Shown one piece after another: positions 1 to 64,000 of a stretch of DNA of 64,000 nt. A model generated the notes under the pieces. The model saw only the letters and a list, made by a program, of their open reading frames with translations, did not search any database and was not told the origin of the DNA. Within the stretch, counting starts at the first letter, position 1, and every line of letters begins with the position of its first letter. The stretch is from contig CAWJWJ010000001.1 of NCBI GenBank assembly GCA_963846575.1, positions 288,001-352,000 of the forward strand. Direction: 5' to 3'. The position numbers and the translations under genes are program-made. The DNA is from an uncultured Nitrospiraceae bacterium (lineage in GTDB: Bacteria; Nitrospirota; Nitrospiria; Nitrospirales; Nitrospiraceae).

Positions 1-126
1 CATGCCGAGCGCCAGCGCGAGCCCCGTTCCCAGCGGCGGAAGACCGGCAAAGGCCCCGATTCCGATCAAGAGTCCACCGACCACGATACGGATCGACCGT
101 TCCGTCCGGCCTACATTGCATGTCAT
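1..126 (-). CDS. DUF2892/YgaP-like small membrane protein, 5' part (runs off window)
   Basis: Manual translation MTCNVGRTERSIRIVVGGLLIGIGAFAGLPP...; the NVGxxER.IR start followed by a TM helix is typical of DUF2892. Confidence 0.75.
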   Translation of the reverse strand, partial: MTCNVGRTERSIRIVVGGLLIGIGAFAGLPPLGTGLALALGM

Positions 127-235
127 AGGACGCTCCTTCTGATTTCGCTCGACCGCCGCCCGAGCCGTCTTGCCTGCGCAGGCGGTCTGCACGGAGACTC
201 CGCGGTTGGAGAACGATTCGCGGTCCCGCCCGGAC

Positions 236-706
236 TCACTCGTGTGTGGAGAACCGGTACATGTCGTGACACGTGGTGCAGCGCGCGGTCATGCTCGACA
301 AGCGGTTCAAAATTTGAACGGACGATTCTCCCTGCGCAATGCCGTCCGCCAGGTGATCCATGTCTCTGTGAATCGACATGCCCATCTGCTTAAACGCAAG
401 GGGCAGCTTCACCATGATGACCGGATTCACATCCGCCGCCATTTCCATTCCAGCCGCGCGAGCCGCGCTTTCCGCCGGTTTGAAATTCTGATCCGGACTG
501 CCCAGGACCGTCACGACACCATGTACCGCCTTGAGCAAATGCCGCATCTCATCCAACACCGCCTCCCGTTCCGTCGGAGCCAGCGCGATTTCCGTCCTCC
601 TGTCTGTTCCCGGTCTGGTCTGCCCCAGAATAAACAAGGCGACCATGATCCCGAGCGTGATCACCCAGAGAACCAGAGACCCCAACCCGAACAGGCGCCA
701 ATTCAT
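236..706 (-). CDS. membrane-anchored monohaem c-type cytochrome (cytochrome c'-like)
   Basis: N-terminal TM helix, helical body, C-terminal CxxCH (CTTCH) followed by YR. Confidence 0.8.
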   Translation of the reverse strand: MNWRLFGLGSLVLWVITLGIMVALFILGQTRPGTDRRTEIALAPTEREAVLDEMRHLLKAVHGVVTVLGSPDQNFKPAESAARAAGMEMAADVNPVIMVKLPLAFKQMGMSIHRDMDHLADGIAQGESSVQILNRLSSMTARCTTCHDMYRFSTHE

Positions 707-929
707 CGTACGATTCGCTCCCGTCGCTGAGGGAGAGGGGAGGCGCGACCCGCTGTCGAGCGGTCCGCAGGTATCCCGTCACATCGCGGTTCTCTTCATC
801 TGAGAGAAGAAGTTTCCACGTACCCCTCCCCCCTCCCACTAACTCCATCCCTCGATCCAACCTGCCGTGAGGCGAGAGAACCGCCCCGTGCAGTCCTCCC
901 GCCCCCCACGACCGGATCGTCCTCCACCG

Positions 930-1872
930 TCAGGTGGATTTCCGGATATCGATGATCTTGCCTTCTTCGTTCAATTCCACCGTGATGCCCATTTCCCTCT
1001 TCAATGACCGACAGCTTGCTGCGTCCGGTCTGGACGTCGAACGTCTTTTCACCTTCAGGCGTCCACAGCTTGATCGCTTTCTTGTCCGAAGCGGCATAGG
1101 CGAGTTTCCCGCTGATGTACCGGTGCCGATGCTGTGTGTCGCCCTTGCGGTGGTGATCGACCACGACATTGTTTTCATTCACCCAGAGCGACAGCTCATC
1201 ACCGACTTTGATGTCGGCGGGAGCGGTCTTGGCATTGAGCCCATAATTCGCGCCGGGCGTCTCGACCGTGACCATGCCTGATCCGATCTTGGAGACCTTG
1301 CCGGCCAGTTGAATGTGGTAGCCCGGCTTGGTTTTCGGATTCGCCTCGATCGTCACATCGACCTGCGCCTTGTGGATGTCGATGACCTTGCCGGCCTCGT
1401 TCAATTCCACCGTGATCGGCGCCCCCTCGTCGATCCCGCTGAGTTGAGACCGCCCTTTCTCCACCGCAAAGGTCTTGTCCCCGTCAGGCGTCCAGAGGGT
1501 GATTTCCGTCTTGTCATTGGACGCATATTTCAATTTGCCGACGAGGTGACGATGGTGGTGGGCGGGCTCACCCGTCCGGTGCACGTCAATCACCACATTG
1601 TTTTCACTCACCGTCATCTCGATTTCTTCGCCGACCTTGATGTTCTTCGGAGCGGTCTCACTGGTGAATGTGATCTGGCCCCAGGTGGTCTTGGCGAACA
1701 CGACGCCCGATTTCATCGCCGAGACGACTCCGCTCACCTTCATGTGGGTACCGGCTCCAGAATGCACCCCCTCGTCGGCTAATACCGGTACAGCCAAACA
1801 GAACATGAGCCCCAACAGACCTACGGCCTGACCGACAGGACGAAGCCCCCTCCGCAATGCCCGCATAGTCAC
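930..1872 (-). CDS. exported His-rich protein with two ~125-aa internal repeats (OB-fold-like); apparent +1 frameshift at ~992-994
   Basis: Signal peptide (AVPVLA); repeats share NNVVxDxH, HxHR, LWTPxGxKTF and ITVELNExGKxIDI; the C-terminus of repeat 2 lies in the 930..1178 frame. Confidence 0.75.
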
Positions 1873-1965
1873 TCGTCCTCGTTAAATATCTCCGCGCGCC
1901 CGGCAATCCCGGGAAGACGTCTGCGCCTGCCCGCTATCCCGGGGGTCCACTTGCCTGGGTCAGAA

Positions 1966-1981
1966 TGCGAGCGCCGTGCCA
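1966..1981 (-). promoter_or_regulatory. sigma-54 -24/-12 promoter
   Basis: Minus strand TGGCACGGCGCTCGCA (GG-N10-GC), ~95 bp upstream of the 1872 start. Confidence 0.75.
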
Positions 1982-2068
1982 GTGAGGCGGCACCCCCGTG
2001 AAACGAAGGCCTGAGGCATGACCAGGCGCGCCGGATGAAGAGCCGGAGGCTGGGCAGAACGAGTCCAA

Positions 2069-2117
2069 TGAAGAGAATTACCCCAAGGGGTGAACCGCAC
2101 TGGGGCAACATGCCACA
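2069..2117. promoter_or_regulatory. paired palindromic activator-binding sites (putative UAS)
   Basis: TGAAGAGAATTACCCCA (2069-2085) and TGGGGCAACATGCCACA (2101-2117), starts 32 bp apart. Confidence 0.6.
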
Positions 2118-2133
2118 GTGACCGGTGTCTCCG

Positions 2134-2569
2134 TCAGGCGATAACCGGTTCAAGACTGATGCGGGTTTTCATGCTATTGGAGATCAAACAGTGAGCCTCG
2201 GCTTTTTCGATCAGTTCCTTCGCCTTGGCCGTGTCCTGGCCAGGAGGAAGCGTGATGTGGGGCCGTAAGGTGATCGTCGTCATTTGAAATTTTCCGTCCA
2301 CGAGTTCGAGGCGTCCTTCCGCCTCGCAGCGATAGGCAGTGAACGTCACGCCCGCCCGTTCCGCCAGCGCCAGGAACGTCGTCATGACGCAGGTATTGGC
2401 GGCCGCGATGTACAAATCCTCGGGCGACCAGATCCCCTCATGCCCTTTGAACTCGGGCGGCGTCGCAACCTGAACCTCCGGCTTGCCGTCCGATCGTGAT
2501 GATCCCTTTCTTTTGTTCCGTCCACTTCACCGCGTTTCGATAGGTAAAACTTTTGCCGCGAACCTCCAT
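2134..2569 (-). CDS. OsmC/Ohr family protein; apparent +1 frameshift at ~2494
   Basis: MEVRGKSFTYRNAVKW...PPEFKGHEGIWSPEDL..AAANTC...AEAHCLISNS; span 436 nt = 3n+1. Confidence 0.85.
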
Positions 2570-2614
2570 TGCTCCCTCCCGACGCTCATGGTGGCGTCTC
2601 TGCGGACTGTCAGG

Positions 2615-4258
<1,644 letters not shown>

Positions 4259-4312
4259 CCTTCCGATCCGGAATTGTTGTTCGTCACCGCACCCCTTCGA
4301 GACGGCTCGTGC

Positions 4313-5278
4313 TCATGCGAGCGGTCGCTCCGCCATCGCCTGCGGCATGACACGGATGTGATCCAGTGCGAGTTGAAGCGTCTTGACGGTCAAGACGGGA
4401 CAGGTCGCTTGGCGTATCACGGCTTCCGCGACGCTTCCGAAGCGACTGTCCGAGAGGCCGCGACGCCCATGGGTGCCCATCACCACCAGATCGAACTGAT
4501 GCCGCAACGCGCAGGCGAGGATTGCATCGGACGGCATGCCGCCTGAAATCTCGAACGTGGCCTCCAGTTCCTGCGCGGCAGCGAACTGCGTGAGTTCCGT
4601 CAACTGCCTGGTCCAATGGTCTCGTTTGCCGACTTCCTCCTCGATCAGGCCAAGGCCGCAATCCAGGTCGTAACAGACCGGCTCCAGCACATGCATCAAC
4701 GTCACCGCGGCACCAAGGCCCTTGGCCAGTTGGATGGCATATTCCGCCGCATCCAGAGAGGGACCGGAAAAATCCACCGGGACCAGAATATGCCTGATGG
4801 GCACCTGGCGGCTCGCGGTCAAGGGCTTGCCTGCTTCCTCTCGCAGTCCCGGCACGGCAAGGACCGGGCAGGGTCCCTCCCTCATGACCCGCTCCACGGT
4901 ACTGCCGATCAGCCCGTACATGAGGTTCGTCTGCCCTTGAACACCCATGACCACCAGGCTCGCCCCGTTGGTTTTCGCAGCAAGGCAGATCTGCTCGTGC
5001 GGCTTCCCCAGCACCTGCCGCACCCTCACCGACAGGTTCCGCTCCATCATCTGATCCCGCACCGCCTCCAATCGCCGGGCCGCATCGGCTTTCGCCTGTC
5101 CGATCAGCGCGATGGTCTCGACATCGGCACCCAACCAGGGAGGCGCTTCGAGCACGTGCAACACGTCTAACGAGGCATCCCACGCCGCCGTCAGGCAGAT
5201 GGCAAACTCCTGCGCATGCGAGGCATCATCGGAAAAGTCGGTAGCGAAGAGAATTCGCGTCATCAGTGGCGTCGTCAT
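4313..5278 (-). CDS. universal stress protein (tandem USP domains)
   Basis: Two USP repeats: ILFATDFS / ILVPVDFS, VVMGTHGRRG...FGSVAEAVIR..CPVLTV. Confidence 0.92.
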   Translation of the reverse strand: MTTPLMTRILFATDFSDDASHAQEFAICLTAAWDASLDVLHVLEAPPWLGADVETIALIGQAKADAARRLEAVRDQMMERNLSVRVRQVLGKPHEQICLAAKTNGASLVVMGVQGQTNLMYGLIGSTVERVMREGPCPVLAVPGLREEAGKPLTASRQVPIRHILVPVDFSGPSLDAAEYAIQLAKGLGAAVTLMHVLEPVCYDLDCGLGLIEEEVGKRDHWTRQLTELTQFAAAQELEATFEISGGMPSDAILACALRHQFDLVVMGTHGRRGLSDSRFGSVAEAVIRQATCPVLTVKTLQLALDHIRVMPQAMAERPLA

Positions 5279-5546
5279 AGAGCCTCCTTAGACGAAGATG
5301 CGCCACCCCCCATGATACGGCCGCCCCTGTTCCGGTACGAGCCGTGACGTCGGGATCAGCGCCGAAGATGGTCTTGCAAGGCGCACGGCGCCGGGAAATG
5401 ACGGTCGCGCCGGGGCACCGCGTGAAACGAAACGAACAGCGCTTCCTGGCAGATGGCGATCTCATCCTGCATCATACCAATGAATGTCCTTCAATCCTCA
5501 TCGAACATGCGCACTCTTTCAGTTGCCACCCGCCCCAGGGCGAAGG

Positions 5547-6023
5547 CTAGGAAAACCTCTCCCCGACCCACTCCCCCAGGTAATGCGTGCTCGCCACGAC
5601 ACAGAGCCCGATGACGACATGTTCGCCGATGACTTTCCAGGGAGGAACCTCTTGCGCGCGCGCCAGCAGGTAGCTCAGTCCCGCCAACAGCGAAAACCCC
5701 CAGACCAGACTGGCCACGATGGCCAGGTCCAGCGGCAGGAACAGCACCGGAATCGTGAAGGTCCCGGCGATCACGAATTTGGCCGCAAACGTCGCGACGG
5801 TCGACTCCCAAATCTCGTCGGTATGTCCATGATTCTTGGATTCTTCCGCGATGTGAATTCCCAAGGCATCGGACATGGCATCGGCCACCGCAATCGTAAG
5901 AATTCCTCCCAGCACGGCCGGCATCGAACGGGTGCCGGCATGCAGCCCCACCATGAGTCCCAGCGTCGTGATCACGCCGGACGTGAGACCGAAACTGAAA
6001 CCCGTCTTGAACGACTGGCGCAT
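5547..6023 (-). CDS. VIT1/CCC1-family membrane protein
   Basis: FGLTSGVITTLGL...IAVADAMSDALGIHIAEES, five TM segments. Confidence 0.8.
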   Translation of the reverse strand: MRQSFKTGFSFGLTSGVITTLGLMVGLHAGTRSMPAVLGGILTIAVADAMSDALGIHIAEESKNHGHTDEIWESTVATFAAKFVIAGTFTIPVLFLPLDLAIVASLVWGFSLLAGLSYLLARAQEVPPWKVIGEHVVIGLCVVASTHYLGEWVGERFS

Positions 6024-6077
6024 AGGTCCTGACCTGTTTTTCGAGAGACCCCCCTCAAGCAGGGCCGGTCGCAACCG

Positions 6078-6725
6078 TCAGCAGTCCCTCTTCCCTGTTC
6101 CCTTCAGGCAGGCGGTCATCCAACCCTCCATCGCGTGAAGCAGCTGGGCCACGGCGCGATTGGCCGCGAGGACACCTCCGTAGGCATCCTCGCTCGGAGC
6201 CGGTTCGAGCGCGTCAAAATTCCGTGCGCCCAGCAGGCGCTGCGCGTTCAGGTCGATCAGCTGCGCGCGCAGCACAATGCGGGTCCGGCTCGGTTGCTGG
6301 AGGAACTCCTGTTGCACCACCAGACCGGAGGTCTCCAGGCGGTAATCTCCCCGGACCGTCGTCGGGATGGGCACCACCGCGCGCCAGAGTCCCGTGGATT
6401 CGAGGGAACGGATCAGCAGGGGAACCAACATGCGGGCCGGCGCATCGGCCCATTGGTTCGTCGCGTAAAAGTTCACTTCGTAGGGCCTCTGCACGTATGC
6501 GATTCGCGGCTGGTCGAACCCGGCTTCCGCCTGCGGCAGCCCGACGATCAGGATGCCATGGACTCCCGGCGGCATGGCCTGCGGTCGGCTGTCCCAGGCC
6601 GATTCCGCCGGCGCCAGCACATAGGTATGGGCCGGCCCCTCCGTTGAACGGGAGAGTGCGCAGGCTGCGGCGGCGGAACAGAAGAGGGCCACGCCGACGG
6701 ATTTCATGATGCCCCGGATCACCAC
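6078..6725 (-). CDS. ABC transport auxiliary lipoprotein (PqiC-like)
   Basis: Lipobox-like AAAC, YATNQWADAPARM motif, position after mlaD. Confidence 0.85.
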   Translation of the reverse strand: MVIRGIMKSVGVALFCSAAAACALSRSTEGPAHTYVLAPAESAWDSRPQAMPPGVHGILIVGLPQAEAGFDQPRIAYVQRPYEVNFYATNQWADAPARMLVPLLIRSLESTGLWRAVVPIPTTVRGDYRLETSGLVVQQEFLQQPSRTRIVLRAQLIDLNAQRLLGARNFDALEPAPSEDAYGGVLAANRAVAQLLHAMEGWMTACLKGTGKRDC

Positions 6726-6734
6726 AGCCGGTCC

Positions 6735-7697
6735 CTATTCCCCCGGACCCTTCGGTTGAGCGGAACGGCCCAGGACCAACACATTCGGTTGTCGTTCGAT
6801 TTGCTGCGCCACATGATTCAAAGTCGCGGTGAGTTGCCGCAATTCGCCAATGAGCAACCCCATTTCCGCCAGCGTCTGATGGGAGAAGCGCTCGAGGTCA
6901 GGCTTGCTGGCTCCGACGACCTCCCCGACCGACCGGCCCGTACGCGCCAACTCCGCGCTCATCTGCTCCAGTCCCGCCGCACTTTTTGTGACGCGCTCCA
7001 GCAACAACGGAAGCTGTGTATCGAGCTGCCCGGTCAGCCGCGCCGATTGCTCGGCCGCCTGCGCCGCGCTCCGCACCCCCCGATCGACCTGCCCGCTGCT
7101 GGCCGCCAGCGCCCTGCTCACCTCCGACAGGTCCTTGACCATTTGCTTGAGCATCATGCGGGTTTCTTCGTCCAGGACCGAGGAGGCATTCCGGGCGAGG
7201 CCGTTAAAATTCACGACCAGGCTTGCCAGCCCCTCTTCCGAGAAGACCTGTGACAGGACTTTATCCAGCCGTCCGAACAGCGACGGCGCGCTCTTGATCG
7301 CCGGGTAGGGAGGGTCGGCGCTGGGCTGCAACAGGGGGGCGTCCCGGCTGCCGCCCGTCAGATTGAGCGTCACCAGTCCCGTGAGTCCTTGCGTCACGAG
7401 CATGGCCTCCGTATCCGTCTTCACCGGGGTTCCCCGCACGAGGGCCACCCGCACGCGCACCTGCTCCGGGTTGTCCGGGTTCAGCACGACCTCCTTGACC
7501 CGGCCGACCTCCACACCGCGATACTTGACGGTCGAATCGACGCTCAACCCGGCGACGGATTCCTGGGTGTAGACCCAGTAGCGATCATACTCCCCACGAT
7601 ACTCCGATTTGCCGAGCCAGAGGATGACGCCCAGGACCGTCATCCCCAGCAATACGAGGAACGCCCCGACCATGACAAAGTTGACCTTCGGTTCCAT
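6735..7697 (-). CDS. mlaD: MCE/MlaD family protein
   Basis: N-terminal TM, SVAGLSVDSTVKYRGVEVGRV MCE motif, helical tail. Confidence 0.88.
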   Translation of the reverse strand: MEPKVNFVMVGAFLVLLGMTVLGVILWLGKSEYRGEYDRYWVYTQESVAGLSVDSTVKYRGVEVGRVKEVVLNPDNPEQVRVRVALVRGTPVKTDTEAMLVTQGLTGLVTLNLTGGSRDAPLLQPSADPPYPAIKSAPSLFGRLDKVLSQVFSEEGLASLVVNFNGLARNASSVLDEETRMMLKQMVKDLSEVSRALAASSGQVDRGVRSAAQAAEQSARLTGQLDTQLPLLLERVTKSAAGLEQMSAELARTGRSVGEVVGASKPDLERFSHQTLAEMGLLIGELRQLTATLNHVAQQIERQPNVLVLGRSAQPKGPGE

Positions 7698-7707
7698 GGG
7701 TCCCCTC

Positions 7708-8538
7708 TCACTCCTGGTGCATCACCGTTCCGGCATATTGCAATCGTGCCGCACGCCCGCGCGGTCCGTTGAAATATTCATGCACGACGGGGTCCTCACA
7801 ATGCGCGAGTTCTTCCATCGTCCCTAGTCCCAGCACCTTCCCGCTGCCCAACACGACCACCCGATCGGCCAGCCGCCAGAGGGTATCCAGATCGTGCGTC
7901 ACCATCACCACCGTAAACCCCAGCAGCCGTTTCAGATGCACCAGGAGCTGATCGAAGCCGTCCGCGATGATCGGATCCAGCCCCGCCGTCGGTTCGTCGA
8001 GGAACAGCAGTTCCGGATCCATGACGATGGCGCGTGCGAGCGCCGCACGCCGCCTCATCCCGCCGCTGAGTTCGCCCGGATATTTGTCGGCGCTGTCCTT
8101 CGGCAACCCGACCAGGGCGATCTTCAACGCCACGATGTCCTGAATCGTGTCCTGGCTCAGGAACGTGTGCTCGCGCAGGGGCACCGCCACATTTTCCGCC
8201 AGTGTCATGGAGCTGAACAGTGCGCCGCCCTGGAACATGACCCCGAATCGGCGATGTAACGGCTGCCCCTCCGGGGCTTCGAGTTCTCGACTGTCCCGGC
8301 CGAACAGACGAATGACCCCTGAGGTCGGGGTGAGCAGGCCGACGATCTCGCGCAGCAAGGTAGACTTCCCCGAGCCGTTGCCGCCGGCGATGGCGAAAAT
8401 CTCCCCGCGCACGACCATGAGGCTCACGTCTTCATGCACGACCGTCCGGCCGAACCGCGTCGAGACGTGGCTGACCTCGATGAGGGGACGTTCGGCAAGA
8501 TCTCCCTGCGTCACCGTCACTGGCGGCTCCTGCGTCAT
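7708..8538 (-). CDS. mlaF: MlaF-type ABC ATPase
   Basis: GGNGSGKST, LSGGM, LLFLDEPT, VTHD. Confidence 0.9.
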   Translation of the reverse strand: MTQEPPVTVTQGDLAERPLIEVSHVSTRFGRTVVHEDVSLMVVRGEIFAIAGGNGSGKSTLLREIVGLLTPTSGVIRLFGRDSRELEAPEGQPLHRRFGVMFQGGALFSSMTLAENVAVPLREHTFLSQDTIQDIVALKIALVGLPKDSADKYPGELSGGMRRRAALARAIVMDPELLFLDEPTAGLDPIIADGFDQLLVHLKRLLGFTVVMVTHDLDTLWRLADRVVVLGSGKVLGLGTMEELAHCEDPVVHEYFNGPRGRAARLQYAGTVMHQE

Positions 8539-8626
8539 AGGACAGCCTGTGGTGGACTGGATGCGCCGCGGGCCGCCGCGGAAGGAGCACCATGCGCACA
8601 GAGGTGGAAATCCATGTCACCTCCCG

Positions 8627-9748
8627 CTAGAGGTCGTACCAATTCAAGAGAATGCTGCAGACCGCATCGAAGACGATGACGAGAAAGATGCTCTGCACCA
8701 CACTGATCGTCGTATGCCGCCCCACGTCGTCCACGCCGCCGTCGATTTGCAGGCCTTGATAACAGCCGACCAGCGCAATGATGGCGCCGAAGAAAGGTGC
8801 CTTGCCGATTCCGATCAGGAAATGACGCAGCGCAATCGCCTCTTCGAAACGCGAGAGAAAGGCGCCGGCACTCACGTCCAACTGGTTCGACGCAATCAAC
8901 ATGCCCCCGAAGACCCCGAGGGCATCGGCATAGACGGTGAGGAGGGGTACCGCCACGATCAAGGCCAACACCCTTGGGAGCACCAGCAATTCGACCGGCG
9001 ACAGCCCGAATGTCTTGACCGCATCCAGTTCCTCCGTCACCTTCATCGTGCCGATTTGTGCGGCATAGGCCGACCCCGATCGACCGGCGATCAGAATCGC
9101 GACGATCAGGGGAGCGATTTCGCGCAGGAGCGAGATCCCCACCAGGTCGACGATGAAAATGTTCGTGCCGAACTTGCGGAGTTGTTCGGCTCCCTGATAG
9201 GCGATCACCACCCCGATGAGAAATGTGAGCAGTCCCGTAATCGGCAAGGCATTGACCCCGTCGATCCGCAGGCTCTCCAGACTGGTGCGCCAGCGAATCC
9301 GGGTGGGCGTCACGAAGAATCGCAGGCTCGCGGCGGCGCTTTCTCCCACAAACGCCAACGCCCGGATCAGGTCGGCGTATCGGCTGCGGACATTGGTTTC
9401 GAGACCCGGTCCCCGATGTGGACGGAGTGGAACGTCTGTGGTGATGGCGCTCCTGTGGGATGCCACCAGACTCAAGAGCTGCGCATAGTCAGACCGTAAG
9501 CCTTGAATCGTCACCTCGCAACCCCGCCGCTGCGCTTCCGTCAGGATACGCTGCAGGACGACGGCGCCCCCGGTATCGAATGCGTGAATGTCACTGGTGT
9601 CGAGCACCAGCGCCCCGCGCGGCGGCCAGACGGTTTCCCTGAGGGCCTGTTCGACCGGCGCGATTTCCGGCATGGTCCAGGATCCCTGGCAGCGCAGCAG
9701 CCGGTCTTTTACCAAGGTCACCGAAGCCCGCTGTTCCTGGTCATCCAT
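8627..9748 (-). CDS. mlaE: MlaE permease with N-terminal STAS domain
   Basis: LLREIAP..AILIAGRSGSAYAAQIGTMKVTEELDA; STAS-like DTGGA; true start ATG 9748 (the ORF-track extension overlaps the upstream gene). Confidence 0.9.
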   Translation of the reverse strand: MDDQEQRASVTLVKDRLLRCQGSWTMPEIAPVEQALRETVWPPRGALVLDTSDIHAFDTGGAVVLQRILTEAQRRGCEVTIQGLRSDYAQLLSLVASHRSAITTDVPLRPHRGPGLETNVRSRYADLIRALAFVGESAAASLRFFVTPTRIRWRTSLESLRIDGVNALPITGLLTFLIGVVIAYQGAEQLRKFGTNIFIVDLVGISLLREIAPLIVAILIAGRSGSAYAAQIGTMKVTEELDAVKTFGLSPVELLVLPRVLALIVAVPLLTVYADALGVFGGMLIASNQLDVSAGAFLSRFEEAIALRHFLIGIGKAPFFGAIIALVGCYQGLQIDGGVDDVGRHTTISVVQSIFLVIVFDAVCSILLNWYDL

Positions 9749-9822
9749 GAGTCGACAGGCGAGGCCTGCTCCGCGCCGTTCGTCAGGGCAGGCATAGCCC
9801 GGCCCCGACAGCCCTTTCGACA

Positions 9823-10980
9823 CTACACCTGCTGTTGTGCCCGCAATGTCGTCACGAGGTCCTTCTTGGCCATCAGCAGCGCGCCCAACCCGAAGAGAAT
9901 CGTCAGCAGGGTCACCAGCCCTCCGACCACCGGAATGAGCGAAAGAATCGAATAGAGGACCAGCCCCGTCACAAACGGCCAGGTGAGCGCCGAAGGGTCG
10001 GACTGCCGACGGAACAGGAACTGTCCCACGCAGGTCATGGCATAGACCCGAGCCAGATACACGATCGGCAGGTACAGAGCGAGCAGGATGAGGCCGACCG
10101 GCATGGCAAAGAGCGTGACGAGAAAGCTGAGGGCCACGATGGGCGTGAGCACGAGCGCGACCGTGCCCCACCCGAGCGAGGCCCCCGGGCGTTCGCGTAT
10201 CGCTGCCGTGACTCTGAGGGTGAACAGCGGATAGAGCCGCAGCAGCAGCAATCCGAAAATCAACGTGGAGAGAAAACTCGCCACTGCGACCATGATGCGC
10301 ATGCCGAAGATTCCGCGACGGGCGTTCTCCAGCGACCATCCCTCCGGCAGCGGGCGGCGCAGGACCGCTCCACGCACCGTGGCCTCCTCATCGATCGACG
10401 GGGCCGTCTCGCTCCAGTATCTGAGCTTGCCCCCCACGATCGCCTTCGCGGTGAGACGCACGGACTCAGCCGCCACCGCCAGATCGCGCTCGATCTCGCT
10501 CGACAACGTCACGCGTGCGGCCCCGATCCTCGCGTCCCGGCCGATATGCCCCGCGAGTTGGACGTTGCCGGCGGCAACGAGCAGGTTTTCCTGCACCTTC
10601 GCGGTCTGCGTCATCTGGACATCCGCGCCGGCGATGGTGGCATTCCTGCCGATGGTTCCGGTGATGGTCACCTGCCCTCCGGCGATCCTGGCATCTTGAG
10701 ACACGGTGCCGGACAGCATCACTTTGCCCCCCGCCACCATCACATCCCCGTTGACCACCCCATCCACCAGCACCTCTCCGCCTGCCACATAGACATCGCC
10801 ATTGACGATCCCTGAAATCTCCACATGCGGCCCGGCGGCGAAGTAATCACCCTGGACGATCTGCCCGGGTCGTAGAACCGCCCGGTCGCTCAGTGGCGTC
10901 GTGGGATCAGATGTTCCGGCGAAGGCGATGGAGGAGAACGCGAGCCAACCCATGGATATGAAGAGTCTGACTGAAGTCAC
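9823..10980 (-). CDS. bactofilin-like (polymer-forming) beta-helix repeat protein with C-terminal TM domain
   Basis: Signal peptide, repeated (V/I)xGxVxGD..VAGG units, ~5 TM helices. Confidence 0.8.
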   Translation of the reverse strand: MTSVRLFISMGWLAFSSIAFAGTSDPTTPLSDRAVLRPGQIVQGDYFAAGPHVEISGIVNGDVYVAGGEVLVDGVVNGDVMVAGGKVMLSGTVSQDARIAGGQVTITGTIGRNATIAGADVQMTQTAKVQENLLVAAGNVQLAGHIGRDARIGAARVTLSSEIERDLAVAAESVRLTAKAIVGGKLRYWSETAPSIDEEATVRGAVLRRPLPEGWSLENARRGIFGMRIMVAVASFLSTLIFGLLLLRLYPLFTLRVTAAIRERPGASLGWGTVALVLTPIVALSFLVTLFAMPVGLILLALYLPIVYLARVYAMTCVGQFLFRRQSDPSALTWPFVTGLVLYSILSLIPVVGGLVTLLTILFGLGALLMAKKDLVTTLRAQQQV

Positions 10981-11225
10981 GATCTCTGCCTCCCTTCGCT
11001 GTCGGTGGTTGGTTCACTGGACGGCGCATGGCTTCTCACCGCCGATAAGCATAATTACCGCATGCAGGTGCTCATCCGGCCGCGTGGCTCCCGACAGGGA
11101 GCAGGCCAGGTTATGGGAATTGTAGGCCATATCCATTTCTATTCCCAGACCATACCCATGCAGGCCATCGCCCGTTGCGGATGCCGCACCGGTCCTGAGG
11201 CGGACCAGTCCGCCACGCAGGGGAG

Positions 11226-11241
11226 TGCAAGGATGGAGCCC
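11226..11241 (-). promoter_or_regulatory. sigma-54 -24/-12 promoter
   Basis: Minus strand GGGCTCCATCCTTGCA. Confidence 0.6.
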
Positions 11242-11359
11242 CCTTCGTCGCCGGCAGCAGAGAGGCATAAATGCCGGAACAGGACACAAGAATCGATCGG
11301 CAGGCGATGGGTGCGTCATGACGGGAGAGGAGGACTGCTACAGCGGGAGCGAGCGGTTC

Positions 11360-11376
11360 TGTGGCAGAATGCGACA
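11360..11376. promoter_or_regulatory. palindromic activator-binding site (putative UAS)
   Basis: TGTGGCAGAATGCGACA, 119 bp upstream of the -24 element. Confidence 0.6.
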
Positions 11377-11459
11377 GGCACGTTCAACTACGCAAACCTG
11401 AATTGACAGAAAAATCAGGATCGTTCCAGCGACGGTCGTCCCGCCCATATGCCTCGTGC

Positions 11460-13178
11460 TCAGGTCCCTTCCCGGAGAGACAATAACAGCAAGTGCTTAT
11501 GACCCGGCTGCCGGAACTCCCGGATTCTCTCGACCGTCAGACCGGGGATGTCCCGGAGCGCCACGGCATGCCGCTCCTCTGTCACCACCCTGATAGTTCC
11601 ATGCTCACGCACCGCCTCGACGACCGCCTCACGGTTCGGAAGGTCCAGGAGCACCCTGTCACGCCTGAAGTAATACAACGCATCCTCGTTCTTCGGCCAT
11701 CCCGGGATATACATGAATAGCGAGGGATTGGCCCCGGCGGCCAGGGCGTTGATTTCCTCGGTGACCTTTCGCGGAGAGAAGGCCTGGTCGATCGCTGGAA
11801 AAACCAGGTTCACCAGGGTGATCATGTACGCGATCGCGACGGCTCCCACCATCGAGAGCGCCAGGTCCATGCGGGAGCGGATGACGGCATACAGGAGCAC
11901 GGCGGCCACCGCGATGATGACCAGGATGAACAGAGGAGAGACGAGATCGGGCGTGATCAGCCAGCGCTTTGTGAGGAGCCATGGCCACATCACGCTACCG
12001 ATGGCGAACAGTACGCCCAGCAGGCCCAACAGCATTCGAAGCAGCCAAGGCATACGACCCTGTCCCCCGGTGAAGGAGAACACATGCTGATAATAGTACC
12101 CGATCATCAAGCCGATACCGGGCACGAGCGTCATGAGATAGGGTTCGCGCTTGAGAGTCGCCAGGCTGAACACCACAAAGAAGCTCAGCACCCACACGAG
12201 CACGAGCAGTTCAGCCGGATGAGACCGGAAGGGCCGTCGGGACCATAACAGGAGGAACGCCGAGGGGAGCACTGCGCACCAGGGGAAAAAATCAGCCCAC
12301 ATCATCCCGAGGTACCAATAGACGGGATGCCCCCCTGGCGCGGAACCGGACGACCCGTAGCTCCACACCGATTGGAGGGCGTTGCCGATTTTGAAGTGAT
12401 GCTGATATCCCGGCCCCAGCATCTGTGCATACCCGGCCAGCATCGCCACCGCCATCAGCAGTCCGGCCCAGAAGAATCGATCCTTCACCATTCGCCCGTC
12501 ACGCCCGATCACCGCGTAGGCCGCCATGACGAGCAGCGGGAGGAAAAAGCCGTGCAGTTCCTTCAGCATCGCGCCGAGCGCCATGCTCAGAAAGGCGAGC
12601 AGATACCACCAGGACTTCCGCCCGAGCAGTTGCACCTGAATCCAGGAGAAGAGAGCCAACGTCACGAAGAAGGTCAGGGTCGAGTCGAACAACACCCGGC
12701 GTCCGTACCAGACGAAGACGTGGCTGGTCGCGACGACCAGGGCCGCCCAAAACCCCGCCGTCGGCGAAATCAACCTCGTTCCCAGTATGTAGGTCAGCAG
12801 GATCGTGCCGACCGCGGCAAGCGAACCGGGCAGGCGCAGGGCGATCTCATTGTCTCCCCACCACGAGGTGGAAAGATTCAGCAGCCAGAAGAAAAACGGC
12901 GGTTTGTTTATGTACGGCTCATTCTGGTACGTGAGGTCGAAGAATTCCTGCCTGCGCTCCATTTCTGCGGCGATGCCCGCATAGAGGCCCTCGCTGCCTT
13001 CCAGCAACGAAAAATGAAGGTGGGTAAGAAACGCCCAGGCTGAGACAAGGGCCAGCAACGCCAGTTCACTGTAGCGGCGCCCGTCGGGATTCGCCCGCAG
13101 AAAGGCCGCCATCGAATTCGAGTCAGGTGGCAACGATGCCCTTTCCGATTGCGAAGGCGGTACGTTCATGTCTGCCAT
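11460..13178 (-). CDS. ArnT/GT39-like membrane glycosyltransferase
   Basis: EGLYAGIAAEM, PYINKPPFFFW, ALRLP, ~13 TM helices. Confidence 0.88.
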   Translation of the reverse strand: MADMNVPPSQSERASLPPDSNSMAAFLRANPDGRRYSELALLALVSAWAFLTHLHFSLLEGSEGLYAGIAAEMERRQEFFDLTYQNEPYINKPPFFFWLLNLSTSWWGDNEIALRLPGSLAAVGTILLTYILGTRLISPTAGFWAALVVATSHVFVWYGRRVLFDSTLTFFVTLALFSWIQVQLLGRKSWWYLLAFLSMALGAMLKELHGFFLPLLVMAAYAVIGRDGRMVKDRFFWAGLLMAVAMLAGYAQMLGPGYQHHFKIGNALQSVWSYGSSGSAPGGHPVYWYLGMMWADFFPWCAVLPSAFLLLWSRRPFRSHPAELLVLVWVLSFFVVFSLATLKREPYLMTLVPGIGLMIGYYYQHVFSFTGGQGRMPWLLRMLLGLLGVLFAIGSVMWPWLLTKRWLITPDLVSPLFILVIIAVAAVLLYAVIRSRMDLALSMVGAVAIAYMITLVNLVFPAIDQAFSPRKVTEEINALAAGANPSLFMYIPGWPKNEDALYYFRRDRVLLDLPNREAVVEAVREHGTIRVVTEERHAVALRDIPGLTVERIREFRQPGHKHLLLLSLREGT

Positions 13179-13686
13179 TCCGTCTATGCCGCCGACTCGA
13201 CAGCCGGCGTGACCGGAAGAGAAGACGCTTCAACCGCACGCCATGAGCGGGACTGTGCCGCCCCTTCAGCCCGGACGAGCCGTTGCCGCTGCGTCATCGA
13301 GACCCTGCGGTCATCGGCCATGCATTCGATGTGACATTCGCAGACTGTCGGCGAACCCAACTCCCCGGCTGGTGGAGCGGCAACTCGCTCATTTGACGGA
13401 GAACGAGCGAGACGCCCCGCAACTGATCCAGCGTCGCTGGAATCATCCTCGATCCTTGCCCTCAGACCAGACCGACTTATGTCCAGACTTCCGAAAGGAC
13501 CGGAGCCTGCCATAGGGATCCGGCCCATCCGTTGTCACCGCGCGCTTCTCTTTCCGATGCCCTGCCTCTCTCATCACGGCACCCTTCTGTTTGTGATTGG
13601 TCACCTGATCGTCGGACCGGGAGGAAGCTCGGCCAACTACTCTCGCGCAAAACGACGCTTCCCGGTTCGGCTGAATCTCCGCGCGA

Positions 13687-15044
13687 TCAGAAAATCCTCT
13701 CCAGTTCTCCTTTCGCCCGCGCCAGGTTGATACGGGAGGCGTTAAACCGGAACAACGCTTCGATGACATTATCCCTGGCTCGCGCCACCGAGGTTTGCGC
13801 ATTCGTCACTTCGATGTTGGTGGTCAACCCGGCCGCAAACCGGTCGCGCGCGAAGGTCAACTCCTTCTGCGCCAGATCGAATCCCTTTTGAGAGACCGCC
13901 ACCTGTTGCGTGGACGAGTCCAGCGTGAGCAAGGCATTCCGCACTTCCAGCGATACCTGGTCGGATACGTCCTTCATGCGAATCGACTCCTGGCGTACCC
14001 GGCTGCGCGTCTCCGAAATGCGGCCCTCCCGCTGTCCGCCGTCGAAAATGGGAACCGAGAGGGTGATTCCCAGGGACCGCGTCGCAAATGCTTCATCCGG
14101 TCTGATGCCGATCCATCCATAGTCTCCGTTGAGCGACAGGGCCGGCACTCGCTCGCCGGCAACCGAACTATGTGAAAGAGAGGCCAGACGCTGGCGATTC
14201 GCCTGTGCCTTGAGCTCGGTCCGGTTCTCTTGCGCAACGGCCAGGGCCCGCTCCGGTTGTTCATGGACGACATCAACAAATTTCAGGGTATCCGTCAAAC
14301 TCAAGCGGACGTCGAAGTCTATGCCCAACGTCCGAATCAAATTCAATCGCGCGCTCTCCTGATCGTTCTGCGCCACCAGCAGTCGCCGGCAGGTATTCTC
14401 CGTGGATCTTCTTCACGCGTCACGTCCAGACCGGTCGCCACCCCCGCGACCTTGCGATCCTGAGCCAGTTTGAGCAATTGCTGGCTCAACTCCAGATCCG
14501 CCCCCCTCGCCTTCACGGCTTCGTCGGCCCGCAGCGCTTCCATATACAACAATCCGACGGTCGCCATCACGTCCCGCCTGGCGACTTCGGCCTCCAGAGT
14601 GGCCACCTCTACGCCGGCCTTGGCTGCCCTCCAGCGTTGAATCAGACTCAGGCTGAAAAGGTTTTGCACGAGAGTGGCCCGCCCGTCATACACCTCGAAG
14701 GGGTCCGTGACGCTGCGTGAAAGCCCCAATCCTGACAGACGGTCCGGCGGAAGGCCGAACGCGACAAGATTAACGGTCGGGCTGCGTACGGTCAAATAGC
14801 TCGCCACGTTCGGCAACATCGCCCCCAGACTGGTGCTAGCGGCGGATTGGGCTGCAGCGATGCGCTCTTTGAGCAAACGAACATTCACATTGTTTTCAAT
14901 GGAGGCCTGAATCGCGTCATGGAGGCTCAACCGCAGCTCCGGCGGAGTTGGCAGCGACTCCGCTGCCACCCCTACCGACGCCTGCAGCAGGCCCAATCCC
15001 GACAGCGCCTGCACCATGAAGATCACCCGCCATATTATCCTCAC
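13687..15044 (-). CDS. TolC-family outer membrane efflux protein, frameshifted at ~14380-14410
   Basis: Two overlapping ORFs (14343..15044, 13687..14376) give the N and C halves of an OEP (LSLHDAI..., ARDRFAAGLTTNIEV..AQ). Confidence 0.85.
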
Positions 15045-15112
15045 GTTATCCTCCTCTCATTGAATGGCAGTGCGCGCAGCCCGCACAGTCATGAAGCCTG
15101 GATGTAGACAGG

Positions 15113-15128
15113 TGCACCTATGACGCCT
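15113..15128 (-). promoter_or_regulatory. sigma-54 -24/-12 promoter
   Basis: Minus strand AGGCGTCATAGGTGCA, ~70 bp upstream of the tolC-like start. Confidence 0.6.
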
Positions 15129-15246
15129 TTTCGCGACACTCACGCGGACGCGAATGAATCTCTATCACAATCGGGAGTTGAAGCGGACTCGTGATGGTAC
15201 CGGAACGTCGGGAGGATCGGCTCACTCCAGTCACACCAAAGCAGTC

Positions 15247-15263
15247 TGTGGCAGAAGGCCACA
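15247..15263. promoter_or_regulatory. palindromic activator-binding site (putative UAS)
   Basis: TGTGGCAGAAGGCCACA, 119 bp upstream of the -24 element. Confidence 0.6.
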
Positions 15264-15291
15264 GCACTGCCGGATGGATCCGGCCCCGGCT

Positions 15292-15815
15292 CAGATAGAT
15301 CAGCAACAGCGCCACCGCGAACGCAATGCCCATATCCCGAAACGTTTCATAGGTGATGTGCCATTCGCCGTCCCACTTCATGGCAAACCGCTGCTCCGAC
15401 CAGGGCTGCACGGCATAATACTGCGCCAGAGCGTATCCTTCCGGCAGGATGAACCGCTCCAGCTTCTTCGCCGATACTCATCACGCCGTAGACCGGACTC
15501 TCGCCCTTTTCCGCCCCGCTCCCCCCGACATCCGCGATGACATATACGACCGGTTTTTGATTCTTGTGGTAGATGGATTTCTCCCTGACGCTTTGCTCCT
15601 CCCCGGATGAGTTCGGATAAGGGCACCATGTGGCCCGCAGCCGTCCGGAGTGAGATTTCTCCGAGCCGTTCCAGCCCGGTGCGTTCCGTGACCGGCAGGC
15701 GCAACATGACTTGGACCGGCCTGTTCTGGTTGGGAATATGCACCAGTCCCACGTTGGTACCCTCCAAGGCCATTCGCAAAGTCTTGACGATTTCCTCAGA
15801 CGGTATCCGGCCCAC
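15292..15815 (-). pseudogene. internal fragment of an AcrB/AcrD/AcrF-family RND permease
   Basis: Across three frames: VPLSELI / SIYHKNQKPVVYVIADV..ESPVYGV / [29 protein letters not shown]; only ~175 codons of a ~1000-aa family. Confidence 0.8.
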
Positions 15816-15930
15816 GCTCGTGTGTGCCGACTTCCCCCTGCTGACTTACACCTTGTGGAATAGGCGTGCAAGGGGAGATTCCGCCACGACCATTTTCCTC
15901 GGCCCGGAACGGCCCCTGCCCCTTCGGGGC

Positions 15931-16902
15931 TCAGAACCGGTACTGGCCGCCTACGGAAAAAATCGTGGCGCTAAAATCCCTGAGCTCGTTGGTCGAGGCG
16001 CGTCTGACATATTGGAATGAGCACGTCGCGAGCGCCGCGTCCGAGAGGTGGTAACGGAACTCCGCGATCCCCTGATGCGTGGAGTCGAAGCGCCCCAGAT
16101 GCGTATCGCCTTCGATTCCGCTGGTGAACGTCTTCCGTCGATGAACGTACGCGAGGGCGAGGTCCAGCCGGGAGGTCAGGCGATAGTCCGTGCCGACCGA
16201 CAGCATGTGCAGATAATAGGACACATCGTCCATGAACTGCGGTTGCTGCCGGCCGTCCGACAATCCGCGCTCGTACAAATAGGAGGCCGTGAGGGTCAGC
16301 CGGTTCGTGGCCTGGTAGTCGACTCGTGGGCCGACCGTCCAGAATGTCGTATCCCGTTCGGCAAATGACTCGTTGTAGAACCGGAGCCCATAACGGCCGA
16401 CCAGGGTCGCCGTCACCACGTCAGTCAGTCGTCGTTCGACTTCCGCTCTCCAGTGATGGGAGGTCACCCGCTCTTCTCGAATCGAACGCGTACCGGTTCG
16501 ACGCTCGAAATTCGGGCCCAGGAACAGGTTGGGCACATAGCGATACCGCACCAACACGGACGTATCCGGATCAAGCCGGTATCGGTCCTGGATGCGATAG
16601 TCGCCATGGTTGAGAATGGGATTGTTGGTATAGATGGCGCCTTGCGCCTTCATGGACAGTTCATTCTTTCCGGCCGATGTGTTCGCGGACTGGATGAGCT
16701 CGAGCGCCGGTTCCCAGATGACATCCCGCGATTTTTCAAGGGACACGATCGTCGGCTGCGATGGATCTTCGCTGAAGGCAAGGCGCCGGGCCGCGGAAAA
16801 CTGGAAGGCATCGTTCGTATAGCTGGTGTTCTCACCGGCAATCGCCGACCATTCAGCATGGACCGGTTCGGCCGGCCTCCAGAACATGAGACCGGCGGCC
16901 AC
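15931..16902 (-). CDS. outer-membrane beta-barrel protein
   Basis: Signal peptide (VHA/EW), alternating beta strands, C-terminal QYRF barrel signature. Confidence 0.75.
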   Translation of the reverse strand: MAAGLMFWRPAEPVHAEWSAIAGENTSYTNDAFQFSAARRLAFSEDPSQPTIVSLEKSRDVIWEPALELIQSANTSAGKNELSMKAQGAIYTNNPILNHGDYRIQDRYRLDPDTSVLVRYRYVPNLFLGPNFERRTGTRSIREERVTSHHWRAEVERRLTDVVTATLVGRYGLRFYNESFAERDTTFWTVGPRVDYQATNRLTLTASYLYERGLSDGRQQPQFMDDVSYYLHMLSVGTDYRLTSRLDLALAYVHRRKTFTSGIEGDTHLGRFDSTHQGIAEFRYHLSDAALATCSFQYVRRASTNELRDFSATIFSVGGQYRF

Positions 16903-17061
16903 GACAGCGACCGAGCGGATCGCGATACCCAGCAGAACACCTATCCTGCCGCATCCGTTTCCATTGTCGACCGGTGAGAGGGCAGACGATGCGTCATGCG
17001 ATATTCATCCCGAGTCGGGGTCTGGTAAGGCCTATCAGAATTCATCGACTGTCAACGGCGA

Positions 17062-17864
17062 CTAGCTTCGGAGCCCGAGCAGCTTCGCCGCATTGATCAG
17101 GATCAAACTCACCGCGACGGTGATCGTGATGGATGCGGTGATCCGGCTTACGGTCTTTGCCGGCAACCATTCTCCCATCCGCACCCCCACGAGCATCCCG
17201 ATGCCGCTTCCAAGGAGCATGAACCCCATCAGCGGCCAGCTGACCTGCCCGAATTGCAAGTGCCCCGCGATTCCGCCGATGGAGATCAGCGTAATGATAC
17301 TCAGCGAGGTCCCGATCGCGGAGCGAACCGGAAACCCCAGGATCAGGACGAGCGCCGGAACGACCATGAATCCTCCGCCCACACCGAACAATCCGTTCAA
17401 GGCTCCCACCACGATCCCCATCCCGCCGACCTTCAGCCAGCAGGTTCGCGGAAAGCGAGTCGCGCAACGCTCCTCCGGATGGGTCCCGGCCAGATAGGTC
17501 TGCTGCCGTAGGACCAAGGCCGTTCTGACGAGTAACAAGCAGCACCCCAAGCAGGACCAGCAGAACTTCTTCCCGGAACAGGCGATGGCCGAAGGCCCCG
17601 GCCCAGGAGCCGATCATGCCGGTCCAGCCGAACGCGGCGGCGGCCTTGAGTTTGACCAATCCCTGCCGGCCGTACTCCCAGGCGCCCAGCAGCGAGGACG
17701 CCGCGACGATCATCAGCGACATCGCAGCCGCCTGCTGCATGGGAATACCGGCGATGTAGACCATCAGCGGCACCCCAAGAATCGCACCGCCCGTTCCGGT
17801 GGCTCCGAGCTGCAGGCCGATGGGCAGATCCTGCCAGGGAGGCCCGCAACCACTGCTCGATCAT
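17062..17864 (-). CDS. TauE/SafE sulfite exporter family protein; two apparent +1 frameshifts (~17823, ~17540)
   Basis: IGLQLGATGTGGAILGVPLMVY and GALNGLFGVGGGFMVVPAL...AIGTSL motifs; span 803 nt = 3n+2. Confidence 0.85.
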
Positions 17865-18264
17865 GCCGGAATCGTCCTGCTAGCGGCCAGGCTTCCGATC
17901 GTAAGCGCACCGTCACGCCGGTCGTTCAAGTGTTTCTTCGCCCAGGTCACATTGGCCCGGCGCCATGACCACTTTTCCATCCTGCTCGCTCTTTGTCCCC
18001 GAGCGTCCCCGCCGGCCTGAACATAAGTGCCACTTCTCACATCCTGAGAGCAAGACACTCGGTTATGGATTCAGATCAGGCTGCTTGATCGACGTGACAC
18101 AGAGCAACGGGTGTCCTGTCTCACCCACCGCTTCGACGATCACCGGGCTCGCATTCCTGCAGAGGCATTCGACAAATCCCCCTGCCATCCCGGGTAATTG
18201 TCAGGTTGACATAGTCCGCGGCGGTCGGTAAGTGATAGAAGCGTCACACTAGGGTGGAGGTCCC

Positions 18265-18969
18265 ATGTTGCTCCGACGACTTTGTGCAGGCAAAGGCCTC
18301 ATGATCAGCCTCATTGTTGCATTTATCGCGATCGAGTCGATCGTGGCGGCCTGTTTCCTGAGCCTGCTCCACTTCAAGGCCTCTAACAATTGGATGGCGC
18401 AAAGTCAACATGCCCTGATTGAACTGGAACGCATGATGGGCACCGTTTCAGGAGCTGAAACCAGTCAGCGGGGCTATCTCATCACCGGATCAGATCACTA
18501 TCTCGTCCCCTATCGGGATGCCATCGAAACCATCGATAGCCACGTTCAGCGCATCGGGAGCCTGACCAGGCACAATCGGACCCAGCAGGATCATGTGGCC
18601 GTTCTCGCGGACCAGGTGAGCAAGCGATCCGACGAAATGGATCAAGCCATCGTCACGCGTCGCACCCAGGGGCTTCCCTTTGCCAAGTCGGTTGTCGCGG
18701 TCGCCGAACAAAACCGCACAATGGACATGATTCACGCTATCGCGGGGCAGATCCGCGAGGAGGAAACCCGGATGCTGCAGGCTCACCGGGCGGACTCGGA
18801 AACCTGGGCGCTTACCACCGGGGCCTTCACCGTGGCATTTTTCCTCGTCACCGCCGCGCTCTTCGGGTTATGCGCCCTTGTCATGAACATGGCTCTCTCG
18901 AGCCAGTCGCAAGCCGAACGTATCCTGCAAGCCCTCTCGCATCCTTCGACGGCGCCGCCGACGACATAG
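18265..18969 (+). CDS. CHASE3 sensor-domain membrane protein with no cytoplasmic output domain
   Basis: TM-AETSQRGYLITG..YLVPY...MDMIH...EEE-TM then a ~25-aa tail and stop. Confidence 0.82.
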   Translation: MLLRRLCAGKGLMISLIVAFIAIESIVAACFLSLLHFKASNNWMAQSQHALIELERMMGTVSGAETSQRGYLITGSDHYLVPYRDAIETIDSHVQRIGSLTRHNRTQQDHVAVLADQVSKRSDEMDQAIVTRRTQGLPFAKSVVAVAEQNRTMDMIHAIAGQIREEETRMLQAHRADSETWALTTGAFTVAFFLVTAALFGLCALVMNMALSSQSQAERILQALSHPSTAPPTT

Positions 18970-19130
18970 CCCTCCCGTGTGAGGACCCGAAGCTATTTCC
19001 GGCGTTCAAAAATGTTCGCTCCCCCTGTCGCTTCCGTGGAAGACCGAGGCTTCCCTGTTGTTCTTTTCACTGCTCGAACCGCTCTGTTCGCCCGCCGAAC
19101 GAACCGGTGCGCCGCGGGCAACCCTTCTGT

Positions 19131-19607
19131 CTAGGTGCGCGCGAGCACCACGGCAGACAGCAGCACAACCAGCGCCAGAATTAATGAGAAGCGGGGCAAC
19201 AGCGCCGCATACCGCAGCAGCAGACCGTCACCAGCCGTTCGTTCCATCGCTGCCTTGCCGAGTATCCGCCTGACCTTGGGCCCCAGCAGGAGATCGTGCA
19301 GGAGGGTCAAGCTGAACAAGACCATGACCAGTGTGATCTTGGCTGCAAAGACCGCGGGCCATGTGCGAGGCTCCGTCAACGCGATGGAACGTCCGTCGGC
19401 GATCATCAAGCCGGTGCCGATGAGCAATCCCATCGCACCCCACACGATGCCGCGGAACCGATGGGCCACCGTTCGAAACAGTGCGGCGTGCTGAGCGAAC
19501 TGTCCCCCTCGCCTCAATACCGGCACCAGCACAATCGAGAGGAACATCATGCCGCCGATCCAGGCGACCGTCGCCAGAAGGTGAATCCATACCACCAGCA
19601 ACACCAT
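19131..19607 (-). CDS. CopD/DUF4149-like membrane protein
   Basis: WIHLLATVAWIGGMMF..., four TM helices, HDLLLGP. Confidence 0.75.
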   Translation of the reverse strand: MVLLVVWIHLLATVAWIGGMMFLSIVLVPVLRRGGQFAQHAALFRTVAHRFRGIVWGAMGLLIGTGLMIADGRSIALTEPRTWPAVFAAKITLVMVLFSLTLLHDLLLGPKVRRILGKAAMERTAGDGLLLRYAALLPRFSLILALVVLLSAVVLART

Positions 19608-19847
19608 GCCGTCCTTTCTGGTCCGTCATGCGCGGCAATGTCTTCGTGATGAGGAAGGGTCTGCAGGGCGTCGGTCATCAGGGACGGGGAATGAAGAACA
19701 GCCGGGTTGCGGTTCCCTTCGAGACCCGCGTTCTGCCCGGATTGTGTCAGAGAAGGATCTCCACGACGTTTCCGCCGGTCGATGAAAGCCGCCCGCCCAT
19801 CGGTTATCCCGGCATGGTGAAGGCACGACCGCTGCCTCGGGACCCGG

Positions 19848-20804
19848 TTATTCGGGCTCGTCGACGGTTTCCTGAACGGTGCCCGCGGACAGGCCCGACA
19901 TGGTCGCCAACTTCTGCGTCGCGTCGGTGATACCCTGAGCGCAGCGGAATCCGATCAAATAATTCCAGTGGTCCAATCCACCGGAATTTCGTCCGGCTGA
20001 CCGGGCCACCTCGGGATCTTCATTCCACGACCCTCCTCGAAAGACTTTGTCGTGCCCCGTCGCAGGCCCCTGCGGATTGCGGTTCTCCTCCCGCCGGTAG
20101 TACTCCGGATCGAACCAATCCGACACCCATTCGCTCGCATTGCCCGCCAACTGATAGACCCCGTAGGGACTCACGCCTTTGTCGTATCGATCCACATTCG
20201 CCAGCGGAGGGTACCTCACGCCGCGTTTGGAACCGCGATGGGCAATATTGCTTTTACTCCAGCCGGCCGATTGATTGCCCCAGGGAAACATCCGGCCATC
20301 CTCGCCGCGCGCCGCCTTCTCCCATTCGGCTTCGGTGGGCAGACGGGCCCCTCTCCATCGGCAATAGGCATCGGCCTCGCGCCAGGACACGGCGATCACC
20401 GGGTGTTTCGCCATCCTGTCCGCAAACGGTCGTCCTCGCCAATACCGGGGCCAGGCCGCTCCGGTTGCCAGCACATATCGCAGGTAGTTCACGTTGCTGA
20501 CCTCGAACCGGTCGATCCTGAAGCGGTCGACATACACCAGATGCTGCGGCTGTTCCTGAGGGCCGGCGGCTCGATCCATCCGGGGATCGCTCCCCATGAG
20601 AAAGTTGCCGCCGGGAATCCGCACCATGCCTCCCGGCACCTCCGTCAGGGCAAGTCGCTCCGCCTCATCGAGCGATGACCAGAGCGGCGGCGGTTCGCGC
20701 AGGGCGTGATTCGCAGCTGCCGGACCAACCGCAGTCAGCGAGCCCAGCAGGCCTATCGCCGCTGCCGTCGCCCGCATTCGTCTCATGGGCTCGCTGCGCG
20801 TCAT
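19848..20804 (-). CDS. exported FGE-sulfatase (SUMF1/EgtB/PvdO) domain protein
   Basis: FLMGS, RLPTEAEWEKAARG, LAGNASEW, RGGSW, IGFRC; signal peptide. Confidence 0.9.
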   Translation of the reverse strand: MTRSEPMRRMRATAAAIGLLGSLTAVGPAAANHALREPPPLWSSLDEAERLALTEVPGGMVRIPGGNFLMGSDPRMDRAAGPQEQPQHLVYVDRFRIDRFEVSNVNYLRYVLATGAAWPRYWRGRPFADRMAKHPVIAVSWREADAYCRWRGARLPTEAEWEKAARGEDGRMFPWGNQSAGWSKSNIAHRGSKRGVRYPPLANVDRYDKGVSPYGVYQLAGNASEWVSDWFDPEYYRREENRNPQGPATGHDKVFRGGSWNEDPEVARSAGRNSGGLDHWNYLIGFRCAQGITDATQKLATMSGLSAGTVQETVDEPE

Positions 20805-20903
20805 TCGCCCCTCGCCATTCGCGAGGCATTCTCGCCCGTCGTCAGTGCCCGGTTGCCCATGCAGTCTCAGGCGCAGGCACTCCCCATCCTGAACTCTTCC
20901 TGT

Positions 20904-21830
20904 TCAGTGATCCTGCTTTTTAATGATCGGATCGATATCCTTTTGTGCTTCCACGGTGTAGCGCCCGGACGGATGATCCAGGACCTCGTTGGCGTAGAGC
21001 CGCCCCGTCGGGGCCGGAACCGCGAGACTGGCCTCCACTGTCACCTTCGGCTCGACCGTGACGGTCTGCTCGATGGTGGTACGGATATAGGGGTGCCAGA
21101 TCACCAGCTTGTACGTACCGGGCGGCACATCGGTCATGGTGAAGCGGCCCTGTTCGTCTGTCTTGGCAAAGTACGGGTTGGTGATGGCGACGCCCCAGCT
21201 TTCCATGTAGGCGTGAAACCCGCATTGCATGACAAAGACCCGCCGGCCCTTGCTGAGATTCACCAGTTGTTTCATCGGCGGACCGGCCATATGTTTGTGG
21301 TACATCCCGGCATCGCTGCGATCTTTCAGGTCGCGCGGATGCGCCGGGTTCATCGGCAGCGGCACGTTAAACAAGACGCGCGCACCCAGATGCGACGTTT
21401 CGTAGGCCTGAATATCGTGCATGACCGGATCCATGTTGACCACGGTCACCGATTGATCATCCCGCACGACCGTGGTGAACGGGAGGAAACGGCAGTCTCT
21501 GGCTTCGATCTGCGGCACGGTCTTTTCGGCGAAAGGTTTACCTTTCTCGATCCCTTCCAGGTAGACCACCACATCCTGGAACTCGCTGGCCGGCCCGACC
21601 TGGAACGGTTGCAGAATGCGCCAGCCCCGCCCGTCAGAAATGCGTCCGCAGTAATATTGATCCGGCAACGTGATGAGGTTGTAGCCTTTCGGTTTCGGGA
21701 CAGTCCCCTCTAGCTTCACGGTACCCGCGATAGTTCCGCCATCGGAAACGGTGATTTCTTCGTAAGCCAGGGCAGGGCCGCCGACCGTCGCGGCGAGCAC
21801 CCCTGCCACAATCGCGTTCCACATCTTCAT
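20904..21830 (-). CDS. exported cupredoxin-like / carboxypeptidase-regulatory-like domain protein (paralogue A)
   Basis: Signal peptide; CRFLP, NMDPVMHD, CGFHAYM, DVPPGTY..WHP. Confidence 0.8.
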   Translation of the reverse strand: MKMWNAIVAGVLAATVGGPALAYEEITVSDGGTIAGTVKLEGTVPKPKGYNLITLPDQYYCGRISDGRGWRILQPFQVGPASEFQDVVVYLEGIEKGKPFAEKTVPQIEARDCRFLPFTTVVRDDQSVTVVNMDPVMHDIQAYETSHLGARVLFNVPLPMNPAHPRDLKDRSDAGMYHKHMAGPPMKQLVNLSKGRRVFVMQCGFHAYMESWGVAITNPYFAKTDEQGRFTMTDVPPGTYKLVIWHPYIRTTIEQTVTVEPKVTVEASLAVPAPTGRLYANEVLDHPSGRYTVEAQKDIDPIIKKQDH

Positions 21831-21933
21831 TTTTCCGGCCTCCTTATCGATGAGCATGCGAATGCAACAACAACCCTCTAAAAGTTCCGCATGAATGTCT
21901 TCGTGATCAGCAACACTCAGCATAACAGATGCG

Positions 21934-22863
21934 TCAGTACGACTGCTTCTCCAGCGTGGGGATGATGGACGACTGTACATCTTCGGTGATGGTGTACCGG
22001 ATATAGGCGTTTTCCGTCATCTGGTTCGCATAGAGGCGTCCCGTGGGGGCCTCTACCTTCACGGCGATCTCCGCAGCGGATGTTGGTTCAACCGTCACGG
22101 TCTGCTCATAGGTTTCACGCAGGTACGGGTGCCAGATCGTCACGGTATACGTACCGGGAGGAATATTGCCGATTTCGAAATGCCCCTTCTCATCCGTCAT
22201 CGCGTAATAGGGATGATCGGTCACCAGCGCCCAGCTTTCCATATAGGCATGAAAGCCGCACTGCATGACAAAGATGCGTCGGCCCTTCGTCATCCGCACC
22301 TCCTGCGTGATCGGCGCCCCTTCATAATGTTTATGGAAATGCGCGCTGAGTCCGGCTTCGTTCGGATACCGGGTGCTGATCGGCAGGGGAATGTTAAACA
22401 GCACGCGAGGACCCAATTTGGACGTTTCGTAGGCCTGCACGTCGTGCAGCGCGGGATCCTTGTTCACCACGACCACATCGTGCCGGTCCTGCACCAGATT
22501 CACAAACGGGAGGAAGCGGCAATCCATGGCTTCGATACGTGGCGGTTGCACCTCGCCGAAGGGTTTGCCCTGTTCGATCTCCTTGAGATAGACCACGACG
22601 TCCCGGAATTCCCCTTCCTTGCCGACGTTAAATGGCTGGAGGAGCCGCCACCCGCGCCCGTCTGAAATCCGCCCGCAATAGATGGGATCCGGCAGCGTCG
22701 TCAGGTTGTATCCCTTCGGCGTGGGGACCTCTCCGATCATCGTCACCATCCCGCGGATGGTCCCGCCCTCGGTCACGGGCATCTCTTCATAGGCCGCCGC
22801 CGGGGTCACAAGCCATGCGGCCATCACGAACACGATCAGTCGTTGCACGTTACGCTGTTTCAC
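21934..22863 (-). CDS. exported cupredoxin-like / carboxypeptidase-regulatory-like domain protein (paralogue B)
   Basis: Closely similar to paralogue A (YCGRISDGRGWR.LQPF, CGFHAYMESW); GTG start after an AAGGAGG RBS. Confidence 0.8.
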   Translation of the reverse strand: MKQRNVQRLIVFVMAAWLVTPAAAYEEMPVTEGGTIRGMVTMIGEVPTPKGYNLTTLPDPIYCGRISDGRGWRLLQPFNVGKEGEFRDVVVYLKEIEQGKPFGEVQPPRIEAMDCRFLPFVNLVQDRHDVVVVNKDPALHDVQAYETSKLGPRVLFNIPLPISTRYPNEAGLSAHFHKHYEGAPITQEVRMTKGRRIFVMQCGFHAYMESWALVTDHPYYAMTDEKGHFEIGNIPPGTYTVTIWHPYLRETYEQTVTVEPTSAAEIAVKVEAPTGRLYANQMTENAYIRYTITEDVQSSIIPTLEKQSY

Positions 22864-22990
22864 TCCGGCCTCCTTTGGTGCAATGGGGCGTGTGGCCCTG
22901 TGGATCATGAAACCCTGAGGACCCCACCCCCCCAGGATGTACAATTCAGGCCGCCCGCTGCAAGAGAGAACTCCAGACGGCTGACTCTAG

Positions 22991-23006
22991 AGCCGGACTT
23001 GTGCCA
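22991..23006 (-). promoter_or_regulatory. sigma-54 -24/-12 promoter
   Basis: Minus strand TGGCACAAGTCCGGCT, GG-N10-GC. Confidence 0.55.
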
Positions 23007-23008
23007 AA

Positions 23009-23045
23009 GATGGGGGAGCTTCCGGAACCCGGCAGCTCCCCCATC
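23009..23045. terminator. 12-bp perfect inverted repeat (terminator-like)
   Basis: GATGGGGGAGCT ... AGCTCCCCCATC, followed by TTT on the minus strand. Confidence 0.45.
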
Positions 23046-23439
23046 GGCGGTTACGCCACGACCCGCCCGCTTGCCTCATGGCGGGCTTAATCGCTTGCGG
23101 CTCGGGTTACACCTCGGCTTGACGCGCACCCGATCCGCCTGCGCCTGGAGGCTGAATCCGCGCATCGCCGCCCGGCAGGACGCGCAGAGTGCCCTACTGT
23201 CCGGACTGCTGGCAGGGCAGGCGCGCGTTCGACCACACGAAGTCCCCACCTGACGAGACGGTCCGCCTGCACCGTTCACCGGCATGCGCCTATTTCAACC
23301 TATGAGACTGTCCAGCTTCCTGGACGATTTTCCCGAGTACATGGGCGAGACGGGGCACCATCATCCCTGACTGCCTCCTTCTCATCATGCTCGGGATTCG
23401 TTACCATGCTGGAGACAGCACCTCATATCCCGGAACCCG

Positions 23440-24891
23440 ATGCCGATCATCTCTCCAGCCTTCGTTGCTCTGCTGCCTCTCGCGGGCATTCTCTGCGCCT
23501 TGTCGATCAGCGAAGTCCTGCACGCACAATGGCCTGAATGGCACATGCTCCAGCTCCCGCTTCATTCGACCCTTGAAGCCGTGGGTGGAATCGCCTCGAT
23601 CGCCATGGCCACCATGCTCCTGCCGGGGAGGAACGGGTCTGCGCCCGGCAAGTATTACTCCCTGGGTCTCGGATTTTTGAGCATGGGAATCCTGGAATTG
23701 TTTCATGCCATGGCGCAGCCGGGAAACAGCTTCGTCCTGCTGCGGAATGTCGCCAGTCTGGCCGGCGGAGTCGGATTTGTGCTGCTGCTCGTGCCGCGCC
23801 CCCCGCACGCTCCGGCACGGAGCCGGTGGATGCCAGGGGGAATCGCGGCCGGGGCCTCGCTCTTCGGCGCCTGGGCGCTGGCCTTCTCCGACCATATTCC
23901 CGAAATGATCCGTGACGGCCGATTCACCCCGACCGCAGTGGCCCCCCAAAGTCTGGCCTGCCTCTGTTTTTTTGCAGCCACGGCCCGATGTTTTCTGGAC
24001 TACCGGCGATCGAAACAGTCGGCGGATCTCATCTTTGCCTCCCTCGCCTTCATGTTCGGCGTCGCCGAACTGGTCTTCATGTATTCGATTCCTTGGGACG
24101 GGCGCTGGTGGTTCTGGCACCTGCTGCGCATGACGGCCTATCTGCTGGTGTTGCTGGAGGTCGGGCGCGGATATCTCCGTACGACCTCGGACCTCACGAG
24201 ATCCCTGGAGCAAACCATCCAAGTGGAAGGAGCCTTGCGGCAGAGCGAGCAGCGTCTGCGCCGAAGCCTTGATGACCGTGAGAAGATGGCGCAAGATCTG
24301 CACGACCATGTCATTCAGTCGATCTTTGCGGTGACGCTCACGCTCGAACGCTGCCGGCGGCTCGTGAGCACCCACGCGAATGAGGTCGTGGTCCAACTCG
24401 GAACGACACTCGCCGACCTCCGGCTGGTCATCCGGGATTTACGCGGGTACCTGGTGGGACTGGAGCAACCGATTTCGAACGGTCGAGAATTCGAAACCGC
24501 CCTCGACTCCTTGATCAGGAGCATGACCGGTTCAGACCAACTCCCTTTCCGGCTGGAGGTCGATCCCCTGGCCGCCGACCGGGTCACGCCGGAACAGGCC
24601 TCCCAGCTGTTGTCGGTCGCCCGGGAAGCGCTGAGCAACAGTCTTCGCCACTCCTCAGCCAGGGCGGGGACGATTTCGCTCCGGTTCGAAAACGGCCATG
24701 TCCGGCTGACCGTCGCGGATGACGGTGTCGGCTTCCATGTCCCCGCCCCGCAGGGCCAGGGGCACGGCCTGAAAAATCTCGCGGCCCGCGCGAAACGGCT
24801 GAACGGGCGGTTCGAAGTCATCTCAGGACCCGGGCAAGGCACCCGCATCCTGTTCGATGTACCGCAGGAGGAATCCCATGCGACGACCTGA
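23440..24891 (+). CDS. membrane sensor histidine kinase (HisKA_3, NarX/DosS class)
   Basis: ~7 TM N-terminus, AQDLHDHVIQ, EALSNSLRH, DDGVGF, GHGL.NL. Confidence 0.92.
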   Translation: MPIISPAFVALLPLAGILCALSISEVLHAQWPEWHMLQLPLHSTLEAVGGIASIAMATMLLPGRNGSAPGKYYSLGLGFLSMGILELFHAMAQPGNSFVLLRNVASLAGGVGFVLLLVPRPPHAPARSRWMPGGIAAGASLFGAWALAFSDHIPEMIRDGRFTPTAVAPQSLACLCFFAATARCFLDYRRSKQSADLIFASLAFMFGVAELVFMYSIPWDGRWWFWHLLRMTAYLLVLLEVGRGYLRTTSDLTRSLEQTIQVEGALRQSEQRLRRSLDDREKMAQDLHDHVIQSIFAVTLTLERCRRLVSTHANEVVVQLGTTLADLRLVIRDLRGYLVGLEQPISNGREFETALDSLIRSMTGSDQLPFRLEVDPLAADRVTPEQASQLLSVAREALSNSLRHSSARAGTISLRFENGHVRLTVADDGVGFHVPAPQGQGHGLKNLAARAKRLNGRFEVISGPGQGTRILFDVPQEESHATT

Positions 24892-25540
24892 AGGCAAACC
24901 GATCCGTCTGTTGTTGGTCGACGACCATGAAGTCCTTCGCATCGGCCTGCGGACCCTGTTCACGGAAGCCGGAGGGTTCGAGGTCGTCGGGGAGGCCGGC
25001 ACGATGGCCGGCGCCGTGGATGAGGCGCTCAAGCTGAAGCCGGACGTGGTGCTGATGGACGTACGGCTCCCGGACGGCAGTGGCATCGATGCCTGCCGAA
25101 CGATTCGAGCGGCACAACCTCAGACCGCCGTTCTGTTTCTCACCTCCTTTGCCGACGACCATGCCGTCTTGGCCACGATCCTTGCCGGAGCCGGAGGATT
25201 TCTGCTGAAGGAGGTCGGAGGGGAACAGCTCGTCAGCGGTGTCAAGACCGTCGCCGGCGGCCAATCGATCCTGGACCGGGGCGTGGCCCAGCGGGTGCTG
25301 ACCCACGCGCATGCACTCACGGACGGCGGGGGCGACGGGAAAAGTGATCCGCTGTCTCCGCAGGAACAGCGGGTCCTGGCCTTGGTCGCCGAAGGGTTGA
25401 CGAACAAGGAGATCGCCGCCTCCCTGAATCTCAGCGACAAGACGGTCGGCAACTACCTCAGCAACATCTTCCAGAAACTTCATGTGACCCGCCGTACTCA
25501 GGCGGCGATGTATTACAGCCAGCACCTCCCGAACAAGTAG
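24878..25540 (+). CDS. NarL/LuxR-family response regulator (DevR-like)
   Basis: VDDHEV, DVVLMDVRLPDGSG, LSPQE...GLTNKEIA HTH. Confidence 0.93.
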   Translation: MRRPEGKPIRLLLVDDHEVLRIGLRTLFTEAGGFEVVGEAGTMAGAVDEALKLKPDVVLMDVRLPDGSGIDACRTIRAAQPQTAVLFLTSFADDHAVLATILAGAGGFLLKEVGGEQLVSGVKTVAGGQSILDRGVAQRVLTHAHALTDGGGDGKSDPLSPQEQRVLALVAEGLTNKEIAASLNLSDKTVGNYLSNIFQKLHVTRRTQAAMYYSQHLPNK

Positions 25541-25676
25541 AGGCATGTGCCTCTAGCACTAGGGGAATAATCCTGCGCAACACACGGGAGGATCTCCTCT
25601 GCCGTCCGATCCAGCGTCCGGATAGGATGGGTGCGACAGTGACGACATCCACCGTTCATCGGACAAGGAGGGGCAT

Positions 25677-26153
25677 ATGATACGGACCGCATCGAACAAG
25701 CAGATCGTGACAGGCACCCTGGCGGCCATCGTGATGGCCTTTGTGTGGATGGCTGCGCCGGCCGTCGAGGCCGCCGACGGAGCCGGCAAGGAGAAGACCA
25801 AAGTGGTGTACCACGTCGATGGGAAGGACCCGGACGTCGCGAAGTATGCCCTGGCCCTGATCAACAAGCATATCGACGCGGAGGGCGGGCCTGACAAGAT
25901 CGACATCGAACTCGTCGTCCACGGTCCCGCGCTCGAACTCTTCGAGAAGGACAAGATGGATCCGGAGATGACAAAACGCTTCGACCAGATCATTGAGAAA
26001 GGCGCGAAGGCGGAGATGTGTCAGGTTTCGATGAAGGCCTTTGGAAAGACCCTCGACAACCTGGCGAAAGGATTCGTCGCCACGCTGCATCCGGTCGCGG
26101 TCAAACGGATTGCGGATCTTCAACAGCAGGGCTACCTGTACATCAAGCCGTAA
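25677..26153 (+). CDS. exported DsrE-family protein
   Basis: Signal peptide; KVVYHVD, IELVVHGPAL, single Cys in MCQVSM, LQQQGYLYIKP. Confidence 0.85.
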   Translation: MIRTASNKQIVTGTLAAIVMAFVWMAAPAVEAADGAGKEKTKVVYHVDGKDPDVAKYALALINKHIDAEGGPDKIDIELVVHGPALELFEKDKMDPEMTKRFDQIIEKGAKAEMCQVSMKAFGKTLDNLAKGFVATLHPVAVKRIADLQQQGYLYIKP

Positions 26154-26170
26154 AGCGGAGGACCATCACC

Positions 26171-26692
26171 ATGCGTTCGATCAACGCGGGCATGCTGGGA
26201 TTGTGGATCCTCTGCTCCGGTGCCGCAGGAGTCGCGACATGGACGGGGGTTACGCCGGCGGAGGCTGCCGCCCCGACCGCGCCCCCCTTCGAGGTGGTGA
26301 CGTTCGACGGCACCGGCTACAGCAATGCCTCCCTGAAAGGAAAACCGGCGTTGCTGGTCTTCTGGGCTCCCTGGTGCAACGTCTGCCGGCGTGAACTGCC
26401 CGAGATCAGCCGCTTCTACAAGGAGGGACGACCGGATGCGCTCGAAGTCGTCTCGATCGGATTCTCAGACACTCGAAGCAATGTTGAAGCCTTTGTGAAG
26501 GAACGGGCTGACTCCTTCGCCTTTCCTGCGGCGTACGACGAGGATCGGTGGGTGTCGCAGGCGTTCAAGGTCAACGCCACACCGACCTACGTATTGCTCG
26601 ACGACCAGGGCCGCATTGCTCTGGTCCACCGTGGCGGCGGCGTGCTTCAGAATCCTCAGTTTCGACAATTTTTGTCGACCCTCGCCGGATGA
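26171..26692 (+). CDS. TlpA-like periplasmic thioredoxin
   Basis: FWAPWCNVCRRELP, cis-Pro ATPT. Confidence 0.88.
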   Translation: MRSINAGMLGLWILCSGAAGVATWTGVTPAEAAAPTAPPFEVVTFDGTGYSNASLKGKPALLVFWAPWCNVCRRELPEISRFYKEGRPDALEVVSIGFSDTRSNVEAFVKERADSFAFPAAYDEDRWVSQAFKVNATPTYVLLDDQGRIALVHRGGGVLQNPQFRQFLSTLAG

Positions 26693-26749
26693 GCAGCCCT
26701 TCGAGGGCGGGAGAGGCGCCGCCTCTCCCGCCCTGACTGAGCCACAGCC

Positions 26750-27493
26750 ATGACAGAGTCGTTACCGCACACGTCCCTGATGACGGCCTTTCTCGCCGGC
26801 CTGCTTTCCTTTCCGTCTCCCTGCGTGCTCCCGCTGTTTCCGTCGTTCCTGACTTACATCACGGGGCTCTCGTTGGAGCACCTCTCGCATTCCCTGGAAC
26901 GGCGGCGGCTGAGGCAGACCATCCTGACCAATGCCCTGCTTTTCATTGCAGGCTTTTCGATTGTGTTCATCGCCTTCGGAGCCTCGGCGAGTGGCCTCGG
27001 CCGGCTGTTGACCGATTACCAGCACGTCATTCGAAAGATCGGCGCCGGAATGTTGATCCTGTTCGGGATCCATCTCATCGGGACCCTCAGATTTCTTCTC
27101 CGGTCGGCGAACCAGCCCGCTCCGGTGCGAAACCGTCCTGTCGGCTACCTGGGATCGGTCGTGATCGGAGCCACCCACGCCGCTGGGTGGACTCCTTGCG
27201 TGGGCCCGGTGCTCGGCAGTCTGCTGCTCTTCGCCAGCACAACCGACACCCTGGCCGATGGAATCACGCTGCTGGGATTCTACTCGCTGGGACTGGGCCT
27301 GCCGTTATTTGCCGCTGCGATGGGGTTGGATCGATGTCTTACGTACGTCAAGCAGGCCGGGCCGCACCTGGCAATCCTGTCGAAGGTGAGCGGGGGCCTT
27401 CTCATCCTGGCGGGACTGCTGCTCTATGACAACTCGTTGGCCCTGGTCGCGGCGTGGTTCGAGCGGCATGGCATCGGTGTCTACCTGGACTAG
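26750..27493 (+). CDS. ccdA: CcdA-type thiol-disulfide transmembrane electron transporter
   Basis: SPCVLP and GWTPCVGP motifs, six TM helices. Confidence 0.9.
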   Translation: MTESLPHTSLMTAFLAGLLSFPSPCVLPLFPSFLTYITGLSLEHLSHSLERRRLRQTILTNALLFIAGFSIVFIAFGASASGLGRLLTDYQHVIRKIGAGMLILFGIHLIGTLRFLLRSANQPAPVRNRPVGYLGSVVIGATHAAGWTPCVGPVLGSLLLFASTTDTLADGITLLGFYSLGLGLPLFAAAMGLDRCLTYVKQAGPHLAILSKVSGGLLILAGLLLYDNSLALVAAWFERHGIGVYLD

Positions 27494-27559
27494 GACCGGA
27501 TGAGCGGGATGCAGGCAAGCCTCATCATTCACCTGACGAAGCGGCTCGCGGGGCCGATG

Positions 27560-27870
27560 ACAGGACTCGGTGATGAAACCGGGAGACCAGAAGGGGGATG
27601 TCTTCCCTCCGTTCACGTAACGGAGGAAGATGGACCGGCAGCACGGCCAGGCGATAGTAAAGAGCCTGTCGAAAGGCCTCGGCCTTGACGAGGTCGGTTA
27701 CATCCCGGTTCCTGGCCGGCATGACGCGGACATCGATCGTGATCGGCTGAGTGCCCCCACCACCTTGATCTCACCGTCCTGCAACACCCCTAAGAGCCTC
27801 GCTGGAAATGGAGGAGACGTATCGGCGATCGAGTCCCGGAACAACCTCTCGGGAAGCGTGATTCGCTGAT
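27560..27870 (-). pseudogene. degraded fragment of a sigma-54 activator AAA+ domain
   Basis: RLLGVLQDGEIKVVG and FRQALYYRLAVLPVHLPPLRERREDIP in broken frames; no start and no HTH. Confidence 0.7.
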
Positions 27871-27885
27871 GCCGGTGTCTGCTCC

Positions 27886-28293
27886 TTAGTGACGGAACGG
27901 TTGTTCCGGTTTCCTGGCCGCAGCCCTGAGCAATAATTTTACCGTCGCCTTCAGTTCCGACAGGCGAACGGGCTTGTCAAAATAGGCGGTCGCCCCGTTC
28001 CTGAGCGCTTCGTCTTTGGTCTGCGCATCGCCGAATCCGGTCATCACGATGATGGGGCACCCGGGAGCGGAGAGTCGTAATCGATGCACATACTCAAATC
28101 CCCCTGCCGGCATCTTCAGGTCGGTGACGATCAGGTCCGGCGTCGCCCGCATGACGGCGGCTAACCCTTCTTCCCCGTTCGTGGCTTCCCGCAGTTGATA
28201 CCCTTCATCCCACAACTCGTCGCACAGCAGACTCCGCATGTCGTTGTCGTCTTCCACGACCAATAACACAGCTGGTCTCCTTTCTGCGTTCAC
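27886..28293 (-). CDS. single-domain response regulator
   Basis: VEDD, DLIVTDLKMP, MTGFG, FDKPV. Confidence 0.9.
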   Translation of the reverse strand: MNAERRPAVLLVVEDDNDMRSLLCDELWDEGYQLREATNGEEGLAAVMRATPDLIVTDLKMPAGGFEYVHRLRLSAPGCPIIVMTGFGDAQTKDEALRNGATAYFDKPVRLSELKATVKLLLRAAARKPEQPFRH

Positions 28294-28336
28294 GTGGTAC
28301 TCCCCGCGAAACCGGACTTGGCTGAAACAGGTACGA

Positions 28337-28352
28337 CGCAAAGCATGTGCCA
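28337..28352 (-). promoter_or_regulatory. sigma-54 -24/-12 promoter
   Basis: Minus strand TGGCACATGCTTTGCG, near-perfect consensus, 44 bp upstream of the start; weaker paired sites at 28447 and 28479 (32 bp apart). Confidence 0.85.
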
Positions 28353-28553
28353 CTCACTCGCCGTCCCGGCGATGGTCAAAACCACGTCTTTCCTGCAGAA
28401 ACTGACGCGAAGGAAATTCCACACAGGCAGCCGGCTGCCCGCGCGCTGGCGAGAAAGACCCCACCCGGAAACAGCTGCTGCCCCGAACCGCTACAGCGAG
28501 ACATCAATGAATCAGGCTAGCCACGACCGGCACAGCGCTTCGAGAGACGATGC

Positions 28554-31256
28554 TTATGACGGAGCGGCGAGCTCGTCTCTATGGATCGGGAGGCAGATCG
28601 TAAAGACGGTCCCCTTCCCCGGCTCACTGTCGACCTGAATCGTCCCATGGTGCTCCTCGATAATGCCTTTCACCACGGTCAGCCCGAGCCCCGTTCCCTT
28701 GCCGAACTCCTTGGTCGTGAAAAAAGGATCGAAGATCTTGGCGATCACCTCTCGCGGCATGCCATGGCCGGTATCCACCGCCGTCAATCGCACCATGCCT
28801 CGATCCTCAGCCAGAGCCAGCTTCAAGGTCCCTCCCTCAGGCATGGCGTGAATCGCATTCATGATCAGATTGATCAGTACCTGGCTCATCTGATCGACGT
28901 CGGCATGCACCGGAGGACAGTCCGTGGCACAGGAGGTTTCCACCGTGATGCAGCCGCGAGCCAGCCGCTCCTGGAAAATTTCCAGGTTGTCTTCGATGGC
29001 CTGGCCCAGATCCAAGGCGCGATGTTCGACCGGACGCCGGCGCGCGAAGGCCAGCAGTTGATTCATCACCCTCGTGATCCGCTCCACCTGGCTGACGATG
29101 GTGTGCAGGCCTTTCTTGACCGGTTCCTCTTTCGTCCGCTCCATCAAGTATTCGGCTCGCCCCAGGATGACATTCATGGGGGTGCCGATTTCATGCGCCA
29201 TCCCGGACGCGACCGTGGCCAGTTCTGCGATCCGCTCAGTGCGCCGCAGCTGATCCTGCAACCGTTTCCGTTCTGTGATGTCCCGCGCGACGACGAGGAC
29301 GGCGGGGCCTTCCTGATCGCTGTAGCGCGCGGCGGTGACCTCCACCACGACCTTAGAGCCATCGAGCCTGACGAACGTCTGTTCAAACAGAGGCACCTGT
29401 TCCTGCCCGTCGCTGACTCGAGAGAGGTGCTGTTTGACGACGGCCAGGTCGTCGGACGGAACAAAATCGGCCAGCGCCCGTCCTACGATCTGACGCTCCT
29501 CAGTCGCGCCCAGCAGCCTCATGCCTTCGCCATTGCCGAGCAGAACGCGATCGCCACGCAGGACAAAGATGGCATCGGGTGACACCTGGACGAGGCGGCG
29601 GTACCGTTCCTCGCTCTGCCGCATTGCGGCTTCCGCTTCTTTGCGGTCGGTGATGTTCCGGATAATCGCGGCCAGGCCGGCGGGTTTTCCGTCTTCTCCT
29701 TTGACCAGAGACACGGTCACGTCAACCGGAACCCGGGAGCCATCCTTCCGGATATATTCCTTTTCATACTCGGCCGGCTCCCCCGTCTCTATGACCCGCC
29801 CGATCGCCTGCGCCTGCACTCCCCTGTATTCCTCAGGAGTCAGCTCACCATAACCCGTATGCAGCAACTCGTCCTGGGAATACCCGGTCAGTTTCGCGAA
29901 CGCATGGTTGGCCAACACGAATTTACCGTCCAGCGAGGCATACCCGATGGCATCTTTCGACGATTCCACGATGTCCTCAAACAGCCCCTCCACTCTTCGC
30001 AGGGACGCTTCCGCCTGTTTTCGGGCCGTAATGTCGCGGGTCACTCCCAGCACCCCTGTGATGACGCCCGCCGCCCCCCGCAAGGGCACGGCATGCGTTT
30101 CCAGCCAGCGGTGGCCGCCTTTGAACCCCCGGATTTCCATTTCCAACAGTCCCGTTTCCCCCCGGCCGGCTCTGGTGATCAGTTCGCGGAATGCCGGACG
30201 GAATTGGGGAGTCACCAGTTGCTCCACGTCTTTGCCCAGAATGTCCTGACTGCTGTCGGCCTCGATCATGGCCAGACCGGCCGCGTTCATGGTGAGCACG
30301 GTCCCGTCGAGGTCGAGCAGCTTCACACACTCGGGTTCGGTCTCAATGATGGTGCTGAGGAGCCCCTCTCGTTGTGCCAGGTCTCTCTCCAGCCGCTCGC
30401 GTTCGGTGATGTCGCGGAGGATGACGGTGAAATACCGCTTGCCCTCTACTCCCACCTGCGAAATGGACGCCTCGATCGGAAACTCTTCTCCTCCTGCCCG
30501 GACACCTGTGATCGTGCCCAGGGCGCCCATCTTGCGGGAGGTGACACCGGACTGACCGAATCGCCGGATGTGCTCACCATGGGTCTGACGGAACCGGTCG
30601 GGAATGAGGCGATCCAACGATTGACCCAGCACCTCGCCGGCCGACCAGCGAAACATGCGTTCCGCGGCGTGATTGAACAGGATGATCTTCTGGTCTTCGT
30701 CGACGCTGATGATGGCGTCCATGGCCGACTGCACGATCCCTTCCAGCCACAGCTTGCCCTCGCGCATTTCCTCTTCCGCGCGGCGCTGACCCGCGACCGC
30801 TCCCAATACGGCCACCTCGGCATAGGCCCGCGCTTCCACGGCGGCCGCCCTTGCCGATTCGGCCTGGGTCTGCTGAGCCTGGGCATCAGTCACCGCCCGC
30901 GCCATCTGCTGACGGCTTTCATCGGCCCGCGCCCTGGCGAGCTGACGGCTCACCAACGCCAGGGCAAACCCCCAGATCAGCCCAACCCCCAACAGACGAT
31001 TCAGCATGGAGTAGAGCGGCAAGCCGCCCGGAGGCGAGTAGATATATCCGATGCCCAACAGCAGGGTGACGAGGCAGGCCAGATACAGGGGAGCGCGGGG
31101 CCGCGAGGACAACAAGGTGAGCGTCAGCGGAACGGCATACAACACCCATTCGACGATGCCGTCGGGCGTGAGCAGATCCAGAACAAAAATTCCGATGGTA
31201 AGGATGAGCGTGAGGGCGTACTCAGCGAACAGCGACTTGCGGTATGGAGGCTCCAA
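28554..31256 (-). CDS. membrane histidine kinase with four PAS domains (NtrB/FixL-like)
   Basis: TM region, four PAS/PAC repeats ending RDITE-like, MAHEIGTP, NAIHA, DTGHG, FFTTK..GKGTGLGL. Confidence 0.93.
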   Translation of the reverse strand: MEPPYRKSLFAEYALTLILTIGIFVLDLLTPDGIVEWVLYAVPLTLTLLSSRPRAPLYLACLVTLLLGIGYIYSPPGGLPLYSMLNRLLGVGLIWGFALALVSRQLARARADESRQQMARAVTDAQAQQTQAESARAAAVEARAYAEVAVLGAVAGQRRAEEEMREGKLWLEGIVQSAMDAIISVDEDQKIILFNHAAERMFRWSAGEVLGQSLDRLIPDRFRQTHGEHIRRFGQSGVTSRKMGALGTITGVRAGGEEFPIEASISQVGVEGKRYFTVILRDITERERLERDLAQREGLLSTIIETEPECVKLLDLDGTVLTMNAAGLAMIEADSSQDILGKDVEQLVTPQFRPAFRELITRAGRGETGLLEMEIRGFKGGHRWLETHAVPLRGAAGVITGVLGVTRDITARKQAEASLRRVEGLFEDIVESSKDAIGYASLDGKFVLANHAFAKLTGYSQDELLHTGYGELTPEEYRGVQAQAIGRVIETGEPAEYEKEYIRKDGSRVPVDVTVSLVKGEDGKPAGLAAIIRNITDRKEAEAAMRQSEERYRRLVQVSPDAIFVLRGDRVLLGNGEGMRLLGATEERQIVGRALADFVPSDDLAVVKQHLSRVSDGQEQVPLFEQTFVRLDGSKVVVEVTAARYSDQEGPAVLVVARDITERKRLQDQLRRTERIAELATVASGMAHEIGTPMNVILGRAEYLMERTKEEPVKKGLHTIVSQVERITRVMNQLLAFARRRPVEHRALDLGQAIEDNLEIFQERLARGCITVETSCATDCPPVHADVDQMSQVLINLIMNAIHAMPEGGTLKLALAEDRGMVRLTAVDTGHGMPREVIAKIFDPFFTTKEFGKGTGLGLTVVKGIIEEHHGTIQVDSEPGKGTVFTICLPIHRDELAAPS

Positions 31257-31291
31257 CGCCGATGACTCCCAACGCCACGGTACGACGGCGG

Positions 31292-32671
31292 TTATTCGTC
31301 CGGATGCGGTTTGGCTTCGATTTCGGCCAGCTTCCGGTACAGCGTCTTTCGGTCGATGCCTAGCACATGGGCGGCCTGATACTTGTTGCCACCGGTTTTT
31401 TCCAGGATCTTGACGATGTATTCCTTCTCCACCTCGTGGAGCGGCAGCGTACGTTCGGCCGCTTCATCCAGGATACGCCGATCCCCCCGTGCCCCCTGGA
31501 CCTGCACGGGCAAATCGTCCGCTCCGATCATTTCGGCATGGCTCAGCGTCACGGCCCGCTCGATCACGTTCTCCAACTCCCTCACGTTGCCCGGCCAGGC
31601 ATAATCGACGAGCATGGCCAGCGCCGCCTCACCGACGCCCTTGACCTGCTTATCACGCGCCTGGGCACACTTTTTCAAGAACGAATCCACGAGGATCGGA
31701 ATGTCCTCCCGACGGTCACGCAAGGCCGGAAGGTGCACTTCAATGACGTTGAGCCGATAATAAAAATCTTCCCGGAACCGCTTCTGCTTGACCTCTTCAG
31801 CCAGATTGAGATTCGTCGCGGCAATGATCCTGACATCGACAGGGATCGATTTCGTGGCACCGACCCGTCGGATCTCCCGCTCTTGTATGGCCCGCAGGAG
31901 TTTCGCCTGCAGCATCAGCGGCAGTTCACTGATTTCGTCAAGGAACAGCGTGCCTTTTTGCGCCTCCTCAAACAGGCCGCGTTTATCCATTTTGGCATCG
32001 GTGAAAGAACCTCGCATGTGGCCGAACAGCTCGCTCTCCAACAATTGTTCCGGTATGGCGGCGCAATTGACGGGAACGAAGGGCGCATCGCGCCGGTCGC
32101 TGTTGTAGTGAATGGCCTTCGCGACCAGCTCCTTTCCCGTGCCGCTTTCGCCCGTGATCAAGACATTGGTGGGGCTGTCAGCTACGCGCCGGATCAGGTC
32201 GAACACGGCCTGCATCGACTTACTTTTTCCGAGAATCTGATGGAAGCTGTATTCCTTGTGCACCTCTTTTCGAAGCCGGCTGACCTCCCGCCGGAGTCCG
32301 GACTCACGGATGGCCCGCTCGACTACTCGAACCAGTTCCTCGGTCTTCACCGGCTTGGTGAGATAGTCGCTGGCGCCATACCGCATGGCCTCGACCGCCG
32401 TTTCAACCGATCCAAAGGCGGTCATCAGGATGACCCCGACATCGGGATAGGCGCGTTTGACTTCGGATAGGAGCTCGGTCCCCAACATGCCCTTCATGCG
32501 GAGGTCGGTCAACACCACCGCATAATCCCCTTCACCAAGCTGCGTGAGTGCATCCTCGCCGTTGCCGACACCGACGCAGTGATGTCCTCGACCGTGCAAC
32601 ACGTCGCAGAGCAGGCTGCGCATGTCCGCGTCATCATCGACCACTAACACCGCGCCACTATTCTCGGTCAT
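31292..32671 (-). CDS. sigma-54-dependent response regulator (REC-AAA+-HTH, NtrC/AtoC family)
   Basis: GESGTGKE, ELFGHMRGSFTDA (GAFTGA variant), LFLDEI, WPGNVREL, LGIDRKTLYRKL. Confidence 0.95.
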   Translation of the reverse strand: MTENSGAVLVVDDDADMRSLLCDVLHGRGHHCVGVGNGEDALTQLGEGDYAVVLTDLRMKGMLGTELLSEVKRAYPDVGVILMTAFGSVETAVEAMRYGASDYLTKPVKTEELVRVVERAIRESGLRREVSRLRKEVHKEYSFHQILGKSKSMQAVFDLIRRVADSPTNVLITGESGTGKELVAKAIHYNSDRRDAPFVPVNCAAIPEQLLESELFGHMRGSFTDAKMDKRGLFEEAQKGTLFLDEISELPLMLQAKLLRAIQEREIRRVGATKSIPVDVRIIAATNLNLAEEVKQKRFREDFYYRLNVIEVHLPALRDRREDIPILVDSFLKKCAQARDKQVKGVGEAALAMLVDYAWPGNVRELENVIERAVTLSHAEMIGADDLPVQVQGARGDRRILDEAAERTLPLHEVEKEYIVKILEKTGGNKYQAAHVLGIDRKTLYRKLAEIEAKPHPDE

Positions 32672-32728
32672 ACGATTTCCTTCACTGACGTCCTCATCGC
32701 AACGATCCATGGGGCAGCTTGCGCGGAC

Positions 32729-32805
32729 AGACTAATCACCTATTCAGGGGCGGTCAAGGGGCATCACGCCGCACCTGTTCACTCTCACTGTCGCTAAATG
32801 CCCCA
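32729..32805 (-). promoter_or_regulatory. sigma-70 promoter of the activator gene, overlapped by paired palindromic sites
   Basis: Minus strand TTGACC-17-TAGTCT (32757..32729); sites AGGGGCATCACGCCGCA (32757) and TGTCGCTAAATGCCCCA (32789), 32 bp apart. Confidence 0.65.
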
Positions 32806-32888
32806 GCCGCCTCTTCGTGACCGATCCTTGAGAGCGCGAATTATCCGCCCGCTCCTCTCACATTAGCCCTGGCCTCACGGACTCGAAT

Positions 32889-32904
32889 CGGCACTTCTCT
32901 TGCG
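32889..32904 (+). promoter_or_regulatory. sigma-54 -24/-12 promoter (divergent)
   Basis: CGGCACTTCTCTTGCG. Confidence 0.75.
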
Positions 32905-32918
32905 TCTTATCGGTCGCA

Positions 32919-33173
32919 ATGGGAGCTGCTGCATGGACCGCGACCCCTTTAAACCGGAAACACCACCCTCTTCCAGCCAGGCCACCACGCTCCTGGCACA
33001 TTCTCCGGTTGTGCAAAGTCAGGGCCAGGGCCCGCCTCACGACCTGTGACAGCGACATCTTTCGCGCCCCGGCCGAAGGGTTGGCGCATATTCCCGGTGC
33101 GATGGCAGTCATCGGCATCCTGAGCGCCGGCCTTGGGTACTGGCGGTCCGGCCCGCCGGTCATACTTCACTAG
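32919..33173 (+). CDS. small hypothetical protein with C-terminal hydrophobic helix (start and frame uncertain)
   Basis: Directly downstream of the sigma-54 promoter; the RBS GGGAG fits ATG 32933, which is in a different frame. Confidence 0.4.
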   Translation: MGAAAWTATPLNRKHHPLPARPPRSWHILRLCKVRARARLTTCDSDIFRAPAEGLAHIPGAMAVIGILSAGLGYWRSGPPVILH

Positions 33174-33288
33174 AAGACCCCGTCGGCATCTTCTTCGGCT
33201 TACCCGGCCAACAGGCCTCGCGGATGAATCCGATCGAGTCCCTGCACTATGAGTAGGTTGTGTCACATTCGACGGAGGAGAAAGCGGA

Positions 33289-34218
33289 CTATTTTCCCGG
33301 CACCTGTTGTTCCGCATGGTAGGAGCTTCGAACCAGCGGGCCCGATTCGACGTGGCGGAATCCCAGGGCCCGGCCTTCCGTTTTCAAGGCGGCAAATTCA
33401 TCAGGGTGATAGAAACGCGCCACGGACAGGTGCTCTTTCGTCGGCTGCAGATATTGGCCCATGGTCATGATGTCGCAGTCGACCGACCGCAGGTCGCGCA
33501 TGACCTCGCGAGCCTCGTCCGTTGTCTCGCCCATGCCGAGGATCAAGCCCGACTTGGTCGTCATGCCCATGTGTTTGGCGCGGCCGAGCAATTCGACCGA
33601 GCGCTGATATTTTCCCTGCGGCCTGATTGAGGGAAAGAGCCGCCTCACCGTTTCGATATTGTGATTCAGAATGTCGGGCCGTTCGGCTGCCACCAGAGCC
33701 AACGCCTCCTCGTTTCCCTCGAAGTCGGGAATCAACACCTCAATCGTGCAGCTGGGAATGAGCCGCCGGATATGGCGAATCGTGTCGGCAAACACCGAGG
33801 CGCCTCCATCATCCAGTTCGTCCCGGTTGACCGATGTAATGACCGCATGTCTGAGACTGAGCGCCTGGATGGCTTCCGCGACACGCAGGGGCTCCCCGCG
33901 ATCCACTTCATGCGGGCGGCCGGTGGCGACGGAACAATAGTGGCATCGCCGCGTGCAAATATCGCCGAGAATCAGAAAGGTGGCAGTGCGCGCATTCCAA
34001 CATTCCCACACATTCGGACAACGGGCTTCCTCGCAGATCGTGTGCAGATTGAGCCGATCCATGGTGTTCCGGATATCCTGATAGTCCGGACCGGTCTGAA
34101 GACGAACCTTGAACCAGGGCGGCAGGCGGCGGGGCGGCTGTTCCGGCAGGGAGTGACCGTCGGACAGTCCCGGCTCCTCGCCTGCTTTTCGCAGCCCTGC
34201 TATTGGAATAAACGTCAC
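33289..34218 (-). CDS. lipA: lipoyl synthase
   Basis: CEEARCPNVWEC, CTRRCHYC, VRSSYHA. Confidence 0.95.
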   Translation of the reverse strand: MTFIPIAGLRKAGEEPGLSDGHSLPEQPPRRLPPWFKVRLQTGPDYQDIRNTMDRLNLHTICEEARCPNVWECWNARTATFLILGDICTRRCHYCSVATGRPHEVDRGEPLRVAEAIQALSLRHAVITSVNRDELDDGGASVFADTIRHIRRLIPSCTIEVLIPDFEGNEEALALVAAERPDILNHNIETVRRLFPSIRPQGKYQRSVELLGRAKHMGMTTKSGLILGMGETTDEAREVMRDLRSVDCDIMTMGQYLQPTKEHLSVARFYHPDEFAALKTEGRALGFRHVESGPLVRSSYHAEQQVPGK

Positions 34219-34470
34219 GAATTCACCGGGGGAGCCACGAGTTCCTGAGGAGTCGGCACAGCCTGCCTTATCGTGGCGGCGGACGCTGAGTTGGCCTTAT
34301 TAATCGGACGAGGCGTGACGCAGCCGGCCAAGGCCCTCGCAATTTCCTCGTCGGGCTCGGCAAGGACCGCGATCATGGTTCCCGACTGCATGGTTTCTCC
34401 ATTCGGCACGAGCTTCTTGTAGAGGGTGCCGGGGCAACGGCCTCGAGGTCCATGACGGCTTTGCCGGCTC
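34215..34470 (-). pseudogene. remnant of the lipoyl domain of a dehydrogenase E2 subunit (pdhC-like)
   Basis: KAVMDLEAVAP / GTLYKKLVPNGETMQSGTMIAVLAEPDEEI across a frameshift; no catalytic domain. Confidence 0.7.
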
Positions 34471-34855
34471 CCGCTGCGCGTCATTATGCATGGGCGCGAC
34501 GAGACTACTCAACCCTGATGTTCACGGGCCGGCATCAGGCAGGCCCTTTGCCCCTGCTCTCGATCCGCTCTGTTCAACACGCGACGAATGCGGACGGAGC
34601 TCACGGAGAGGTGCGCAGGCGGATCAAACCAGGCGGGATGACGGTCGAGGAATCTTCCTCGAGATGGATTGCCCGGAGCGTGAGCGCGCGAACCGGGCCA
34701 CGATGCCGGGCGTGGCCATGGTCCATAACCAGGGCATGGAACCATTCCAGGGGTCTCAATGGAAGGAGTCACTCACCAGGGTCGACCGTGCCCGCATTCT
34801 CCCGGCAGCCTCGACATCGTTGAAACCGACGGAGCTCAAGCGGCGACGTACATCG

Positions 34856-35185
34856 TTATTTTGCCACGAAGTGTTCGCGACGGCTTACCGCCACGTCACT
34901 GACGAACAGGGTCCCGGAATGTTTGGTAAATATGGGGCTGAGTCCGGCCAGGATCGGCTCAATCCGCTCCTCCGGCACGACCGTAAATACGATGACCTGG
35001 CTGCTGGTATCATTGAACAACAGGTGCCCCTCATGGAATCCATGATGCCCTTTTCCCGACACGCTGTTGATGATGGTATACCCGGTCGCGCCGACGCGAT
35101 CGAGCAGGTCCGTCACGAACTTCAGGTGCTCGCCTTGCATCACGATCTTAATTTCTTTCATGGGATGTAGCGTGAGTCCGCCCAT
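34856..35185 (-). CDS. PII-superfamily (SbtB/DUF190-like) protein
   Basis: MKEIKIV, GATGYTII..VSGKGHHG, GTLFVSDVAVSR. Confidence 0.85.
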   Translation of the reverse strand: MGGLTLHPMKEIKIVMQGEHLKFVTDLLDRVGATGYTIINSVSGKGHHGFHEGHLLFNDTSSQVIVFTVVPEERIEPILAGLSPIFTKHSGTLFVSDVAVSRREHFVAK

Positions 35186-38100
35186 CAGCTGCTCCTCCTT
35201 CTCCATGTAATGCCGTCCATCCGGTCAAGACTTCATACTGATACATCTTCGCATCATCGGGATCCAGCGCCACCAGCGATACCCACTCCAAGTCGAACAG
35301 TCGTTCGAGCAGGGGATGTTTCAGAATGATGGCTCGAATGCGCTCTCTCGGCGCCTCGATCACGGTGAGTAATCGCATCGGTTCGTGATAGGGCTCCGCG
35401 CCATTGAACACGGTTTGAGCCGGCAAGCCGATCCGGAGATCGCTGCTCACTCCGCTCATCACGCCCACTCGGGAGACCACATTATGGTAGACCTTGCTGC
35501 CACTCCCATACACTTCGTTATCGACCGTGGAAAAATAATGTTCCATGTTGATCCATTGGGCGACGACGAGGGGAGCGGTCATGATGGCTTCCAACAGTTT
35601 TCCTGAATCATCCTGCCGATGGTCGTAAGAATGAAGAAAAGCCCGTCCCTCTAAGTCGAGCGTTCGGGTGACGTCCCGTCGCCCGACGATGAGCAGGCTG
35701 TTCTTCGACAGGCCCCACTCGGGACGGACCTGCGCCCAATCCGTGCTCCTCCGCTGTGCGCGCATTTGCGCCACGCCCGCCTGCTGGGCGGCCGACAGGC
35801 CATCCAGCGCGATACCATGTTCGAGCGCGGCTTGCGCACCCGCCTCCTTGAGGTCCGCCAGCAGGCGGGACAGGTCTTTGCGATGGGTCGCCGGCACGTC
35901 TTCCATGTCCACGATCCGCACCTCATTACAGGTCGTGTCGTGCTCCGCGGCGAGAAAATGAGTATCGCTGGGAATCTTGATGCCCCGCGCCTTCAGCAAG
36001 TCACGGACGGAGGGACGGTTCGCCATCGACGCGAAGGCTCGTGCGTTCGGCAACCCGTTATTGCCGCCGCAGGCTCCGCAATCCAAAGCCGACTCATAGG
36101 GATTGTTGTCTGACGTACTGCCATGTGCGCAGAACACGATCAGCCTAGCGAAGTTGGAGGTGAATCCCATCAGCCGGAGCCCGGCTTCGACCCCGTAGGC
36201 CTGCTCCGCCACAGAAAACCCGTTCTGCGTGATACGAGCCAACCGGCTGGAGATGCCGCGGGGTGTGATATTCAACTGCTGCCGCAACCGCTCATACAGC
36301 GCGTCTTCGTCGGCGGGTGAAATCCCCAAGGTTTCGGCGACGTTTCCGTTCTTATGATCTTCGAGTCCCTCCAGCACCCGGATGCGGATCGTTTCGATCA
36401 ATGCTGGCGTGACGGATGACCCCCGCAAGTGGAACTCGTCGAGCAGGATCTGCCGGATATGCGCGCGCTGTTCCGCCGCGACGATCTCCACGGCCTCTTC
36501 TCTCGTCAGCTTATCAATCGTCATGGTCGTAGCCAAGGGCGGCAGAAAAATCTCTGTCAGCCATTGCTTGACCCGGTGGTACCAGAGCGGACAGAGCGTT
36601 TTCCCGAACAGCGGAAGACTGAAGAACCAACCCAACGCTTCCACCATGACGTAGGGAGTGATCACGTTTTCCTTGAGATCGTGCAGGAGCGCATGACCCG
36701 CCTTGGTGAGTTGCGCCGCAAAACGATGCCGCTCCGCCGTTTCGCCATGATAGCTGCGGGGGATCTCTCTGATCTGATTCTTGGGTTTCAGCAGCACCGG
36801 ACAATGCGTCACACTGTGCTCGGCGCCAAAAGACTGGTACTCCAGCGGAATACCGAAGAAGCCTGCCAGGCCGAAGGTTTCATAACCGCCGCGATTCTCA
36901 AGATGCCGCCGGAATACTTCTGAGCGCACGTCGATACAATGCACCATCTGCGCCAGGGGTCGCGACCGTTGAGTCACGCCGGGATGGTGACCCGTGGCCC
37001 GCAGCTGTTCCAGCGCGCCTTCCAGCTTGGCCACCACGTGATGGCGATGACGGGCTTCCATCGCCTGCAGCCATCGCCGGCCCTGCTGAGCAGGAGGAAA
37101 TCCTTCCAGCCAGTTGAGTAAGGTCGTCACATCGGAAGGCGTCGTTTCGAGGATGGCTTCCGCTGTGACAGACGTCGCGCGCGCGAGCGCCAACAGTTGC
37201 CGTGCCAAGGTCCGGGCCGTTTCTTGTGCACGCGCCTTGGCGGTCTCCTCGTAGATCTCCTTCCCCACCGCCTCCCACTCTTGCGGCGGCCTGGTGCGAG
37301 CCCTGACCAGTGCTTGAGCCTGCGCGGCGGCCGCTCGTGAAAGTTTCCCGCTGACGAGCTCGCGCCGCAGCCAGTACCCATAGGGAACGCTATGCATATA
37401 ATTGCGGATCGCATCGAAGCACCCGGCGATCCCGAGCTTTTCTTCGCAGTGCAGCGACACCAACTCGCGTTCATAAAACAATCGCACCGCCAGGTATTTG
37501 ACCAGGTCGATGGGATAGGTGGCCTGCCATGGATAATACTGCTCATCCGATCGCCACTTGATGAAGCCGGTCCAGCCCGGCAGTGCCGACAAGTGCCACG
37601 AGAGATAGGATTCCCAATTCAATTTGGGAATGCCCATGATGGCGAGGCTCTGAAGCAGTGCATCGTCCGACCGGTCTTCCAGGGCGGCAATCTTGTTCGG
37701 CCCGTTCTTCACCCCCAGCAATCCTAGACTGCTATCGTATTGCGCCAGCGCCTTCCAGGCCCGATAGAATTTCTCCTCGCGCCGCGGCATGGTCCACGAC
37801 GCCTCGCCTTCATCGAGGAACGCGCTGCACCACTTGATCATCTGCTCATTGATGGTCGAGACAATCTCCGTCCCGAGCGTCCGGTCGCACCAGACCGACA
37901 AGGGTTCTCTCGTGGGGAGTTCCACCGGTTCCCATGGAGTCAGTGGCACAAGAAATCGGTCTACCGTCTCGTTTAATGCCGTGGTGAGCCATGCGGTCAA
38001 TCGAGCGACCGGGTCATCCTCCCGAACGGAGGGTTCGGAAGGCTCCGGCGGGAGTTCGCCCAGTCCATGGATCATGGACAACCGAAGCACCTCCAGGTGC

Positions 38101-38420
38101 GAGAGCTCACGTCCGCCGAACAGGACGCGCTTCTCCACCGTGATGGAGGCGAGGACATCCGTGAGATCCTCGGCGCGAATGCGGCCCTGCTCAAAATACC
38201 GCCGGTACGTGGCAGTGGGGAGATAGCCCTGGCCCCCCAGCAGTTGCTCACCCCGCTTCACGGCTCGATCGAAGGGCAGTTCTTCCAGGCCATGAAGAGG
38301 ATTGTGGTGAATGAACGTCCGCATGGGCCAATAATGCGCGATCGCCTCACCGGCCAACTGCACATAAGAGCGCAGTTCCATCCGCTCTGTGTCTGAAGTT
38401 CTGACCTGTGCAGTACTCAT
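35148..38420 (-). CDS. dabA: inorganic carbon pump subunit DabA (DUF2309)
   Basis: WPMRTFIHHNPLHGLE, CIDVRSE, HGS, LDCGACGG Zn ligands, DWAQVRPEWGL. Confidence 0.93.
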   Translation of the reverse strand: MSTAQVRTSDTERMELRSYVQLAGEAIAHYWPMRTFIHHNPLHGLEELPFDRAVKRGEQLLGGQGYLPTATYRRYFEQGRIRAEDLTDVLASITVEKRVLFGGRELSHLEVLRLSMIHGLGELPPEPSEPSVREDDPVARLTAWLTTALNETVDRFLVPLTPWEPVELPTREPLSVWCDRTLGTEIVSTINEQMIKWCSAFLDEGEASWTMPRREEKFYRAWKALAQYDSSLGLLGVKNGPNKIAALEDRSDDALLQSLAIMGIPKLNWESYLSWHLSALPGWTGFIKWRSDEQYYPWQATYPIDLVKYLAVRLFYERELVSLHCEEKLGIAGCFDAIRNYMHSVPYGYWLRRELVSGKLSRAAAAQAQALVRARTRPPQEWEAVGKEIYEETAKARAQETARTLARQLLALARATSVTAEAILETTPSDVTTLLNWLEGFPPAQQGRRWLQAMEARHRHHVVAKLEGALEQLRATGHHPGVTQRSRPLAQMVHCIDVRSEVFRRHLENRGGYETFGLAGFFGIPLEYQSFGAEHSVTHCPVLLKPKNQIREIPRSYHGETAERHRFAAQLTKAGHALLHDLKENVITPYVMVEALGWFFSLPLFGKTLCPLWYHRVKQWLTEIFLPPLATTMTIDKLTREEAVEIVAAEQRAHIRQILLDEFHLRGSSVTPALIETIRIRVLEGLEDHKNGNVAETLGISPADEDALYERLRQQLNITPRGISSRLARITQNGFSVAEQAYGVEAGLRLMGFTSNFARLIVFCAHGSTSDNNPYESALDCGACGGNNGLPNARAFASMANRPSVRDLLKARGIKIPSDTHFLAAEHDTTCNEVRIVDMEDVPATHRKDLSRLLADLKEAGAQAALEHGIALDGLSAAQQAGVAQMRAQRRSTDWAQVRPEWGLSKNSLLIVGRRDVTRTLDLEGRAFLHSYDHRQDDSGKLLEAIMTAPLVVAQWINMEHYFSTVDNEVYGSGSKVYHNVVSRVGVMSGVSSDLRIGLPAQTVFNGAEPYHEPMRLLTVIEAPRERIRAIILKHPLLERLFDLEWVSLVALDPDDAKMYQYEVLTGWTALHGEGGAADGRTHATSHERN

Positions 38421-38458
38421 TCCGCTCCTGTCTGTTTCCGGTCCGTCTCGCCGTGCGG

Positions 38459-40123
38459 TTAGGTCCGTCGGCACTGTCTTCCTACGGCACGAACGAGATC
38501 CTCAACGTAGAGGCCGTTGAGAAAGGCCACGTACGCCCTCACGCGAACACGCTCTACCCATGACGGCATCAAGAGTCTGATTCCATGTGCCCTGCCGTAA
38601 ATGAAGATCCATGCCGCGACGATCAGCAAGGCAGACACGATGACGAATACGTCGAACAGGCTTTGATTCCACCCGGCGGCTTGGAAGTAGCCGGCGGCCG
38701 TTCCCGGCACCGGATATAAGAAATGTGTGAAGGCGTTCCCTGCCCAGAGATACGTAACTCCGATCAGCGACAACGACCCGAGCATGGTCAGGGACACCTT
38801 CCAGGAGGCCACGCCTTGTAGACGATACAAACTGAACACCGCCTGTGACGACGTCACCCAGCCGAAAAAGAGGAAGATCACCGATCCCTGCTCCTCGAGC
38901 AAGGGAATCTGCACGAGACCATGCGCGGCAAGCAGAATAATCAGCGGCAAAATAAGCGTGACTGCAAAACCCGTTGCCCAGGTGACCGGCGAAAAAGACT
39001 TGGCCTCCTCCACCTCCGAGACCGGCGGCAGTTTGAACTCCTCTCTCGCCTTGTGGATATTCGCTCCGGAGTTTAAGAACAGGGTGGCCTTAAACAGGCC
39101 GTGCGCGCAAAGATGGAAGACCGCGAGCGCGAAAGCGCCTAACCCGCACTCCATCACCATGTACCCCATCTGTCCCATCGTGGAATAGACGAGGGTCCGT
39201 TTGATGCTGGCCTGCGTCAACATCGTCGTAGCGCCGATCAAGGCCGTGAGCCCCCCGATCAGAAACATCAGATGCAGCGTCGTCGGCGCGAGCCCGTAGA
39301 GGGGCGCCATCCGGTTCACCAGAAACCCTCCGGCATTCACAATTCCGGCGTGCAGGAGGGCGGAGACGGGCGTCGGTGCCTCGATCGTCCCCGGCAACCA
39401 GATGTGAAAGGGAAACTGCGCCGACTTGGTCATCACCGAGAGTAGCAGGAGCAGGGTCGTGAGCGAGGACACATAGACCTCCGCCCCCACCAGAGGAATG
39501 GACAAGAGCGCCGGCGCCGCCTGGAGTCGACTGAACAGCTCGCTCAGCTCGAACGTGCCGTAGGCCTGATGCAGCACGACCAGCGCGCAGAGAAATGCCG
39601 CGTCGCCGATCCCTTGTATCCATAACGTTCTCCGGGCGGCTTTTCCCGCGGCCGGACTCGAAGAATTAAAGGCCAGCAGCGCGGCGAGCAGCCAGGTGAT
39701 CAAATGCCACCAGACAAACAACCAGAGCAGATTCCCGCTAGTCACAAGACTCAATAAGACGAACGTCAGGATTCCCAGGAGGGCAAAAAATCGAACATAG
39801 CCTCGATCACCCACCATGTACCGTGCGGAATACACATGGATGAGCAGGCTCACCAGACTGATCAGAACCAGCATGACGGCGGCCAGCCGGTCAACGACCA
39901 GCGTGTAGTCGAGTGCCCCGGACGGTAGGCCCCAGAGAACGAGGCGAATAGTCGCCCCTTGAACCACCAGCACCAGGGTCGAGAGGGAGGCCAGCGCAGC
40001 TATCCAGAGCGATACGATTCCGATCCGGGCCGTACGCTCGCCGAGATCCAGTCCGAAGGCCTTGATCAAAAGGGCACTGACCAACGGCGCAAAGATGGCG
40101 ACAAGGGGGATTATCGATTCCAT
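38459..40123 (-). CDS. dabB: inorganic carbon pump membrane subunit DabB (NuoL-like)
   Basis: KSAQFPFHIWLP.TIEAPTPVSALLHAG, HGLFKATLFL; adjacent to dabA. Confidence 0.92.
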   Translation of the reverse strand: MESIIPLVAIFAPLVSALLIKAFGLDLGERTARIGIVSLWIAALASLSTLVLVVQGATIRLVLWGLPSGALDYTLVVDRLAAVMLVLISLVSLLIHVYSARYMVGDRGYVRFFALLGILTFVLLSLVTSGNLLWLFVWWHLITWLLAALLAFNSSSPAAGKAARRTLWIQGIGDAAFLCALVVLHQAYGTFELSELFSRLQAAPALLSIPLVGAEVYVSSLTTLLLLLSVMTKSAQFPFHIWLPGTIEAPTPVSALLHAGIVNAGGFLVNRMAPLYGLAPTTLHLMFLIGGLTALIGATTMLTQASIKRTLVYSTMGQMGYMVMECGLGAFALAVFHLCAHGLFKATLFLNSGANIHKAREEFKLPPVSEVEEAKSFSPVTWATGFAVTLILPLIILLAAHGLVQIPLLEEQGSVIFLFFGWVTSSQAVFSLYRLQGVASWKVSLTMLGSLSLIGVTYLWAGNAFTHFLYPVPGTAAGYFQAAGWNQSLFDVFVIVSALLIVAAWIFIYGRAHGIRLLMPSWVERVRVRAYVAFLNGLYVEDLVRAVGRQCRRT

Positions 40124-40531
40124 GTATAGTGGCTCCGTATAAAAAACACGGGATGTACGCAGGCAGATCAGCAAAAACAGGACATGACGATCCTCTTTGG
40201 TACGACCCGAGGCCAGTCCAGTGACGGGTGAATCGATCGCCGGTCAAAACGGGCAATCGTCCGGGAGACTTGAGTGGGCCTCCCGGGCCTCAGCGCACGT
40301 ACGTCAAGCGGTGCAGACCTCCTGGTGAACGGGCCAGAATGGATTCCTGAGAAGCCGATCGGACAGTCGCCGTGCGTTAGCAGTGATCCACAACTCCCGG
40401 CGTGCCCCCGACGCAGCATCGAACGAAGGGAGAGAGGATCCCTCTGATTCAGAACATTCCACATCACAACACGACGTCTTTCTCAGGGCAGGTTCTGCCC
40501 GCAACCTCACATCCGTCTCTGTGCGAACGTG

Positions 40532-41206
40532 TTACTTCACCTTGGCGAAATCGGCGTCGAACTGCAACAGCTGTCCGTCCTGCAACGTCACAATCACGGT
40601 TGTCTTCGCATTGGGATCAAACGTATCGTAGGCAAAGCGGGCAGTAAATCGCGACCGATAGGGAGGACCCTCGCCGTCATTCTTTCTGCCCCGATCGGCA
40701 GGGCTCACGTCCACCGGCCGGATGGTTTTTCCCTTCTGCTGAAAGACCACGTCGGCCTTCTCCGCAAAGTATTCATCATCCCCGCAGATCTGCACCTCGA
40801 CTTCCATGTTCGGCATGTCCACGACCTTCTGGATAAACTCGTCGGGCATGCGCACTTCTTTTTTCTGTTTTTTTGATTCCGCGGCTTCCTGTCTCCCAAA
40901 CGCTTCGAGCCGATATCGTTTGGTGCGCAATATGGCGCTTGCGCCGCAGGGATCCTTTTCAGGGTCCGCGCCCACTCTCGTGACCAGGGAAGCCTGCTGC
41001 AACACCTTCTTGACGTCTTCCGGCGAATTGGCCTTTTCCATCGGCGTCCGTCCGGCCTCCAGGGTTTTTTTCGCGTCCTCGGGTGACAATTTAATGTCAA
41101 TGGCCCAGACCATCCCGCTGACTCCCCAGATGATCGACCCGACCACGACACCGGCCAGACCAAGGACTTCCCGCCGCCGAGCTGCCATTCCACGATGAGT
41201 GCGCAT
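40532..41206 (-). CDS. exported hypothetical protein
   Basis: Signal peptide (VWA/ID), RBS GGGAGG, two Cys, charged globular sequence. Confidence 0.75.
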   Translation of the reverse strand: MRTHRGMAARRREVLGLAGVVVGSIIWGVSGMVWAIDIKLSPEDAKKTLEAGRTPMEKANSPEDVKKVLQQASLVTRVGADPEKDPCGASAILRTKRYRLEAFGRQEAAESKKQKKEVRMPDEFIQKVVDMPNMEVEVQICGDDEYFAEKADVVFQQKGKTIRPVDVSPADRGRKNDGEGPPYRSRFTARFAYDTFDPNAKTTVIVTLQDGQLLQFDADFAKVK

Positions 41207-41291
41207 GAGTACCTCCCTGACGCATCACTGAATAATGAGGCGCATTGTAATGGGTCAGAGAAGAGCTTTTCAATCTCACAGCGCACATCAA

Positions 41292-41924
41292 TCAAGGTGC
41301 GAATCGAGCCCAATTCGGATAGGGTTTCACCGCGTACAATCGATCCACATCCGCCTGACAGGGCATTCCGCAGCGGCGCAACATGTCTGCCACCAGACGA
41401 AGCGGGAGGCCGACGGCGGCCGTGTAATCGCCGTCGATGTGATCGATCAACTCCCCGCCGGCGCCTTGAATGGAATAGGCACCGGCTTTGCCGAGACTCT
41501 CGCCGGTCCCCAGGTACGCCTTCAGGATGGCCTCGTCGAAGGGCTTCATCGTGACCCGCACGGTCGCAACCTCGACGTTGCAGCTCCCCTGACCGGCACG
41601 GACGAGGGCGACGGCGGTCACAATGTTGTGGGGTTTCCCTGCCATGCGCCGGAGCATGGCTTCGGCTTCGGCCAGGTCCCGCGGCTTCCCTAACACCTCC
41701 GAGCCCAGACTGATCAAGGTGTCGCTCCCGAGGATGAGCCCATCGAGAGGTGCGGCAAGGCAGGAGCGGGCCTTGCCCTCGGCAAATTCGGCTGCCTGCC
41801 GGTCGGCGGACAGCGCTGGCCTCACCTGCTCAACATATGGCGGACTCATCACGGCAAAGGGCACGCCGAGAAGTCTCAACAATTCATGACGTCTCGGCGA
41901 GGTGGAAGCCAGAATCAGCGGCAT
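41292..41924 (-). CDS. maf: Maf family nucleotide pyrophosphatase
   Basis: LILASTSPRR, GSDT, LGKP, KAGAYSIQ, VGLP. Confidence 0.92.
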   Translation of the reverse strand: MPLILASTSPRRHELLRLLGVPFAVMSPPYVEQVRPALSADRQAAEFAEGKARSCLAAPLDGLILGSDTLISLGSEVLGKPRDLAEAEAMLRRMAGKPHNIVTAVALVRAGQGSCNVEVATVRVTMKPFDEAILKAYLGTGESLGKAGAYSIQGAGGELIDHIDGDYTAAVGLPLRLVADMLRRCGMPCQADVDRLYAVKPYPNWARFAP

Positions 41925-41928
41925 GGGC

Positions 41929-43110
41929 TCAGGACGCGCAGGGCAGAAGGGGCCGAGTCTCGCAAGAAGGCGTCTCAAGCGGATCCTGCCCATCCATAAG
42001 GTCGCCGCAATAATCCGCCACCACGCGCTCGACCTCACGGGCATTCGCAACCTGAAACATCTTGCCTCGCATCGCGGCGGCATGAGGAAACCCTGTGCAG
42101 TACCAACCAAGATGTTTGCGGATGGAACGGAATCGCTCCAAGCCGGCGATGGCTTCATACTGCCGCGCGTGATCCAGCATCACCTGCATCCGCTGCTTGA
42201 GTGAGATCTGCGGCTCCCAGGCATGGGTGGCAAGTCCCGACAGGTCAGCCCGGTCCGCGAATGCCCGGCGGGCCTTTTCCTTTTCACGAAAAAACCATGG
42301 GGCGCCCAGCGTTCCCCGACCAACCAACACACCCTGCACGCGAGTCTCCACGGTGCGGCGGATGGCTTCCACCAAGGTATTGAGATCGCCGTTGCCGAGG
42401 ATGAGGGTGTCCGTCCCACAGGCCAGCTTGGCCGCTTCGGCGATGGCAGACCAGTCGGCGGCTCCTCGATACATCTGCTGCAGCGTCCGCCCGTGCACCG
42501 TGATCGCCGCGGGTGCGGCCTCCAACAAATGCTCGACCCATCGGCCGACCACCACGCAATCAAACCCCAGTCGAGTTTTGATCGAGAGCGGCAGCAGCCG
42601 GCGGGCAACAGTCGGCACACCGGATCGACTCAGGTTCAATCTCTGAATGAATTCAATGCGGGAGGGCTTAAATCCTTGTGTCTCGATCGATTGACCGTCG
42701 GCCCAGTCGTGAAGCCCTTGCTTGGCAGCCCGCACGATGGCATGGGCCACATCCGGCGTCTTGATCAAGGCCGCCCCTGATCCGGAGGCCGCCACGTTCT
42801 TCGAGGGACAGCCCATGTTGATGTCGAGTCCATCGAATCCCATTTCACAGACCACCTGGGCCGCGCGGTAGAACAGCTCCGGATCCTTGCCATACAATTG
42901 CGCCACGACGGGACGTTCAGCCTCGCTGTACACCAATGACGACAACAGATGATCCGGACCGCGACAGATTTCGCTCACATTGGTGAATTCGGTGAAGGTG
43001 ATATCAGGCCGTCCCTGTGTGGCCACCACCCGACGAAAGGTGGCGTCAGTCACGCCGTCCATCGGGGCCAACCCCAGAATCGGTTGCGGAAGCGTCGCCC
43101 AGAAGTTCAT
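41929..43110 (-). CDS. dus: tRNA-dihydrouridine synthase family protein
   Basis: LAPMDGVTD, DINMGCP, KTRLG, VHGRT, GNGD, LVGRG. Confidence 0.92.
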   Translation of the reverse strand: MNFWATLPQPILGLAPMDGVTDATFRRVVATQGRPDITFTEFTNVSEICRGPDHLLSSLVYSEAERPVVAQLYGKDPELFYRAAQVVCEMGFDGLDINMGCPSKNVAASGSGAALIKTPDVAHAIVRAAKQGLHDWADGQSIETQGFKPSRIEFIQRLNLSRSGVPTVARRLLPLSIKTRLGFDCVVVGRWVEHLLEAAPAAITVHGRTLQQMYRGAADWSAIAEAAKLACGTDTLILGNGDLNTLVEAIRRTVETRVQGVLVGRGTLGAPWFFREKEKARRAFADRADLSGLATHAWEPQISLKQRMQVMLDHARQYEAIAGLERFRSIRKHLGWYCTGFPHAAAMRGKMFQVANAREVERVVADYCGDLMDGQDPLETPSCETRPLLPCAS

Positions 43111-44585
43111 CCCCGCACCTCCTCCGACTCGACCGGTTCGTTCGCCGTACGGTACGCTGCCCGCAACTCCACGGACTCTTCCATGGCGGTGGCGGCGGCG
43201 GAAGGACAGCCGTCGGCCACGAACTCGACAAACCGGTCGACCTTGAGGAGGAAAAAGTCATAGTCCTCCTCTTCCGGCCTCGGTGTGCTGAACCAGAACG
43301 CGGTGAACCGCTCGACCGGAAGATTCGCCGCCGTGATGAGCTGGCAGGTCCGCGGAAACATATCCGTCAATTCGCCACCCCAATGGAGCAACTCTTGAGG
43401 AACATAGGTCTGGCGATACCGATCCAGATCCTCGATCGATCCACCCAGCAATGAAAGACCTGCTGGTACCGGGCGACGGTCAGAAGTCACGAGTGCCACA
43501 TAGTCTTCATACTGTCGCACAAGCGTCGCCATTTCGTCGGATGCCACACTCGCATTCTGCGCAGAAGCCGGCAGAGCCTGTCTGGCCCCTCCCTGCAGGA
43601 ACTCGACACGACCCGCCTGGCCTGAGTATCGAACCTTCGACTCAAACCGGTCGCTAAAGCGCCGAAACTCCGTCACGATCTCCGTGACCGGTTTGGTGTC
43701 GACCTCCAATGCCACGCCTTTCAATGCGGTTAGCCGCGGATGGGCCAGGACCTGAACCAACAGGTCAAACAAGACCTCAGGAATGGGACTCCCATGGCTA
43801 TCGATCCAATAGGGCAATCCCGGGAGTAGCGCATCATGTTCAGAACCGGGATGCCTGGCCAATGGTGCCAGACCGGCCACATGAATTTCGATGACCCGCT
43901 CCATCGGAAAAGCATCCAGAAACCCCGCAACAAAATCCTGCAGCGCCTGACTGCGCCAAACACCCGTGTACCGGTAGACAGTCCACAAATGGCCGATGTC
44001 GAGGACCAGCCCGCAGGCCACCCGTTCTGTCACGGCACGGAAAAAATCGGGAATCCCGGATGAGCCGCAGGCGAAATAGGTCAGCGGCGGCATCTCCAGC
44101 AGTACCAGTGCAGGGGCGCGTCCTGCACGTTGCCCCCATGCATCCACTCGTCCCTGCACATATTCTAAATTGTCGGCCGTTATCCTGGCCGATAGCTCCG
44201 TATACAACGGGGGTAAGTATGTGCCGAATGCGTAGCCGCCAATTTGTTTCGACGCGCATTCATGATTCAGCCATGCGCTCTCCAGCGTGCCGACCTGGAT
44301 ACAGGCCTCCGCAACCCCGTGCTGCCCCGAGAAGCTCCGGGCAAAATGAGGCTGGGTCAGCCATAACCCTTCGCCGTGATAGGTGAGCTTCAGTTCCGGA
44401 AGCCGGCGCCGGACCCACCGCAGCGCGGACGTCGTCGCCTTGAAGATCTCCAAGTACCCCGGTTGCAATCCTTCTTCGCGGAGGCTTCGGACGAGCTCCA
44501 TGAGGTCCGGAGTATAGACATCCACCGACAGCCCCAACCCATGCGCCGGGATCAGATTCGCACGTTGTGAGAATTCGCTTTCCAT
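43107..44585 (-). CDS. DUF692 multinuclear non-haem iron oxidase (MNIO) family protein with C-terminal extension
   Basis: GLGL, YLEI, HGEGL, LLEMPP, LDIGHL, EIHVAG, IDSHGSPIP, LEVD follow the order of DUF692 iron ligands. Confidence 0.85.
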   Translation of the reverse strand: MESEFSQRANLIPAHGLGLSVDVYTPDLMELVRSLREEGLQPGYLEIFKATTSALRWVRRRLPELKLTYHGEGLWLTQPHFARSFSGQHGVAEACIQVGTLESAWLNHECASKQIGGYAFGTYLPPLYTELSARITADNLEYVQGRVDAWGQRAGRAPALVLLEMPPLTYFACGSSGIPDFFRAVTERVACGLVLDIGHLWTVYRYTGVWRSQALQDFVAGFLDAFPMERVIEIHVAGLAPLARHPGSEHDALLPGLPYWIDSHGSPIPEVLFDLLVQVLAHPRLTALKGVALEVDTKPVTEIVTEFRRFSDRFESKVRYSGQAGRVEFLQGGARQALPASAQNASVASDEMATLVRQYEDYVALVTSDRRPVPAGLSLLGGSIEDLDRYRQTYVPQELLHWGGELTDMFPRTCQLITAANLPVERFTAFWFSTPRPEEEDYDFFLLKVDRFVEFVADGCPSAAATAMEESVELRAAYRTANEPVESEEVRG

Positions 44586-44775
44586 CGTGTCGCGTTTGGC
44601 ATACTTTGAGGTGAGCATAGTGACTATAGTTCTTGTGCAGTCTAAGCGCCTAACCTCTTGGTTGACAAGGGAAGATGGGGAAGCTGATCCAACAAATCGA
44701 TCTGGTATACTTCCTTTCGACGTGGAGGTTGCCGGACCGGAAACGTCAGCCTCTCTCGCGGCGAGAAACAGGCTT

Positions 44776-45558
44776 ATGCAAATGACAAAGTCCGGCTACA
44801 TGCTCCGCGACAAACCGTCTCATCACTCATCCTCTATGGTAGCTCACATGATGACCCCCGGCGTCGTACAGGTTCCCGGAGATGTCTCCGTGAGCGAAGC
44901 TGCCCTGCTCCTCGACCGGGAACGGATCCCCTGTCTGTTGGTGAAGGATAGCGACACCACCTTCGGCATCATGACCTCCGGTGATATCGTCAAAAAAGTC
45001 GTGGCCCAGGGGCTTGAGCCGCAGGATGTGGAAGTCCGGTCCATCATGTCGAAACCGGTGCATTCGATTGAATGCGATCAGATCCTCGATGATGCCACCA
45101 GCGTGATGGCCTCGACCGGCGCGTCCCTTTTAATTGTCACGAAGCAAGGCCAGCCGGTGGGCATCCTGACCGCACGCGACCTGGCCTTGGCTCCGAAGCG
45201 TTGCGACACATGCCTTCCCGCCACGCTGCGCGTGACGAATGGCGAAGGCGAAGGGGCCAAACACACCGCCACCATCCGGCAGCTCAGTCACGTCGGCGCC
45301 TTCATCGAAAGTCGCACCCTGCTCCTACCCGGCACGACCGTGGTGCTCTCCTTCATTCTACCCGGCACGGATTTAAGCTTTTCTCTGCGCGGCACGATCC
45401 TCAACAGCAGTTTTGAGCCGGACCTGTCGGAAGACGAGGGGACAATGGGAAACAATCCCGGGGTGGATATCCAATTCGCGCCCCTTCCTTCGTCCGATGA
45501 GTCGAAAATTCGCGCCTGGGTGCTGCAGAATGTGCCGCGTAGCTCTGAGCTTTCCTAA
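44776..45558 (+). CDS. CBS-pair plus PilZ-like domain protein
   Basis: MMTPGVV..GIMTSGDI / IMSKPV..GILTARDL; C-terminal LSHVGAFI...GVDIQF PilZ fold. Confidence 0.8.
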   Translation: MQMTKSGYMLRDKPSHHSSSMVAHMMTPGVVQVPGDVSVSEAALLLDRERIPCLLVKDSDTTFGIMTSGDIVKKVVAQGLEPQDVEVRSIMSKPVHSIECDQILDDATSVMASTGASLLIVTKQGQPVGILTARDLALAPKRCDTCLPATLRVTNGEGEGAKHTATIRQLSHVGAFIESRTLLLPGTTVVLSFILPGTDLSFSLRGTILNSSFEPDLSEDEGTMGNNPGVDIQFAPLPSSDESKIRAWVLQNVPRSSELS

Positions 45559-45657
45559 ACATCCTCAGATGAATCTTTGCTTCGCCGACGACAGGTTGTT
45601 ATGATTTCCTGCGCGGACGATACGCGTCCGAGTACACCGTGCGTTAGGTAACCACTG

Positions 45658-46713
45658 ATGAAAAGCCCTGCCGCTCGATCCAAACCGGCTCTGACCAAAG
45701 ACGAAATTCTCACACAACTCGGCCCCCTGCTCGACCGCCCGGACGACGATATTCAGGCGGCGCTCATGAAGGAAATCCTTACCGGCGTCATCCGGCTGGC
45801 GGACTCGCAGTTGGACGTCCTGGATCTGAAAATCGTCAATCGTGCCTTGAAGGAACTCCGACATGCCTTCAGGGTGTTCCAAGGGTATCGGCATCGCCTC
45901 AAAGTCAGCGTGTTCGGATCGGCCCGCACCCCCGTCGACGATCCCAATTATGTGTTGGCCTTTCAGTTCGCGCGGCGCATGGTGGAAGAAGGATATATGA
46001 CCATCACCGGGGGCGCCGACGGCATCATGCGGGCATCCCAGGAAGGCGCCGGTCGGGAGCATAGTTTCGGGGTCAACATTATGCTGCCGTTTGAGCAGGG
46101 AGCCAATGCCGTCATTGCTGACGACCCTAAGCTTGTCACGTTCAAATACTTCTTCACTCGCAAGCTCATGTTCCAGAAAGAATCCCATGCAATCGCCCTG
46201 TTTCCCGGCGGGTTCGGCACCCACGATGAAGGCTTCGAAATCCTCACGCTTGTGCAAACCGGCAAAAGCGACCCCAAGCCTATCGTATGCCTGCAGGCTC
46301 CGGGATGCGACTACTGGAATCACTGGCACACATTCATTACCGAACAACTGCTGAAACGGCACCTGATCAATGCCGAAGACCTCGCCCTCTTCACGATCGT
46401 TGACAATGTGGAAGATGCAGTCACCGAAATCCGTTTGTTTTACCAGCGGTACCACTCACTCCGGTTTGTGGGACGCCAGCTCGCCATCCGGATGAAAAGC
46501 CCCTTGACCGAGGTGCAAGTTGAGGAGATTCGCGCTCAATTCAGCGATATGCTGACGGAGGGCACCTTTGAACAACGGCCGTCCCTGCCTGAAGAAATCG
46601 ATGAACCGGGACTGAAAGATCTCTCGCGCCTGGCGTTTACGTTCAATCGCCGGAACGCCGGTCGTCTGCGGCAACTCATCAATCACCTCAATCGACTTCC
46701 CGCGTCGACGTAA
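45658..46713 (+). CDS. LOG family nucleotide 5'-monophosphate nucleosidase-like protein
   Basis: SVFGSART, ITGG..GIM, FKYFFTRKLMF, PGGFGTHDE. Confidence 0.9.
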   Translation: MKSPAARSKPALTKDEILTQLGPLLDRPDDDIQAALMKEILTGVIRLADSQLDVLDLKIVNRALKELRHAFRVFQGYRHRLKVSVFGSARTPVDDPNYVLAFQFARRMVEEGYMTITGGADGIMRASQEGAGREHSFGVNIMLPFEQGANAVIADDPKLVTFKYFFTRKLMFQKESHAIALFPGGFGTHDEGFEILTLVQTGKSDPKPIVCLQAPGCDYWNHWHTFITEQLLKRHLINAEDLALFTIVDNVEDAVTEIRLFYQRYHSLRFVGRQLAIRMKSPLTEVQVEEIRAQFSDMLTEGTFEQRPSLPEEIDEPGLKDLSRLAFTFNRRNAGRLRQLINHLNRLPAST

Positions 46714-46810
46714 GCAGATTCGACCGATAGCGGAATGTCCGCTGACATCGCCTGCTCCTCCGAGATACCCCTTTAGTCCCCGTCGACGGACATGCTAAGG
46801 TTGAACGCAT

Positions 46811-47682
46811 ATGAACGCAGCCTCCATGCGAAGTTCTGTTCCTACTGACCCCACGCTGATCCTCTACCATGGGGATTGTGCCGATGGTTTCGGTGCCGCT
46901 TGGGCCATCTGGACGCGTTATCCCGCCGCACGCTATCAAGCCGTGAAACACGGGGAAGCTCCCCCACGGACCTGGCCGGGCAACACATCGTGATCGTGGA
47001 TTTCAGCTATCCCCGGCCGATTCTCGAAACCATCGCGGAGAAAGCCGCCAGCCTGGTGGTCCTCGATCATCACATCACCGCCGAACAGACGCTGGCCGAT
47101 CTCCCCTACGCCTATTTCGATTTGCAAAAATCTGGGGCGGTGCTCGGATGGGAATGGGCGCATGATGAGCCGACACCGTGGTTGCTACGTTATATTCAAG
47201 ACAAAGATTTATGGCACTGGGCGCTGCCGAACAGCCGGGAAATCAGCGCCGCCCTGGCCTCCTACCCCTTCGACTTTGCGCTATGGAGCGGATTCCAGCA
47301 GCAGGAATTAGAACGGGATGGTCGCGCCATACTCCGCTATGAAAACGAGCTCGTGACGAAGCTGTCCTCACAAGCGACGATGATGCACTTTGAGGGCGTG
47401 ACGGTTCCCGCCGTTCATAGTCCGCTCCTTACCAGTCAAATCGGCGAACGCCTGTCAGCCGATTTCCCATTCTGCCTCATCTGGCACGACCGCAACGGGC
47501 GACGCTACTACAGCATGCGTTCCCGCGAGGAGGGAACCGACGTCGGCTCGATTGCCGCATCGTTTGGAGGCGGCGGCCATACCCACGCAGCCGGATTTTC
47601 GGTTCCGTTAGAGGCCGACGGCTCGCTTCCATCGAATCCTCGATTGCCGCGACCAGCTGCCTCACAGCCAGACCACAGGTGA
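46811..47682 (+). CDS. DHH/DHHA1 phosphoesterase; apparent -1 frameshift in the C-run at ~46961-46965
   Basis: YHGDCADGF, VDFS, LDHH, GGGGHTHAAGF split over two frames. Confidence 0.88.
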
Positions 47683-47685
47683 CCG

Positions 47686-48387
47686 ATGCTCCCCCTCAAT
47701 GACGATACCCCGACCGACAGCACGCCGGTCGTCACCGTCACCTTCATCGTCGCCTGCTCTCTTGTGTTTATGTATCAAAGCGCCCTCCTCCCGGCTCCCG
47801 GAGAAATGTTCGTGTATCAGTACGGTGCGATTCCGGCCATCCTGTTCGGTCATGCGGCCCTCCCGCCTGAAGCCATGGCGATCCCCGCCTTCACGACCGT
47901 CCTGACCAGCATGTTCCTGCACGGCAGCTGGATGCATCTGATCGGCAATATGCTGTACCTCTGGGTCTTCGGCAACAACATCGAAGATGTGATGGGAGCA
48001 ACAAAATTCGTTGTGTTTTATCTGCTGTGCGGCATCGTAGCCGCGTTCAGCCATGCCCTTACGGACCCCACATCTGCAATTCCGATGGTCGGCGCCAGTG
48101 GTGCGATTTCGGGGGTATTAGGGGCCTATTTGTTGCTGTTCCCCCACGCCAGAATCCTGTTACTTGCCCCGCTGGTGGGAACCACCTATGTGCCGGCCGG
48201 CTTCGTGCTGGGATTCTGGTTCGTGATGCAGATCCTGAGCGGGGGGGCGAGCCTCGTATCGCAAGGAGGCGGAGTTGCCTTCTTCGCGCACATCGGAGGG
48301 TTTGTGGCGGGTATGGTGCTGATCGGCTTCTTCAAACGGCCGGAGGTACGGTTCTTCACCCCTGCCCGCAGCTCCTCATGGCGTTAG
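47686..48387 (+). CDS. rhomboid intramembrane serine protease
   Basis: FLHGSWMHLIGNM, GASG, AHIGG. Confidence 0.93.
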   Translation: MLPLNDDTPTDSTPVVTVTFIVACSLVFMYQSALLPAPGEMFVYQYGAIPAILFGHAALPPEAMAIPAFTTVLTSMFLHGSWMHLIGNMLYLWVFGNNIEDVMGATKFVVFYLLCGIVAAFSHALTDPTSAIPMVGASGAISGVLGAYLLLFPHARILLLAPLVGTTYVPAGFVLGFWFVMQILSGGASLVSQGGGVAFFAHIGGFVAGMVLIGFFKRPEVRFFTPARSSSWR

Positions 48388-48403
48388 CCTCTCACTCGCC
48401 GCA

Positions 48404-50269
48404 TCACAGATCCAGTACCTCGCGGATCTTCCCGGCCAGGTCCTGCTGTCGGTAGGGTTGCTGCAGGAAATATTTCTTATTGACCCGGTGGCTCACGATC
48501 GTCTCGTCCGAAAGTCCCGACACGAACAAGGCCTTCATCTTGGGATGTTGGAGCACCAGACGCTTGGCCAAGTCCCGCCCGCTGATCTCGGGCATCGAAA
48601 GGTGACTGACCGTAACGTGGATTGGCCCCGCATGCTGCTGAGCCACCAACAACGCCTCCACGGCACAGGCCGCTTCCAGGACATGGTATCGATGACGCCG
48701 CAGGGTCGAGCGCGCCAGTTTCCGCTCGATTTCGTCCTCTTCCACCAGGAGGACCGTCTCCGCCCCTTTTGAGAGGGATTCAGTGGCGACCGTCATGTCC
48801 CGCATGTACCCTTGTCCCTCGATCAACGGAAGATAGACTTGTACCGTTGTCCCTTGCCCCGGCTGACTGAGCACCTCGACCGTCCCCCCTATTTGCCTGA
48901 CAATGCCGTACACCAATGTCAGGCCGAGGCCGGCATGGGCATCCTTGGTCGAAAAAAACGGTTCGAACATGCGCGACTGGACTTCCAGATTCATCCCGCC
49001 TCCGCTATCGCTGACGGCAATCCGTGCCATGCGCCTTCGAGGATTCTTCTCCAGTTGCTCCACGGGAAGTGCCTCGCCATGAACGACCTGCACCGCCATC
49101 GTGACGCCGCCACCTTCCGGCATTGCGTCTCTCGCATTGGCCACCACATGCAGGAGCACCTGCTCCAGGCGATCGTACCCCAGCTCCACCAGGGCCTCTG
49201 TCGCGTCGCTCGTGACCTGCAGGCCGATCCGGCTGGGCACCAGTTCCTGAAGCGTTTCCCGCATGGCCTCGATGGCCTGGCCAAGCGACAGAGTGTCGCG
49301 AATCATGGTGTCGTGAACACGCAACGCCAACAGCTGCGCCGTCACCGCCGCCGCCCGTTCTCCGCTGCGGAACATCTCGTCTACGGTACCCCGAAGAGGA
49401 TCATCGAGCTTCAGTTTCGACAGGAGGACGCCGGTCTCCTTCCCGATGACCGCCAACACCTGGTTGAACTCGTGCGCCAACCGGACCGCCAGGCGACCGA
49501 CTGCCTCGAACTTCTGAGCTTCCCGCAGCTGTCGTTCCAATCCCGTCCGCTCGATCATGCTCTGACGGATGTCCTGGTTTGCGCGAAAGAGTTCCTGCTT
49601 CAACCCCTGTACGCGCGTTTCGAGTTGTGTGCGTCGCTGTTCCAGCGCCGCCTCAGCCTGTTGCAGGCCCGCCACATTCTGCTGTAACGCGCGATTGCGC
49701 CCTCGCTCGGCGGCGACTGTCTCCAGCGTCAGCCCGTAAAACACCGCCATGATCAGCAAGACGGGAATGCCGAAGAGATGCCCCACGGCGAGAGTGCCCG
49801 ACTGCATCGCCTGTTCGTACACCAGCACTCCGTAACCAGCACAGATCACCAACGAGAGCCCGAGCAGCTGTCGAAGAGAGGGCACCGAGGAGGCAATCAG
49901 CACGAGGAGAAAATACGTCACATACAATTCCGAGCTGGCGTTGCCCGAGAGATAAATGGTGCCGGTGACCATCACGGTGTTGATGCTGATCAGCGCGCCG
50001 GAAAACCAGGAGCGGTCCAGAAGCTGACGCGGGAGGAGCATGATGCCGCAGCTGATGAGGATCAGGCCGACCGCCAGCAGTCGCGTCGCCGTCTGCCCAT
50101 AGATGGTGGCGTCACTAATGAGCAGTTCGTAGGAGAGCATCCCCGCCACGAGAGTTTGCAGAAAAACCGTGCGGGATCGCGCATGGTTGAGGAATCGTCC
50201 CAGGCCCCGCAGGCGGGAGTCCCGTTCAGTCTGGTCGAGGACAGAAAAAGAAGGTGCAACAGTGAGCAA
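48404..50269 (-). CDS. hybrid membrane histidine kinase with degenerate receiver domain
   Basis: Five TM helices, coiled coil, LAHEFN, NARDAM, FEPFFSTK; REC lacks the Asp and Lys. Confidence 0.88.
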   Translation of the reverse strand: MLTVAPSFSVLDQTERDSRLRGLGRFLNHARSRTVFLQTLVAGMLSYELLISDATIYGQTATRLLAVGLILISCGIMLLPRQLLDRSWFSGALISINTVMVTGTIYLSGNASSELYVTYFLLVLIASSVPSLRQLLGLSLVICAGYGVLVYEQAMQSGTLAVGHLFGIPVLLIMAVFYGLTLETVAAERGRNRALQQNVAGLQQAEAALEQRRTQLETRVQGLKQELFRANQDIRQSMIERTGLERQLREAQKFEAVGRLAVRLAHEFNQVLAVIGKETGVLLSKLKLDDPLRGTVDEMFRSGERAAAVTAQLLALRVHDTMIRDTLSLGQAIEAMRETLQELVPSRIGLQVTSDATEALVELGYDRLEQVLLHVVANARDAMPEGGGVTMAVQVVHGEALPVEQLEKNPRRRMARIAVSDSGGGMNLEVQSRMFEPFFSTKDAHAGLGLTLVYGIVRQIGGTVEVLSQPGQGTTVQVYLPLIEGQGYMRDMTVATESLSKGAETVLLVEEDEIERKLARSTLRRHRYHVLEAACAVEALLVAQQHAGPIHVTVSHLSMPEISGRDLAKRLVLQHPKMKALFVSGLSDETIVSHRVNKKYFLQQPYRQQDLAGKIREVLDL

Positions 50270-50517
50270 CGCGCCTGCCCCGGATGGAAGAATGTGAAAC
50301 CAGGGTGGGAATCAGCAAGTTTTATACCCCCTCCGGACGAGGCCAAGTCAGCGCATTATCAGATGCGCCGGTAACAACGGGGCGATGCGAAGGACCGGAA
50401 CGTCCCTAGTCCCTCACAAAACCGAACAGCCGATTCCTGCCGTGCTGCGGTAACCGCTGCGAATGAACACTAGGGTGGGGCAGTCAGGGGAGGGGAATCA
50501 CAGGCGCCGGAGGTCCC

Positions 50518-51684
50518 TTACGGGTGGGACGGAACATGCTGAGACCGGAACGCCGACGCTCTCGCGACGGCCTCTGCACGCGTCGATGCAAGAAACGTAA
50601 TGTGGCCCATTTTTCGTTTCGGCCTGACGGTGCGCTTTCCATACAGATGCAGCACCGCGCCCGGCTCGCGCAACAACGCCTGCGTGGCAGGCGCGGCCGT
50701 GAAGAGAGCCACTTCGTCGCCGATCAGATTGACCATCACGGCGGGGGTGAGAAGCCGCACCTCGCCCAAAGGTTGGCCACACAGGACCCGTACCTGCTGT
50801 TCGAACTGCGACACGGTACAGGCATCCAACGAATAGTGGCCGGAATTATGCGGCCTGGGCGCGACCTCATTGACCAGGAGTCGACCGTCTCTCATAAGGA
50901 ACAGTTCGACGCAGAAGACTCCGACGCCGTCCAGGGCTTGCACTGCTCTTCGTGCCATTGTCGCAGCCTGCTCTGCGACTGACGCCGACACATCCGCCGG
51001 AACCGTGGTCTGGCGAAGCATGCCATCTTCATGGAGGTTTTCGACGACCGGGTAGGTGCGCGTCTCTCCATCGACACTACGTACGACCAGAATGGAAATT
51101 TCGCGTTCGAAGGAGAGGTATTGCTCCAGGATCCAACGTGATCCCGGTCTCATGGTCCGGGTCATATCCAGTTGAGCCTCGGCACAATCCTCCGCACGCC
51201 CGATTTTCCATTGCCCCTTGCCATCGTATCCGGCAGTCGCGGTCTTACAGATCAGCGGGTATGCGAGTCGAGTCTGCCGGGCGAGTTCCTCCGGTCTGGT
51301 GATCGGATGGAATGCCGGCACATCCAATCCACGCTCGCACAGAAACGCCTTCTGTTCAATTCGATCTTGAATCACACGCAGCACATGGCTCGACGGCCGG
51401 ACCGGCACCAACAGTTCTAATTGCTGGCAGAGGTCGCTCGGCACATTTTCCCACTCATAGGTGACGGCACGAACACGCTGCGCAAATTCCTGACGGGCGA
51501 CCACGTCGGAGAACGGCTTGATGAGGGAGTAATCAGCGGCACGGTGGGCGGGCGCTTCGGCATCGGGATCCCATACCGCAACCTCAAAGCCCATGCGGCG
51601 GGCGGTCGTGGCGAACATGGCACCCAACTGCCCTCCGCCGAGGACACCCAGAGTGGCTCCGGGTTCGATGACCGGCTCGTTCAC
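50518..51684 (-). CDS. purK: N5-carboxyaminoimidazole ribonucleotide synthase
   Basis: [31 protein letters not shown]. Confidence 0.96.
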
Positions 51685-52247
51685 GATCGGCGGCTCGGCT
51701 TTTGGTGGCGCGTGGTGAGAAAGGGAGGCGTGAGCCGGGCATCGTCTTGCGAGTCGAGCACCGATTGCGTTTGGGAGGCACGGAACTGCTCCAGCCGGCG
51801 CCTGATTTTTGCCGACCGTACTCCGAGAATCTGTCCGGCCAGGATGGCGGCATTCTCGGCTCCTCCAATGGCGACCGTCGCAACCGGAATCCCTCGAGGC
51901 ATTTGCACGATGGATAACAGTGAATCCAATCCGCGTAGATGTTCGGTGGGAATAGGAACCCCGATGACAGGCAATGTAGTTTTAGCCGCCAACATTCCGG
52001 GCAGATGAGCCGCCCCTCCCGCTCCGGCGATAATGACCTGGATGCCTCGCTCCGCTGCCTGCTCCGCGTAGGCGAAGAGGCGATCGGGCGTGCGGTGGGC
52101 CGATACCACCAGGAGTTCGTTGGGAATCCCGAGTTCGTTCAGCATCGCCACGGCCTTCTCGAGAACGGGAAAGTCCGATTTGCTTCCCCCGAGCACTCCG
52201 ATGACGGCCTGACGCACCCTGTTCTGATTTGGCATTCGCGCGGTCAC
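51681..52247 (-). CDS. purE: N5-CAIR mutase
   Basis: [32 protein letters not shown]. Confidence 0.97.
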
Positions 52248-52278
52248 CTTTGCTCGAAAGGGAGGTGGAAAGGGCCAA

Positions 52279-52367
52279 ACCTTAGCCGTTCTACGGTCGA
52301 AGGGTCAAGCCTGTCGCCGGAAGAAGCCAGCATTAAATTGACCGGCTCCCCGGATATCCTCTATGAT
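52279..52367. promoter_or_regulatory. divergent sigma-70 promoters (purE and exporter operon)
   Basis: Minus strand TTGACC-18-TAAGGT (52308..52279); plus strand TTGACC-18-TATGAT (52338..52367). Confidence 0.5.
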
Positions 52368-52410
52368 AAATCTCATTTTCGTGCAGCCTGCTGTGCTCAG
52401 GGGGTGAGAC

Positions 52411-53847
52411 GTGCAGCGTATCCGCGAAGGACTCAGGAACAGGATCCGCTCCTTCGTCACCCAACACACGGGCCTGGACGAAATGGCCGTCGATGACCTT
52501 GCCACATCGACGAAATTGCAGTCCTGGGAAGCCGTCCAAATTCCGGAACGGCTCCGGTTCTCGTCCCGCCTGGCCATTCTCCTGGTCGGGCTCTTCATCC
52601 TGATCGTCGCGTTTGTCCCCTGGACCCAAACCATCACGGTCACCGGCCAACTCTCCGCCTATTCGCCCTTTGAACGGCCGCAGGATATTGAAGCGCAGAT
52701 TACCGGTCGCATCAAAAAATGGCACGTCTTCGAAGGCGTGCGCGTCACAGCCGGAGACGTGATTCTCGAACTCGAAGACTACGATCCAAGTTTCATGGCG
52801 CCGGATCTCCTCGGCTTGCTCGAGCAACGGAAGAAAGCCTTGGAGGACACCCGCAAGGCCGCGCTGAGTCGAGCGGACCAGTTGGAGAAGCGGATCAAGG
52901 AGATGCAGAACCTCGTCAAGGCGGCGGTGCCCTCGGCCGGCGCCCGGATCCAAGAGGCAGAAAGCAAGGTGCGTGAAGCACGGCAGAAGATCGAAGCCGC
53001 CAAAATCGCCGTGGCGACGGCCGAACTCAATAGGGCACGTCACCAGGAACTTGCCAAGAAAGGCCTCGTATCGCAACGCGAGTTGGAACTCACCATTCAA
53101 GCCGCCATCGCCAGCAAGGCTGATTTGCAAGGCGCACAGGCCAACCTCAGCGCAGCCGAGCAGGGCATGAAGGCGCTGGGTTTCGGACGAGACCAGGTGA
53201 GCGCTGAAATGCTCCAACGACTCCTTGACGCTGAAGCTTCGCGGGACGCGTCCATCGGAGAAGCGGCGAAAGCTGCCGATCAGGTCGCCGAGGTGTCCTT
53301 ACGACTCTCCAATGCGAATCAGCGCCGGGTGGCCGGACGCATTCTCTCGCCGATCGACGGAACCGTCGTGAAGATGGTGCAGGCCGGCGCGGGCGAAACG
53401 GTTCGGCCGGGGGATAAACTGGTGAGAATTTCCCCCAGCAGCGCGGACAAGGCTATCGAAATGGTCGCCGACGGTATTGATGCTCCGTTGCTCAATGTCG
53501 GGCGAAAGGTGAAGATCCTTTTCTATGGCATCCCTGCCATCCCATTGCCGGCCTGGCCGGAACTGATGGCCGGTACCTATAACGGCGTGATCAAGGTCAT
53601 CGACCAGGTGGATGACGGGAAAGGAAACTTTCGCTTCTGGGTGGTCCCCGATCAGGAAGAGCGACCCTGGCCGCCGCAAGAACATGTCCGACAGGGAACG
53701 AAGGCCATGGGATGGGTCATTCTCAACCGGGTCCCGCTATGGTATGAACTGTGGCGCCGTTTCAATCTGTTTCCGCCCGACTATCAGGAACGGCCCCCGA
53801 GTTTGATCGATACGCTCTTGCCGAAGGCCGGGCGAGGAGCCAAATAG
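52411..53847 (+). CDS. HlyD-family membrane fusion protein
   Basis: TM, PWTQTI..G, ITGRIKKWHV.EG, long coiled coil, ILSPIDGTV, VPLWYELWRRFN. Confidence 0.9.
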   Translation: MQRIREGLRNRIRSFVTQHTGLDEMAVDDLATSTKLQSWEAVQIPERLRFSSRLAILLVGLFILIVAFVPWTQTITVTGQLSAYSPFERPQDIEAQITGRIKKWHVFEGVRVTAGDVILELEDYDPSFMAPDLLGLLEQRKKALEDTRKAALSRADQLEKRIKEMQNLVKAAVPSAGARIQEAESKVREARQKIEAAKIAVATAELNRARHQELAKKGLVSQRELELTIQAAIASKADLQGAQANLSAAEQGMKALGFGRDQVSAEMLQRLLDAEASRDASIGEAAKAADQVAEVSLRLSNANQRRVAGRILSPIDGTVVKMVQAGAGETVRPGDKLVRISPSSADKAIEMVADGIDAPLLNVGRKVKILFYGIPAIPLPAWPELMAGTYNGVIKVIDQVDDGKGNFRFWVVPDQEERPWPPQEHVRQGTKAMGWVILNRVPLWYELWRRFNLFPPDYQERPPSLIDTLLPKAGRGAK

Positions 53848-53924
53848 CACTTTCCCCCTGACTGGCGCGATCGTACCGAACGCTTCATCTCCTCGATTCT
53901 TACTCTTCCGAAAGGAGTGGCCTG

Positions 53925-55415
53925 ATGAAGAAGTCTATATGGGTATTGGTTCTGGCAGCCTGTGCACTCTGCTGGCTCCCCGAAGGGAGCGTGGCCGGGG
54001 ATGACGCCGGCAAATCCAGAACGCTTCCGCCGATTCCCCTTTCATTAAACGAGGTATTGGCCTGGATCGATCGATCCCATCCCCTGCTGAAGGGAGCCGG
54101 CACCGAAAAGGTTTCGGCGCGCGGCAAAATGCTCAAAGCCCTGGGCGCGTTCGAGCCGGTATTTATCAACGACACCGAGATCGAACGTTTTATCGAAAAA
54201 GGTACGTCCAAAACCCAAAGCGTAGGATTTAACGATACCTTGGTCGAAGCACGGACGCCCTGGGGATTCCGTGGCAGCGCGGGCGTCCGGCAGGCCATCG
54301 GCGAGGCGAGAATCCCCGACCTTTCCTTCGGCAACGGCAATCAACAGGTCATTCTCGGCGGCTTTCTGCCTCTTCTGAAAGGGCTCATGGTGAATCCTGA
54401 AAACGCCGAGCTCCAGCGCTCGGAGCTGGCGGATCCCCGTGCCGATGTGAAGATTTCTCAAACGAGACAGGACCTGTTCCTCGCCGCAGCCAGCCAGTTC
54501 TGGGATTGGGTCTCTTCCGCCAAATTCGTGGATATACAACGCCGGGCCCTGGGCGTCGCGGAGGAACGGTTGAAACAGGTTGAAGGCAGGGCAAAGGCCG
54601 GGGCCGTGGCACCGCTGGATGTGGTCGAGGCCGGGCAGGAAGTACAGCGTCGACGCGAGGTCTCAATCGCCGCCCAACGAGCGATCGAACAGGAGCAGTA
54701 CCGGATGTCGATGTTCCTCTGGGAGAACCAGGCGCCGAGCGCCCCCCAACTCGATCGCGCGCCGGACTTTCCTCCTTCAGCCGGCGCCCCGACGGCGGAA
54801 ACCGTCAAAGCCGACAAACTACAGGCCAAAACCGATCGCCCGGAGATTCGCGAGGTCGAGATCGAAGCGAAGGTTAACAATATCGATTTGGAGTTAGCCA
54901 AAAACAATCTCCTGCCCAGTCTGGACCTCGAAGCCGCGCCGGCACGCGCCCCGGAGAAATTCGTACTCGGGCTCGGCTACCGGTTTGGAGTGGAACTGCG
55001 CATGCCAATCCTCCAGCGGAGGAGCCGGGGAGAAGTCTTGGAAGCACAAGCCCAGGCCGATCGTCTGGTTCTCGTCCAGAAATACCGTGAGCAGCAGGTC
55101 GTCGTGGATGTCGATAACGCCCTGTCGGCCATCGAGCGGGCCAAAGAACGGGTGACCGCGGCTTCGGAATCCCTCCGCATGGCCAAAACGCTGGAAGAAG
55201 GCGAGCGGTTCCGGTTCAGCCTGGGGGCCACGAGCGTGCTGTTTGTGAACTTACGTGAACGGAACTCCGTCGATTCGGAAATGCAACTGGTACGGGCCAA
55301 AGCGGATTATCAAAAGGCGCTGGCCCTCTACCAGTGGGCCACGGGCACCTGGGCGAGAAGTCAGCCGTCGGCTGTGCCGGTCAACTATCGGATCGGTGCA
55401 GGCGTCTCCAAATAG
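53925..55415 (+). CDS. TolC-family outer membrane protein
   Basis: Signal peptide, LSLNEVL..HPLL, ERFRFSLGATSVLFVNLRE. Confidence 0.88.
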   Translation: MKKSIWVLVLAACALCWLPEGSVAGDDAGKSRTLPPIPLSLNEVLAWIDRSHPLLKGAGTEKVSARGKMLKALGAFEPVFINDTEIERFIEKGTSKTQSVGFNDTLVEARTPWGFRGSAGVRQAIGEARIPDLSFGNGNQQVILGGFLPLLKGLMVNPENAELQRSELADPRADVKISQTRQDLFLAAASQFWDWVSSAKFVDIQRRALGVAEERLKQVEGRAKAGAVAPLDVVEAGQEVQRRREVSIAAQRAIEQEQYRMSMFLWENQAPSAPQLDRAPDFPPSAGAPTAETVKADKLQAKTDRPEIREVEIEAKVNNIDLELAKNNLLPSLDLEAAPARAPEKFVLGLGYRFGVELRMPILQRRSRGEVLEAQAQADRLVLVQKYREQQVVVDVDNALSAIERAKERVTAASESLRMAKTLEEGERFRFSLGATSVLFVNLRERNSVDSEMQLVRAKADYQKALALYQWATGTWARSQPSAVPVNYRIGAGVSK

Positions 55416-55551
55416 TGGCATTTTGCGCGATGCTCTGTTAACGTTTGTCGAATGACGGGATCCTGTGCCGACGGGCTCCGATCCACGATGTGAGACTCCT
55501 CTCCCCTAGTCCGGGCAAGATGTCGGGAGAAGCCCGGTAGGGGTGGCAGCC

Positions 55552-57219
55552 ATGGCAGAAGACCGGTCCGACAAACAAATTAATCTTTTTCAAACGGTCG
55601 TCGGCCACCTCGGCCTCCTGATCCGCATGGAACGGCGGATCCTGGGCCTCATCTTTTCCTATTCCATCGCCATCGGGCTGTTTGCGCTGATCGTTCCTCT
55701 CACCGTTCAAGAACTTGTCAATACGTTTGCGTTCGCCATCCAGCCCATCACGATCGTGACCCTCGCGGTGGTAATGGTCACAGCCCTGTTGTTCGTCGGC
55801 GCGTTCCGCGCGTTGCAGTATTACGCTGTCGAAGTGCTGGAACGGCGAGTGTTCGCCCGCGTCGCCATTGCGATGGCCCAGCAACTCCCGCATCTGCGAT
55901 ATCAGGGGTTCAAGCCCCGTTACGCTAATATCTTCATGGAAACCATCCTGATGCAACGGGCCGTCTCGGTCCTGTTGGTGGACTTGATCAACGTGGTCGT
56001 GGGTGGCGCGGTCGGCATGTCCATCCTGGTCTTCTACCATCCGTATTTTCTCCTCTACAACGCCATCCTGCTGCTCGGGTTCAACGTGGTGTTCTTTCTG
56101 ATGAGCCATGGCGGCCTCAGGGCCGACCTGGACCTCTCTCATGCAAAATACGACACGTTGCACTGGTTTCAAGAAATCGCCTACAACCTGCTGCACTTCA
56201 AATCGACCGACAGCCAGACGCTCCTGATCAGAAAAACCGATCAGCTGGTGGATACCTACATCAGCGTGCGCAAGACCCGGTTCGGCGTGTTGATCCGGCA
56301 GTACCTGGGATCGGTAGGATGGCAAGCCATCGCGCACAGCGGCCTGATAGCGACCGCCGGCTGGTTGCTCGGAATCGGCCAACTGACACTCGGACAATTT
56401 GTCGCAGCCGAGGTGGTGGTCAGCGGAATTTTGTCGAGCTTCGACGGGGTGGTAAAGCGGATGGGACATATCTACTATTTCCTGACCGCACTGAGCGAAC
56501 TGAACTTTCTGTTCTCGCTACCGAAAGATCAAGATACCGCGAGCCTCGCCATTCCGCTTCCCGATCCGACCGTGCACGGCATCCGGGTTACCTGCAAGGA
56601 TCTGACCTTCTCCCCCCCGGGCGGCACACCCGTGTTCGAGCACTTCGATCTGGAAGTCACGCCGGGCGAAAAGATCGGCATTTATGCCGAGACGACGAAG
56701 GCCAAAACCGTGCTGGCCCGTGTGCTCGGCGGTTTGGACTCCCCTACCTCCGGTGTCATCCGCTACAACGGTGTGGACCTGCGACATCTCAATCTTGATT
56801 CGGTGAACCGATTCAGAGGATTCATTCTAGACTCCCAATTATCGCTGTTCGAAGGTACGCTCGAGGAGAACATCGTGCTCGGCCGGGACTACATTCCCTA
56901 CAGCGACTTGCGCTGGGCGCTCCGGTTTGCGGAACTCGAAGAAGAAGTCGATGCCTTGCCCCAGGGTTTGAAAACGCATATCCGGAACACCGGAAAGATT
57001 TTCGCGCCCACCCACATCGTACGGATCCTCGTGGCGCGGGCCATTCTGGGCCGGCCTCAACTCCTCATATTCGAGGGAATCCTGCACAATATGCCGTCGG
57101 CGATGCGGGAAACTATCATCAGGCGACTGTGCAGCAAGGAGGAACCCTGGTCCGTGATCTTTGTCTCCAATGATCCCAACCTCACCTCGCATGTCGACCG
57201 CCGCATCATGCTCAGTTGA
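55552..57219 (+). CDS. ABC exporter (TMD + NBD) with degenerate NBD, subunit 1
   Basis: TMD with GQLTLGQFVAAE; NBD motifs AETTKAKT / FAPTH / LLIFEG / VSND. Confidence 0.88.
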   Translation: MAEDRSDKQINLFQTVVGHLGLLIRMERRILGLIFSYSIAIGLFALIVPLTVQELVNTFAFAIQPITIVTLAVVMVTALLFVGAFRALQYYAVEVLERRVFARVAIAMAQQLPHLRYQGFKPRYANIFMETILMQRAVSVLLVDLINVVVGGAVGMSILVFYHPYFLLYNAILLLGFNVVFFLMSHGGLRADLDLSHAKYDTLHWFQEIAYNLLHFKSTDSQTLLIRKTDQLVDTYISVRKTRFGVLIRQYLGSVGWQAIAHSGLIATAGWLLGIGQLTLGQFVAAEVVVSGILSSFDGVVKRMGHIYYFLTALSELNFLFSLPKDQDTASLAIPLPDPTVHGIRVTCKDLTFSPPGGTPVFEHFDLEVTPGEKIGIYAETTKAKTVLARVLGGLDSPTSGVIRYNGVDLRHLNLDSVNRFRGFILDSQLSLFEGTLEENIVLGRDYIPYSDLRWALRFAELEEEVDALPQGLKTHIRNTGKIFAPTHIVRILVARAILGRPQLLIFEGILHNMPSAMRETIIRRLCSKEEPWSVIFVSNDPNLTSHVDRRIMLS

Positions 57220-57382
57220 CCGACTGCCGCATGAATCTCCCGACGCGCTGGTCGCCCGGAATCTCGCTCCCCGAAGCCGCTGCCATGAATGCCCGGCCCA
57301 TACCCCGTCGCGGTCCTGAGGACGGGACACCGGAACGGTCGGCCTCCTTGACAGACCTCCTGCGTTTCCTCAGACTGCCTTC

Positions 57383-59086
57383 GTGCAGCACGCCGACGCG
57401 AGTATCCGAGTGACTCACACTGCCACTGAGGCACCCCTTCCCACCCTGTCGGCCTGGACCGTCCTCGCACGCCTGAACCTGCTGGTCGGACTCGAACATC
57501 GTATTCTGATTATCATCGTGTCCTATGCGGTGGTCATCGGCCTGTTTGCCCTGATCATCCCGCTCACCGTGCAGGAACTTGTCAACACCTTCGCCTTCGC
57601 AATCGAACCCATCATGATCGTGACCCTGGCTGCGATGATGCTTGGAGCGCTGCTCTTCATGGGGGCTTTCCGGGTGCTCCAGGCCCGTGCCATGGAAATT
57701 CTGGTCCAGCGTCTCTATGCACGCCTCGCTGTCGCCTTTACCGAAACCCTGCCCCGCATCCGAGAAAATGTCTTTCTCCCTGAGCATACCAATGCCTTTA
57801 CCGAAGCGGAACTGCTCCCGCGCGCCCTGGTCGCGCTGCTCACTGACATTGTCAATGTGTCGGTGTCAGGCGTGATCGGCATGACGATTCTGGTGATGTA
57901 CCATCCCTATTTTCTCGGCTATAACACTTTGCTCATTGCAAGCTTCGGCTTCCTCCTCACCATCTTCGGCCGAGGGGGACTACGCATCACGCAACGCGTC
58001 TCTCACTTACACTATCAGACCTTTCACTGGCTGCAGGACATCGGCATTAACCGGCTCCACTTCAAGGCCACCGACAGCCTTCCCCTGCTTCTCAAAAAAA
58101 CCGATGCGCTCGTTCAGGCCTACGTCATGGCGCGTAAGACGCGCTCCGACATCTTGACCGGCGGGCAATACAAAAGCGCCGTCATCTTCCAGGCGTTCGC
58201 ACACAGCGGCATGATCGGACTGGGCGGATGGCTGCTGTCGATCGGGGATATTACCCTCGGACAATTCGTGGCCGCCGAAGTCATCGTGGGAACCCTGCTC
58301 CTGAATCTCGACACCGTGGCCCGCCGCATGTATGCCGCGATTTATGTCGTTACGTCACTCGATGAATTGTCGAAGCTCTTCGCGCTTCCCAAAGAGGAGA
58401 CCTCCCATTCCCTCACCGCATCCCTCCCCGACCCGTCGCGGAGTGGCGTGCGACTCACCTGCAAGGACGTGGCCTATGACGCGCCGGATGGATCGCGACT
58501 CATCGAACACTTTAATCTGGAAGTCATGCCGGGCGAAAAAATCAGCGTCCTCTCGCCTACCAGCACAAGTAAGACGGCGCTCGCATTGATTTTGGCGGGG
58601 TTGCACCATCCGACCGGAGGGGTGATTCGCTACAACGACGTGGACCTGCGGGACGTCTCGCTGAGTTATGTGAATCGATGCCGGGGGCTGATGCTGGATT
58701 CCCAACCCAGTTTGTTCGATGGAACCCTGGAGGAGAATATCACCTTGCAGCGGCCTTCGATCCGATTTGACGACCTGAGCTGGGCGCTCCGATTCGTGGA
58801 ACTGGAGGAGGAGGTCGATGCACTGCCGCAGGGATTGGAAGCCCCCGTCCGCGGAAACGGTGTGAATTTCACCCGAAGCCAAGTGTTGCGCGTGCTCCTG
58901 GCACGGATGATTGTGACCAAGCCGCGACTGCTGGTGTTTGACGGCAGTCTTCACAATATCGAACCCGGACTCCGGGTGACCTTACTGCGCCGGCTCTGTT
59001 CCAAGGAAGAAGCCTGGTCGGTGGTCTTCGTCTCCAATGATCCGGAGATTGCACAATTGGTGGAACGACGCGTGACTCTCGCCTGA
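57383..59086 (+). CDS. ABC exporter (TMD + NBD) with degenerate NBD, subunit 2
   Basis: Paralogue of the previous gene; SPTSTSKT / FTRSQ / LLVFDG / VSND. Confidence 0.88.
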   Translation: MQHADASIRVTHTATEAPLPTLSAWTVLARLNLLVGLEHRILIIIVSYAVVIGLFALIIPLTVQELVNTFAFAIEPIMIVTLAAMMLGALLFMGAFRVLQARAMEILVQRLYARLAVAFTETLPRIRENVFLPEHTNAFTEAELLPRALVALLTDIVNVSVSGVIGMTILVMYHPYFLGYNTLLIASFGFLLTIFGRGGLRITQRVSHLHYQTFHWLQDIGINRLHFKATDSLPLLLKKTDALVQAYVMARKTRSDILTGGQYKSAVIFQAFAHSGMIGLGGWLLSIGDITLGQFVAAEVIVGTLLLNLDTVARRMYAAIYVVTSLDELSKLFALPKEETSHSLTASLPDPSRSGVRLTCKDVAYDAPDGSRLIEHFNLEVMPGEKISVLSPTSTSKTALALILAGLHHPTGGVIRYNDVDLRDVSLSYVNRCRGLMLDSQPSLFDGTLEENITLQRPSIRFDDLSWALRFVELEEEVDALPQGLEAPVRGNGVNFTRSQVLRVLLARMIVTKPRLLVFDGSLHNIEPGLRVTLLRRLCSKEEAWSVVFVSNDPEIAQLVERRVTLA

Positions 59087-59204
59087 GGCCTGGCGCCCGG
59101 CGGCCTGACTCCCGCGGCTTCTTTGTTGCCGTCCGATCTGGTAGACTTCATGGGTCTCGGCAGCGACCTCCCGGTTTCGTCTGCGGCCTAAAGAAAGGGA
59201 CTCC

Positions 59205-59987
59205 GTGTCACTGGCATCGCGACTGAAGTTATCCGTTCCCACCGGCAACCAATTGCTCATCAGCATTCTGATCGGAGCGCTGGGATGGATGAGCGGCCAG
59301 GCGCTCAGCCGAATCGATCAGGATCTGCGGATCATGTACACCGAATACACGTTGGGTGCGGCCGACCTCGCACACATTTCGGCCGACGTGATGCGCTATC
59401 GGAATACGATCATCCGGTCGCTGGAAGCCCAAAACCAGAAAACGTTCGAACGGATCACCGAGTCCCTGCCCTCGCAACGGGCGCGCATTCAACATGCCGT
59501 GGATCGATATGCCGCCGCCGGCCTCCGCGTGTCCAGAAGCGGCCGGAGCGAGGAAAAAGACATCCAGGCCGTGCGCGAAAGCCTGGACCAGTACTTCCAC
59601 GTGGCCAGTAAAACCGTTGATTTGCTGACTCAGGAATGGTCCGCGAGCTCGACTGCGGCGGCGACAGAGCTGCGGCGCAAAGCGGAAATTCATGCCGCCG
59701 ACAACGGGGGACCGAAGATCATGCAGGTGAGCCTGGCGCTCGACCGGTTACTGGAGACGGTCTCGGAAGTCGCGAAGGACATGCGTGACGAAGGAACCAT
59801 CACGATTCGCAATACGAGCTATTGGATTGTCGGAGGCAGTTTCTTCATCGCCCTGTTGAATCTGTTCTTGGCTTCGTCGTTACGGCCGCTCGCGGCTCCG
59901 CCTGCGAAATCAGAAGAACCCACTCGAACCGGGTCTCCCAGGCCCCTGCCGAATGACAGGCCGAATCCCGCGCTGCGAACCGACTGA
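59205..59987 (+). CDS. four-helix-bundle (4HB_MCP-like) sensor-domain protein with no signalling domain
   Basis: TM - helical periplasmic domain - TM, then a Pro-rich disordered tail. Confidence 0.7.
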   Translation: MSLASRLKLSVPTGNQLLISILIGALGWMSGQALSRIDQDLRIMYTEYTLGAADLAHISADVMRYRNTIIRSLEAQNQKTFERITESLPSQRARIQHAVDRYAAAGLRVSRSGRSEEKDIQAVRESLDQYFHVASKTVDLLTQEWSASSTAAATELRRKAEIHAADNGGPKIMQVSLALDRLLETVSEVAKDMRDEGTITIRNTSYWIVGGSFFIALLNLFLASSLRPLAAPPAKSEEPTRTGSPRPLPNDRPNPALRTD

Positions 59988-60008
59988 CAGGGCCTCGCCT
60001 CTTCCTGT

Positions 60009-60725
60009 TCACGTGAAGGATCTACCCGGGCGGCCCAGCGCCTGAAAGAGACGGTCCCGCTCTTCCGTGGTCAGATCCGTCCATTGGCCCGCCTGCAGCC
60101 CTTCGATCGTGATATGCATGATCCGCACACGGTGCAACGCCACCACGCGGTACCCGAGCGCCTGACACATTCGTCGAATCTGGCGGTTCCGGCCCTCCAT
60201 GAGGATGATACGAAAGCGTCGAGAGTCGAGCCGTGACAGGCGACAGGGCCTGGTAGCGACACCCTGAATCATCACTCCCTGCGCCATACGCGACAGAAAG
60301 TTTTCGTCGAACTCCCGGTTCACGTCAACTCGATATTCCCGTTCATGCCCGTGCTCCACCCGGAGGATGTCGTTCACGATATCGCCGTCGTTTGTCAACA
60401 GAATGAGGCCGGACGAATCCTTATCGAGCCGTCCGATCGGAAAAATCCTGGCGGCATGGCCGATTTCTGAAATGATGTTTCGTGGTACGTGCAATTCGGT
60501 GGTCGTCGTGACGCCCACGGGTTTGTGATACTTGAGATAGACGGTGGCATTGCCCCGCTGAAGCACCGTGCCGTCGCGTGCGATGACATCCTGCGTCGAG
60601 ACCTGATCGCCGAGCTTCGCCACGAGGCCGTTGATCGTCACCCGTCCCTCGGCAATCAGCCGGTCGGCCTCCCGTCGTGAACATAACCCTTGTTCCGTGA
60701 AGAACTTATTGATGCGCATGGTCAC
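60009..60725 (-). CDS. S4-domain rRNA pseudouridine synthase (RluF-like)
   Basis: RINKF...CSRREAD, GRLDKDSSG, EGRNRQIRRM. Confidence 0.92.
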   Translation of the reverse strand: MTMRINKFFTEQGLCSRREADRLIAEGRVTINGLVAKLGDQVSTQDVIARDGTVLQRGNATVYLKYHKPVGVTTTTELHVPRNIISEIGHAARIFPIGRLDKDSSGLILLTNDGDIVNDILRVEHGHEREYRVDVNREFDENFLSRMAQGVMIQGVATRPCRLSRLDSRRFRIILMEGRNRQIRRMCQALGYRVVALHRVRIMHITIEGLQAGQWTDLTTEERDRLFQALGRPGRSFT

Positions 60726-60996
60726 CGGGACGTCCCCGTGAAGCTGTGCGGCAAGCTATCGTGGCGCGGAGGTTCGCCAGGAACCTCGAGCCGCTCTCTC
60801 AGGTTGTAACGTCCTTCACGCGGAGCGTGGGCAGGCTCTTCCGTCTGGTCACATCACGCATAGCGATTTTCGAAGAAATCATCATAGGGCCAGGAGAGAC
60901 GGTATCCGCTCGTTCGCCTGCACGAAGACCACCCATGGGCCGGCTTGTGGCAGCGGCAGAGGGAGCCAGTGCGGAGGCAAGGCGTGCTGATGTGGG

Positions 60997-61929
60997 CTAG
61001 TGGACGCGTCGGCCGGCCCGGACCCGCCCGAGCATGCGATAGATCAGCCGGGCAATGCTGAATTGTGGCGCAACAAACCCCTCGATGGGCGCGATCTCGC
61101 TAATATCCATGCCCACGATTCCCGGACCGTTCGCCAGCGCGGTCACCAGCGCAAGCGTATCGTACCATCCGAGGCCGCCCGGTTCGGGTGTTCCCAACGC
61201 CGGGACCAGCGAGGCATCCAGCCCATCACAATCAAACGTCAGATAGACCGGTCCCTTGCAGGCTGCCAGCACCTCGGGAATCCAGCGGGTCGCACGCCCC
61301 TCATAGGGACCTGACGGATCCAGGATAGAAGCCGCCAAAAATGTTTTGATCCGAGGTGTTTTGTCAATCAGCTCGATTTCTTCAGGACTTATCGAACGGA
61401 CCCCCACTTGGACCAGCGGCAGACCGTCCTGCACCACACGGGCCATGACACTGGCATGGCTGTACGGATTGTCCTGGTAGGCCTGGCGAAGGTCGCCGTG
61501 GGCATCGATCTGCAACACACACATCGTCGGATATTGCCGCGCATGCGCACGGATGGCGCCCAACGCACCGGTATGTTCGCCCGTCAGGGTGACGAGAAAC
61601 TTTCCCACGCCGACATGCGGCTGAACGAAGTCCTGAATAGCCTGCACGGCCGGCCCGTCGACCAGACCATTCAATTCCAACGTTGCCGCAGTCGCGACCC
61701 CTCCCCACTCCCGGTAGGGCTCATACCGCAGCGTTTCATCGTAGAGTTCAACCTGCTGGGAGGCTTCAATAATGGCGGAAGGGCCACGGTCCGACCCGAG
61801 GATATAACTCGAGGTATGTTCGTAGGGGGCAGGCAGTACGTAGACCCCGGCTTGCTCCGGATGACACCAGGGTTCGTCGATTCCGAGAAAATTGTCGCTT
61901 TGCCCGAGCCACCCGGAGGGGAGCGTCAT
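60997..61929 (-). CDS. speB: agmatinase
   Basis: GEH, DAHGD, SHAS, DCDGLD, GTPEPGG; adjacent to arginine decarboxylase. Confidence 0.9.
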   Translation of the reverse strand: MTLPSGWLGQSDNFLGIDEPWCHPEQAGVYVLPAPYEHTSSYILGSDRGPSAIIEASQQVELYDETLRYEPYREWGGVATAATLELNGLVDGPAVQAIQDFVQPHVGVGKFLVTLTGEHTGALGAIRAHARQYPTMCVLQIDAHGDLRQAYQDNPYSHASVMARVVQDGLPLVQVGVRSISPEEIELIDKTPRIKTFLAASILDPSGPYEGRATRWIPEVLAACKGPVYLTFDCDGLDASLVPALGTPEPGGLGWYDTLALVTALANGPGIVGMDISEIAPIEGFVAPQFSIARLIYRMLGRVRAGRRVH

Positions 61930-61941
61930 AACTGCCTGCCG

Positions 61942-62535
61942 CTAAGCCTGGTTCCGCAGGCGCTTGGGAATGTTTTCAAGAGGAATGAAGACCGCCAGCG
62001 CGATGACGCAGGTCCATCGATGGGGACGGCCTACTGCGGATTGCGTGATGTTCAGGGTCCGCACGATCTTTCCGCCCATCTTGAACACCTGCTCGCGTTC
62101 TTTCCAAGCCACGTCCGGATCGAATTCGATCCCTTGGGTGGTGGCCAGCATCTGAGCCGCCAGGTCTTCGGTATATTCACCGGACTCTTCGTCCGTCTCT
62201 CCGTATGCATGGTGCTCAGACAGATACCCGTAGGTATCGCGATCGGTGGGAATTGCCAGACCGATCGAAGCGGAGATCAACCGGTTCCGCTCATTGGTTT
62301 CCGAGCGCGCCATGACGCAAAACGTGATTTCTCCGGGATTCAGCAGTTTCTCACCGCGCTTGCGCGGGAGGATCTTGCAATTGGGGGGAAGAATCGAGGA
62401 CACACTAACGAGGTTGCAATACGCCACGCCGGCGCTACGCAAGGCCTGCTCGAACGCGGCCAATTTTTCCTTGTGTACTCCGACGCCCCTCGTCAAAAAC
62501 ATGTGTGTTGGTACCATGTACGTTTCCCTCTCCAT
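61942..62535 (-). CDS. pdaD: pyruvoyl-dependent arginine decarboxylase
   Basis: [21 protein letters not shown] (Ser-Ser cleavage site), YGYLSEH. Confidence 0.9.
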
Positions 62536-62624
62536 CCCTCGTCGGAATCACTCTAACATGAGTGTTCGAATGATTGTGACAGACCGCGTTCCGCGCGCTT
62601 TATCGCGCGGAAACACGCGCGGAA

Positions 62625-62653
62625 GTTGTATCAAGTTTGCGGGGCATCCGCAA
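62625..62653 (-). promoter_or_regulatory. sigma-70 promoter for pdaD-speB
   Basis: Minus strand TTGCGG-17-TACAAC with TG extension. Confidence 0.5.
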
Positions 62654-62689
62654 TATGGCCTCGCGGTTTTTTTGTGGCACGTCCCCGCG

Positions 62690-64000
62690 TCACACAGGCC
62701 GGTCAAGCCGTAGGACCAGCAACCTGGGCTCCGTCATGTCTTCGATGGCATACCGCACACCCTCGCGACCGATCCCGGAATCCTTTACGCCACCATAGGG
62801 CATGTGATCCGCCCGGAACGTCGGAATTTCGTTCGCCAACACCGCACCGACTTCGAGCTGCTCGAACGCATGAAAAATACGCTCTACGTTGTGCGTGAAG
62901 ATTCCGGCTTGAAGACCGTAGTCCGATTCGTTCACCGCCTCCAACACGGCCCCGAATTCTCGGTACGTGGTCACTGTCACCAACGGACCGAACACCTCCT
63001 GGCAGGAGACCTTCATCGTGCCGGTCACCTCCGACAACACCGTCGGCCGCACGATCGATCCCTCCCGGTTCCCTCCCGACAACAACCGGGCGCCTTGCGC
63101 CACGGCTTCCTCGATCCAGCGTTCAACCCGTTGCGCCGCTCCCGCATCGATCAGCGGGCCGACCACCGTGTGTTCGTCACCCGGATCCCCCGCTCGCACC
63201 TGTCGCACCCGGGCCACCAGGTTTTCGGTAAAGTCCGCCGCGACCGACTCATGAACAAAGATCCGTTGCACGGAGATACAGGTCTGACCGGCGTAGGTGA
63301 ACCCGCCTGTGACACAACGCTGCGCCACATAGTCCAGATCGGCGTCCGGCTCCACGATGACGGCCGCGTTGCCGCCTAACTCTAAAACGACTTTTTTCTT
63401 CCCCGATTTGGACTTCAACATCCAGCCGACAGGCGCGCTTCCGGTGAAGCTGAGCAGTTTGAACCGGGGATCGACCACCAGCTGTTCCGCCACCGTATTC
63501 TGACAGGGCAGCACATTGACCGCGCCGGGCGGAGCACCGGTCTCCAGCAGCAATTCCCCGAGAAGCAGGGCGGTTAAAGGAGTCTGCGGAGCCGGTTTGA
63601 TGAGAATGGAGTTGCCTGAGGCCAACGCCGGCGCCACTTTATGCACGACGAGATTGAGTGGAAAGTTAAACGGCGTGATGCCGAGGATCGGCCCGATGGG
63701 AAACCGCCGCGTCAGCCCCCAATGGGACTCCATCCCAGGCGACCAATCCAGCGGCACCACTTCACCACCGATCCGCTTGGCTTCTTCCGCCGCAATCGAA
63801 AAGGTCTGAATAGCTCGGTCTACTTCCCGCCGCGCATCCGTCAGGGGTTTACCGGCCTCTGCGGTCATCGTGCGCGCAAACTCCTCGCGCCGAGACAGCA
63901 GCGCCTGTGCCGCCTTCTGCAGCAGCGTGGCGCGCGCGTGACTCGACAGCCGGCGCATGGCCAGAGCCCCTTCCACGCTGGATTGTATGCCTCTCTCCGC
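62690..64000 (-). CDS. aldehyde dehydrogenase family protein (5' end outside window)
   Basis: ITPFNFP, FTGS, LELGGN, AGQTC, EVFGP, PYGGVKDSG.GREG. Confidence 0.95.
   Translation of the reverse strand, partial: AERGIQSSVEGALAMRRLSSHARATLLQKAAQALLSRREEFARTMTAEAGKPLTDARREVDRAIQTFSIAAEEAKRIGGEVVPLDWSPGMESHWGLTRRFPIGPILGITPFNFPLNLVVHKVAPALASGNSILIKPAPQTPLTALLLGELLLETGAPPGAVNVLPCQNTVAEQLVVDPRFKLLSFTGSAPVGWMLKSKSGKKKVVLELGGNAAVIVEPDADLDYVAQRCVTGGFTYAGQTCISVQRIFVHESVAADFTENLVARVRQVRAGDPGDEHTVVGPLIDAGAAQRVERWIEEAVAQGARLLSGGNREGSIVRPTVLSEVTGTMKVSCQEVFGPLVTVTTYREFGAVLEAVNESDYGLQAGIFTHNVERIFHAFEQLEVGAVLANEIPTFRADHMPYGGVKDSGIGREGVRYAIEDMTEPRLLVLRLDRPV

Follow-up and report, generated by a model that had tools for sequence, protein, structure and literature searches.

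A single-chain MNIO with a fused TglI-type partner domain and an altered metal-ligand set, kept among changing gene neighbours in Nitrospirota

MNIOs (DUF692) are known as tailoring enzymes of patchy peptide gene clusters. In the cited passages that describe them these enzymes act on peptides, and passages of PMC12452194 also carry the suggestion that some precursor-less members modify bona fide proteins. By fold, TglH–TglI (3-thiaglutamate; PDB 8HCI/8HI7; PMC10880893) comes closest to the protein reported here, in the barrel and in the C-terminal domain alike. That system consists of two polypeptides where we find one, the RRE is absent here, and no TglA-like peptide or PEARL enzyme adjoins our gene. 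MbnB–MbnC (methanobactin; PDB 7DZ9) has a similar barrel fold, but here no MbnA, transporter or receptor cluster accompanies the enzyme, and a core single-copy gene stands against a patchy cluster there. The bufferin/oxazolin MNIOs, which passages of PMC12452194 group with PME-type 1 (DUF2063-RRE) or PME-type 2 partners, have a DUF2063-like helical partner after the enzyme, as here, but in our case the partner is fused, DUF2282, DoxX and ECF sigma are lacking, and the NCBIfam scores fall far below the cut-offs (BufB 32 bits against 310, HvfB 23.5 against 360). With NCBIfam, the protein and most of its nearest relatives score highest on ApyH, the aminopyruvatide MNIO, but the protein reaches 38.9 bits where the cut-off is 400, and no aminopyruvatide cluster genes were seen with the MNIO. 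Of the features of a classical MNIO RiPP cluster, precursor gene and RRE are both missing here, and a precursor candidate appears in the Leptospirillum-type family only.

Here, we analysed a window of 64,000 nucleotides from an uncultured Nitrospiraceae bacterium (Table 1). The MNIO frame was taken to run on the minus strand from the ATG at 44585 to the TGA at 43107 because same-genus relatives begin there; a start at the alternative ATG, 44618, would lengthen it to 503 aa. As a sequence-only reading of this DNA had described, the MNIO stop overlaps the dus ATG at 43110 by 4 nt (43107-43110), a gap of 4 nt separates the end of dus (41929) from the maf ATG (41924), and a two-Cys protein follows, whose hydrophobic N-terminus suggests export. 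Pfam scored the MNIO at 44.8 bits for PF05114 (cut-off 25), Dus at 189.8 and Maf at 171, and found nothing over cut-off in the putative exported protein. CBS-PilZ, LOG and DabA genes flank the locus. The reported lack of DoxX and ECF sigma factor held among the seven proteins scanned with Pfam around the MNIO. The reported lack of a transporter did not, given DabA (by Pfam) and, judged from ORF sequences, an ABC/HlyD/TolC-like cassette at 52411-59086, neither of which was seen at MNIO loci of other families. Rfam returned nothing at gathering scores over 38000-48000, and a promoter-like site ahead of the exported gene (41273-41244) is weak, with 2 sites against 1.6 in shuffles.

Table 1. Features of the MNIO locus, numbered from the first letter of the window
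Feature	Position	Strand	Remarks
MNIO (DUF692/PF05114) gene	43107..44585	-	492 aa; TIM barrel (~1-330) joined by a flexible linker to the helical partner domain
Catalytic barrel of MNIO	43596..44585	-	predicted metal ligands and invariant D296
Fused partner domain, residues 347-484	43134..43547	-	all-helical; TglI N-terminal domain/DUF2063-like
dus, tRNA-dihydrouridine synthase	41929..43110	-	Pfam Dus; NxGCP motif intact
maf, Maf-family nucleotide pyrophosphatase	41292..41924	-	Pfam Maf; operon neighbour
Putative exported two-Cys protein, family unassigned by Pfam	40532..41206	-	Cys87 and Cys141

By Pfam score and by fold, the protein belongs to the MNIO superfamily. A fold search with the barrel of the predicted structure (mean pLDDT 91.4) returned TglH, MbnB and 3bww at ranks 1-9, the first non-MNIO being endonuclease IV at rank 10. 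The predicted metal ligands (H70, E109, E164, D196, H199, H235, D262, H264 and E294) and D296 are each invariant in 46/46 aligned sequences, and this Asp, two residues past the last Glu ligand, may match in position the general base proposed for MbnB. All nine metal-binding residues of TglH have a counterpart, seven of them identical and two swapped: Asn187 is replaced by His and His107 by Glu, the mapping of His107 onto E109 resting on an alignment segment below threshold. The position of the TglH catalytic Asn73 is occupied by E/D in this clade. The variant motifs NHEC and DIGH, and FPRT in the extension, noticed earlier, are indeed present in the sequence. Both ligand swaps recur in 22/22 of the nearest outside relatives, and the nine of these that we scanned all scored best with MNIO models (9/9). 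Neither the protein nor its relatives reached the NCBIfam equivalog cut-offs for the TglH, MbnB, ChrH, ApyH, BufB and HvfB subfamilies, the result lists containing no TglH model. The clade stands for a larger branch whose metal ligands differ and which fits no named family model. It might belong to one of the small clusters of PMC12452194, a table of which lists Nitrospira and Leptospirillum DUF692 genes while the main-text passages do not carry these taxon names. Our literature search found no paper joining DUF692 with Nitrospira, or MNIO with Nitrospir-, and found six such accessions from that table in no paper.

The C-terminal domain is a fused DUF2063/TglI-type partner, of which split forms exist. 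Among 48,161 chains, TglI and NGO1945 came out on top of the fold search, with TglI residues 2-155 as the best match and MbnC at rank 8 (Z 4.7), the scores being modest (Z 6.1, Foldseek E 0.89). At three loci (L307, L308 and L309) the partner has a gene of its own behind that of the barrel; every full-length member in the alignment has the partner, either in the same chain or next to the barrel gene. Stand-alone short partners were found with a profile search, a single-sequence search having given 11 matches, mostly on short contigs; in the relevant passages of PMC12452194, short RRE-less partners are termed PME-type 2. Pfam assigned no family to the domain in the window's protein and none consistently over 38 members, and searching the PDB by sequence brought no informative match. 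The extension had been read as DUF2063/RRE-like: fold ranks and split genes bear out the first half of this, but not the RRE, since no beta-strand follows residue 294 in the full model, none appears in the model of the isolated domain, and the protein ends 8 residues past the partner domain.

With two TglH ligands swapped, oxidase chemistry is not guaranteed. The substrate of the barrel could be a small molecule or a cofactor, or the barrel could be a non-oxidative metallohydrolase like endonuclease IV or CbiR, and the His at the Asn187 position, which endonuclease IV presumably also carries, and the carboxylate at the His107 position would suit such a role, as would the rank of endonuclease IV as first non-MNIO fold match, a weak CbiR profile match (12.3 bits against a cut-off of 105, E 0.088) and the lack of both RRE and precursor. 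However, neither hydrolase was best in the fold or profile searches, where MNIOs came ahead and the hydrolases stood at rank 10 and lower by fold; the MNIO-type partner is retained throughout the aligned full-length members, and the nine scanned relatives that share the swaps fit MNIO models best. We regard a hydrolase or small-molecule enzyme as unlikely.

Is the coupling to dus and maf a common arrangement? We found the MNIO orthologue in 79/79 Nitrospiraceae (f1), 25/25 Leptospirillum-type (f23), 2/2 f3 and 7/40 f2 genomes, where f2, f3 and also f6 denote other families, with one partner-domain match in each positive genome. It was not found in 33/40 f2 genomes, and the four MNIO-negative f2 genomes checked (4/4) showed no remnant behind gltD; that most of f2 can do without the gene speaks against an essential target. 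The clade combines the absence of an RRE with single-copy retention and changing gene neighbours, namely dus (Nitrospiraceae), gltD (f2), a pseudouridine synthase (f3), CheZ/lipoprotein (Leptospirillum-type) and, for the split form, bamD-cysG-NfeD-SPFH (f6), and no recognised RiPP precursor family was found in any of these five neighbourhoods.

Within Nitrospiraceae, dus follows the MNIO in 77/77 loci and the 4-nt overlap is kept in 71/77. From this coupling the sequence-only reading had proposed action on tRNA or a nucleotide, naming linkage among orthologues beforehand as the test. That linkage is lost outside the family: 0/20 MNIO loci from three other families have any of dus, maf and the exported gene within ~7.5 kb. 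A joint modification of tRNA, rRNA or a nucleotide with Dus and Maf would agree with the overlap, with the pseudouridine synthase gene overlapped downstream in 2/2 f3 loci and with universal single-copy retention in two families, which suits RNA-modification enzymes. However, the distribution of Dus is discordant, as a full-length Dus was not found in 8/8 Leptospirillum-type genomes and Dus is kept in 5/5 MNIO-negative genomes tested. The divergent neighbours are as conserved as dus (DHH 66/66, LOG 65/68), at 4 Leptospirillum-type loci it is a lipoprotein gene that the MNIO stop overlaps, and an RNA-binding domain was not detected in the MNIO. The orthologue of the f3 pseudouridine synthase sits 15.4 kb upstream in the window, so that the f3 link probably reflects rearrangement within a single region and does not count as a second, independent case. 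We consider this RNA-directed role very unlikely. On present evidence dus and maf are operon neighbours and not functional partners, their link being gene-order inertia inside one family, which removes a tempting false lead. A quick tree recovered the Leptospirillum-type, f2 and f3 sequences as one group each and left Nitrospiraceae unresolved, and therefore does not separate gain of the dus link in Nitrospiraceae from its loss in f2/f3. The dus of the window is the only one found in its genome.

The exported two-Cys protein had been put forward as a folded substrate. It is found across the order, its gene lies downstream of the MNIO in 64/65 Nitrospiraceae loci, and export combined with Cys is shared with some MNIO substrates. 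However, the protein is present in 27/27 f2 genomes, 20 of which are MNIO-negative, it was found in 0/13 Leptospirillum-type genomes, all MNIO-positive, and its gene is unlinked to the MNIO in f2 and f3. We give this proposal next to no credence.

Could a precursor be encoded elsewhere? Among ORFs of 20-140 aa at 76 Nitrospiraceae loci, the 25 largest clusters held no conserved precursor-like ORF, in agreement with the earlier impression, and those also present in the window lie in shadow frames of known genes; none was evident at the split-form locus L309 either. Comparing the window's genome with 2.0 of 2.4 Mb (83%) of one Leptospirillum-type genome, we obtained 104 pairs of shared ORFs no longer than 260 aa in which at least two Cys align; by reading, the matches listed held no substrate candidate and fell among housekeeping proteins, Fe-S proteins, zinc ribbons and shadow frames. 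Two unlinked signal-peptide proteins with KKGGH repeats have no Cys and occur in 14/19 Nitrospiraceae, 0/27 f2, 0/2 f3 and 0/13 Leptospirillum-type genomes; such short peptides are easily missed, and on these counts they are not co-distributed with the MNIO.

One candidate arose in the Leptospirillum-type family, a secreted His/Lys-rich signal-peptide protein with an invariant C-N-H-H...H-H-R-C-Y-P core. It would fit an enzyme that matures lineage-specific small secreted metal-binding (bufferin-like) peptides, signal-peptide Cys precursors being the commonest MNIO substrates in the relevant passages of PMC12452194. The peptide was found in 24/25 genomes of the family, its gene lies upstream of the MNIO in 20/25, co-directional and no more than 8 kb away, and is adjacent (310-341 bp) in 3, and both Cys are invariant in 9/9 aligned sequences. 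However, in one genome of the family no peptide accompanies the MNIO, no homologue was found in the window's genome, and matches in Nitrospiraceae, f2 and f3 are weak (E 0.002 or worse). CheZ is linked as tightly (12/12 loci), so the linkage of the peptide may be synteny too. Its composition resembles that of the acid-shock protein Asr and BRANT proteins, both likenesses being below cut-off or at lead level. The same passages pair signal-peptide precursors with full DUF2063-RRE partners, while the MNIO here has no RRE. When the peptide and the Leptospirillum-type enzyme were modelled as a complex, the score was 0.02, which speaks neither for nor against a pairing. We hold such a maturation role to be decidedly unlikely.

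At about an even chance, in our estimate, the protein is a trans-acting oxidase whose protein or peptide substrate is encoded at an unlinked site. In this reading the gene product is a self-contained MNIO, with catalytic barrel and helper subunit in one chain. As TglH and MbnB suggest, it probably works with O2 and a centre of two or three irons, and it would oxidise a side chain of a target whose gene lies elsewhere in the genome, most likely by hydroxylation or Cys oxidation. The helical domain may serve as scaffold, like the N-terminal domain of TglI. With no RRE present, the substrate would be recognised without a leader peptide, and as the genes around the MNIO are unrelated housekeeping genes in each lineage, the target may be of housekeeping type. 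The place before dus is a family-level gene order unshared by relatives and makes a protein or peptide likelier than tRNA as the target. The narrower proposal, that a core, RRE-less, one-chain MNIO with a re-wired metal site carries out a so far undescribed O2-dependent modification of a folded housekeeping protein (or RNA), is put forward tentatively, as possible though short of probable. Of the earlier expectation of a new MNIO function outside nearby peptides, the orphan status and probably a non-classical target stand; tRNA, a nucleotide and the exported protein as targets do not.

The clade behaves as a core gene, with its partner in one chain, of Nitrospira, which are key nitrifiers, and of Leptospirillum-type iron oxidisers. 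If the narrower proposal proved true for these aerobic nitrite- and iron-oxidising Nitrospirota, it would carry the MNIO family beyond peptide natural products into primary cell physiology. A one-chain enzyme is easy to express, which makes substrate pull-down and metal analysis direct tests. A motility link, suggested by the CheZ and PilZ neighbours, was dropped, as flagellin was not found in 7/13 MNIO-positive Nitrospiraceae genomes and is present in two MNIO-negative genomes (G154 and G220). Canonical MNIOs are present separately in some related genomes.

The block described in the sequence-only reading, an MNIO gene overlapping dus by 4 nt, maf after a further 4-nt gap and then a gene for a putative exported two-Cys protein, agrees with the genes and junctions that we recovered. 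The genome carrying it (4.2 Mb, 99.9% complete) yielded just one PF05114 gene, whose nearest homologues bear the name Nitrospira, and just one dus gene.

Features discussed, in window coordinates unless a locus (L), genome (G) and contig (C) are named
Feature	Coordinates	Strand	Remark
MNIO	44585-43107	minus	PF05114 confirmed by Pfam
dus	43110-41929	minus	Dus confirmed by Pfam; 4-nt overlap with MNIO
maf	41924-41292	minus	Maf confirmed by Pfam; 4-nt gap after dus
exported protein	41206-40532	minus	
His/Lys-rich two-Cys peptide	L041:1388-1690, L035:6909-7223 and relatives		
KKGGH-repeat peptide 1	L096:3388-3609 = G000:C1:877387-877608	+	
KKGGH-repeat peptide 2	L097:3378-3599 = G000:C2:1716377-1716598	-	

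At 80 Nitrospiraceae loci, each gene being scored only where the flank sufficed, the MNIO gene is followed by dus (77/77), maf (71/71) and the exported gene (64/65). The divergently transcribed neighbours are kept equally well (DHH 66/66, LOG 65/68), so the whole block is syntenic. Outside the family, we fetched loci from 20 of the 34 MNIO-positive genomes in three other families of the phylum (f2, f3 and f23, the last Leptospirillum-type by name), and in none of the 20 did dus, maf or the exported gene lie within ~7.5 kb of the MNIO gene. In f2 it sits after gltD; in f3 it is followed by genes for a pseudouridine synthase and a B12 radical SAM protein; in f23 it comes before a lipoprotein gene and CheW-CheZ. 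Dus and MNIO are uncoupled genome-wide as well, since eight f23 genomes yielded no full-length Dus (four without a match, four with short weak matches) and five MNIO-negative f2 genomes retain Dus. The earlier view that the dus/maf linkage signals action on tRNA or a nucleotide is thus not sustained. We regard an RNA or nucleotide target as improbable: an RNA-modification gene does lie directly downstream with an overlap in two lineages, but the orthologue of the f3 pseudouridine synthase is present at window 60009-60725, the MNIO gene of the f3 genome G251 shares a 55-kb stretch of one contig with dus and the exported gene, and a lipoprotein gene is overlapped in like manner at four f23 loci. 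The exported protein, also proposed as a substrate, was found in 27/27 f2 and 0/13 f23 genomes, and its gene lies within ~7.5 kb of the MNIO gene at none of the 20 outside loci, which leaves this proposal hardly any credit.

The eight f23 genomes in which no full-length Dus was found include two single-contig genomes; these bacteria may have no tRNA dihydrouridine or a very divergent enzyme. In all f1 (Nitrospiraceae), f2 and f3 genomes searched, the match to the Dus Pfam model is split in two by an insert of ~40 residues. DabAB inorganic-carbon transporter genes (DabA by Pfam, the others by reading of the sequence) with a small P-II-like gene downstream occupy window 34856-40174.

How widely is the enzyme distributed? 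Among 401 genomes of the phylum, orthologues were found in f1 (79/79), f2 (7/40), f3 (2/2) and f23 (25/25), with a single weak match in f8 and no match in the remaining families sampled. The partner-domain profile gave a near-identical pattern (f23 24/25, f8 none), with one match per genome. No MNIO remnant was seen after gltD in four MNIO-negative f2 genomes checked. In a quick tree f23, f2 and f3 each hold together and f1 is not resolved; tree and distribution are compatible with vertical descent and losses. One orthologue (G257:C1:2894098-2895542) is interrupted by stops, from either assembly error or real decay.

The structure model of the window MNIO is confident (pLDDT 91.4), and a fold search with the barrel ranked TglH, MbnB and 3bww above endonuclease IV. 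The iron ligands listed for TglH in PMC10880893 (H71, H107, E151, D184, N187, H216, D229, H231, E258) correspond to H70, E109, E164, D196, H199, H235, D262, H264 and E294; H107 and N187 would thus be replaced by E109, paired through a sub-threshold aligned segment, and by H199, and the other seven are of the same type. These nine predicted ligand positions and D296 are each invariant in 46/46 aligned sequences. The variant ligand motifs noted earlier are present; in NHEC it is the Glu that is invariant and not the His (39/46). In a profile search of 1.84 billion representatives, near-full-length clade members scored 343-657 bits, and the MNIOs that came next scored no more than 127 bits. All 22 aligned members of this lower-scoring set carry Asp or Glu where TglH has His107, and His where it has Asn187, so the two swaps are not peculiar to Nitrospira. 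A scan of 12 proteins brought none up to a named-subfamily cut-off. Small-molecule or hydrolytic chemistry on this barrel seems to us unlikely, if the best placed of the alternatives. Six further long MNIOs of the ligand-swapped branch (P0299, P0300, P0310, P0315, P0318, P0322; 421-646 aa) carry C-terminal extensions, which suggest that enzyme-partner fusion occurred repeatedly.

The C-terminal extension had been likened to a fused DUF2063/RRE-like partner; the partner type holds, the RRE does not. Residues 347-484 are predicted to form helices only. Foldseek placed TglI first (E 0.89, probability 0.72), and a wide search of 48,161 chains is headed by TglI at Z 6.1 and the DUF2063 protein NGO1945 at Z 5.9, with MbnC eighth; taken alone, such scores might arise by chance when the query is helical. 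An Atlas match to MbnC-like clusters (0.89) is a lead only. Split genes are stronger evidence. Seven stand-alone proteins (141-155 aa) match just the partner domain, six beginning with Met at its boundary, and at L307, L308 and L309 the barrel is closed by a stop and the partner begins in an overlapping ORF. The L309 pair matches the window protein over residues 4-310 (40%) and 354-484 (27%); its neighbours are bamD/cysG-like genes on one side and NfeD/SPFH genes on the other, and the 8 kb covered there contain neither dus nor maf. In TglI a helical domain grips the enzyme and an RRE binds the leader, whereas the window protein has the helical domain alone.

The enzyme is an MNIO superfamily member of no named subfamily and not part of a classical RiPP cluster. 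Our leading reading, given even odds, is an Fe/O2-dependent side-chain oxidation; the target would be a protein or peptide whose gene is unlinked, and recognition would need no leader. Our literature searches, which took in text and table rows of PMC12452194, found no description of the clade; that paper reports short partners lacking an RRE and raises, as speculation, that proteins may be substrates, which means that the general idea is already in print.

No substrate was found. As had been noted, no small precursor ORF was found nearby, and no conserved one appeared among the 25 largest small-ORF clusters at 76 Nitrospiraceae loci. Lineage-specific secreted metal-binding peptides are rather doubtful substrates. 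The best lead is a ~100-aa, His/Lys-rich signal-peptide protein of f23 with two invariant Cys, present in 24/25 genomes (upstream on the same strand in 20/25, on other contigs in four, absent from one). It has no homologue in the window's genome, and its tie to the MNIO may be synteny alone. Its composition resembles acid-shock (Asr-like) proteins, and it is possibly an acid- or metal-tolerance protein whatever that tie.

Two unlinked KKGGH-repeat signal-peptide proteins (72-74 aa; 14/19 Nitrospiraceae genomes, none outside) contain three near-repeats of an acidic/Lys-rich unit, mostly KKGGH-ended, with short spacers resembling signal-peptidase sites; they could be a source of short metal-binding peptides. 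At window 52411-59086, the ORF sequences read as a cassette resembling type I secretion, with two ABC transporters, a HlyD-like and a TolC-like protein. At G000:C2:2818780-2823042 several small secreted proteins, each with 6-8 Cys, are encoded close together and have a common C-terminal 'RRG[VI]EGE'-like tail; they may form a sorted or processed peptide family.
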